Part shown: piece by piece, positions 1-64,000 of the stretch
How positions within the stretch are numbered: position 1 is the first letter of the stretch
Layout: each line of letters opens with the position of its first letter
DNA from: the human T2T-CHM13v2.0 reference genome, Homo sapiens
Assembly: GCA_009914755.4 (NCBI GenBank)
Contig: CP086569.2
Span: 11,872,001 to 11,936,000, forward strand
Direction: 5' to 3'
DNA length: 64,000 nucleotides
Notes under the pieces: generated by a model
Told to the model about the DNA's origin: nothing
What the model saw: only the letters and a program-made list of their open reading frames with translations
Databases searched by the model: none
Program-made: the position numbers and the translations under genes

Positions 1-480
1 AGAATTGAATGGACTCGAAAGGAACATAATGGAATGGAATGGACTCGAATGGAATGTACTAGAGTTGAATGGAATCGAATGGAATGGAAAACAATGGAAA
101 GGAAAGGAAGGGAATTGAAAGGAAAGGAATAGAATGGAATGGAATCGGACGGAACGGAATTGAATGGAATGGAAACTAAAGGAATAGAATAGAAAGGAAT
201 CGCATTGAATGAAATGGAATGGAATGGAATCAGATGGAACAGAAAGGAATGGAATAGAATCGAATGGAATGGCATCGAATGGATGGAATGGAATGGAATG
301 GAATGGAATAGAAAGGAATGGAATGGACTCGAATGGAATGTACTCAAATGGAATAGAATAGAATGGAATGGAAGTAAATATAATGGACTCGAATGGAATG
401 CATTGGAATAAATTGGAATTGAGTGTATTGGATTCGAATGGAAAGGAATGGAATGGAATGGAATGGAATGGAATGGAATG

Positions 481-1134
481 GATTCGAATGGAATGGAATC
501 GAATGGAATGGAACGAATTGGAATGTAATTGAATGGAGTCAAAAACAGTAGAAAGAAATAAAGATTCATCGAATGATATCGAACGGAATTGAATGGAATG
601 TACGCGAATGGAATGGACTGGAATGGAATGGAGTGACATGTAACGGAATCGAAAGGAATGGAATCCAATGAAATGGAATTGAATGGAATAGAAATGAATA
701 GAATGGAATGGAGATTAATGGAAAGATATTAAAATAATGGAATGGAATTGAGTGGACACGAATGGAATGGACTGGAATGGAAAGGACTCGAATGAAATGG
801 AGCGCATTAGAATGGACTCGAATGGAATGGATTGGAGTGGAATGGTCTCGAATGGATTGGAAAGGAATGGAATGGAAAGGAATAGAATGGAATGTAATCA
901 AAAGGAACGAAATGGAATGGAATGGATTCGACTGGAGCAGAATTGAATGGAGTGGAATTGAATGGAATGGAATGCAATCGAATGCAATGGACACGAATCA
1001 AATAGAATGAAATGAAATGGCATAGAATGGAATGGAATGGAATGGAACGGAACGGAATGGAATGGCATGGAATGGAATGGCATGGCATGGAATGGAATGG
1101 AATGGAATGGAATGGAATGGAATGGAATGGAATG
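481..1134 (+). repeat. 654-bp intra-unit tandem duplication, copy 1 (unit 1).
   Basis: 'gattcgaatggaatggaatcgaatggaatggaacgaattggaatgtaattgaatggagtc(a/t)aaaacagtagaaagaaataaag...' recurs at 481 and 1135. The track ORFs at 752 and 1406 (MDTNGMDWNGKDSNEMERIRMDSNG...) are 654 bp apart. Both junctions lie in plain (GGAAT)n/(GGCAT)n tracts. Confidence 0.85.
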
Positions 1135-1788
1135 GATTCGAATGGAATGGAATCGAATGGAATGGAACGAATTGGAATGTAATTGAATGGAGTCTAAAAC
1201 AGTAGAAAGAAATAAAGTTTCATCGAATGATATCGAATGGAATTGAATGGAATGTACGTGAATGGAATGGACTGGAATGGAATGGAGTGACATGTAACGG
1301 AATCGAAAGGAATGGAATCCAATGAAATGGAATTGAATGGAATAGAAATGAATAGAATGGAACGGAGATTAATGAAAAGATATTAAAATAATGGAATGGA
1401 ATTGAGTGGACACGAATGGAATGGACTGGAATGGAAAGGACTCGAATGAAATGGAGCGCATCAGAATGGACTCGAATGGAATGGATTGGAGTGGAATGGT
1501 CTCGAATGGATTGGAAAGGAATGGAATGGAAAGGAATAGAATGGAATGTAATCACATGGAACGAAATGGAATGGAATGGATTCGACTGGAGCAGAATTGA
1601 ATGGAGTGGAATTGAATGGAATGGAATGCCATCGAATGGAATGGACACGAATCGAATAGTATGAACTGAAATGGCATAGAATGGAATGGAATGGAATGGA
1701 ATGGAATGGAATGGAATGGAATGGAATGGAACGGAATGGAATGGCATGGAATGGAATGGCATGGCATGGCATGGCATGGAATGGAATG
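1135..1788 (+). repeat. 654-bp intra-unit tandem duplication, copy 2 (unit 1).
   Basis: Same as above. The copy ends in the ggcatggcatggcatggcatgg(aatgg)n tract before 'atgaagtggattggaatgggatggacccaaaag'. Confidence 0.85.
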
Positions 1789-1795
1789 GAATGAA
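1676..1795 (+). repeat. Near-perfect (GGAAT)n tract with an embedded (GGCAT)n micro-variant run; it recurs once per HOR unit and hosts the duplication junctions.
   Basis: 'atggaatggaatgg...ggcatggaatggaatggcatggcatggcatggcatggaatgg'. Equivalent tracts lie at ~1021–1135, 7231–7352, 7886–8000, 13441–13555 and 24536–24650. The tract is shortened in B-type units (~19049–19085, 30139–30180). Confidence 0.8.
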
Positions 1796-4700
1796 GTGGA
1801 TTGGAATGGGATGGACCCAAAAGTAATAGACTCAAATAAAAGGGACTCAAGTAGAACGAACTGGAAAGAAACGGTCTCGAATGTAATTTATTCGAATAGA
1901 ATGATATTGAATGGAATGCAACAGTATGGAATGGTATCGAATAGAATGGAATAGAATGGAATGGAATGGAACGGAATGGAGTGCAATTGAACGGACTCAA
2001 ATGCAATAAATTACAATATAATTGATTCAAATGGAATGGAATCGAATAGAATGTAAACAAATGGAATGGAAGGCAATGTAATGGAAAGGAATCGAATGAA
2101 ATGGAATAAACGGAATGGAATGGAATGGAAAGGACGCGAATATATTGGACTGTTAAGGAAAGGTGTCAAATCGAATTTATTCCAATAGTATGGAATCGAA
2201 TGAAATGCAATACTATTGAATCGAATCGAATGGAATGGAATTGAATGGAATGGACAGGAATGGAATGAACTGGAAGTGAATGGACAGGAACGTAATATAT
2301 TGCAATGTAATTTATTGAAATGGAATGGAATGCAATCGAATGGAATGGACTCGATTGGAATGGACTGGAGTGGAATGGACTCAATTGGAATGGCAAGGAA
2401 TGTAATGGAATGGAATGCAAAGCAAAGGAATCTACTGGAATAGAATCGAACGGAACAGAAAGGAATGGAATAGAATGGAGTAGAATGGACTCGAATGGAA
2501 TGTATTCGAATGTAATGGACCTAAAAAGGAATGGAATCCAATGGAATGGAATTGAATGGAATCAAGAGGAATAGAGTGTAATTGAATATCGAAAGGAAGG
2601 GAATGGAATGAACTCGAATGGAATGCACTGGAATGGAATGGACTCGATCAGAACGGACTGGAGAGGAATGTACACAAATGGAATGGAATGAAATGGAATG
2701 GAATGAAATGGAATTGAAAGGAACGGAATCAAATGGATTGGAATGGAAGGGAATGGATTGGAATAGAATGGATTCAAATAAAATAGAATCGATGGGAATG
2801 GTACTGAATGAAAGGGACTTGAATGGAATGGAAAGCAATGGAAGATATTGGAATCGAATGGCATCGCATGAAATGGAATGGAACGGAATGGAATGGAACC
2901 GAATGGAATGGAATGGACTCAAATTTAATGGACACCAATGGAATCGACTGAAATATAATATTGTCGAAAGGAATGGCCTTGAGCGGAATATATTTGAATA
3001 GAATGGAATCAAATGGAATACAATATTATTGAATGGAATCGAATGGAATGGAATCGAATGGAATGTAATCAAATGGAATGGAACGGAATTCAATATAATG
3101 GAGTAGAATGGAATGCATTGGAAAGGAGCAGAGTGAAATCAAGTGGAATGGAATCGAGTGGAATGGAATCAATGGGAACAAAATCGAATTGAATGGACTT
3201 GAATGGAATTGACTCAAAAGGAATGGACTGGAACAAAAAGGAATCAAATGGACAGGAATGGGATGGAATGGACACGAATGGAATGGAGTCAAATTCAAAC
3301 GCATCGAATGGAATGGATTGAAATGGAATGCATTGGAATGGAACAGAAAGGAAGAGAATGGAATTGAGAGTAATGGAAAGATATCGATTGGAATGAAATG
3401 GAATGGAAAGGAATTGAATGGAAAGGAATGGAGTGGAAAGAAATGGATTGGAATGGAATGGTCTCCAATGGAATGGACTGGAGTGGAATGGAATCGAATG
3501 GAATGAAAAGAATGGAACGGAATGGAACGGAAAGGAATAGAATGTTATGGAATCCGATTGGACAGAATGGAATTGAATGCAGTTTCATGAAATGGAGTCG
3601 AATAGAGTGGCATCAAAAGGAATGGAATGGAATGGAGTGGACTCAAAAGGAATGGACTCGAAAGGAATGGAGTCGAACCAAACTGATTCAAATGGATTGA
3701 AGTCGAACAGAATGGAATGGAATGGAATGAACTCGACTGGAGTAGAGAGGAATGTAAAGGAATAGAATGGAATGTAATCAAATGGATTGCAAGTGAATGG
3801 AATCAAAAATAATAGAAAGGAATGGAGTGTAAAGGGATGATATTGAATATAATGGAATGGAATGGAATTTAATGGAATGGAGATGAAGGAATGGACAGGA
3901 ATGTAATGGACTCCAATGGAATGGAATGGATCAAAATGGATTTGAACAGATTGGAATCGAACGGAATGGAATGCAATGGAATGGAATGGACTCGAATGGA
4001 GAAGAGACAAATGGAATGGAAACGAATTCAATGGAATTGAAAAGAATAGGATGGAATGGCGTGTAATGGTAAGATACTAAGTGGAATGGAATTGAATGGA
4101 ATGTAATGGACCCAAATGTAATGCACTCGAAAGGAATATACTCAAATAGAATGGAATCGAAAGGAAAGGTCTCAAATGGAATTTATTCAATACAATGGAA
4201 TCGAATGGAATGCAATAGAATGGAATGGAATCGAATGTAATGGAATCAAATAGAATGGACCAGAATGGAATGGACTGCCATAGAACGGACTGCAGTGTAA
4301 TGGATTGAATTCTAATTCATTCAAATGGAATGGAATTGAATGGAATGGAATCCAATGGAATGGATAGGATTGTACTGGAATGGAATAGCATGGAATGCAA
4401 CGGAGTGGAATGGAGTTGAATGAAGTGGAATGGAATCGATTGGAATGGAATCAAATGGAATGGACGGGAATGGAATGGACTGGAAGAGAACAGACTGGAA
4501 TTTAATGGATTGCACTGTAATTGATTCAAATGGAATGGAATCGAATGGAATGTAATAAAATTGAAGGGATTTGAGTTCAATGCAATGGAATAGAATGGAA
4601 TGCAAAGGAAAGGAAAGGTACGGAGTGAAATCGAGTGTAATGGAATCGAATGGAATGAAATGGAATGGAATGGACTCAAAAGAAATGGACGAGGGACAAA

Positions 4701-6698
4701 ACGGAATCGAACTGATTGGAATCGAACGGAACGGAATGGAATGGAATGGTCTCCATTGGATCGGAGTAGAACGGACTGGAATGGAATGGAATGAAATGGA
4801 ATGGAAAGGAATAGAATGGAATGGAATGGAATGGAATGGAATGGAAGGTAATGGAAAGATATCGAACGGATTGGAAAGGAATGGAATGGACCCTAATGGA
4901 ATGGAATGGAATTCAACAGAAACGAATGGAATGGACTGGAGTGAAATGGAGTCGAATGTATTTGACTGGAGTGGAATGGACTCGAAAGGAATGGACTCGA
5001 ATAGAATGGACTGGAATGGATTGTACTCGAATGGAGTGGAAAGGAATACAATGGATTCCACCAGATTGGAATGGAACAGAATGTAATGGAATGGAATGGA
5101 ATGCAATGGAATAGCTCCAATGGAATGGAGTCGAATGCAATGGAACAGAAAGGAAAGGAATTGAATGGAATTGAAAGGAATAGAACAAAATGGAGTGCAA
5201 AGGAAAGATATCGAATGGAATGGATTGAAAAGAAATCGAATGGAATGGACAGGAATGGAATGGAATAGAATGGAATAGACTGGCGTGCAATGAAAACGAA
5301 TGGAATGGAAACGAATGGAATGCAATGGAAAGGAATGGAGTAGAATAAATACTATGGAATGGAATGGAGGCGAAAGGAAAAGAATGGATTGGAATGTCAC
5401 CGAATGGAAAGATATGGAATGGAAAGGAATGGATACGAATGGAATGGAATAGAAAGGAACGGAAAGGTAAAGAATGGAATGGAATCGGATAGAATGGAAT
5501 GCAATGTAATGGAGTCGAATGGAAAATAATCGTGTAGAATGATATCGAATGGAATGGAATTGAATGGAATGGAATGGAATGGACTCGAATGGAATGTACT
5601 CAAATGGATTAGAATAGAATGGAATGGAACTAAACGTAATGAACTCGAATGGAATGGACACAAATAGAATGGAAGAGAAAGGAATGGTATTGAATGGAAA
5701 TTATTCGAATAGAGAGGAATTCAATGGAATGCAACAGTGTGGCATGGAATCAAATGGAATGGAATCGAATGGAATGGACCCGAGTGGAATGGACTCACAT
5801 AGAACAGCCTCGAATGTAATGGATGACAATGTATTAGATTCGAAAGGACTGAAATCGAATGGAATGTAATCAAGTAGAACGGAATTGAATGCATGGAATG
5901 GCATAGAAAGTAACGCAATGGAATGGAATAGACTGGAATGGAATGGAATCGGATGGAATGTAATGAAATGTAATGGAAGGAATGCCATGGAATGGAATGG
6001 AATGGAATGCAATGGGACGGTGTATAATGGAGTGCAATGGATTTCAGTGGAATGTAGTCAAAAGAAAAGAAATAGAATGGAATTCAATAAAATGGAATGG
6101 CATCCAATGGCAAGGAATGGAGCGGACTCCAATGGAAACGACATGAAAGGAATATAATATAATGGAATGGCATTGAACGAAATGGAACGGAATGGAGTTA
6201 AAAGGTAAAATATCGAATGGAAAAGAATTGAATGGACTCGAAAGGAATATAATGGAATGGAATGGACTCGAATGGAATGTACTAGAGTTGAATGGAATCG
6301 AATGGAATGGAAAACAATGGAAAGGAAAGGAAGGGAATTGAAAGGAAAGGAATAGAATGGAATGGAATCGGACGGAACGGAATTGAATGGAATGGAAACT
6401 AAAGGAATAGAATAGAATGGAATCGCATTGAATGAAATGGAATGGAATGGAGTCAGATGGAACAGAAAGGAATGGAATAGAATCGAATGGAATGGCATCG
6501 AATGGATGGAATGGAATGGAATGGAATGGAATAGAAAGGAATGGAATGGACTCGAATGGAATGTACTCAAATGGAATAGAATAGAATGGAATGGAAGTAA
6601 ATATAATGGACTCGAATGGAATGCATTGGAATAAATTGGAATTGAGTGTATTGGATTCGAATGGAAAGGAATGGAATGGAATGGAATGGAATGGAATG

Positions 6699-7352
6699 GA
6701 TTCGAATGGAATGGAATCGAATGGAATGGAACGAATTGGAATGTAATTGAATGGAGTCAAAAACAGTAGAAAGAAATAAAGATTCATCGAATGATATCGA
6801 ACGGAATTGAATGGAATGTACGCGAATGGAATGGACTGGAATGGAATGGAGTGACATGTAACGGAATAGAAAGGAATGGAATCCAATGAAATGGAATTGA
6901 ATGGAATAGAAATGAATAGAATGGAATGGAGATTAATGGAAAGATATTAAAATAATGGAATGGAATTGAGTGGACACGAATGGAATGGACTGGAATGGAA
7001 AGGACTCGAATGAAATGGAGCGCATTAGAATGGACTCGAATGGAATGGATTGGAGTGGAATGGTCTCGAATGGGTTGGAAAGGAATGGAATGGAAAGGAA
7101 TGGAATGGAATGTAATCAAAAGGAACGAAATGGAATGGAATGGATTCGACTGGAGCAGAATTGAATGGAGTGGAATTGAATGGAATGGAATGCAATCGAA
7201 TGGAATGGACACGAATCAAATAGAATGAAATGAAATGGCATAGAATGGAATGGAATGGAATGGAATGGAATGGAATGGAATGGAACGGAATGGAATGGCA
7301 TGGAATGGAATGGCATGGCATGGAATGGAATGGAATGGAATGGAATGGAATG
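6699..7352 (+). repeat. 654-bp intra-unit tandem duplication, copy 1 (unit 2).
   Basis: 'gattcgaatggaatggaatcg' is at 6699 and 7353. The ORFs at 6970 and 7624 are 654 bp apart. Confidence 0.85.
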
Positions 7353-8006
7353 GATTCGAATGGAATGGAATCGAATGGAATGGAACGAATTGGAATGTAA
7401 TTGAATGGAGTCAAAAACAGTAGAAAGAAATAAAGTTTCATCGAATGATATCGAATGGAATTGAATGGAATGTACGTGAATGGAATGGACTGGAATGGAA
7501 TGGAGTGACATGTAACGGAATCGAAAGGAATGGAATCCAATGAAATGGAATTGAATGGAATAGAAATGAATAGAATGGAACGGAGATTAATGAAAAGATA
7601 TTAAAATAATGGAATGGAATTGAGTGGACACGAATGGAATGGACTGGAATGGAAAGGACTCGAATGAAATGGAGCGCATTAGAATGGACTCGAATGGAAT
7701 GGATTGGAGTGGAATGGTCTCGAATGGATTGGAAAGGAATGGAATGGAAAGGAATAGAATGGAATGTAATCAAATGGAACGAAATGGAATGGAATGGATT
7801 CGACTGGAGCAGAATTGAATGGAGTGGAATTGAATGGAATGGAATGCAATCGAATGGAATGGACACGAATCGAATAGTATGAACTGAAATGGCATAGAAT
7901 GGAATGGAATGGAATGGAATGGAATGGAACGGAATGGAATGGCATGGAATGGAATGGCATGGCATGGCATGGCATGGAATGGAATGGAATGAAATGGATT
8001 GGAATG
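7353..8006 (+). repeat. 654-bp intra-unit tandem duplication, copy 2 (unit 2).
   Basis: Same as above. Confidence 0.85.
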
Positions 8007-11000
8007 GGATGGACCCAAAAGTAATAGACTCAAATAAAAGGGACTCAAGTAGAACGAACTGGAAAGAAACGGTCTCGAATGTAATTTATTCGAATAGAAT
8101 GATATTGAATGGAATGCAACAGTATGGAATGGTATCGAATAGAATGGAATAGAATGGAATGGAATGGAGCGGAATGGAGTGCAATTGAACGGAATCAAAT
8201 GCAATAAATTACAATATAATTGATTCAAATGGAATGCAATCGAATAGAATGTAAACAAATGGAATGGAAGGCAATGTAATGGAAAGGAATCGAATGAAAT
8301 GGAATAAACGGAATGGAATGGAATGGAAAGGAAGCGAATATATTGGACTGTTAAGGAAAGGTGTCAAATCGAATTTATTCCAATAGTATGGAATCGAATG
8401 AAATGCAATACTATTGAATCGAATCGAATGGAATGGAATTGAATGGAATGGACAGGAATGGAATGAACTGGAAGTGAATGGACAGGAACGTAATATATTG
8501 CAATGTAATTTATTCAAATGGAATGGAATGCAATCGAATGGAATGGACTCGATTGGAATGGACTGGAGTGGAATGGACTCAAATGGAATGGCAAGGAATG
8601 TAATGGAATGGAATGCAAAGCAAAGGAATCTACTGGAATAGAATCGAACGGAACAGAAAGGAATGGAATGGAATGGAGTGGAATGGACTCGAATGGAATG
8701 TATTCGAATGTAATGGACCTAAAAAGGAATGGAATCCAATGGAATGGAATTGAATGGAATCAAGAGGAATAGAGTGTAATTGAATATCGAAAGGAAGGGA
8801 ATGGAATGAACTCGAATGGAATGCACTGGAATGGAATGGACTCGATCAGAACGGACTGGAGAGGAATGTACACAAATGGAATGGAATGAAATGGAATGGA
8901 ATGAAATGGAATTGAAAGGAACGGAATCAAATGGATTGGAATGGAATGGAATGGATTGGAATAGAATGGATTCAAATAAAATAGAATCGATGGGAATGGT
9001 ATTGAATGAAAGGGACTTGAATGGAATGGAAAGCAATGGAAGATATTGGAATCGAATGGCATCGCATGAAATGGAATGGAACGGAATGGAATGGAACCGA
9101 ATGGAATGGAATGGACTCAAAAGTAATGGACACCAATGGAATCGACTAAAATATAATAGTGTCGAAAGGAATGGCCTTGAGCGGAATTTATTTGAATAGA
9201 ATGGAATCAAATGGAATACAATACTATTGAATGGAATCGAATGGAATGGAATCGAATGGAATGTAATCAAATGGAATGGAACGGAATTCAATATAATGGA
9301 GTAGAATGGAATGCATTGGAAAGGAGCAGAGTGAAATCAAGTGGAATGGAATCGAGTGGAATGGAATCAATGGGAACAAAATCGAATTGAATGGACTTGA
9401 ATGGAATTGACTCGAAAGGAATGGACTGGAACAAAAAGGAATCAAATGGACAGGAATGGGATGGAATGGACACGAATGGAATGGAGTCAAATTCAAACGC
9501 ATCGAATGGAATGGATTGAAATGGAATGCAATGGAATGGAACAGAAAGGAAGAGAATGGAATTGAGAGTAATGGAAAGATATCGATTGGAATGAAATGGA
9601 ATGGAAAGGAATTGAATGGAAAGGAATGGAGTGGAAAGAAATGGATTGGAATGGAATGGTCTCCAATGGAATGGACTGGAGTGGAATGGAATCGAATGGA
9701 ATGAAAAGAATGGAACGGAATGGAACGGAAAGGAATAGAATGTTATGGAATCCGATTGGACAGAATGGAATGGAATGCAGTTTCATGAAATGGAGTCGAA
9801 TAGAGTGGCATCAAAAGGAATGGAATGGAATGGAGTGGACTCAAAAGGAATGGACTCGAAAGGAATGGAGTCCAACCAAATTGAATGAAATGGATTGGAG
9901 TCGAACAGAATGGAATGGAATGGAATGAACTCGACTGGAGTAGAGAGGAATGTAAAGGAATAGAATGGAATGTAATCAAATGGATTGCAAGTGAATGGAA
10001 TCAAAAATAATAGAAAGGAATGGAGTGTAAAGGGATGATATTGAATATAATGGAATGGAATGGAATTTAATGGAATGGAGTCGAAGGAATGGACAGGAAT
10101 GTAATGGACTCCAATGGAATGGTATGGATGAAAATGGATTTGAACAGATTGGAATCGAACGGAATGGAATGCAATGGAATGGAATGGACTCGAATGGAGA
10201 AGAGACAAATGGAATGGAAACGAATTCAATGGAATTGAAAAGAATAGGATGGAATGGCGTGTAATGGTAAGATACTAAATGGAATGGAATTGAATGGAAT
10301 GGAATGGACCCAAATGTAATGCACTCGAAAGGAATATACTCAAATAGAATGGAATCGAAAGGAAAGGTCTCAAATGGAATTTATTCAATACAATGGAATC
10401 GAATGGAATGCAATAGAATGGAATGGAATCGAATGTAATGGAATCAAATAGAATGGACCAGAATGGAATGGACTGCCATAGAACGGACTGCAGTGTAATG
10501 GATTGAATTCTAATTCATTCAAATGGAATGGAATTGAATGGAATGGAATCCAATGGAATGGATAGGATTGTACTGGAATGGAATAGCATGGAATGCAACG
10601 GAGTGGAATGGAGTTGAATGAAGTGGAATGGAATCGATTGGAATGGAATCAAATGGAATGGACGGGAATGGAATGGACTGGAAGAGAACAGACTCGAATT
10701 TAATGGATTGCAATGTAATTGATTCAAATGGAATGGAATCGAATGGAATGTAATAAAATTGAAGGGATTTGAGTTCAATGCAATGGAATAGAATGGAATG
10801 CAAAGGAAAGGAAAGGTACGGAGTGAAATCGAGTGTAATGGAATCGAATGGAATGAAATCGAATTGAATGGACTCAAAAGAAATGGACGAGGGACAAAAC
10901 GGAATCGAACTGATTGGAATCGAACGGAACGGAATGGAATGGAATGGTCTCCATTGGATCGGAGTAGAACGGACTGGAATGGAATGGAATGAAATGGAAT

Positions 11001-12426
11001 GGAAAGGAATAGAATGGAACGGAATGGAATGGAATGGAATGGAATGGAAGGTAATGGAAAGATATCGAACGGATTGGAAAGGAATGGAATGGACCCTAAT
11101 GGAATGGAATAGAATTCAACAGAAACGAATGGAATGGAATGGAGTGAAATGGAGTCGAATGTAATTGACTGGAGTGGAATGGACTCGAAAGGAATGGACT
11201 CGAATAGAATGGACTGGAATGGATTGTACTCGAATGGAGTGGAAAGGAATACAATGGATTCCACCAGATTGGAATGGAACAGAATGTGATGGAATGGAAT
11301 GGAATGCAATGGAATAGCTCCAATGGAATGGAGTCGAATGCAATGGAACAGAAAGGAAAGGAATTGAATGGAATTGAAAGGAATAGAACAAAATGGAGTG
11401 CAAAGGAAAGATATCGAATGGAATGGATCGAAAAGAAATCGAATGGAATGGACAGGAATGGAATGGAATAGAATGGAATAGACTGGCGTGCAATGAAAAC
11501 GAATCGAATGGAAACGAATGGAATGCAATGGAAAGGAATGGAGTAGAATAAATACTATGGAATGGAATGGAGGCGAAAGGAAAAGAATGGATTGGAATGT
11601 CACCGAATGGAAAGCTATGGAATGGAAAGGAATGGATACGAATGGAATGGAATAGAAAGGAACGGAAAGGTAAAGAATGGAATGGAATCGGATAGAATGG
11701 AATGCAATGTAATGGAGTCGAATGGAAAATAATCGTGTAGAATGATATCGAATGGAATGGAATTGAATGGAATGGAATGGAATGGACTCGAATGGAATGT
11801 ACTCAAATGGATTAGAATAGAATGGAATGGAACTAAACGTAATGAACTCGAATGGAATGGACACAAATAGAATGGAAGAGAAAGGAATGGTATTGAATGG
11901 AATTTATTCGAATAGAGTGGAATTGAATGGAATGCAACAGTGTGGCATGGAATCAAATGGAATGGAATCGAATGGAATGGACCCGAGTGGAATGGACTCA
12001 CATAGAACAGCCTCGAATGTAATGGATGACAATGTATTAGATTCGAAAGGACTGAAATCGAATGGAATGTAATCAAGTAGAACGGAATTGAATGCATGGA
12101 ATGGCATGGAAAGTAACGCAATGGAATGGAATAGACTGTAATGGAATGGAATCGGATGGAATGTAATGAAATGTAATGGAAGGAATGCCATGGAATGGAA
12201 TGGAATGGAATGCAATGGGACGGTGTATAATGGAGTGCAATGGATTTCAGTGGAATGTAGTCCAAAGGAAAGAAATAGAATGGAATTCAATAAAATAGAA
12301 TGGCATCCAATGGCAAGGAATGGAGCGGACTCCAATGGAAACGACATGAAAGGAATATAATATAATGAAATGGCATTGAACGAAATGGAATGCAATGGAG
12401 TTAAAAGGTAAAATATCGAATGGAAA

Positions 12427-15400
12427 AGAATTGAATGGACTCGAAAGGAATATAATGGAATGGAATGGACTCGAATGGAATGTACTAGAGTTGAATGGAA
12501 TCGAATGGAATGGAAAACAATGGAAAGGAAAGGAAGGGAATTGAAAGGAAAGGAATAGAATGGAATGGAATCGGATGGAACGGAATTGAATGGAATGGAA
12601 ACTAAAGGAATAGAATAGAAAGGAATCGCATTGAATGGAATGGAATGGAATGGAATCAGATGGAACAGAAAAGAATGGAATAGAATCGAATGGAATGGCA
12701 TCGAATGGATGGAATGGAATGGAATGGAATGGAATAGAAAGGAATGGAATGGACTCGAATGGAATGTACTCAAATGGAATAGAATAGAATGGAATGGAAG
12801 TAAATATAATGGACTCGAATGGAATGCATTGGAATAAATTGGAATTGAGTGTATTGGATTCGAATGGAAAGGAATGGAATGGAATGGAATGGAGTGGAAT
12901 GGATTGGAATGGAATGGAATCGAATGGAATTTAACGAATTGTAACGTAATTGAATGGAGTCAAAAACGGTAGAAAGAAATAGAGTTTCATTGAATGATAT
13001 CGAATGGAATTGAATGGAATGTACGCGAATGGAATGGACTGGAATGGAATGGAGTGACATGTAACGGAATCGAAAGGAATGGAATCCAATGAAATGGAAT
13101 TGAATGGAATAGAAATGAATAGAATGGAATGGAGATTAATGGAAAGATATTAAAATAATGGAATGGAATTGAGTGGACACGAATGGAATGGACTGGAATG
13201 GAAAGGACTCGAATGAAATGGAGCGCATCAGAATGGACTCGAATTGAATGGATTGGAGTGGAATGGTCTCGAATGGATTGGAAAGGAATGGAATGGAAAG
13301 GAATAGAATGGAATGTAATCAAATGGAACGAAATGGAATGGAATGGATTCGACTGGAGCAGAATTGAATGGAGTGGAATTGAATGGAATGGAATGCAATC
13401 GAATGGAATGGACACGAATCGAATAGAATGAAATGAAATGGCATAGAATGGAATGGAATGGAATGGAAAGGAATGGAATGGAATGGAACGGAATGGAATG
13501 GCATGGAATGGAATGGCATGGCATGGAATGGAATGGAATGGAATGGAATGAAATGGATTGGAAGGGGATGGGCCCAAAAGTAATAGACTCAAATAAAAGG
13601 GACTCAAATAGAATGAAGTGGAAAGAAACGGTCTCGAATGTAATTTATTCGAATAGAATGATATTGAATGGAATGCAATAGTATGGAATGGTATCGAATA
13701 TAATGGAATAGAATGGAATGGAATGGAACGGAATGGAGTGCAATTGAACGGACTCAAATGCAATAAATTGCAACATAATTGATTCAAATGGAATGGAATC
13801 GAATAGAATGTAAACAAATGGAATGGAAGGCAATGCAATGGAAAGGAATCGAATGAAATGGAATAAATGGAATGGAATGGAATGGAATGGAAAGGACGCG
13901 AATATATTGGACTGTTAAGGAAAGGTGTCAAATCGAATTTATTCCAATAGAATGGAATCGAATGGAATGCAATACTATTGAATCGAATCGAATGGAATGG
14001 AATTGAATGGAATGGACAGGAATGGAATGACCTGGAAGTGAATGGACAGGAACGTAGTATATTGCAATGTAATTTATTCTAATGGAATGGAATGCAATCG
14101 AATGGAATGGACTCGATTGGAATGGACTGGAGTGGAATGGACTCAAATGGAATGGCAAGGAATGGAATGGAATGGAATGGAAAGCAAAGGAATCTACTGG
14201 AATAGAATCGAACGGAACAGAAAGGAATGGAATGTAATGGAGTGGAATGGACTCGAATGGAATGTATTCGAATGTAATGGACCTAAAAAGGAATGGAATC
14301 CAATGGAATGGAATTGAATGGAATCAAAAGGAATAGAAAGGAATAGAGTGTAATTGAATGATATCGAAAGGAAGGGAATGGAATGAACTCGAATGGAATG
14401 CACTGGAATGGAATGGACTCGATCAGAACGGACCGGAGAGGAATGTACACAAATGGAATGGAAACGAATGGAATGGAATGAAATGGAATGGAATGAAATG
14501 GAATTGAAAGGAACGGAATCAAATGGAATGGAATGGAATGGAATGGATTGGAATAGAATGGATTCAAATAAAATAGAATCGATGGGAATGGTATTGAATG
14601 AAAGGGACTTGAATGGAATGGAAAGCAATGGAAGATATTGGAATCGAATGGCATCGAATGAAATGGAATGGAACGGAATCGAACGGAACCGAATGGAATG
14701 GAATGGACTCAAATGTAATGGACACCAATGGAATCGACTGAAATATAATAGTGTCGAAAGGAATGGCCTCGAGCGGAATTTATTGAATAGAATGGAATCA
14801 AATGGAATACAATACCATTGAATGGAATCGAATGGAATGGAATCGAATGGAATGTAATCAAATGGAATGGAACGGAATTCAATATAATGGAGTAGAATGG
14901 AATGCATTGGAAAGGAGCAGAGTGGAATCAAGTGGAATGGAATCGAGTGGAATGGAATCAATGGGAACAAAATCGAATTGAATGGACTTGAATGGAATTG
15001 ACACGAAAGGAACGGACTGGAACAAAAAGGAATCAAATGGACAGGAATGGGATGGAATGGACACGAATGGAATGGAGTCAAATGCAAACGCATCGAATGG
15101 AATGGATTGAAATGGAATGCAGTGGAATGGAACAGAAAGGAAGAGAATGGAATTGAGAGTAATGGAAAGATATCGATTGGAATGAAATGGAATGGAAAGG
15201 AATTGAATGGAAAGGAATGGAGTGGAAAGAAATGGATTGGAATGGAATGGTCTCCAATGGAATGGACTGGAGTGGAATGGAATCGAATGGAATGAAAAGA
15301 ATGGAACGGAATGGAACGGAAAGGAATAGAATGTTATGGAATCCGATTGGACAGAATGGAATGGAATGGAGTTTCATGAAATGGAGTCGAATAGAGTGGC

Positions 15401-18017
15401 ATCAAAAGGAATGGAATGGAATGGAGTGGACTCAAAAGGAATGGACTCGAAAGGAATGGAGTCCAACCAAATTGAATGAAATGGATTGGAGTCGAACAGA
15501 ATGGAATGGAATGTTGTGAACTCGACTGGAGTAGAGAGGAATGTAAAGGAATAGAATGGAATGTAATCAAATGGATTGCAAGTGAATGGAATCAAAAGTA
15601 ATAGAAAGGAATGGAGTGTAAAGGGATGATATTGAATATAATGGAATGGAATGGAATTTAATGGAATGGAGACGAAGGAATGGACAGGAATGTAATGGAC
15701 TCCAATGGAATGGAATGGATCAAAATGGATTTGAACAGATTGGAATCGAACGGAATGGAATGCAATGGAATGGAATGGACTCGAATGGAGAAGAGACAAA
15801 TGGAATGGAAACGAATTCAATGGAATTGAAAAGAATAGGATGGAATGGCGTGTAATGGTAAGATACTAAGTGGAATGGAATTGAATGGAATGCAATGGAC
15901 CCAAATGTAATGCACTCGAAAGGAATATACTCAAATAGAATGGAATCGAAAGGAAAGGTCTCAAATGGAATTTATTCAATACAATGGAATCGAATGGAAT
16001 GCAATAGAATGGAATGGAATCGAATGTAATGGAATCAAATAGAATGGACCAGAATGGAATGGACTGCCATAGAACGGACTGCAGTGTAATGGATTGAATC
16101 CTAAATCATTCAAATGGAATGGAATTGAATGGAATGGAATACAAAGGAATGGATAGGATTGAACTGGAATGGAATAGCATGGAATGCAACGGAGTGGAAT
16201 GGAGTTGAATGAAGTGGAATGGAATCGATTGGAATGGAATCAAATGGAATGGACGGGAATGGAATGGACTGGAAGAGAACAGACTGGAATTTAATGGATT
16301 GCACTGTAATTGATTCAAATGGAATGGAATCGAATGGAATGTAATAAAATTGAAGGGATTTGAGTTCAATGCAATGGAATAGAATGGAATGCAAAGGAAA
16401 GGAAAGGTACGGAGTGAAATCGAGTGTAACGGAATCGAATGGAATGAAATGGAATGGAATGGACTCAAAAGAAATGGAAGAGGGACAAAACGGAATCGAA
16501 CTGATTGGAATCGAACGGAACGGAATGGAATGGAATGGTCTCCATTGGATCGGAGTAGAACGGGCTGGAATGGAATGGAATGAAATGGAATGGAAAGGAA
16601 TAGAATGGAATGGAATGGAATGGAATGGAATTGAATGGAAGGTAATGGAAAGATATTGAACGGATTGGAAAGGAATGGAATGGACCCTAATGGAATGGAA
16701 TGGAATTCAACAGAAACGAATGGAATGGACTGGAGTGAAATGGAGTCGAATGTAATTGACTGGAGTGGAATGGACTCGAAAGGAATGGACTCGAATAGAA
16801 TGGACTGGAATGGATTGTACTCGAATGGAGTGGAAAGGAATACAATGGATTCCACCAGATTGGAATGGAACAGAATGTAATGGAATGGAATGGAATGCAA
16901 TGGAATAGCTCCAATGGAATGGAGTCGAATGCAATGGAACAGAAAGGAAAGGAATTGAATGGAATTGAAAGGAATAGAACAAAATGGAGTGCAAAGGAAA
17001 GATATCGAATGGAATGGATCGAAAAGAAATCGAATGGAATGGACAGGAATGGAATGGAATAGAATGGAATAGACTGGCGTGCAATGAAAACGAATGGAAT
17101 GGAAACGAATGGAATGCAATGGAAAGGAATGGAGTAGAATAAATACTATGGAATGGAATGGAGGCGAAAGGAAAAGAATGGATTGGAATGTCACCGAATG
17201 GAAAGCTATGGAATGGAAAGGAATGGATACGAATGGAATGGAATAGAAAGGAACGGAAAGGTAAAGAATGGAATGGAATCGGATAGAATGGAATGCAATG
17301 TAATGGAGTCGAATGGAAAATAATCGTGTAGAATGATATCGAATGGAATGGAATTGAATGGAATGGAATGGAATGGACTCGAATGGAATGTACTCAAATG
17401 GATTAGAATAGAATGGAATGGAACTAAACGTAATGAACTCGAATGGAATGGACACAAATAGAATGGAAGAGAAAGGAATGGTATTGAATGGAATTTATTC
17501 GAATAGAGTGGAATTCAATGGAATGCAACAGTGTGGCATGGAATCAAATGGAATGGAATCGAATGGAATGGACCCGAGTGGAATGGACTCACATAGAACA
17601 GCCTCGAATGTAATGGATGACAATGTATTAGATTCGAAAGGACTGAAATCGAATGGAATGTAATCAAGTAGAACGGAATTGAATGCATGGAATGGCATAG
17701 AAAGTAACGCAATGGAATGGAATAGACTGGAATGGAATGGAATCAGATGGAATGTAATGAAATGTAATGGAAGGAATGCCATGGAATGGAATGGAATGGA
17801 ATGCAATGGGACGGTGTATAATGGAGTGCAATGGATTTCAGTGGAATGTAGTCCAAAGGAAAGAAATAGAATGGAATTCAATATAATGGAATGGCATCCA
17901 ATGGCAAGGAATGGAGCGGACTCCAATGGAAACGACATGAAAGTAATATAATATAATGGAAAGGCATTGAACGAAATGGAATGCAATGGAGTTAAAAGGT
18001 AAAATATCGAATGGAAA
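12427..18017 (+). repeat. HOR unit 3: 5591 bp, subtype A, without the 654-bp duplication.
   Basis: The start landmark 'agaattgaatggactcg' is at 12427 and the next is at 18018. There is a single copy of the 'agtagaaagaaatagagtttcattgaatgatatcg' block at ~12970. Confidence 0.85.
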
Positions 18018-21000
18018 AGAATTGAATGGACTCGAAAGGAATATAATGGAATGGAATGGACTCGAATGGAATGTACTAGAGTTGAATGGAATCGAATGGA
18101 ATGGAAAACAATGGAAAGGAAAGGAAGGGAATTGAAAGGAAAGGAATAGAATGGAATGGAATCGGATGGAACAGAATTGAATGGAATGGAAACTAAAGGA
18201 ATAGAATAGAAAGGAATCGCATTGAATGGAATGGAATGGAATGGAATCAGATGGAACAGAAAGGAATGGAATAGAATCGAATGGAATGGCATCGAATGGA
18301 TGGAATGGAATGGAATGGAATAGAAAGGAATGGAATGGACTCGAATGGAATGTACTCAAATGGAATAGAATAGAATGGAATGGAAGTAAATATAATGGAC
18401 TCGAATGGAATGCATTGGAATAAATTGGAATTGAGTGTATTGGATTCGAATGGAAAGGAAAGGAATGGAATGGAATGGAAAGGAATGGAATGGAATGGAT
18501 TCGAATGGAATGGAATCGAATGGAATGGAACGAATTGGAATGTAATTGAATGGAGTCAAAAACAGTAGAAAGTAATAAAGTTTCATCGAATGATATCGAA
18601 TGGAATTGAATGGAATGTACGCGAAGGGAATGGACAGGAATGGAATGGAGTGACATGTAACGGAATCGAAAGGAATGGAATCCAATGAAATGGAATTGAA
18701 TGGAATAGAAATGAATAGAATGGAATGGAGATTAATGGAAAGATATTAAAATAATGGAATGGAATTGAGTGGACACGAATGGAAAGGACTGGAATGGAAA
18801 GGACTCGAATGAAATGGACCACATTAGAATGGACTCGAATGGAATGGATTGGAGTGGAATGGTCTCGAATGGATTGGAAAGGAATGGAATGCAAAGGAAT
18901 AGAATGGAATGTAATCAAATGGAACGAAATGGAATGGAATGGATTCGACTGGAGCAGAATTGAATGGAGTGGAATTGAATGGAATGGAATGCAATCGAAT
19001 GGAATGGACACGAATCGAATAGAATGAAATGAAAAGGCATAGAATGGAATGGAATGGAATGGAATGGAATGGAATGGAATGGATTGGAATGGGATGGGCC
19101 CAAAAGTAATAGACTCAAATAAAAGGGACTCAAATAGAATGAACTGGAAAGAAACAGTCTCGAATGTAATTTATTCGAATAGAATGATATTGAATGGAAT
19201 GCAACAGTATGGAATGGTATCGAATAGAATGGAATAGAATAGAATGGAATGGAACGGAATGGAGTGCAATTGAACGGACTCAAATGCAATAAATTGCAAT
19301 ATAATTGATTCAAATGGAATGGAATCGAATAGAATGTAAACAAATGGAATGGAAGGCAATGCAATGGAAAGGAATCGAATGAAATGGAATAAATGGAATG
19401 GAATGGAATGGAAAGGACGCGAATATATTGGACTGTTAAGGAAAGGTGTCAAATCGAATTTATTCCAATAGAATGGAATCGAATGGAATGCAATACTATT
19501 GAATCGAATCGAATGGAATGGAATTGAATGGAATGGACAGGAATGGAATGAACTGGAAGTGAATGGACAGGAACGTAATATATTGCAATGTAATTTATTC
19601 AAATGGAATGGAATGCAATCGAATGGAATGGACTCGATTGGAATGGACTGGAGTGGAATGTACTCAAATGGAATGGCAAGGAATGGAATGGAATGGAATG
19701 GAAAGCAAAGGAATCTACTGGAATAGAATCGAACGGAACAGAAAGGAATGGAATGGAATGGAGTGGAATGGACTCGAATGGAATGTATTCGAATGTAATG
19801 GACCTAAAAAGGAATGGAATCCAATGGAATGGAATTGAATGGAATCAAAAGGAATAGAAAGGAATAGAGTGTAATTGAATATCGAAAGGAAGGGAATGGA
19901 ATGAACTCGAATGGAATGCACTGGAATGGAATGGACTCGATCAGAACGGACTGGAGAGGAATGTACACAAATGGAATGGAATGAAATGGAATGGAATGCA
20001 ATGGAATTGAAAGGAACGGAATCAAATGGAATGGAATGGAATGGAATGGATTGGAATAGAATGTATTCAAATAAAATAGAATCGATGGGAATGCTATTGA
20101 ATGAAAGGGACTTGAATGGAATGGAAAGCAATGGAAGATATTGGAATCGAATGGCATCGAATGAAATGGAATGGAACGGAATGGAACGGAACCGAATGGA
20201 ATGGAATGGACTCAAATGTAACGGACACCAATGGAATCGACTGAAATATAATAGTGTCGAAAGGAATGGCCTCGAGCGGAATTTATTTGAATAGAATGGA
20301 ATCAAATGGAATACAATACCATTGAATGGAATCGAATGGTATGGAATCGAATGGAATGTAATCAAATGGAATGGAACGGAATTCAATATAATGGAGTAGA
20401 ATGGAATGTATTGGAAAGGAGCAGAGTGGAATCAAGTGGAATGGAATCGAGTGGAATGGAATCAATGGGAACAAAATCGAATTGAATGGACTTGAATGGA
20501 ACTGACTCGAAAGGAATGGACTGGAACAAAAAGGAATCAAATGGACAGGAATGGGATGGAATGGACACGAATGGAATGGAGTCAAATGCAAACGCATCGA
20601 ATGGAATGGATTCAAATGGAATGCAATGGAATGGAAGAGAAAGGAAGAGAATGGAATTGAGAGTAATGGAAAGATATCGATTGGAATGAAATGGAATGGA
20701 AAGGAATTGAATGGAAAGGAAGGGAGTGGAAAGAAATGGATTGGAATGGAATGGTCTCCAATGGAATGGACTGGAGTGGAATGGAATCGAATGGAATGAA
20801 AAGAATGGAACGGAATGGAACGGAAAGGAATAGAATGTTATGGAATCCGATTGGACAGAATGGAATGGAATGGAGTTTCATGAAATGGAGTCGAATAGAG
20901 TGGCATCAAAAGGAATGGAATGGAATGGAGTGGACTCAAAAGGAATGGACTCGAAAGGAATGGAGTCCAACCAAATTGAATGAAATGGATTGGAGTCGAA

Positions 21001-23521
21001 CAGAATGGAATGGAATGGAATGAACTCGACTGGAGTAGAGAGGAATGTAAAGGAATAGAATGGAATGTAATCAAATGGATTGCAAGTGAATGGAATCAAA
21101 AATAATAGAAAGGAATGGAGTGTAAAGGGATGATATGGAATAAAATGGAATGGAATGGAATTTAATGGAATGGAGTCGAAGGAATGGACAGGAATGTAAT
21201 GGACTCCAATGGAATGGAATGGATGAAAATGGATTTGAACAGATTGGAATCGAACGGAATGGAATGCAATGGAATGGAATGGACTGGAATGGAGAAGAGA
21301 CAAATGGAATGGAAACGAATTCAATGGAATTGAAAAGAATAGGATGGAATGGCGTGTAATGGTAAGATACTAAATGGAATGGAATTGAATGGAATGGAAT
21401 GGACCCAAATGTAATGCACTCGAAAGGAATATACTCAAATAGAATGGAATCGAAAGGAAAGGTCTCAAATGGAATTTATTCAATACAATGGAATCGAATG
21501 GAATGCAATAGAATGGAATGGAATCGAATGTAATGGAATCAAATAGAATGGACCAGAATGGAATGGACTGCCATAGAACGGACTGCAGTGTAATGGATTG
21601 AATTCTAATTCATTCAAATGGAATGGAATTGAATGGAATGGAATCCAATGGAATGGATAGGATTGTACTGGAATGGAATAGCATGGAATGCAACGGAGTG
21701 GAATGGAGTTGAATGAAGTGGAATGGAATCGATTGGAATGGAATCAAATGGAATGGACGGGAATGGAATGGACTGGAAGAGAACAGACTCGAATTTAATG
21801 GATTGCAATGTAATTGATTCAAATGGAATGGAATCGAATGGAATGTAATAAAATTGAAGGGATTTGAGTTCAATGCAATGGAATAGAATGGAATGCAAAG
21901 GAAAGGAAAGGTACGGAGTGAAATCGAGTGTAATGGAATCGAATGGAATGAAATCGAATTGAATGGACTCAAAAGAAATGGACGAGGGACAAAACGGAAT
22001 CGAACTGATTGGAATCGAATGGAACGGAATGGAATGGAATGGTCTCCATTGGATCGGAGTAGAACGGACTGGAATGGAATGGAATGAAATGGAATGGAAA
22101 GGAATAGAATGGAACGGAATGGAATGGAATGGAATGGAATGGAAGGTAATGGAAAGATATCGAACGGATTGGAAAGGAATGGAATGGACCCTAATGGAAT
22201 GGAATAGAATTCAACAGAAAGGAATGGAATGGAATGGAGTGAAATGGAGTCGAATGTAATTGACTGGAGTGGAATGGACTCGAAAGGAATGGACTCGAAT
22301 AGAATGGACTGGAATGGATTGTACTCGAATGGAGTGGAAAGGAATACAATGGATTCCACCAGATTGGAATGGAACAGAATGTAATGGAATGGAATGGAAT
22401 GCAATGGAATAGCTCCAATGGAATGGAGTCGAATGCAATGGAACAGAAAGGAAAGGAATTGAATGGAATTGAAAGGAATAGAACAAAATGGAGTGCAAAG
22501 GAAAGATATCGAATGGAATGGATCGAAAAGAAATCGAATGGAATGGACAGGAATGGAATGGAATAGAATGGAATAGACTGGCGTGCAATGAAAACGAATC
22601 GAATGGAAACGAATGGAATGCAATGGAAAGGAATGGAGTAGAATAAATACTATGGAATGGAATGGAGGCGAAAGGAAAAGAATGGATTGGAATGTCACCG
22701 AATGGAAAGATATGGAATGGAAAGGAATGGATACGAATGGAATGGAATAGAAAGGAACGGAAAGGTAAAGAATGGAATGGAATCGGATAGAATGGAATGC
22801 AATGTAATGGAGTCGAATGGAAAATAATCGTGTAGAATGATATCGAATGGAATGGAATTGAATGGAATGGAATGGAATGGACTCGAATGGAATGTACTCA
22901 AATGGATTAGAATAGAATGGAATGGAACTAAACGTAATGAACTCGAATGGAATGGACACAAATAGAATGGAAGAGAAAGGAATGGTATTGAATGGAATTT
23001 ATTCGAATAGAGTGGAATTCAATGGAATGCAACAGTGTGGCATGGAATCAAATGGAATGGAATCGAATGGAATGGACCCGAGTGGAATGGACTCACATAG
23101 AACAGCCTCGAATGTAATGGATGACAATGTATTAGATTCGAAAGGACTGAAATCGAATGGAATGTAATCAAGTAGAACGGAATTGAATGCATGGAATGGC
23201 ATGGAAAGTAACGCAATGGAATGGAATAGACTGGAATGGAATGGAATCGGATGGAATGTAATGAAATGTAATGGAAGGAATGCCATGGAATGGAATGGAA
23301 TGGAATGCAATGGGACGGTGTATAATGGAGTGCAATGGATTTCAGTGGAATGTAGTCCAAAGGAAAGAAATAGAATGGAATTCAATAAAATAGAATGGCA
23401 TCCAATGGCAAGGAATGGAGCGGACTCCAATGGAAACGACATGAAAGGAATATAATATAATGAAATGGCATTGAACGAAATGGAATGCAATGGAGTTAAA
23501 AGGTAAAATATCGAATGGAAA
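18018..23521 (+). repeat. HOR unit 4: 5504 bp, subtype B, with a ~75-87 bp contraction of the (GGAAT/GGCAT)n tract relative to subtype A.
   Basis: Landmarks are at 18018 and 23522. The tract that reads MKWHRMEWNGMERNGMEWNGMEWHGMEWHG... in unit 3 (13433) is shortened to MEWNGMEWNGMDWNGMGPK... here (19049). Confidence 0.82.
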
Positions 23522-26500
23522 AGAATTGAATGGACTCGAAAGGAATATAATGGAATGGAATGGACTCGAATGGAATGTACTAGAGTTGAATGGAATCGAA
23601 TGGAATGGAAAACAATGGAAAGGAAAGGAAGGGAATTGAAAGGAAAGGAATAGAATGGAATGGAATCGGATGGAACGGAATTGAATGGAATGGAAACTAA
23701 AGGAATAGAATAGAAAGGAATCGCATTGAATGGAATGGAATGGAATGGAATCAGATGGAACAGAAAAGAATGGAATAGAATCGAATGGAATGGCATCGAA
23801 TGGATGGAATGGAATGGAATGGAATGGAATAGAAAGGAATGGAATGGACTCGAATGGAATGTACTCAAATGGAATAGAATAGAATGGAATGGAAGTAAAT
23901 ATAATGGACTCGAATGGAATGCATTGGAATAAATTGGAATTGAGTGTATTGGATTCGAATGGAAAGGAATGGAATGGAATGGAATGGAGTGGAATGGATT
24001 GGAATGGAATGGAATCGAATGGAATTTAACGAATTGTAACGTAATTGAATGGAGTCAAAAACGGTAGAAAGAAATAGAGTTTCATTGAATGATATCGAAT
24101 GGAATTGAATGGAATGTACGCGAATGGAATGGACCGGAATGGAATGGAGTGACATGTAACGGAATCGAAAGGAATGGAATCCAATGAAATGGAATTGAAT
24201 GGAATAGAAATGAATAGAATGGAATGGAGATTAATGGAAAGACATTAAAATAATGGAATGGAATTGAGTGGACACGAATGGAATGGACTGGAATGGAAAG
24301 GACTCGAATGAAATGGAGCGCATCAGAATGGACTCGAATTGAATGGATTGGAGTGGAATGGTCTCGAATGGATTGGAAAGGAATGGAATGGAAAGGAATA
24401 GGATGGAATGTAATCAAATGGAACGAAATGGAATGGAATGGATTCGACTGGAGCAGAATTGAATGGAGTGGAATTGAATGGAATGGAATGCAATCGAATG
24501 GAATGGACACGAATCGAATAGAATGAAATGAAATGGCATAGAATGGAATGGAATGGAATGGAAAGGAATGGAATGGAATGGAACGGAATGGAATGGCATG
24601 GAATGGAATGGCATGGCATGGAATGGAATGGAATGGAATGGAATGAAATGGATTGGAAGGGGATGGGCCCAAAAGTAATAGACTCAAATAAAAGGGACTC
24701 AAATAGAATGAAGTGGAAAGAAACGGTCTCGAATGTAATTTATTCGAATAGAATGATATTGAATGGAATGCAATAGTATGGAATGGTATCGAATATAATG
24801 GAATAGAATGGAATGGAATGGAACGGAATGGAGTGCAATTGAACGGACTCAAATGCAATAAATTGCAACATAATTGATTCAAATGGAATGGAATCGAATA
24901 GAATGTAAACAAATGGAATGGAAGGCAATGCAATGGAAAGGAATCGAATGAAATGGAATAAATGGAATGGAATGGAATGGAATGGAAAGGACGCGAATAT
25001 ATTGGACTGTTAAGGAAAGGTGTCAAATCGAATTTATTCCAATAGAATGGAATCGAATGGAATGCAATACTATTGAATCGAATCGAATGGAATGGAATTG
25101 AATGGAATGGACAGGAATGGAATGACCTGGAAGTGAATGGACAGGAACGTAGTATATTGCAATGTAATTTATTCTAATGGAATGGAATGCAATCGAATGG
25201 AATGGACTCGATTGGAATGGACTGGAGTGGAATGGACTCAAATGGAATGGCAAGGAATGGAATGGAATGGAATGGAAAGCAAAGGAATCTACTGGAATAG
25301 AATCGAACGGAACAGAAAGGAATGGAATGTAATGGAGTGGAATGGACTCGAATGGAATGTATTCGAATGTAATGGACCTAAAAAGGAATGGAATCCAATG
25401 GAATGGAATTGAATGGAATCAAAAGGAATAGAAAGGAATAGAGTGTAATTGAATGATATCGAAAGGAAGGGAATGGAATGAACTCGAATGGAATGCACTG
25501 GAATGGAATGGACTCGATCAGAACGGACCGGAGAGGAATGTACACAAATGGAATGGAAACGAAAGGAATGGAATGAAATGGAATGGAATGAAATGGAATT
25601 GAAAGGAACGGAATCAAATGGAATGGAATGGAATGGAATGGATTGGAATAGAATGGATTCAAATAAAATAGAATCGATGGGAATGGTATTGAATGAAAGG
25701 GACTTGAATGGAATGGAAAGCAATGGAAGATATTGGAATCGAATGGCATCGAATGAAATGGAATGGAACGGAATGGAACGGAACCGAATGGAATGGAATG
25801 GACTCAAATGTAATGGACACCAATGGAATCGACTGAAATATAATAGTGTCGAAAGGAATGGCCTCGAGCGGAATTTATTGAATAGAATGGAATCAAATGG
25901 AATACAATACCATTGAATGGAATCGAATGGAATGGAATCGAATGGAATGTAATCAAATGGAATGGAACGGAATTCAATATAATGGAGTAGAATGGAATGC
26001 ATTGGAAAGGAGCAGAGTGGAATCAAGTGGAATGGAATCGAGTGGAATGGAATCAATGGGAACAAAATCGAATTGAATGGACTTGAATGGAATTGACACG
26101 AAAGGAACGGACTGGAAGAAAAAGGAATCAAATGGACAGGAATGGGATGGAATGGACACGAATGGAATGGAGTCAAATGCAAACGCATCGAATGGAATGG
26201 ATTGAAATGGAATGCAGTGGAATGGAACAGAAAGGAAGAGAATGGAATTGAGAGTAATGGAAAGATATCGATTGGAATGAAATGGAATGGAAAGGAATTG
26301 AATGGAAAGGAATGGAGTGGAAAGAAATGGATTGGAATGGAATGGTCTCCAATGGAATGGACTGGAGTGGAATGGAATCGAATGGAATGAAAAGAATGGA
26401 ACGGAATGGAACGGAAAGGAATAGAATGTTATGGAATCCGATTGGACAGAATGGAATGGAATGGAGTTTCATGAAATGGAGTCGAATAGAGTGGCATCAA

Positions 26501-29112
26501 AAGGAATGGAATGGAATGGAGTGGACTCAAAAGGAATGGACTCGAAAGGAATGAAGTCCAACCAAATTGAATCAAATGGATTGGAGTCGAACAGAATGGA
26601 ATGGAATGTTGTGAACTCGACTGGAGTAGAGAGGAATGTAAAGGAATAGAATGGAATGTAATCAAATGGATTGCAAGTGAATGGAATCAAAAGTAATAGA
26701 AAGGAATGGAGTGTAAAGGGATGATATTGAATATAATGGAATGGAATGGAATTTAATGGAATGGAGACGAAGGAATGGACAGGAATGTAATGGACTCCAA
26801 TGGAATGGAATGGATCAAAATGGATTTGAACAGATTGGAATCGAACGGAATGGAATGCAATGGAATGGAATGGACTCGAATGGAGAAGAGACAAATGGAA
26901 TGGAAACGAATTCAATGGAATTGAAAAGAATAGGATGGAATGGCGTGTAATGGTAAGATACTAAGTGGAATGGAATTGAATGGAATGCAATGGACCCAAA
27001 TGTAATGCACTCGAAAGGAATATACTCAAATAGAATGGAATCGAAAGGAAAGGTCTCAAATGGAATTTATTCAATACAATGGAATCGAATGGAATGCAAT
27101 AGAATGGAATGGAATCGAATGTAATGGAATCAAATAGAATGGACCAGAATGGAATGGACTGCCATAGAACGGACTGCAGTGTAATGGATTGAATCCTAAA
27201 TCATTCAAATGGAATGGAATTGAATGGAATGGAATACAAAGGAATGGATAGGATTGAACTGGAATGGAATAGCATGGAATGCAACGGAGTGGAATGGAGT
27301 TGAATGAAGTGGAATGGAATCGATTGGAATGGAATCAAATGGAATGGACGGGAATGGAATGGACTGGAAGAGAACAGACTGGAATTTAATGGATTGCACT
27401 GTAATTGATTCAAATGGAATGGAATCGAATGGAATGTAATAAAATTGAAGGGATTTGAGTTCAATGCAATGGAATAGAATGGAATGCAAAGGAAAGGAAA
27501 GGTACGGAGTGAAATCGAGTGTAACGGAATCGAATGGAATGAAATGGAATGGAATGGACTCAAAAGAAATGGAAGAGGGACAAAACGGAATCGAACTGAT
27601 TGGAATCGAACGGAACGGAATGGAATGGAATGGTCTCCATTGGATCGGAGTAGAACGGGCTGGAATGGAATGGAATGAAATGGAATGGAAAGGAATAGAA
27701 TGGAATGGAATGGAATGGAATGGAATGGAATGGAAGGTAATGGAAAGATATTGAACGGATTGGAAAGGAATGGAATGGACCCTAATGGAATGGAATGGAA
27801 TTCAACAGAAACGAATGGAATGGACTGGAGTGAAATGGAGTCGAATGTAATTGACTGGAGTGGAATGGACTCGAAAGGAATGGACTCGAATAGAATGGAC
27901 TGGAATGGATTGTACTCGAATGGAGTGGAAAGGAATACAATGGATTCCACCAGATTGGAATGGAACAGAATGTAATGGAATGGAATGGAATGCAATGGAA
28001 TAGCTCCAATGGAATGGAGTCGAATGCAATGGAACAGAAAGGAAAGGAATTGAATGGAATTGAAAGGAATAGAACAAAATGGAGTGCAAAGGAAAGATAT
28101 CGAATGGAATGGATCGAAAAGAAATCGAATGGAATGGACAGGAATGGAATGGAATAGAATGGAATAGACAGGCGTGCAATGAAAACGAATGGAATGGAAA
28201 CGAATGGAATGCAATGGAAAGGAATGGAGTAGAATAAATACTATGGAATGGAATGGAGGCGAAAGGAAAAGAATGGATTGGAATGTCACCGAATGGAAAG
28301 CTATGGAATGGAAAGGAATGGATACGAATGGAATGGAATAGAAAGGAACGGAAAGGTAAAGAATGGAATGGAATCGGATAGAATGGAATGCAATGTAATG
28401 GAGTCGAATGGAAAATAATCGTGTAGAATGATATCGAATGGAATGGAATTGAATGGAATGGAATGGAATGGACTCGAATGGAATGTACTCAAATGGATTA
28501 GAATAGAATGGAATGGAACTAAACGTAATGAACTCGAATGGAATGGACAGAAATAGAATGGAAGAGAAAGGAATGGTATTGAATGGAATTTATTCGAATA
28601 GAGTGGAATTCAATGGAATGCAACAGTGTGGCATGGAATCAAATGGAATGGAATCGAATGGAATGGACCCGAGTGGAATGGACTCACATAGAACAGCCTC
28701 GAATGTAATGGATGACAATGTATTAGATTCGAAAGGACTGAAATCGAATGGAATGTAATCAAGTAGAACGGAATTGAATGCATGGAATGGCATAGAAAGT
28801 AACGCAATGGAATGGAATAGACTGGAATGGAATGGAATCGGATGGAATGTAATGAAATGTAATGGAAGGAATGCCATGGAATGGAATGGAATGGAATGCA
28901 ATGGGACGGTGTATAATGGAGTGCAATGGATTTCAGTGGAATGTAGTCCAAAGGAAAGAAATAGAATGGAATTCAATATAATGGAATGGCATCCAATGGC
29001 AAGGAATGGAGCGGACTCCAATGGAAACGACATGAAAGTAATATAATATAATGGAAAGGCATTGAACGAAATGGAATGCAATGGAGTTAAAAGGTAAAAT
29101 ATCGAATGGAAA
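23522..29112 (+). repeat. HOR unit 5: 5591 bp, subtype A, ~99.7% identical to unit 3.
   Basis: The 314-aa reverse-frame ORFs 12987..13931 and 24082..25026 differ at 3 residues. Landmarks are at 23522 and 29113. Confidence 0.85.
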
Positions 29113-32100
29113 AGAATTGAATGGACTCGAAAGGAATATAATGGAATGGAATGGACTCGAATGGAATGTACTAGAGTTGAATGGAATCGAATGGAATGGA
29201 AAACAATGGAAAGGAAAGGAAGGGAATTGAAAGGAAAGGAATAGAATGGAATGGAATCGGATGGAACAGAATTGAATGGAATGGAAACTAAAGGAATAGA
29301 ATAGAAAGGAATCGCATTGAATGGAATGGAATGGAATGGAATCAGATGGAACAGAAAGGAATGGAATAGAATCGAATGGAATGGCATCGAATGGATGGAA
29401 TGGAATGGAATGGAATAGAAAGGAATGGAATGGACTCGAATGGAATGTACTCAAATGGAATAGAATAGAATGGAATGGAAGTAAATATAATGGACTCGAA
29501 TGGAATGCATTGGAATAAATTGGAATTGAGTGTATTGGATTCGAATGGAAAGGAAAGGAATGGAATGGAATGGAAAGGAATGGAATGGAATGGATTCGAA
29601 TGGAATGGAATCGAATGGAATGGAACGAATTGGAATGTAATTGAATGGAGTCAAAAACAGTAGAAAGTAATAAAGTTTCATCGAATGATATCGAATGGAA
29701 TTGAATGGAATGTACGCGAAGGGAATGGACAGGAATGGAATGGAGTGACATGTAACGGAATCGAAAGGAATGGAATCCAATGAAATGGAATTGAATGGAA
29801 TAGAAATGAATAGAATGGAATGGAGATTAATGGAAAGATATTAAAATAATGGAATGGAATTGAGTGGACACGAATGGAAAGGACTGGAATGGAAAGGACT
29901 CGAATGAAATGGACCACATTAGAATGGACTCGAATGGAATGGATTGGAGTGGAATGGTCTCGAATGGATTGGAAAGGAATGGAATGCAAAGGAATAGAAT
30001 GGAATGTAATCAAATGGAACGAAATGGAATGGAATGGATTCGACTGGAGCAGAATTGAATGGAGTGGAATTGAATGGAATGGAATGCAATCGAATGGAAT
30101 GGACACGAATCGAATAGAATGAAATGAAAAGGCATAGAATGGAATGGAATGGAATGGAATGGAATGGAATGGATTGGAATGGGATGGGCCCAAAAGTAAT
30201 AGACTCAAATAAAAGGGACTCAAATAGAATGAACTGGAAAGAAACGGTCTCGAATGTAATTTATTCGAATAGAATGATATTGAATGGAATGCAACAGTAT
30301 GGAATGGTATCGCATAGAATGGAATAGAATAGAATGGAATGGAACGGAATGGAGTGCAATTGAACGGACTCAAATGCAATAAATTGCAATATAATTGATT
30401 CAAATGGAATGGAATCGAATAGAATGTAAACAAATGGAATGGAAGGCAATGCAATGGAAAGGAATCGAATGAAATGGAATAAATGGAATGGAATGGAATG
30501 GAAAGGACGCGAATATATTGGACTGTTAAGGAAAGGTGTCAAATCGAATTTATTCCAATAGAATGGAATCGAATGGAATGCAATACTATTGAATCGAATC
30601 GAATGGAATGGAATTGAATGGAATGGACAGGAATGGAATGAACTGGAAGTGAATGGACAGGAACGTAATATATTGCAATGTAATTTATTCAAATGGAATG
30701 GAATGCAATCGAATGGAATGGACTCGATTGGAATGGACTGGAGTGGAATGTACTCAAATGGAATGGCAAGGAATGGAATGGAATGGAATGGAAAGCAAAG
30801 GAATCTACTGGAATAGAATCGAACGGAACAGAAAGGAATGGAATGGAATGGAGTGGAATGGACTCGAATGGAATGTATTCGAATGTAATGGACCTAAAAA
30901 GGAATGGAATCCAATGGAATGGAATTGAATGGAATCAAAAGGAATAGAAAGGAATAGAGTGTAATTGAATATCGAAAGGAAGGGAATGGAATGAACTCGA
31001 ATGGAATGCACTGGAATGGAATGGACTCGATCAGAACGGACTGGAGAGGAATGTACACAAATGGAATGGAATGAAATGGAATGGAATGCAATGGAATTGA
31101 AAGGAACGGAATCAAATGGAATGGAATGGAATGGAATGGATTGGAATAGAATGTATTCAAATAAAATAGAATCGATGGGAATGCTATTGAATGAAAGGGA
31201 CTTGAATGGAATGGAAAGCAATGGAAGATATTGGAATCGAATGGCATCGAATGAAATGGAATGGAACGGAATGGAACGGAACCGAATGGAATGGAATGGA
31301 CTCAAATGTAACGGACACCAATGGAATCGACTGAAATATAATAGTGTCGAAAGGAATGGCCTCGAGCGGAATTTATTTGAATAGAATGGAATCAAATGGA
31401 ATACAATACCATTGAATGGAATCGAATGGTATGGAATCGAATGGAATGTAATCAAATGGAATGGAACGGAATTCAATATAATGGAGTAGAATGGAATGTA
31501 TTGGAAAGGAGCAGAGTGGAATCAAGTGGAATGGAATCGAGTGGAATGGAATCAATGGGAACAAAATCGAATTGAATGGACTTGAATGGAACTGACTCGA
31601 AAGGAATGGACTGGAACAAAAAGGAATCAAATGGACAGGAATGGGATGGAATGGACACGAATGGAATGGAGTCAAATGCAAACGCATCGAATGGAATGGA
31701 TTCAAATGGAATGCAATGGAATGGAAGAGAAAGGAAGAGAATGGAATTGAGAGTAATGGAAAGATATCGATTGGAATGAAATGGAATGGAAAGGAATTGA
31801 ATGGAAAGGAAGGGAGTGGAAAGAAATGGATTGGAATGGAACGGTCTCCAATGGAATGGACTGGAGTGGAATGGAATCGAATGGAATGAAAAGAATGGAA
31901 CGGAATGGAACGGAAAGGAATAGAATGTTATGGAATCCGATTGGACAGAATGGAATGGAATGGAGTTTCATGAAATGGAGTCGAATAGAGTGGCATCAAA
32001 AGGAATGGAATGGAATGGAGTGGACTCAAAAGGAATGGACTCGAAAGGAATGGAGTCCAACCAAATTGAATGAAATGGATTGGAGTCGAACAGAATGGAA

Positions 32101-34611
32101 TGGAATGGAATGAACTCGACTGGAGTAGAGAGGAATGTAAAGGAATAGAATGGAATGTAATCAAATGGATTGCAAGTGAATGGAATCAAAAATAATAGAA
32201 AGGAATGGAGTGTAAAGGGATCATATTGAATATAATGGAATGGAATGGAATTTAATGGAATGGAGTTGAAGGAATGGACAGGAATGTAATGGACTCCAAT
32301 GGAATGGAATGGATGAAAATGGATTTGAACAGATTGGAATCGAACGGAATGGAATGCAATGGAATGGAATGGACTCGAATGGAGAAGAGACAAATGGAAT
32401 GGAAACGAATTCAATGGAATTGAAAAGAATAGGATGGAATGGCGTGTAATGGTAAGATACTAAATGGAATGGAATTGAATGGAATGGAATGGACCCAAAT
32501 GTAATGCACTCGAAAGGAATATACTCAAATAGAATGGAATCGAAAGGAAAGGTCTCAAATGGAATTTATTCAATACAATGGAATCGAATGGAATGCAATA
32601 GAATGGAATGGAATCGAATGTAATGGAATCAAATAGAATGGACCAGAATGGAATGGACTGCCATAGAACGGACTGCAGTGTAATGGATTGAATTCTAATT
32701 CATTCAAATGGAATGGAATTGAATGGAATGGAATCCAATGGAATGGATAGGATTGTACTGGAATGGAATAGCATGGAATGCAACGGAGTGGAATGGAGTT
32801 GAATGAAGTGGAATGGAATCGATTGGAATGGAATCAAATGGAATGGACGGGAATGGAATGGACTGGAAGAGAACAGACTCGAATTTAATGGATTGCACTG
32901 TAATTGATTCAAATGGAATGGAATCGAATGGAATGTAATAAAATTGAAGGGATTTGAGTTCAATGCAATGGAATAGAATGGAATGCAAAGGAAAGGAAAG
33001 GAACGGAGTGAAATCGAGTGTAATGGAATCGAATGGAATGAAATGGAATGGAATGGACTCAAAAGAAATGGACGAGGGACAAAACGGAATCGAACTGATT
33101 GGAATCGAACGGAACGGAATGGAATGGAATGGTCTCCATTGGATTGGAGTAGAACGGACTGGAATGGAATGGAATGAAATGGAATGGAAAGGAATAGAAT
33201 GGAACGGAATGGAATGGAATGGAATGGAATGGAAGGTAATGGAAAGATATCGAACGGATTGGAAAGGAATGGAATGGACCCTAATGGAATGGAATAGAAT
33301 TCAACAGAAACGAATGGAATGGACTGGAGTGAAATGGAGTCGAATGTAATTGACTGGAGTGGAATGGACTCGAAAGGAATGGACTCGAATAGAATGGACT
33401 GGAATGGATTGTACTCGAATGGAGTGGAAAGGAATACAATGGATTCCACCAGATTGGAATGGAACAGAATGTAATGGAATGGAATGGAATGCAATGGAAT
33501 AGCTCCAATGGAATGGAGTCGAATGCAATGGAACAGAAAGGAAAGGAATTGAATGGAATTGAAAGGAATAGAACAAAATGGAGTGCAAAGGAAAGATATC
33601 GAATGGAATGGATCGAAAAGAAATCGAATGGAATGGACAGGAATGGAATGGAATAGAATGGAATAGACTGGCGTGCAATGAAAACGAATGGAATGGAAAC
33701 GAATGGAATGCAATGGAAAGGAATGGAGTAGAATAAATACTATGGAATGGAATGGAGGCGAAAGGAAAAGAATGGATTGGAATGTCACCGAATGGAAAGA
33801 TATGGAATGGAAAGGAATGGATACGAATGGAATGGAATAGAAAGGAACGGAAAGGTAAAGAATGGAATGGAATCGGATAGAATGGAATGCAATGTAATGG
33901 AGTCGAATGGAAAATAATCGTGTAGAATGATATCGAATGGAATGGAATTGAATGGAATGGAATGGAATGGACTCGAATGGAATGTACTCAAATGGATTAG
34001 AATAGAATGGAATGGAACTAAACGTAATGAACTCGAATGGAATGGACACAAATAGAATGGAAGAGAAAGGAATGGTATTGAATGGAATTTATTCGAATAG
34101 AGTGGAATTCAATGGAATGCAACAGTGTGGCATGGAATCAAATGGAATGGAATCGAATGGAATGGACCCGAGTGGAATGGACTCACATAGAACAGCCTCG
34201 AATGTAATGGATGACAATGTATTAGATTCGAAAGGACTGAAATCGAATGGAATGTAATCAAGTAGAACGGAATTGAATGCATGGAATGGCATGGAAAGTA
34301 ACGCAATGGAATGGAATAGACTGGAATGGAATGGAATCGGATGGAATGTAATGAAATGTAATGGAAGGAATGCCATGGAATGGAATGGAATGGAATGCAA
34401 TGGGACGGTGTATAATGGAGTGCAATGGATTTCAGTGGAATGTAGTCCAAAGGAAAGAAATATAATGGAATTCAATAAAATGGAATGGCATCCAATGGCA
34501 AGGAATGGAGCGGACTCCAATGGAAACGACATGAAAGGAATATAATATAATGAAATGGCATTGAACGAAATGGAATGCAATGGAGTTAAAAGGTAAAATA
34601 TCGAATGGAAA
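29113..34611 (+). repeat. HOR unit 6: 5499 bp, subtype B, near-identical to unit 4.
   Basis: The 223-aa reverse-frame ORFs 19715..20386 and 30805..31476 are identical. Landmarks are at 29113 and 34612. Confidence 0.85.
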
Positions 34612-37600
34612 AGAATTGAATGGACTCGAAAGGAATATAATGGAATGGAATGGACTCGAATGGAATGTACTAGAGTTGAATGGAATCGAATGGAATGGAA
34701 AACAATGGAAAGGAAAGGAAGGGAATTGAAAGGAAAGGAATAGAATGGAATGGAATCGGATGGAACGGAATTGAATGGAATGGAAACTAAAGGAATAGAA
34801 TAGAAAGGAATCGCATTGAATGGAATGGAATGGAATGGAATCAGATGGAACAGAAAGGAATGGAATAGAATCGAATGGAATGGCATCGAATGGATGGAAT
34901 GGAATGGAATGGAATGGAATAGAAAGGTATGGAATGGACTCGAATGGAATGTACTCAAATGGAATAGAATAGAATGGAATGGAAGTAAATATAATGGACT
35001 CGAATGGAATGCATTGGAATAAATTGGAATTGAGTGTATTGGATTCGAATGGAAAGGAATGGAATGGAATGGAATGGAGTGGAATGGATTGGAATGGAAT
35101 GGAATCGAATGGAATTTAACGAATTGTAATGTAATTGAATGGAGTCAAAAACGGTAGAAAGAAATAGAGTTTCATCGAATGATATCGAATGGAATTGAAT
35201 GGAATGTACGCGAATGGAATGGACCGGAATGGAATGGAGTGACATGTAACGGAATCGAAAGGAATGGAATCCAATGAAATGGAATTGAATGGAATAGAAA
35301 TGAATAGAATGGAATGGAGATTAATGGAAAGATATTAAAATAATGGAATGGAATTGAGTGGATACGAATGGAATGGACTGGAATGGAAAGGACTCGAATG
35401 AAATGGAGCGCATTAGAATGGACTCGAATGGAATGGATTGGAGTGGAATGGTCTCGAATGGATTGGAAAGGAATGGAATGGAAAGGAATAGAATGGAATG
35501 TAATCAAATGGAACGAAATGGAATGGAATGGATTCGACTGGAGCAGAATTGAATGGAGTGGAATTGAATGGAATGGAATGCAATCGAATGGAATGGACAC
35601 GAATCGAATAGAATGAAATGAAATGGCATAGAATGGAATGGAATGGAATAGAAAGGAATGGAATGGAATGGAACGGAATGGAATGGCATGGAATGGAATG
35701 GCATGGCATGGAATGGAATGGAATGGAATGGAATGAAATGGATTGGACGGGGATGGGCCCAAAAGTAATAGACTCAAATAAAAGGGACTCAAATAGAATG
35801 AAGTGGAAAGAAACGGTCTCGAATGTAATTTATTCGAATAGAATGATATTGAATGGAATGCAATAGTATGGAATGGTATCGAATATAATGGAATAGAATG
35901 CAATGGAATGGAACGGAATGGAGTGCAATTGAACGGACTCAAATGCATTAAATTGCAACATAATTGATTCAAATGGAATGGAATCGAATAGAATGTAAAC
36001 AAATGGAATGGAAGGCAATGCAATGGAAAGCAATCGAATGAAATGGAATAAATGGAATGGAATGGAATGGAATGGAAAGGACGCGAATATATTGGACAGT
36101 TAAGGAAAGGTGTCAAATCGAATTTATTCCAATAGAATGGAATCGAATGGAATGCAATACTATTGAATCGAATCGAATGAAATGGAATTGAATGGAATGG
36201 ACAGGAATGGAATGACCTGGAAGTGAATGGACAGGAACGTAGTATATTGCAATGTAATTTATTCTAATGGAATGGAATGCAATCGAATGGAATGGACTCG
36301 ATTGGAATGGACTGGAGTGGAATGGACTCAAATGGAATGGCAAGGAATGGAATGGAATGGAATGGAAAGCAAAGGAATCTACTGGAATAGAATCGAACGG
36401 AACAGAATGGAATGGAATGTAATGGAGTGGAATGGACTCGAATGGAATGTATTCGAATGTAATGGACCTAAAAAGGAATGGAATCCAATGGAATGGAATT
36501 GAATGGAATCAAAAGGAATAGAAAGGAATAGAGTGTAATTGAATGATATCGAAAGGAAGGGAATGGCATGAACTCGAATGGAATGCACTGGAATGGAATG
36601 GACTCGATCAGAACGGACCGGAGAGGAATGTACACAAATGGAATGGAAACGAATGGAATGGAATGAAATGGAATGGAATGAAATGGAATTGAAAGGAACG
36701 GAATCAAATGGAATGGAATGGAATGGAATGGATTGGAATAGAATGGATTCAAATAAAATAGAATCGATGGGAATGGTATTGAATGAAAGGGACTTGAATG
36801 GAATGGAAAGCAATGGAAGATATTGGAATCGAATGGCATCGAATGAAATGGAATGGAACGGAATGGAACGGAACCGAATGGAATGGAATGGACTCAAATG
36901 TAATGGACACCAATGGAATCGACTGAAATATAATAGTATTGAAAGGAATGGCCTCGAGCGGAATTTATTTGAATAGAATGGAATCAAATGGAATACAATA
37001 CCATTGAATGGAATCGAATGGAATGGAATCGAATGGAATGTAATCAAATGGAATGGAACGGAATTCAATATAATGGAGTAGAATGGAATGCATTGGAAAG
37101 GAGCAGAGTGGAATCAAGTGGAATGGAATCGAGTGGAATGGAATCAATGGGAACAAAATCGAATTGAATGGACTTGAATGGAATTGACTCGAAAGGAACG
37201 GACTGGAACAAAAAGGAATCAAATGGACAGGAATGGGATGGAATGGACACGAATGGAATGGAGTCAAATGCAAACGCATCGAATGGAATGGATTGAAATG
37301 GAATGCAGTGGAATGGAACAGAAAGGAAGAGAATGGAATTGAGAGTAATGGAAAGATATCGATTGGAATGAAATGGAATGGAAAGGAATTGAATGGAAAG
37401 GAATGGAGTGGAAAGAAATGGATTGGAATGGAATGGTCTCCAATGGAATGGACTGGAGTGGAATGGAATCGAATAGAATGAAAAGAATGGAACGGAATGG
37501 AACGGAAAGGAATAGAATGTTATGGAATCCGATTGGACAGAATGGAATGGAATGGAGTTTCATGAAATGGAGTCGAATAGAGTGTCATCAAAAGGAATGG

Positions 37601-40208
37601 AATGGAATGGAGTGGACTCAAAAGGAATGGACTCGAAAGGAATGAAGTCCAACCAAATTGAATCAAATGGATTGGAGTCGAACAGAATGGAATGGAATGG
37701 AATGAACTCGACTGGAGTAGAGAGGAATGTAAAGGAATAGAATGGAATGTAATCAAATGGATTGCAAGTGAATGGAATCAAAAATAATAGAAAGGAATGG
37801 AGTGTAAAGGGATGATATTGAATATAATGGAATGGAATGGAATTTAATGGAATGGAGACGAAGGAATGGACAGGAATGTAATGGACTCCAATGGAATGGA
37901 ATGTATCAAAATGGATTTGAACAGATTGGAATCGAACGGAATGGAATGCAATGGAATGGAATGGACTCGAATGGAGAAGAGACAAATGGAATGGAAACGA
38001 ATTCAATGGAATTGAAAAGAATAGGATGGAATGGCGTGTAATGGTAAGATACTAAATGGAATGGAATTGAATGGAATGGAATGGACCCAAATGTAATGCT
38101 CTCGAAAGGAATATACTCAAATAGAATGGAATCGAAAGGAAAGGTCTCAAATGGAATTTATTCAATACAATGGAATCGAATGGAATGCAATAGAATGGAA
38201 TGGAATCGAATGTAATGGAATCAAATAGAATGGACCAGAATGGAATGGACTGCCATAGAACGGACTGCAGTGTAATGGATTGAATTCTAATTCATTCAAA
38301 TGGAATGGAATTGAATGGAATGGAATCCAATGGAATGGATAGGATTGTACTGCAATGGAATAGCATGGAATGCAACGGAGTGGAATGGAGTTGAATGAAG
38401 TGGAATGGAATCGATTGGAATGGAATCAAATGGAATGGACGGGAATGGAATGGACTGGAAGAGAACAGACTCGAATATCATGGATTGCAATGTAATTGAT
38501 TCAAATGGAATGGAATCGAATGGAATGTAATAAAATTGAAGGGATTGGAGTTCAATGCAATGGAATTGAATGGAATGCAAAGGAAAGGAAAGGCACGGAG
38601 TGAAATCGAGTGTAATGGAATCGAATGGAATGAAATCGAATGGAATGGACTCAAAAGAAATGGACGAGGGACAAAACGGAATCGAACTGATTGGAATCGA
38701 ATGGAACGGAATGGAATGGAATGGACTCCATTGGATGGGAGTAGAACGGATTGGAATGAAATGGAATGGAAAGGAATAGAATGGAATGGAAAGGAAGGGA
38801 AGGTAACGGAAAGATATCGAACGGATTGGAAAGGAATGGAATGGACGCTAATGGAATGGATTGGAATTCAACAGAAACGAATGGAATGGACTGGAGTGAA
38901 ATGGAGTCGAATGTAATTGACTGGAGAGGAATGGACTCGAAAGGAATGGACTCGAATAGAATGGACTGGAATGGATTGTACTCGAATTGAGTGGAAAGGA
39001 ATAAAATGGATTCCACCAGATTGGAATGGAACAGAATGTAATGGAATGGAATGGAATGCAATGGAATGGCTCGAATGGAATGGAGTCGAATGCAATGGAA
39101 GAGAAAGGAAAGGAATTGAATGGAATTGAAAGTAATAGAATTAAAAGGAGTGCAAAGGAAAGATATCGAATGGAATGGATCGAAAAGAAATAGAATGGAA
39201 TGGACATGAATGGAATGGAATAGAATGGAATAGACTGGCGTGCAATGAAAACGAATGGAATGGAAACAAATGGAATGGAATGGAAAGGAATGGAGTAGAA
39301 TAAATACTATGGAATGGAATGGAATGGAATGGAATGGAATGGAATGGAGGCGAAAGGAAAAGAATGGATTGGAATGTCAACGAATGGAAAGATATGGAAT
39401 GGAAAGGAATGGATACGAATGGAATGGAATAGAAAGGAATGGAAAGGTAAAGAATGGAATGGAATCGGACAGAATGGAATGCAATGTAATGGAGTCGAAT
39501 GGAAAATAATCGAGTAGAATGATATCGAATGGAATGGAATTTAATGTAATGGAATGGAATGGAATGGACTCGAATGGCATGTACTCAAATGGATTAGAAT
39601 AGAATGGAATGGAACTAAACGTAATGAACTCGAATGGAATGGACACAAATAGAATGGAAGAGAAAGAAATGGTATTGAATGGAATTTATTCGAATAGAAT
39701 GGAATTCAATGGAATGCAACAGTGTGGCATGGAATCAAATGGAATGGAATCGAATGGAATGGACCCGAGTGGAATGGACTCACATAGAACAGCCTCGAAT
39801 ATAATGGATGACAATGTATTAGATTCGAAAGGACTGAAATCGAATGGAATGTAATCAAATAGAACGGAATTGAATGCATGGAATGGCATAGAAAGTAATG
39901 CAATGGAATGGAATAGACTGGAATGGAATGGAATCGGATGGAATGTAATGAAATGTTATGGAAGGAATGCTATGGAATGGAATGGAATGGAATACAATGG
40001 GACGGTGTATAATGGAGTGCAATGGATTTCAGTGGAATGTAGTCAAAAGGAATGAAATAGAATGGAATTCAATATAATGGAATGGCACCCAATGGCAAGG
40101 AATGGAGCGGACTCCAATGGAAAAGACATGAAAGGAATATAATATAATGGAATGGCATTGAACGAAATGGAATGCAATGGAGTTAAAAGGTAAAATATCG
40201 AAGGGGAA
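34612..40208 (+). repeat. HOR unit 7: 5597 bp. Subtype A up to ~38.2 kb, then switching to the diverged HOR variant seen in units 8-9.
   Basis: 37832..38041 still matches unit 5 (1 aa difference). From 38296 onward the sequence (e.g. MHSIQFHCIELQSLQFYY...) matches units 8/9 (56226, 61783) rather than units 3-6. Confidence 0.7.
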
Positions 40209-42160
40209 AGAATTGAATGGACTCGAAAGGAATATAATGGAATGGAATGGACTCGAATGGAATGTACTAGGGTTGAATGGAATCGAAAGGAATGGAAAAC
40301 AATGGAAAGGAAAGGAAGGGAATTGAAAGGAAAGGAATGGAATGGAATCGGATGGAACAGAATTGAATGGAATGGAAACTAAAGGAATAGAATAGAAAGG
40401 AATGGCATTGAATGGAATGGAAATGAATGGAATCAGATGGAACAGAAAGGAATGGAATAGAATCGAATGGAATGGCATCGAATGGATTGGAATGGAATGT
40501 AATGGAATGGAATGGAAAGGAATGGAATGGACTCGAATGGAATGTACTCAAATGGAATAGAATAGAATGGAATGGAAGTAAATATAATGGACTCGAGTGG
40601 AATGGATTGGAAGAAATTGGAATTGAATGTATTGGATTCGAATGGAAAGGAATGGAATGGAATGGAATGGAATGGAATGGAATGGAAAGCAATGGAATGG
40701 ATTCGAATGGAATGGAACGAATTGGATTGTAATTGAATGGAGTCGAAAACAGTAGAAAGAAAAGAAGTTTAATCGAATGATATCGAATGGAATTGAATGG
40801 AATGTACGCGAATGGAATGGACTGGAATGGAATGGAATGGAATGACATGTAATGGAATCGAAAGGAATGGAATCGAATGAAATGGAATTGAATGGAATAG
40901 AAAGGAATAGAATGGAATGGAGTTTAATGGAAAGATATTAAAAGTAATGGAATGGAATTGAGTGGACACAAATGGAAAGGAATGGAATGGAAAGGACTCG
41001 AATGAAATGGACCGCATTAGAATGGACTCGAATGGAACGGATTGGTGTGGAATGGTCTCGAATGGATTGGAAACGAATGGAATGGAAAAGAATAGAATGG
41101 AATGTAATCAAATGGAACGAAATGGAATGGAATGGATTCAACTGGAACAGAATTGAATGGAGTGGAATTGAATGGAATGGAATGCAATCGAATGGAATGG
41201 ACACGAATCGAATAGAATGAAATGATATGGCATAGAATGGAATGGAATGGAATGGAATGGAATGGAATGGAATGGAATGGCATGGAATGGAATGGAATGG
41301 CATGGAATGAAATGGATTGGAATGGGATGGGCCCAAAAGTAATGGACTAAAATAAAAGGGACTCAAATAGAATGAATTGTAAAGAAACGTTCTCGAATGT
41401 AATTTATTCGAATAGAATGATATTGAATGGAATGCAATAGTATGGAATGGTATCGAATAGAATGGAATGGAATGGAACTTAATGGAGTGCATTTGAACGG
41501 ACTCAAATGCAATAAATGGCAATATAATTGATTCAAATGGAATGGAATCGAATAGAATGTAAACAAATGGAATGGAAGGCAATGCAATGGAAAGGAATCG
41601 AATGAAATGGAATAAATGGGATGGAATCGAATGGAGAGGACACGAATATAATGGAATGTCAAGGAAAGGTCTCGAATCGAATTTATTCCAATAGAATGGA
41701 ATCGAATGGAATGCAATACTATTGAATCAAATCGAATGGAATGGAATTGAATGGAATGGACAGGAATGGAATGAACTGGAAGTGAATAGACAAGAACATA
41801 ATATATTGCAATGTAATTTATTCAAATGGAATGGAATGCAATAGAATGGAATGGACGCGATTGCAATGGACTGGAGTTGAATGGACTGAAATGGAATTTA
41901 AACGAATGTAATGGAATGGAACGGAAAGCAAAGGAATCTACCGGAATGGAATCGAACGGAACAGAAAGGAATGGAATGGAGTGGAATGGACTCGAATGGA
42001 ATGTATTCGAATGTAATGGACCGGAAAGGAATGGAATCCAATGGAATGGAATTGAATGGAATCAAAAGGAATAGAAAGGAATAGAGTGTAATTGAATGAT
42101 ATCGAATGGAAGGGAATGGAATGAAGTCGAATGGAATGCACTGGAATGGAATGGACTCAA

Positions 42161-43528
42161 TCAGAACGGACTGGAGAGGAATGTACACAAATGGAATGGA
42201 AACGAATGGAATGGAATGAAATGGAATGGAATGCAATGGAATTGAAAGGAACGGAATCAAAAGGAATGGAATGGAATGGATTGGAATAGAATGGATTCAA
42301 ATAAAATAGAATCGATTGCAATGGTATTGAATGGAAGGGACTTGAATGGAATGGAAAGCAAAGGAAGATATTGGAATCGAATGGCATCGAATGAAATGGA
42401 ATGGAACGGAATGGAACGGACCCGAATGGAATGGAATGGACTCAAATGTAATGGACTCGAATGGAATCGACTGAAATATAATAGACTCGAAAGGAATGGC
42501 CTCGAGCGGAATTTATTTGAATAGAATGGAATGAAATGGAATACAATAGTATGGAATGGAATCGAATGGAATGGAATCGAATGGAATGTAATCAAAGGGA
42601 ATGCAACGGAATTCAATATAATGGAGTAGAATGGAATGCATTGGAAAGGAGCAGAGTGGAATCGAGTGGATTGGAATCGAGTGGAATGGAATCAAAGGGA
42701 ACAAAATCAAATTGAATGGACTTGAATGGAATTGAGTCGAAAGGAATTGACTCGAAAGGAATGGACTGGAACAAAAAGGAATCAAATGGACAGGAATGGA
42801 ATGGAATGGACTCGAATGGAATGGAGTCAAATGCAAACGCATCGAATGGAATGGATTCAAATGGAATGCAATTGAATGGAATAGAAAGGAAGAGAATGGA
42901 ATTGAGAGTAATGGAAAGATATCGATTGGAATGAAATGGAATGGAAAGGAATTGAATGGAAAGGAAAGGACTCGAAAGAAATGGGTTGGAAAGGAATGGT
43001 CACCAATGGAATGGACTGGAGTGGAATGGAATCGAATGGAATGAAAAGAATGGAACGGAATGGAACGGAAAAGAATAGAATGTTATGGAATCCGATTGGA
43101 CAGAATGGAATGGAATGCAGTTTCATGAAATGGAGTCGAATAGAGTGGCATGAAAAGGAATGGAATGGAGTGGACTCAAAAGGAATGGACTCGAAAGGAA
43201 TGGAGCCGAACCAAATTGAATCAAATGGATTGGAGTCGAACAGAATGGAATGGAATGGAATGAACTCGACTGGAGTAGAGAGGAATGAAAAGGAATAGAA
43301 TGGAATGTAATCAAATGGATTGCAAGTGAATGGAATCAAAAATAATAGAAAGGAATGGAGTGTAAAAGGATGATATTTAATTAAATGGAATGGAAAGGAA
43401 TTTAATGGAATGGAGTCGAAGGAATGGACAGGAATGTAATGGACTCCAATGGAATGGAATGGATCAAAATGAATTTGAACAGATTGGAATCGAACGGAAT
43501 GGAATGCAATGAAATGGAATGGACTCGA
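42161..43528 (+). repeat. 1.37 kb sub-block copy 1 (subtype a; native position in the unit).
   Basis: Starts at the canonical offset (~1950) of unit 8. The 82-aa ORF at 42796 ends ...KERTRKKWVGKEWSPMEWTGVEWNRME. Confidence 0.8.
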
Positions 43529-44881
43529 TCAGAACGGACTGGAGAGGAATGTACACAAATGGAATGGAAACAAAAGGAATGGAATGAAATGGAATTGAAA
43601 GGAACGGAATCAAATGGAATGGAATGGAATGGATTGGAATAGAATGGATTCAAATAAAATAGAATCGATTGCAATGGTATTGAATGGAAGGGACTTGAAT
43701 GGAATGGAAAGCAATGGAAGATATTGGAATAGAATGGCATCGAATGAAATGGAATGGAACGGAATGGAACGGACCGGAATGGAATGGAATGGACTCAAAT
43801 GTAATGGACTCGAATGGAATCGACTGAAATATAATAGACTCGAAAGGAATGGCCTCGAGCGGAATTTATTTGAATAGAATGGAATCATATGGAATACAAT
43901 AGTAGGGAATGGAATCGAATGGAATGTAATCGAATGGAATGTAATCAAATGGAATGGAACGGAATTCAATATAATGGAGTAGAATGGAATGCATTGGAAA
44001 GGAGCAGAGTGGAATCGAGTGGATTGGAATCGAGTGGAATGGAATCAAAGGGATCGAAATCGAATTGAATGGACTTGAATGGAATTGAGTCGAAAGGAAT
44101 TGACTCGAAAGGAATGGACTGGAACAAAAAGGAATCAAATGGACAGGAATGGAATGGAATGGACTCGAATGGAATGGAGTCAAATGCAAACGCATCGAAT
44201 GGAATGGATTCAAATGGAATGCAATTGAATGGAATAGAAAGGAAGAGAATGGAATTGAGAGTAATGGAAAGATATCGATTGGAATGAAATGGAATGGAAA
44301 GGAATTGAATGGAATGGAATGGACTCGAAAGAAATGGATTGGAATGGAATGGTCTCCAAAGGAATGGACTGGAGTGGAATGGAATCGAATGGAAAGAAAA
44401 GAATGGAACGGAATGGAACGGAAAGGAATAGAATGTTATGGAATCCGATTGGACAGAATGGAATGGAATGCAGTTTCATGAAATGGAGTCGAATAGAGTG
44501 GCATCAAAAGGAATGGAATGGAGTGGACTCAAAAGGAATGGACTCGAAAGGAATGGAGTCGAACCAAATTGAATCAAATGGATTGGAGTCGAACAGAATG
44601 GAATGGAATGGAATGAAGTCGACTGGAGTAGAGAGGAATGAAAAGGAATAGAATGGAATGTAATCAAATGGATTGCAAGTGAATGGAATCAAAAATAATA
44701 GAAAGGAATGGAGTGTAAAGGGATGATATTGAATTAAATGGAATGGAATGGAATTTAATGGAATAGAGCCGAAGGAATGGACAGGAATGTAATGGACTGT
44801 AATGGAATGGAATGGATCAAAATGGATTTGAACAGATTGGAATCGAACGGAATGAAATGCAATGAAATGGAATGGACTCGA
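43529..44881 (+). repeat. 1.37 kb sub-block copy 2 (subtype b, 1353 bp).
   Basis: The junction is at 43529. The 110-aa ORF at 44149 (...MEWTRKKWIGMEWSPKEW...MERKGIECYGIRLDRMEWNAVS) marks subtype b. Confidence 0.8.
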
Positions 44882-46259
44882 TCAGAAAGGACAGGAGAGG
44901 GATGTACACAAATGGAATGGAAACGAAAGGAATGGAATGAAATGGAATGGAATGCAATGTAATTGAAAGGAACGGAATCAAATTGAACGGAATGGAATGG
45001 AATGGAATGGATTGGAATAGAATGGATTCAAATAAAATAGAATCGATTGCAATGGTATTGAATGGAAAGGACTTGAATGGAATGGAAAGCAATGGAAGAT
45101 ATTGGAATCGAATGGCATCGAATGAAAGGGAATGGAACGGAATGGAACGGAGCGGAATGCAACGGAATGGACTCAAATGTAATGGACTCGAATGGAATCG
45201 ACTGAAATATAATAGACTCGAAAGGAATGGCCTCGAGCGGAATTTATTTGAATAGAATGGAATCAAATGGAATACAATAGTATGGAATGGAATCGAATGG
45301 AATGGAATCGAATGGAATGTAATCAAATGGAAGGGAACAGAATTCAATATAATTTAGTAGAATGGAATGCATTGGAAAGGAGCAGAGTGGAATCGAGTGG
45401 ATTGGAATCGAGTGGAATGGAATCAAAGGGAACGAAATCGAATTGAATGGACTTGAATGGAATTGAGTCGAAAGGAATTGACTCGAAAGGAATGGACTGG
45501 AACAAATAGGAATCAAATGGACAGGAATGGAATGGAATGGACTCGAATGGAATGGAGTCAAATGCAAACGCATCGAATGGAATGGATTCAAATGGAATGC
45601 AATTGAATGGAATAGAAAGGAAAAGAATGGAATTGAGAGTAATGGAAAGATATCGATTGGAATGAAATGGAATGGAAAGGAATTGATTGGAAAGGAAAGG
45701 ACTCGAAAGAAATGGGTTGGAATGGAATGGTTTCCAATGGAATGGACAGGAGTGGAATGGAATCGAATGGAATGAAAAGAATGGAACGGAATGGAACGGA
45801 AAGGAATAGAATGTTATGGAATCCGATTGGACAGAATGGAATGGAATGCAGTTTCATGAAATGGAGTCGAATAGAGTGGCATCAAAAGGAATGGAATGGA
45901 GTGGACTCAAAAGGAATGGACTCGAATGGAATGGAGTCGAACCAAATTGAATCAAATGGATTGGAGTCGAACAGAATGGAATGGAATGGAATGAAGTCGA
46001 CTGGAGTAGAGAGGAATGAAAAGGAATAGAATGGAATGTAATCAAATGGATTGCAAGTGAATGGAATCAAAAATAATAGAAAGGAATGGAGTGTAAAAGG
46101 ATGATATTTAATTATATGGAATGGAATGGAATTTAATGGAATGGAGTCGAAGGAATGGACAGGAATGTAATGGACTCCAATGGAATGGAATGGATCAAAA
46201 TGGACTTGAACAGATTGGAATCGAACGGAATGGAATGCAATGAAATAGAATGGACTCGA
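44882..46259 (+). repeat. 1.37 kb sub-block copy 3 (subtype a, 1378 bp).
   Basis: The junction is at 44882. The 82-aa ORF at 45527 is a-type. Confidence 0.8.
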
Positions 46260-47632
46260 TCAGAACGGACTGGAGAGGAATGTACACAAATGGAATGGAA
46301 ACGAATGGAATGGAATGAAATGGAATGGAAGGCAATGGAATTGAAAGGAACGGAATCAAATGGAATGGAATGGAATGGAATGGATTGGAATAGAATGGAT
46401 TCAAATAAAATAGAATCGATTGCAAAGGTATTGAATGGAAGGGACTTGAATGGAATGGAAAGCAATGGAAGATATTGGAATCGAATGGCATCGAATGAAA
46501 TGGAATGCAACGGAATGGAACGGACCCGAATGGAATGGAATGGACTCAAATGTAATGGACTCGAATGGAATCGACTGAAATATAATAGACTCGAAAGGAA
46601 TGGCCTCGAGCGGAATTTATTTGAAAAGAATGGAATCATATGGAATACAATAGTAGGGAATGGAATCGAATGGAATGGAATCGAATGGAATGCAATCAAA
46701 TGGAATGGAACGGAATTCAATGTAATGGAGTAGAATGGAATGCATTGGAAAGGAGCAGAGTGGAATCGAGTGGATTGGAATCGAGTGGAATGGAATCAAA
46801 GGGAACGAAATCGAATTGAATGGACTTGAATGGAATTGAGTCGAAAGGAATTGACTCGAAAGGAATGGACTGGAACAAAAAGGAATCAAATGGACAGGAA
46901 TGGAATGGAATGGACTCGAATGGAATGGAGTCAAATGCAAACGCATCGAATGGAATGGATTCAAATGGAATGCAATTGAATGGAATAGAAAGGAAGAGAA
47001 TGGAATTGAGAGTAATGGAAAGATATCGATTGGAATGAAATGGAATGGAAAGGAATTGAATGGAATGGAATGGACTCGAAAGAAATGGATTGGAATGGAA
47101 TGGTCTCCAATGGAATGGACTGGAGTGGAATGGAATCGAATGGAAAGAAAAGAATGGAACGGAATGGAGCGGAAAGGAATAGAATGTTATGGAATCCGAT
47201 TGGACAGAATGGAATGGAATGCAGTTTCATGAAATGGAGTCGAATAGAGTGGCATCAAAAGGAATGGAATGGAGTGGACTCAAAAGGAATGGACTCGAAA
47301 GGAATGGAGTTGAACCAAATTGAATCAAATGGATTGGAGTCGAACAGAATGGAATGGAATTGAATGAACTCGACTGGAGGGGAGAGGAATGAAAAGGAAT
47401 AGAATGGAATGTAATCAAATGGATTGCAAGTGAATGGAATCAAAAATAATAGAAAGGAATGGAGTGTAAAGGGATGATATTGAATTAAATGGAATGGAAT
47501 GGAATTTAATGGAATGGAGTCGAAGGAATGGACAGGAATGTAATGGACTCCAATGGAATGGAATGGATCAAAATGGATTTGAACAGATTGGAATGGACCG
47601 GAATGGAATGCTATGAAATGGAATGGACTCGA
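46260..47632 (+). repeat. 1.37 kb sub-block copy 4 (subtype b, 1373 bp).
   Basis: The junction is at 46260. The 110-aa ORF at 46900 is b-type. Confidence 0.8.
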
Positions 47633-49010
47633 TCAGAACGGTCTGGAGAGGAATGTACATAAATGGAATGGAAACGAATGGAATGGAATGAAATGGAATG
47701 GAATGCAATGGAATTGAAAGGAACGGAATCAAATGGAACGGAATGGAATGGAATGGAATGGATTGGAATAGAATGGATTCAAATAAAATAGAATCGATTG
47801 CAATGGTATTGAATGGAAGGGACTTGAATGGAATGGAAAGCAATGGAAGATATTGGAATAGAATGGCATCGAATGAAATGGAATGGAACGGAATGGAACG
47901 GACCGGAATGGAATGGAATAGACTCAAATGTAATGGACTCGAATGGAATCGACTGAAATATAATAGACTCGAAAGGAATGGCCTCGAGCGGAATTTATTT
48001 GAATAGAATGGAATCAAATGGAATACAATAGTATGGAATGGAATCGAATGGAATGGAATCGAATGGAATGTAATCAAATGGAATGGAACAGAATTCAATA
48101 TAATGGAGTAGAATGGAATGCATTGGAAAGGAGCAGAGTGGAATCGAGTGGATTGGAATCGAGTGAAATGGAATCAAAGGGAACGAAATCGAATTGAATG
48201 GACTTGAATGGAATTGAGTCGAAAGGAATTGACTCGAAAGGAATGGACTGGAACAAAAAGGAATCAAATGGACAGGAATGGAATGGAATGGACTCGAATG
48301 GAATGGAGTCAAATGCAAACGCATCGAATGGAATGGATTCAAATGGAATGCAATTGAATGGAATAGAAAGGAAGAGAATGGAATTGAGAGTAATGGAAAG
48401 ATATCGATTGGAATGAAATGGAATGGAAAGGAATTGAATGGAAAGGAAAGGACTCGAAAGAAATGGGTTGGAATGGAATGGTCTCCAATGGAATGGACTG
48501 GAGTGGAATGGAATCGAATGGAATGAAAAGAATGGAACGGAATGGAACGTAAAGGAATAGAATGTTATGGAATCCGATTGGTCAGAATGGAATGGAATGC
48601 AGTTTCATGAAATGGAGTCGAATATAGTGGCATCAAAAGGAATGGAATGGAGTGGACTCAAAAGGAATGGACTCGAAAGGAATGGAGTCGAACCAAATTG
48701 AATCAAAGAGATTGGAGTCGAACAGAATGGAATGGAATGGAATGAACTCGACTGGAGTAGAGAGGAATGAAAAGGAATAGAATGGAATGTAATCAAATGG
48801 ATTGCAAGTGAATTGAATCAAAAATAATAGAAAGGAATGGAGTGTAAAAGGATGATATTTAATTAAATGGAATGGAAAGGAATTTAATGGAATGGAGTCG
48901 AAGGAATGGACAGGAATGTAATGGACTCCAATGGAATGGAATGGATCAAAATGAATTTGAACAGATTGGAATCGAACGGAATGGAATGCAATGAAATGGA
49001 ATGGACTCGA
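47633..49010 (+). repeat. 1.37 kb sub-block copy 5 (subtype a, 1378 bp).
   Basis: The junction is at 47633. The 82-aa ORF at 48278 is a-type. Confidence 0.8.
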
Positions 49011-50388
49011 TCAGAACGGACTGGAGAGGAATGTACACAAATGGAATGGAAACGAATGTAATGGAATGAAATGGAATGGAATGCAATGGAATTGAAAGGA
49101 ACGGAATCAAATGGAATGGAATGGAATGGAATGGAATGGATTGGAATAGAATGGATTCAAATAAAATAGAATCGATTGCAATGGTATTGAATGGAAGGGA
49201 CTTGAATGGAATGGAAAGCAATGGAAGATATTGGAATCGAATGGCATCGAATGAAATGGAATGGAACGGAATAGAACGGACTGGAATGGAATGGAATGGA
49301 CTCAAATGTAATGGACTCGAATGGAATCGACTGAAATACAATAGACTCGAAAGGAATGGCCTCGAGCGGAATTTATTTGAATAGAATGGAATCAAATGGA
49401 ATACAATAGTATGGAATGGAATCGAATGGAATGGAATCGAATGGAATGTAATCAAATGGAATGGAACGGAATTCAATATAATGGAGTACAATGGAATGCA
49501 TTGGAAAGGAGCAGAGTGGAATCGAGTGGATTGCAATCGAGTGGAATGGAATCAAAGGGAATGAAATCGAATTGAATGGACTTGAATGGAATTGAGTCGA
49601 AAGGAATTGACTCGAAAGGAATGGACTGGAACAAAAAGGAATCAAATGGACAGGAATGGAATGGAATGGACTCGAATGGAATGGAGTCAAATGCAAACGC
49701 ATCGAATGGAATGGATTCAAATGGAGTGCAATTAAATGGAATAGAAAGGAAGAGAATGGAATTGAGAGTAATGGAAAGATATCGATTGGAATGAAATGGA
49801 ATGGAAAGGAATTGAATGGAAATGAATGGACTCGAAAGAAATGGATTGGAATGGAATGGTCTCCAATGGAATGGACTGGAGTGGAATGGAATCGAATGGA
49901 AAGAGTAGAATGGAACGGATTGGAACGGAAAGGAATAGAATGTTATGGAATCCGATTGGACAGAATGGAATGGAATGCAGTTTCATGAAATGGAGTCGAA
50001 TAGAGTGGCATCAAAAGGAATGGAATGGAGTGGACTCAAAAGGAATGGACTCGAATGGAATGGAGTCGAACCAAATTGAATCAAATGGATTGGAGTCGAA
50101 CAGAATGGAATGGAATGGAATGAAGTCGACTGGAGTAGAGAGGAATGAAAAGGAATAGAATGGAATGTAATCAAATGGATTGCAAGTGAATGGAATCAAA
50201 AATAATAGAAAGGAATGGAGTGTAAAGGGATGATATTGAATTAAATGGAATGGAATGGAATTTAATGGAATGGAGCCGAAGGAATGGACAGGAATGTAAT
50301 GGACTCTAATGGAATGCAATGGATCAAAATGGATTTGAACAGATTGGAATCGAACGGAATGGAATGCAATGAAATGGAATGGACTCGA
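49011..50388 (+). repeat. 1.37 kb sub-block copy 6 (subtype b, 1378 bp).
   Basis: The junction is at 49011. The 110-aa ORF at 49656 is b-type. Confidence 0.8.
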
Positions 50389-51766
50389 TCAGAAAGGACA
50401 GGAGAGGGATGTACACAAATGGAATGGAAACGAAAGGAATGGAATGAAATGGAATGGAATGCAATGTAATTGAAAGGAACGGAATCAAATTGAACGGAAT
50501 GGAATGGAATGGAATGGATTGGAATAGAATGGATTCAAATAAAATTGAATCGATTGCAATGGTATTGATTGGAAAGGACTTGAATGGAATGGAAAGCAAT
50601 GGAAGATATTGGAATCGAATGGCATCGAATGAAAGGGAATGGAACGGAATGGAATGGAGCGTAATGGATTGGAATGGACTCAAATGTAATGGACTCGAAT
50701 GGAATCGACTGAAATATAATAGACTCGAAAGGAATGGCCTCGAGCGGAATTTATTTGAATAGAATGGAATCAAATGGAATACAATAGTATGGAATGGAAT
50801 CAAATGGAATGGAATCGAATGGAATATAATCAAATGGAAGGGAACAGAATTCAATATAATTTAGTAGAATGGAATGCATTGGAAAGGAGCAGAGTGGAAT
50901 CGAGTGGATTGGAATCGAGTGGAATGGAATCAAAGGGAACGAAATCGAATTGAATGGACTTGAATGGAATTGAGTCGAAAGGAATTGACTCGAAAGGAAT
51001 GGACTGGAACAAAAAGGAATCAAATGGACAGGAATGGAATGGAATGGACTCGAATGGAATGGAGTCAAATGCAAACGCATCGAATGGAATGGATTCAAAT
51101 GGAATGCAATTGAATGGAATAGAAAGGAAGAGAATGGAATTGAGAGTAATGGAAAGATATCGATTGGAATGAAATGGAATGGAAAGGAATTGAATGGAAT
51201 GGAATGGACTCGACAGAAATGGATTGGAATGGAATGGTCTCCAATGGAATGGACTGGAGTGGAATGGAATCGAATGGAAAGAAAAGAATGGAATGGAATG
51301 TAGCGGAAAGGAATAGAATGTTATGGATTCCGATTGGACAGAATGGAATGGAATGCAGTTTCATGAAATGGAGTCGAATAGAGTGGCATCAAAAGGATTG
51401 GAATGGAGTGGACTCAAAAGGAATGGACTCGAAAGGAATGGAGTTGAACCAAATTGAATCAAATGGATTGGAGTTGAACAGAATGGAATGGAATTGAATG
51501 AACTCGACTGGAGTGGAGAGGAATGAAAAGGAATAGAATGGAATGTAATCAAATGGATTGCAAGTGAATGGAATCAAAAACAATAGAAAGGAATGGAGTG
51601 TAAAGGGATGATATTGAATTAAATGGAATGGAATGGAATTTAATGGAATGGAGTCGAAGGAATGGACAGGAATGTAATGGACTCCAATGGAATGGAATGG
51701 ATCAAAATGGATTTGAACAGATTGGAATGGACCGGAATGGAATGCTATGAAATGGAATGGACTCGA
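50389..51766 (+). repeat. 1.37 kb sub-block copy 7 (b-like, 1378 bp); this copy breaks the a/b alternation.
   Basis: The junction is at 50389. The ORF at 51034 (...MEWTRQKWIGMEWSPMEW...MERKEWNGM) is b-like. Confidence 0.75.
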
Positions 51767-53144
51767 TCAGAACGGTCTGGAGAGGAATGTACATAAATGG
51801 AATGGAAACGAATGGAATGGAATGAAATGGAATGGAATGCAATGGAATTGAAAGGAACGGAATCAAATGGAACGGAATGGAATGGAATGGAATGGATTGG
51901 AATAGAATGGATTCAAATAAAATAGAATCGATTGCAATGGTATTGAATGGAAGGGACTTGAATGGAATGGAAAGCAATGGAAGATATTGGAATAGAATGG
52001 CATCGAATGAAATGGAATGGAACGGAATGGAACGGACCGGAATGGAATGGAATAGACTCAAATGTAATGGACTCGAATGGAATCGACTGAAATATAATAG
52101 ACTCGAAAGGAATGGCCTCGAGCGGAATTTATTTGAATAGAATGGAATCAAATGGAATACAATAGTATGGAATGGAATCGAATGGAATGGAATCGAATGG
52201 AATGTAATCAAATGGAATGGAACGGAATTCAATATAATGGAGTAGAATGGAATGCATTGGAAAGGAGCAGAGTGGAATCGAGTGGATTGGAATCGAGTGG
52301 AATGGAATCAAAGGGAACGAAATCGAATTGAATGGACTTGAATGGAATTGAGTCGAAAGGAATTGACTCGAAAGGAATGGACTGGAACAAAAACGAATCA
52401 AATGGACAGGAATGGAATGGAATGGACTCGAATGGAATGGAGTCAAATGCAAACGCATCGAATGGAATGGATTCAAATGGAATGCAATTGAACGGAATAG
52501 AAAGGAAGAGAATGGAATTGAGAGTAATGGAAAGATATCGATTGGAATGAAATGGAATGGAAAGGAATTGAATGGAAAGGAAAGGACTCGAAAGAAATGG
52601 GTTGGAATGGAATGGTTTCCAATGGAATGGACTGGAGTGGAGTGGAATCGAATGGAATGAAAAGAATGGAACGGAATGGAACGGAAAGGAATAGAATGTT
52701 ATGGAATCCGATAGGACAGAATGGAATGGAATGCAGTTTCATGAAATGGAGTCGAATAGAGTGGCATGAAAAGGAATGGAATGGAGTGGACTCAAAAGGA
52801 TTGGACTCGAAAGGAAAGAAGTCGAACCAAATTGAATCAAATGGATTGGAGTCGAACAGGATGGAATGGAATGGAATGAAGTCGACTGGAGTAGAGAGGA
52901 ATGAAAAGGAATAGAATGGAATGTAATCAAATGGATTGCAAGTGAATGGAATCAAAAATAATAGAAAGGAATGGAGTGTAAAAGGATGATATTTAATTAT
53001 ATGGAATGGAATGGAATTTAATGGAATGGAGTCGAAGGAATGGACAGGAATGTAATGGACTCCAATGGAATGGAATGGATCAAAATGGACTTGAACAGAT
53101 TGGAATCGAACGGAATGGAATGCAATGAAATAGAATGGACTCGA
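51767..53144 (+). repeat. 1.37 kb sub-block copy 8 (subtype a, 1378 bp).
   Basis: The junction is at 51767. The 82-aa ORF at 52412 is a-type. Confidence 0.8.
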
Positions 53145-54517
53145 TCAGAACGGACTGGAGAGGAATGTACACAAATGGAATGGAAACGAATGGAATGGAA
53201 TGAAATGGAATGGAAGGCAATGGAATTGAAAGGAACGGAATCAAATGGAATGGAATGGAATGGAATGGATTGGAATAGAATGGATTCAAATAAAATAGAA
53301 TCGATTGCAATGTTATTGAATGGAAGGGACTTGAATGGAATGGAAAGCAATGGAAGATATTGGAATCGAATGGCATCGAATGAAATGGAATGGAACGGAA
53401 TGGAACGGACCCGAATGGAATGGAATGGACTCAAATGTAATGGACTCGAATGGAATCGACTGAAATATAATATACTCGAAAGGAATGGCCTCGAGCGGAA
53501 TTTATTTGAATAGAATTTAATCAAATGGAATACAATAGTATGGAATGGAATCGAATGGAATGGAATCGAATGGAATGGAATCAAATGGAATGGAACGGAA
53601 TTCAATATAATGGAGTAGAATGGAATGCATTGGAAAGGAGCAGAGTGGAATCGAGTGGATTGGAATCGAGTGGAATGGAATCAAAGGGAACGAAATCGAA
53701 TTGAATGGACTTGAATGGAATTGAGTCGAAAGGAATTGACTCGAAAGGAATGGACTGGAACAAAAAGGAATCAAATGGACAGGAATGGAATGGAATGGAC
53801 TCGAATGGAATGTAGTCAAATGCAAACGCATCGAATGGAATGGATTCAAATGGAATGCAATTGAATGGAATAGAAAGGAAGATAATGGAATTGCGAGTAA
53901 TGGAAAGATATCGATTGGAATGAAATGGAATGGAAAGGAATTGAATGGAAAGGAATGGACTCGAAAGAAATGGGTTGGAATGGAATGGTCTCCAATGGAA
54001 TGGACTGAAGTGGAATGGAATCGAATGGAATGAAAAGAATGGAACGGAATGGAACGGAAAGGAATAGAATGTTATGGAATCCGATTGGACAGAATGGAAT
54101 GGAATGCAGTTTCATGAAATGGAGTCAAATAGAGTGGCATCAAAAGGAATGGAATGGAGTGGACTCAAGAGGAATGGACTCGAAAGGAATGGAGGCGAAC
54201 CAAATTGAATCAAATGGATTGGAGTCGAACAGAATGGAATGGAATGGAATGAACTCGAGTGGAGTAGAGAGGAATGAAAAGGAATAGAATGGAATGTAAT
54301 CAAATGGATTGCAAGTGAATGGAATCAAAAATAATAGAAAGGAATGGAGTGTAAAGGGATGATATTGAATTAAATGGAATGGAACGGAATTTAATGGAAT
54401 GTAGTCGAAGGAATGGACAGGAATGTAATGGACTCCAATGGAATGGAATAGATCAAAATGGATTTGAACAGATTGGAATCGAACGGAATGGAATGCAATG
54501 AAAAGGAATGGACTCGA
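53145..54517 (+). repeat. 1.37 kb sub-block copy 9 (a-like hybrid, 1373 bp).
   Basis: The junction is at 53145. The ORF at 53785 reads ...KEWTRKKWVGMEWSPMEWTEVEWNRME. Confidence 0.75.
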
Positions 54518-55896
54518 TCAGAACGGACTGGAGAGGAATGTACACAAATTGAATGGAAACGAATGGAATGGAATGAAATGGAATGGAATGCAATGGAATT
54601 GAAAGGAACGGAATCAAATGGAACGGAATGGAATGGAATGGAATGGATTGGAATAGAATGGATTCAAATAAAATAGAATCGATTGCAATGGTATTGAATG
54701 GAAGGGACTTGAATGGAATGGAAAGCTATGGAAGATATTGGAATCGAATGGCATCGAATGAAATGGAATGGAACGGAATGGAACGGACCGGAATGGAATG
54801 GAATGGACTCAAATGTAATGGACTCGAATGGAATCGACTGAAATATAATAGACTCGAAAGGAATGGCCTCGAGCGGAATTTATTTGAATAGAATGGAATC
54901 AAATGGAATACAATAGTATGGAATGGAATCGAATGGAATGGAATCGAATGGAATGTAATCAAATGGAATGGAACGGAATTCAATATAATGGAGTAGAATG
55001 GAATGCATTGGAAAGGAGCAGAGTGGAATCGAGTGGATTGGAATCGAGTGGAATGGAATCAAAGGGAACGAAATCGAATTGAATGGACTTGAATGGAATT
55101 GAGTCGAAAGGAATTGACTCGAAAGGAATGAACTGCAACAAAAAGGAATCAAATGGACAGGAATGGAATGGAATGGACTCGAATGGAATGGAGTCAAATG
55201 CAAACGCATCGAATGGAATGGATTCAAAGGGAATGCAATTGAATGGAATAGAAAGTAAGAGAATGGAATTGAGAGTAATGGAAAGATATCGATTGGAATG
55301 AAATTGAATGGAAAGTAATTGAATGGAAAGGAAAGGACTCGAAAGAAATGGGTTGGAATGGAATGGTCTCCAACGGAATGGACTGGAGTGGAATGGAATC
55401 GAATGGAATGAAAAGAATGGAACGGAATGGAACGGAAAAGAATAGAATGTTATGGAATCCGATTGGACAGAATGGAATGGAATGCAGTTTCATGAAATGG
55501 AGTCGAATAGAGTGGCATCAAAAGGAATGGAATGGAGTGGTCTCAAATCGAATGGACTCGAAAGGAATGGAGCCGAACCAAATTGAATCAAATGGATTGG
55601 AGTCGAACAGAATGGAATGGAATGGAATGAACTCGACTGGAGTAGAGAGGAATGAAAAGGAATAGAATGGAATGTAATCAAATGGATTGCAAGTGAATGG
55701 AATCAAAAATAATAGAAAGGAATGGAGTGTAAAGGGATGATATGGAATAAAATGGAATGGAATGGAATTTAATGGATTGGAGTCGAAGGAATGGACAGGA
55801 ATGTAATGGACTCCAATGGAATGGAATGGATCAAAATGGATTTGAACAGATTGGAATCGAACGGAATGGAATGCAATGGAATGGAATGGACTCGAA
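54518..55896 (+). repeat. 1.37 kb sub-block copy 10 (a-type, 1379 bp); it ends in the canonical downstream sequence.
   Basis: The junction is at 54518. At 55889–55896 'ggactcga' is followed by 'atggagaagagacaaatgg', which is the unit-8 continuation. Confidence 0.8.
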
Positions 55897-58137
55897 TGGA
55901 GAAGAGACAAATGGAATGGAAACGAATTCAATGGAATTGAAAAGAATAGAATGGAATGGTGTGTAATGGTAAGATACTAAATGGAATGGAATTGAATGGA
56001 ATGTAGTGGAATGGACCCAAATGTAGTGCACTCGAAAGGAATATACTCAAATAGAATGGAATCGAAAGGAAAGGTCTCAAATGGAATTTATTCAATACAA
56101 TGGAATCGAATGGAATGCAATAGAATGGAAAGGAATCGAATGTAATGGAATCAAATAGAATGGACCAGAATGGAATGGACTGCCATAGAACGGACTGCAG
56201 TGTAATGGATTGAATTCTAATTCATTCAAATGGAATGGAATTGAATGGAATGGAATCCAATGGAATGGATAGGATTGTACTGGAATGGAATAGCATGGAA
56301 TGCAACGGAGTGGAATGGAGTTGAATGAATTGGAATGGAATCGATTGGAATGGAATCAAATGGAATGGACGGGAATGGAATGGACTGGAATAGAACAGAC
56401 TCGAATATAATGGATTGCAATGTAATTGATTCAAATGGAATGGAATCGAATGGAATGTAATAAAATTGAAGGGATTGGAGTTCAATGCAATGGAATAGAA
56501 TGGAATGCAAAGGAAAGGAAAGGCACGGAGTGAAATCGAGTGTAATGGAATCGAATGGAATGAAATCGAATGGAATGGACACAAAAGAAATGGACGTGGG
56601 ACAAAACGGAATCGAACTGATTGGAATCGAATGGAACGGAATGGAATGGAATGGTCTCCATTGGATGGGAGTAGAACGGATTGGAATGAAATGGAATGGA
56701 AAGGAATAGAATGGAATGGAAAGGAATGGAAGGTAACGGAAAGATATCGAACGGATTGGAAAGGAATGGAATGGACGCTAATGGAATGGAATGGAATTCA
56801 ACAGAAACGAATGGAATGGACTGGAGTGAAATGGAGTCGAATGTAATTGACTGGAGAAGAATGAACTCGAAAGGAATGGACTCGAATAGAATGTACTGGA
56901 ATGGATTGTACTCGAATGGAGTGGAAAGGAATAAAATGGATTCCACCAGATTGGAATGAAATAGAATGTAATGGAATGGAATGGAATGCAATGGAATGGC
57001 TCGAATGGAATGGAGTCGAATGCAATGGAAGAGAAAGGAAAGGAATTGAATGGAATTGAAAGTAAGAGAAGTAAAAGGAGTGCAAAGGAAAGAAATGGAA
57101 TGGAATGGATCGAAAAGAAATAGAATGGAATGGACAGGAATGGAATGGAATAGAATGGAATAGACTGGCGTGCAATGAAAACGAATGGAATGGAAACGAA
57201 TGGAATGGAATGGAAAGGAATGGAGTAGAATAAATACTATGGAATGGAATGGAATGGAATGGAATGGAATGGAATGGAGGCGAAAGGAAAAGAATGGATT
57301 GGAATGTCACCGAATGGAAAGATATGGAATGGAAAGGAATGGATAGGAATGGAATGGAATAGAAAGGAACGGAAAGGTAAAGAATGGAATGGAAGCCGAC
57401 AGAATGGAATGCAATGTAATGGAGTCGAATGGAAAATAATCGAGTAGAATGATATCTAATGGAATGGAATTTAATGGAATGGAATGGAATGGAATGGACT
57501 CGAATGGCATGTACTCAAATGGATTAGAATAGAATGGAATGGAACTAAACGTAATGAACTCGAATGGAATGGACACAAATAGAATGGAAGAGAAAGAAAT
57601 GGTATTGAATGGAATTTATTCGAATAGAATGGAATTCAATGGAATGCAACAGTGTGGCATGGAATCAAATGGAATGGAATCGAATGGAATGGACCCGAAT
57701 GGAATGGACTCACATAGAACAGTCTCGAATGTAATGGATTACAATGTATTAGATTCGAAAGGACTGAAATCGAATGGAATGTAATCAAATAGAACGGAAT
57801 TGAATGCATGGAATGGCATAGAAAGTAATGCAATGGAATGGAATAGACTGGAATGGAATGGAATCGGATTGAATGTAATGAAATGTAATGGAAGGAATGC
57901 CATGGAATGGAATGGAATGGAATACAATGGGACGGTGTATAATGGAGTGCAATGGATTTCAGAGGAATGTAGCCAAAGGAATGAAATAGAATGGAATTCA
58001 ATATAATGGAATGGCATCCAATGGCAAGGAATGGAGTGGACTCCAATGGAAACGACATGAAAGGAATATAATATAATGGAATGGCATTGAAAGAAATGGA
58101 ATGCAATGGAGTTAAAAGGTAAAATATCGAATGGAAA

Positions 58138-61100
58138 AGAATTGAATGGACTCGAATGGAATATAATGGAATGGAATGGACTCGAATGGAATGTACTAGT
58201 GTTGAATGGAATCGAATGGAATGGAAAACAATGGAAAGGAAAGGAAGGGAATTGAAAGGAAAGGAATAGAATGGAATGGAATCGGATGGAACAGAATTGA
58301 ATGGAATGGAAACTAAAGGAATAGAATAGAAAGGAATGGCATTGAATGGAATAGAAATGAATGGAATCAGATGGAACAGAAAGGAATGGAATAGAATCGA
58401 ATGGAATGGCATCGAATGGATTGGAATGGAATGGAATGGAATGGAATGGAAAAGAATGGAATGGAGTCAAATGGAATGTACTCAAATGGAATAGAATAGA
58501 ATGGAATGGAAGTAAATATAATGGACTCGAGTGGAATGGATTGGAATAAATTGGAATTGAATGTATTGGATTTGAATGGAAAGGAATGGAATGGAATGGA
58601 ATGGAATGGAATGGATTCGAATGGAATGGAACGAATTGGAATGTAATTGAATGGAGTCGAAAACAGTAGAAAGAAAAGAAGTTTAATCGAATGATATCGA
58701 ATGGAATTGAATGGAATGTACGTGAAAGGAATGGACAGGAATGGAATGGAATGACATGTAATGGAATCAAAAGGAATGGAATCGAATGAAATGGAATTGA
58801 ATGGAATAGAAAGGAATAGAATGGAATGGAGTTTAATGGAAAGATATTAAAAGTAATGGAATGGAATTGAGTGGACACAAGGGGAATGGACTGGAATGGA
58901 AAGGACTCGAATGAAATGGACCACATTAGAATGGACTCGAATGGAACGGATTGGTGTGGAATGGTCTCGAATGGATGGGAAACGAATGGAATGGAAAAGA
59001 ATAGAATGGAATGTAATCAAATGGAACGAAATGGAATGGAATGGATTCGACTGGAACAGAATTGAATGGAGTGGAATTGAATGGAATGGAAGGCAATCGA
59101 ATGGAAAGGACACGAATGGAATAGAAAGAAATGAAATGGCATAGAATGGAATGGAATGGAATGGAATGGAATGGAATGGCATGGAATGGAATGGAATGGA
59201 ATGGAATGGAATTGAATGAAATGGATTGGAATGGGATGGGCCCAAAAGTAATGGACTAAAATAAAAGGGACTCAAATAGAATGAATTGTAAAGAAACGGT
59301 CTCGAATGTAATTTATTCGAATAGAATGATATTGAATGTTACGCAATAGTATGGAATGGTATCGAATAGAATGGAATGGAATGGAACGGAATGGAGTGCA
59401 TTTGAACGGACTCAAATGCAATAAATTGCACTATAATTGATTCAAATGGAATGGAATCGAATAGAATGTAAACAAATGGAATGGAAGGCAATGCAATGGA
59501 AAGGAATCGAATGAAATGGCATAAATGGGATGGAATCGAATGGAAAGGACGCGAATATAATGGAGTGTCAAGGAAAGGTGTCGAATCGAATTTATTCCAA
59601 TAGAATGGAATCGAATGGAATGCAATACTATTGAATCAAATCGAATGGAATGGAATTGAATGGAATGGACAGGAATGGAATGAACTGGAAGTGAATGGAC
59701 AAGAACATAATATATTGCAATGTAATTTATTCAAATGGAATGGAATGCAATAGAATGGAATGGACGCGATTGCAATGGACTGGAGTGGAATGGACTGAAA
59801 TGGAATTTAAACGAATATAATGCAATGGAACGGAAAGCAAAGGAATCTACCGGAATGGAATCGAACGGAACAGAAAGGAATGGAATGGAATGGAGTGGAA
59901 TGGACTCGAATGGAATGTATTCGAATGTAATGGACCGGAAAGGAATGGAATCCAAAGGAATGGAATTGAATGGAATGAAAAGGAATAGAAAGGAATAGAG
60001 TGTAATTGAATGATATCGAATGGAAGGGAATGGAATGAAGTCGAATGGAATGCACTGGAATGGAATGGACTCAATCAGAACGGACTGGAGAGGAATGTAC
60101 ACAAATGGAATGGAAACGAATGGAATGGAATGAAATGGAATGGAATGCAATGGAATTGAAAGGAACGGAATCAAAAGGAATGGAATGGAATGGATTGGAA
60201 TAGAATGGATTCAAATAAAATAGAATCGATTGGAATGGTATTGAATGGAAGGGACTTGAATGGAATGGAAAGCAATGGAAGATATTGGAATCGAATGGCA
60301 TCGAATGAAATGTAATGGAACGGAATGGAACGGACCCGAATGGAATGGAATGGACTCAAATGTAATGGACTCGAATGGAATCGAATGAAATATAATAGAC
60401 TCGAAAGGAATGGCCTCGAGCGGGATTTATTTGAATAGAATGGAATCAAATGGAATGCAATAGTATGGAATGGAATCGAATGGAATGGAATCGAATGGAA
60501 TGTAATCAAATGGAATGGAACGGAATTCAATATAATGGAGTAGAATGGAATGCATTGGAAAGGAGCAGAGTGGAATCGAGTGGATTGGAATCGAGTGGAA
60601 TGGAATCAAAGGGAACGAAATCGAATTGAATGGACTTGAATGGAATTGAGTCGAAAGGAATTGACTCGAAAGGAATGGACTGGAACAAAAAGGAATCAAA
60701 TGGACAGGAATGGAATGGAATGGACTCGAATGGAATGGAGTCAAATGCAAACGCATCGAATGGAATGGATTCAAATGGAATGCAATTGAATGGAATAGAA
60801 AGGAAGAGAATGTAATTGAGAGTAATGGAAAGATATGGATTGGAATGAAATGGAATGGAAAGGAATTGAATGGAAAGGAATGGACTCGAAAGAAATGGAT
60901 TGGAATGGAATGGTCTCCAATGGAATGGACTGGAGTGGAATGGAATCGAATGGAATGAAAAGAATGGAACGGAATGGAACGGAAAGGAATAGAATGTTAT
61001 GGAATCCGATTGGACAGAATGGAATGGAAAGGAATGGAGTTTCATAAAATGGAGTCGAATAGAGTGGCATCAAAAGGAATGGAATGGAATGGAGTGGACT

Positions 61101-63693
61101 CAAAAGGAATGGACTCGAAGGGAATGGAGTCGAAGCAAATTGAATCAAATGGATTGGAGTCGAACAGAATGGAATGGAATGGAATGAACTCGCCTGGATT
61201 AGAGAGGAATGTAAAGGAATAGAATGGAATGTAATCAAATGGATTGCAAGTGAATGGAATCAAAAATAATAGAAAGGAATGGAGTGTAAAGGGATGATAT
61301 GGAGTAAAATGGAATGGAATGGAATTTAATGGAATGGAGTCGAAGGAATGGACAGGAATGTAATGGACTCCAATGCAATGGAATGGATCAAAATGGATTT
61401 GAACAGATTGGAATCGAACGGAATGGAATGCAATGGAATGGAATGGACTCGAATGGAGAAGAGACAAATGGAATGGAAACGAATTCAATGGAATTGAAAA
61501 GAATAGAATGGAATGGCGTGTAATGGTAAGATACTAAATGGAATGGAATTGAATGGAATGTAGTGGAATGGACCCAAATGTAATGCACTCGAATGGAATA
61601 TACTCAAATAGAATGGAATCGAAAGGAAAGGTCTCAAATGGAATTTATTCAATACAATGGAATCGAATGGAATGCAATAGAATGGAAAGGAATCGAATGT
61701 AATGGAATCAAATAGAATGGAACAGAATGGAATGGACTGCCATAGAACGGACTGCAGTGTAATGGATTGAATTCTAATTCATTCAAATGGAATGGAATTG
61801 AATGGAATGGAATCCAATGGAATGGATAGGATTGTACTGGAATGGAATAGCATGGAATGCAACGGAGTGGAATGGAGTTGAATGAAGTGGAATGGAATCG
61901 ATTGGAATGGAATCAAATGGAATGGACGGGAATGGAATGGACTGGAAGAGAACAGACTCGAATATAATGGATTGCAATGTAATTGATTCAAATGGAATGG
62001 AATCGAATGGAATGTAATAAAATTGAAGGGATTGGAGTTCAATGCAATGGAATAGAATGGAATGCAAAGGAAAAGAAAGGCACGGAGTGAAATCGAGTGT
62101 AATGGAATCGAATGGAATGAAATCGAATGGAATGGACTCAAAAGAAATGGACGAGGGACAAAACGGAATCGAACTGATTGGAATCGAATGGAACGCAATG
62201 GAATGCAATGGACTCCATTGGATGGGAGTAGAACGGATTGGAATGAAATGGAATGGAAAGGAATAGAATGGAATGGAAAGGAATGGAAGGTAACTGAAAG
62301 ATATCGAACGGATTGGAAAGGAATGGAATGGACGCTAATGGAATGGAATGGAATTCAACAGAAACGAATGGAATGGACTGGAGTGAAATGGAGTCGAATG
62401 TAATTGACTGGAGAGGAATGGACTCGAAAGGAATGGACTCGAATAGAATGGACTGGAATGGATTGTACTCGAATGGAGTGGAAAGGAATAAAATGGATTC
62501 CACCAGATTGGAATGGAACAGAATGTAATGGAATGGAATGGAATGCAATGGAATGGCTCGAATGGAAGGGAGTCGAATGCAATGGAAGGGAAAGGAAAGG
62601 AATTGAATGGAATTGAAAGTAATAGAATTAAAAGGAGTGCAAAGGAAAGATATGGAATGGAATGGATCGAAAAGAAATAGAATGGAATGGACAGGAATGG
62701 AATGGAATAGAATGGAATAGACTGGCGTGCAATTAAAACGAATGGAATGGAAACGAATGGAATGGAATGGAAAGGAATGGAGTAGAATAAATACTATGGA
62801 ATGGAATGGAATGGAATGGAATGGAATGGAATGGAGGCGAAAGGAAAACAATGGAGTGGAATGTCACCGAATGGAATGATATGGAATGGAAAGGAATGGA
62901 TACGAATGGAATGGAATAGAAAGGAACGGAAAGGTAAAGAATGGAATGGAATCGGACAGAATGGAATGTAATGTAATGGAGTCGAATGGAAAATAATCGA
63001 GTAGAATGATATCGAATGGAATGGAATTTTTGGAATGGAATGGAATGGAATGGACTCGAATGGCATGTACTCAAATGGATTAGAATAGAATGGAATGGAA
63101 CTAAACGTAATGAACTCGAATGAATGGACACAAATAGAATGGAAGAGAAAGAAATGGTATTGAACGGATTTTATTCGAATAGAATGGAATTCAATGGAAT
63201 GCAACAGTGTGGCATGGAATCAAATGGAATGGAATCGAATGGAATGGACCCGAGTGGAATGGACTCACATAGAACAGCCTCGAATGTAATGGATGACAAT
63301 GTATTAGATTCGAAAGGACTGAAATCGAATGGAATGTAATCAAATAGAACGGAATTGAATGCATGGAATGGCATAGAAAGTAATGCAATGGAATGGAATA
63401 GACTGGAAAGGAATGGAATCGGATGGAATGTAATGAAATGTAATGGAAGGAATGCTATGGAATGGAATGGAATGGAATACAATGGGACAGTGTATAATGG
63501 AGTGCAATGGATTTAAGTGGAATATAGTCAAAAGGAATGAAATAGAATGGAATTCAATATAATGGAATGGCATCCAATGGCAAGGAATGGAGCGGACTCC
63601 AATGGAAACGACATGAAAGGAATATAGTATAATGGAATGGCATTGAACGAAATGGAATGCAATGGAGTTAAAAGGTAAAATATCGAATGGAAA
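58138..63693 (+). repeat. HOR unit 9: diverged ~5.56 kb unit (5556 bp) with a single copy of the 1.37 kb sub-block.
   Basis: Landmarks are at 58138 and 63694. The internal landmarks MELNVMNSNG... at 57539 and 63124 are 5585 bp apart. MDLNGIESKG... occurs once, at 60630. Confidence 0.8.
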
Positions 63694-64000
63694 AGAATTG
63701 AATGGACTCGAATGGAATATAATGGAATGGAATGGACTCGAATGGAATGTACTAGAGTTGAATGGAATCGAATGGAATGGAAAACAATGGAAAGGAAAGG
63801 AAGGGAATTGAAAGGAAAGGAATAGAATGGAATGGAATCGGATGGAACAGAATTGAATGGAATGGAAACTAAAGGAATAGAATAGAAAGGAATGGCATTG
63901 AATGGAATAGAAATGAATGGAATCAGATGGAACAGAAAGGAATGGAATAGAATCGAATGGAATGGCATCGAATGGATTGGAATGGAATGTAATGGAATGG
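63694..64000 (+). repeat. HOR unit 10: a partial unit truncated by the window end.
   Basis: The unit-start landmark 'agaattgaatggactcgaatggaatataatgg' is at 63694. Confidence 0.7.

What the first reader, a model, noticed from the sequence alone, without database searches (positions are those of the whole stretch)
38100..38600. Boundary between a highly homogenised HOR domain and a diverged domain, falling mid-unit
From 12.4 to ~38.2 kb, alternate units are essentially identical. The 314-aa repeat-frame ORFs at 12987 and 24082 differ at 3 positions, and the 223-aa ORFs at 19715 and 30805 are identical. Beyond ~38.3 kb, corresponding blocks in units 7-tail, 8 and 9 differ from one another by several percent; the 81-aa ORFs at 39609, 57539 and 63124 differ at 4–5 positions. 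They also differ from the upstream domain: 38296 reads MHSIQFHCIELQSLQFYY... where 27205 reads MHSILFHCIELKSLQFYY.... The switch happens inside unit 7, not at a unit boundary. That is what is expected at the edge of a recently homogenised (recently amplified) sub-array abutting older flanking copies.
Basis: seen in the sequence. Interest (0 to 1): 0.5.

Follow-up and report, generated by a model that had tools for sequence, protein, structure and literature searches.

The report
Hybrid repeat unit in human satellite III
Inside a human satellite-III (GGAAT-type) DNA array, a recently duplicated 28-kb block of repeat units ends part-way through one unit and continues, in register, into older and more diverged units; this is real, but it is the ordinary footprint of unequal exchange in satellite DNA.

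Summary
The whole window is pentameric (GGAAT)n satellite arranged in multi-kb units. Alternating A (5591 bp) and B (5504 bp) units give an 11.09-kb period. Copies one period apart differ by 0.20% (21.3–32.2 kb) and 0.83% (32.2–38.25 kb), then by 3.9% beyond 38.25 kb.

Unit 7 (34612–40203) is a chimera. At 79 of 79 diagnostic sites up to 38201 it carries the state of units 1–6. At 34 of 35 sites from 38477 it carries the state of units 8–9 (0 of 10,000 permutations). No indel lies at the switch. Its head is 0.95% from A units. Its tail is 2.2–2.4% from units 8/9 and 3.9% from A units.

- The youngest duplication is one period (about 10.2–32.2 kb) and does not reach the boundary.
- A mirror junction lies in unit 2 at 9778–9873.
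- "Unit 8" is 17.9 kb, because a 1378-bp sub-block is repeated ten times (42129–55863).
- The amino-acid differences quoted at 38296 are changes private to units 3 and 5.

The "ORFs" are repeat artefacts. A diagnostic 24-mer points to HSat3A3, the Y-chromosome subfamily. Local variation in period and layered expansion in these arrays are already described, so this is ordinary.

The parts
1..9778 (.). Left flank: 6.2-kb unit variant. It comprises U1 (1–6223) and the head of U2 (6224–9778). Each carries a 644-bp insertion/duplication (450–1093 and 6668–7311) that is absent from all other units.
   Evidence: U1–U2 divergence is 1.2–1.3%.
9778..9873 (.). Left junction interval. U2 switches from U1-like to B-like (U4/U6-like). 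This is the left edge of the homogenised block and also falls mid-unit.
   Evidence: mostly U1 states up to 9778, then 23 consecutive B states from 9873. U2/U4 differences drop from 10–13 to 1–4 per 500 columns.
9873..38201 (.). Homogenised A/B block with an 11.09-kb period. It runs U2 tail, U3 (A, 12427–18017), U4 (B, 18018–23521), U5 (A, 23522–29112), U6 (B, 29113–34611) and U7 head (A-type, 34612–38201).
   Evidence: U3–U5 0.22%, U4–U6 0.26–0.64%, U7 head–U3/U5 0.95%, A versus B ~2%.
21303..32203 (.). Second copy of the youngest duplication. It is 10.9 kb, about one period, and differs by 0.20% from the sequence 11.09 kb upstream (~10.2–21.1 kb).
   Evidence: Poisson segmentation, best BIC model.
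32203..38253 (.). Older layer, 0.83% from the sequence one period upstream. This layer, not the youngest duplication, is what abuts the boundary.
38201..38477 (.). The switch interval of the finding. Here U7 changes from the U1–U6 clade to the U8/U9 clade, in register. The 276 bp contain no indel and no clade-diagnostic site.
   Evidence: 79/79 then 34/35 sites; 0/10,000 permutations; change-point at 38253; no indel in the interval.
38477..40203 (.). U7 tail, C-type. It shares with U8/U9 about 34 substitutions and several indels, for example a 25-bp insertion at 39309–39333 and deletions at about 38747 (10 bp) and 38778 (15 bp).
   Evidence: The tail is 2.2–2.4% from U8/U9 and 3.7–3.9% from U1–U6.
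40204..58133 (.). U8, a C-type unit expanded to 17.9 kb by internal amplification.
42129..55863 (.). Ten tandem copies of a 1353–1378-bp sub-block that is single-copy in every other unit (in U7 at 36576–37938). The copies are 96–98% alike, so the amplification is old.
   Evidence: Two tandem copies are also seen in external human-derived contigs.
58134..64000 (.). U9 (58134–63690, 5557 bp, C-type) and the start of U10.

Best explanation
The window is a piece of a human satellite-III array: diverged (GGAAT)n organised in multi-kb nested tandem repeat units. It probably belongs to the Y-specific subfamily HSat3A3.

A ~28.5-kb island of alternating A/B units (11.09-kb period) sits between a 6.2-kb unit variant on the left and older C-type units on the right. 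The feature at 38.20–38.48 kb is the right-hand edge of that island. It is an in-register homologous junction inside unit 7, which joins an A-type head to a C-type tail.

Such junctions arise when misaligned repeat units exchange sequence by homologous recombination. The exchange can be unequal crossing-over, which on the male-specific Y would be between sister chromatids or within one chromatid. It can also be a long non-reciprocal, conversion-like transfer. The island was then lengthened by at least one later in-register duplication of exactly one period (second copy 21.3–32.2 kb).

Shown here: the pentamer satellite, the unit structure, the chimeric unit, the position and significance of the switch, and the divergence tiers. 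Inferred: the recombination mechanism, the order of events and the chromosomal origin.
For: Satellite identity:
- The window has 5/10/15-bp periodicity only, with no 23/26-bp signal.
- Twenty contigs from human-associated (skin) metagenome assemblies match at 96–98.4%.
- Of 14 subfamily-specific 24-mers (Table 1 of PMC4022460), only the HSat3A3 one matches exactly, 14 times.

Chimera:
- Diagnostic sites show 79/79 then 34/35, with 0/10,000 permutations reaching the observed max chi-square.
- The head is 0.95% from A units and 5.0% from C units. The tail is 3.9% from A units and 2.2–2.4% from C units, while U8–U9 is 2.7%.
- The junction is in register: no indel in 38201–38477 and unit 7 is 5592 bp long.
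- There is no switch back: U8, U9 and U10 are all C-type. This fits a domain edge, not a short conversion patch.

Layers and context:
- Divergence tiers are 0.20%, 0.83% and 3.88%. The 0.20% tier is 10.9 kb, about one 11.09-kb period.
- A mirror junction lies in U2.
- The literature describes HSat2/3 nested tandem repeats whose periodicity varies locally ('expanding hyper-locally') and a layered-expansion model (10.1101/2021.07.12.452052). It also describes Y heterochromatin evolving by unequal exchange, with sister-chromatid exchanges seen by Strand-seq (10.1101/2022.12.01.518724).
Against: - The two island edges are 28.33–28.70 kb apart, or 2.55–2.59 periods. The 0.83% layer spans only ~6.3 kb (0.57 period). 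Simple whole-period unequal crossovers alone therefore do not reproduce the structure. A conversion-like transfer or a later truncating exchange is also needed.
- Between ~37.7 and 38.2 kb, unit 7 carries neither A-specific nor C-specific states. The A-to-C transition may therefore involve two breakpoints, or lineage-specific changes in U3/U5.
- The 'clades' are defined only from the nine units in this window. In external contigs the diagnostic states near the junction occur in many combinations, and three contigs show the same combination as unit 7. Those contigs are collapsed short-read assemblies.
- The Y/HSat3A3 assignment rests on one 24-mer.
- No reads are available to rule out a misassembly.
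Confidence: 0.8

Rival explanations
1. The boundary is the end of a long (~6.3 kb) non-reciprocal, gene-conversion-like transfer between positions one period apart (U2 tail + U3 head versus U6 tail + U7 head). It is not the end of an unequal-crossover duplication.
For: The 0.83% layer covers only ~0.57 period, and it has sharp edges at homologous lag (9.78–9.87 kb and 38.2–38.5 kb). A whole-period duplication would give a full period of similarity.
Against: A 6.3-kb tract is long for gene conversion. The same pattern could come from a duplication later truncated by another exchange. The left part of the layer is hidden under the younger duplication.
Confidence: 0.3
2. The junction is an assembly artefact: a false join or collapse between two similar satellite regions at a stretch of shared identity.
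For: The switch lies in 276 bp without diagnostic differences, inside a ~1-kb stretch of low between-clade divergence. An assembler could mis-join in such a place. The array is highly repetitive.
Against: The units on both sides carry many private differences, and the join is in register with normal unit length. A second, independent junction (U2) and graded divergence tiers look biological. Three external contigs carry the same state combination across the junction (weak evidence).
Confidence: 0.06
3. There is no real boundary. The apparent switch is chance clustering of differences, or an alignment artefact in low-complexity sequence.
For: Pentamer satellites misalign easily. The clade-state table from multi-HSP mapping of short contigs was indeed unreliable.
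Against: The segmentation BIC, the permutation test and agreement between the BLAST and MAFFT alignments all support the boundary. One anchor 51-mer occurs exactly once per unit.
Confidence: 0.01
4. The boundary marks a functional domain edge, for example a chromatin or transcription boundary that imposes different mutation or repair regimes, and not a difference in copy age.
For: None found in the sequence. Base composition and strand skew are constant across it.
Against: No motif, no Rfam match, no PRDM9 motif and only weak inverted repeats at the junction. The clade switch is explained by ancestry alone.
Confidence: 0.02

Closest known systems
Nested tandem repeats (NTRs) of human satellites 2/3 with locally varying periodicity (Altemose et al., 'Complete genomic and epigenetic maps of human centromeres', 10.1101/2021.07.12.452052)
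   Same: The units are multi-kb and built from diverged (CATTC)n. The periodicity changes along the array: 6.2 kb, 11.09 kb (5.59+5.50), 1.38 kb and 5.56 kb all occur within 64 kb. This is the 'hyper-local' expansion described there.
   Different: That work reports periodicities for arrays or sub-windows. Here the exact junctions are resolved to 95 bp and 276 bp. The specific array could not be looked up.
Layered expansion and hybrid higher-order repeat units from unequal crossing-over in alpha-satellite arrays (classical model, from my own knowledge; layered expansion is cited in 10.1101/2021.07.12.452052)
   Same: A younger, homogeneous layer is flanked by older, more diverged copies. The junctions are in register and give chimeric units.
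   Different: The units here are not made of discrete ~171-bp monomers. The array is pericentromeric HSat3, not a centromere-forming alpha satellite. The island is tiny, at 2.6 periods.
DYZ1 (HSat3A6) 3.6-kb NTR on Yq12 and the pericentromeric Y HSat3/DYZ17 arrays (10.1101/2022.12.01.518724; 10.1101/2022.12.01.518658)
   Same: Both are Y-linked HSat3 organised as kb-scale NTRs that evolve by unequal exchange with iterative tandem duplications. The HSat3A3-specific 24-mer occurs once per unit here.
   Different: Unit lengths differ (5.5–6.2 kb against 3.6 kb), and the DYZ1 (HSat3A6) 24-mer has no exact match. Assignment to the Y pericentromere was not verified by mapping.
pTRS-47, a 1366-bp HSat3A4 repeat unit of acrocentric chromosomes (mentioned in PMC4022460)
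   Same: Its period is similar to that of the 1353–1378-bp sub-block amplified in U8.
   Different: Only the length is similar.

Membership tests
Human satellite III (HSat3, sensu Altemose 2014/2022) | Derived from the pentamer (CATTC)n / (GGAAT)n | tested here: met
   TRF reports one array over 2–64000 with periods 10 and 15. Autocorrelation peaks fall only at multiples of 5. Exact GGAAT covers 31% of bases, all on one strand.
Human satellite III (HSat3, sensu Altemose 2014/2022) | Lacks the 23/26-bp structure of HSat2 | tested here: met
   Self-match is 0.135 at lag 23 and 0.32 at lag 26, against 0.63–0.66 at lags 5, 10 and 15. No HSat2 subfamily 24-mer matches, even with 2 mismatches.
Human satellite III (HSat3, sensu Altemose 2014/2022) | Human origin | tested here: inconclusive
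   Twenty contigs match at 96–98.4% over 1.5–5.7 kb. Two are named as human skin metagenome assemblies in their record titles; the origin of the other 18 accessions is not stated. There were 0 hits in bacterial/archaeal genomes. No human or ape assembly could be searched, so a close ape relative is not formally excluded.
Classical satellite III sensu Prosser et al. 1986 (own knowledge) | Interspersed 10-mer A(T/C)TCGGGTTG / CAACCCGA(A/G)T | tested here: not met
   There are 0 matches on either strand. From memory, this motif is a property of some HSat3 subfamilies only. The result argues against those subfamilies, not against HSat3 as now defined.
HSat3A3 (Y-chromosome-specific subfamily) | Presence of subfamily-specific 24-mers | tested here: met
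   CTTTACACTCCATTCCTTTCTATT gives 14 exact matches, one per unit plus several of the 1378-bp copies. The 13 other subfamily 24-mers give 0 exact matches (24-mers from Table 1 of PMC4022460). Only one of the many specific 24-mers was available.
HSat3A3 (Y-chromosome-specific subfamily) | Location on the Y chromosome | not testable with these tools
   No human assembly is available to map against.
Nested tandem repeat (NTR) | Multi-kb tandem unit composed of diverged short repeats without discrete equal-length monomers | tested here: met
   Units of 5.5–6.2 kb are repeated head to tail at 95.6–99.8%. Within a unit only pentamer periodicity is present.
Higher-order repeat in the alpha-satellite sense | Unit made of a fixed number of discrete monomers of similar length | tested here: not met
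   No monomer level exists between 5–15 bp and 1.4–5.5 kb. One HOR-like hallmark is present one level up: alternate units (U3–U5 0.22%) are much closer than adjacent ones (U3–U4 ~2%).
Hybrid unit from in-register unequal homologous exchange | Single switch of ancestry within a unit, without indel, with no switch back | tested here: met
   Sites run 79/79 N then 34/35 C. There are 0 indels in 38201–38477. The downstream units are all C-type.
Hybrid unit from in-register unequal homologous exchange | Direct evidence of the exchange event (parental arrays, reciprocal product, or a pedigree/phylogeny showing the change) | not testable with these tools
   This needs other Y haplotypes or pedigrees.

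The most novel reading that the evidence does not exclude
The A/B island and its two hybrid junctions (9.78–9.87 kb and 38.20–38.48 kb) might be a lineage-specific, very recent expansion in the Y-chromosome pericentromeric HSat3 array. If so, its copy number and 0.2%/0.8% layers could be dated on the Y phylogeny. The ~6.3-kb partial-period layer would then be direct evidence of kb-scale non-reciprocal transfer between satellite units on a non-recombining chromosome.
Probability: 0.12. Interest if true: 0.3.

Novelty: already known. Interest (0 to 1): 0.1.

Why it matters
It matters little on its own. It is a clean, base-resolved example of how HSat3 nested tandem repeats turn over. Within 64 kb there are a young one-period duplication, an older partial-period layer, two in-register hybrid units and an old 10-copy sub-block amplification. 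If the window is from the Y pericentromere, the junctions could serve as markers for dating satellite turnover on the Y phylogeny, and for asking whether crossover-like or conversion-like sister-chromatid events dominate. The phenomenon itself is established: local homogenisation, layered expansion and varying periodicity.

Tried and rejected
- **Coding reading of the 'ORFs'.** All six frames carry long overlapping ORFs of pentamer-repeat peptides. They are artefacts and were used only as a proxy for DNA identity.
- **Rfam.** No family reached its gathering score in the window.
- **Sequence features at the junction.** Only three weak inverted repeats (72–79% complementary) were found. The PRDM9-type motif CCNCCNTNNCCNC has 0 matches in the window.
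- **Single whole-period amplification model.** The edges are 2.55–2.59 periods apart and the 0.83% layer is 0.57 period, so this model was rejected.
- **Unit 7 as simply B-like after the switch.** Rejected. It matches B only in ~37.7–38.4 kb and then follows U8/U9.
- **Polarising N versus C states with external contigs by multi-HSP mapping.** This was unreliable for short contigs. I replaced it with anchored alignments, which showed many state combinations and did not polarise the clades.
- **Bacterial/archaeal genome collection.** No hit.
- **Unit lengths of HSat3 subfamilies.** Altemose's 2022 review was not in the library, so the 5.5/6.2/11.1-kb periods could not be matched to a named array.
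- **pTRS-47.** The 1366-bp unit resembles the 1378-bp sub-block in length only. The HSat3A4 24-mer is absent.

Full report
**What the window is**

Tandem Repeats Finder reports one array from 2 to 64000 with consensus GAATGGAATG. GC content (0.37–0.39) and GC skew (+0.56 to +0.65) are constant throughout. Self-matching peaks only at multiples of 5 bp, with no signal at 23 or 26 bp. This is a (GGAAT)n / (CATTC)n satellite of the HSat3 type, not HSat2. The classical 10-mer CAACCCGA(A/G)T is absent.

A 39-mer next to the finding recovered 20 contigs from the metagenome collection, two of them named as human skin metagenome assemblies. They align at 96–98.4% over up to 5.7 kb. The same 39-mer found nothing in bacterial or archaeal genomes.

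Table 1 of Altemose et al. 2014 (PMC4022460) prints 14 subfamily-specific 24-mers. Only the HSat3A3 one matches exactly: 14 times, once per unit and in several sub-block copies. HSat3A3 is described as Y-specific. The Y carries an HSat3 array and the DYZ17 array next to the centromere (10.1101/2022.12.01.518658). The Y assignment is therefore likely but rests on one marker.

**Unit structure**

The structure comes from self-BLAST, a 500-bp block scan and a MAFFT alignment of units.

| Unit | Coordinates | Notes |
|---|---|---|
| U1 | 1–6223 | 6.2 kb; 644-bp insertion at 450–1093 |
| U2 | 6224–12426 | 6.2 kb; 644-bp insertion at 6668–7311 |
| U3 | 12427–18017 | type A, 5591 bp |
| U4 | 18018–23521 | type B, 5504 bp |
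| U5 | 23522–29112 | type A |
| U6 | 29113–34611 | type B |
| U7 | 34612–40203 | chimera (see below) |
| U8 | 40204–58133 | 17.9 kb |
| U9 | 58134–63690 | 5557 bp |
| U10 | 63691–64000 | partial |

A 1353–1378-bp sub-block is single-copy in every other unit. In U8 it is present as ten tandem copies (42129–55863) that are 96–98% alike. [quoted passage not shown]

**Check of the observation**

The ORFs are repeat artefacts, because all six frames are open.

Poisson segmentation of the gapped alignment at lag ~11.09 kb has its best BIC with five segments. The first, 18303–18503 (20%), is a misaligned stretch at the 644-bp insertion and is ignored:

| Segment (second-copy coordinates) | Divergence |
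|---|---|
| 18.5–21.3 kb | 2.07% |
| 21.3–32.2 kb | 0.20% |
| 32.2–38.25 kb | 0.83% |
| 38.25–41.55 kb | 3.88% |

The change-point at about 38.25 kb is therefore real.

**What the switch is**

There are 115 sites where U1–U6 share one state and U8+U9 share another. U7 has the U1–U6 state at all 79 scorable sites up to 38201. It has the U8/U9 state at 34 of 35 sites from 38477 on; the exception is 39167. Max chi-square is 109, and none of 10,000 permutations reaches it.

- The head of U7 is 0.95% from U3/U5 and 5.0% from U8/U9.
- The tail of U7 is 3.9% from U3/U5 and 2.2–2.4% from U8/U9, which differ from each other by 2.7%.
- No indel lies in the 276-bp switch interval, and U7 has normal length.

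U7 is therefore a chimera that joins two sequence clades in register. All units downstream are of the second clade, so this is a domain edge and not a short patch.

There is fine structure within the transition. U7 shares A-specific states up to 37308, with a possible last one at 37858, and none after that. From about 37.7 to 38.2 kb it carries neither A-specific nor C-specific states. Every other unit, and all 20 external contigs, carry the U7 state there.

**The block as a whole**

- U2 is also a chimera: U1-like up to 9778 and B-like from 9873. The A/B island therefore runs from about 9.8 to 38.3 kb.
- That length is 2.55–2.59 periods, not an integer.
- The 0.20% tier is 10.9 kb, about one 11.09-kb period. 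This is what a single in-register tandem duplication would give, with the junction near 21.2 kb.
- The 0.83% tier covers only ~6.3 kb. It needs either a long non-reciprocal transfer between positions one period apart, or a duplication later truncated by another exchange. I cannot separate these two.
- The downstream domain is older by the same yardstick: 2.2–2.8% between 5.56-kb units and 2–4% among the 1.38-kb copies.
- Most external contigs are closer to U8/U9 than to U1–U7 head. This fits C-type units being nearer the bulk of the array and the A/B island being a local novelty.

**Mechanism**

The best-supported mechanism is in-register homologous exchange between misaligned units, by unequal crossing-over and/or conversion-like transfer. 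If the array is on the male-specific Y, the exchange must be between sister chromatids or within one chromatid. [quoted passage not shown] The junction carries no special motif and no Rfam family.

**Caveats**

- The two 'clades' are defined from the nine units of this window.
- In external, collapsed short-read contigs the diagnostic states around the junction occur in many combinations, including U7's.
- An assembly chimera cannot be excluded without reads. The graded tiers, the second junction and the in-register structure argue against it.

**Verdict**

The phenomenon is the known behaviour of HSat2/3 nested tandem repeats and of satellite arrays in general, so interest is low.

Noticed in passing
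window 42129-55863: Ten tandem copies of a 1353–1378-bp sub-block sit inside unit 8, which makes that unit 17.9 kb. The sub-block is single-copy in all other units. The copies are 96–98% alike, with patches of near-identity at lags of 3–5 copies, so the amplification is old and partly re-homogenised. External human-derived contigs L006, L010, L015 and L016 hold two full tandem copies, and L012 holds a partial plus a full copy.
   Followed up: yes
window 9778-9873: There is a second mid-unit junction. Unit 2 switches from U1-like to B-like (U4/U6-like). This is the left edge of the homogenised block.
   Followed up: yes
window 450-1093 and 6668-7311: A 644-bp insertion, which is a tandem duplicate of the adjacent ~654 bp, is present only in units 1 and 2. 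It defines a 6.2-kb unit variant on the left of the window.
   Followed up: partly
window ~10200-21300 versus 21303-32203: The youngest event in the window is a single 11.09-kb (one A+B period) tandem duplication at 0.20% divergence. It does not reach the 38.2-kb boundary.
   Followed up: yes
window 16100-16162 and 27195-27257: Five substitutions cluster within 63 bp. They are shared by U3 and U5 only and are absent from all other units and from 20 external contigs. Further A-specific changes follow downstream. This may be a small conversion patch from a donor outside the window, or a clustered mutation in the A lineage.
   Followed up: partly
window 3811, 10009, 15600, 21104, 26695, 32194, 37786, 44697, 47448, 50204, 51582, 54333, 55711, 61268 (minus strand): These are exact matches to the most common HSat3A3-specific 24-mer (Y-chromosome subfamily). 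None of the other 13 HSat2/3 subfamily 24-mers matches exactly.
   Followed up: partly
whole window, both strands: Long overlapping ORFs (up to 362 aa in the two regions listed) are open in all six frames because the pentamer repeat rarely makes stop codons. They are not genes.
   Followed up: yes
window 37410-38477: This is the least diverged part of the unit between the two clades: 3 diagnostic sites in 1067 bp, against about 20 per kb elsewhere. The switch interval lies inside it. Long uninterrupted identity may favour exchange there, but a breakpoint would be localised to such a gap about 16% of the time by chance.
   Followed up: partly
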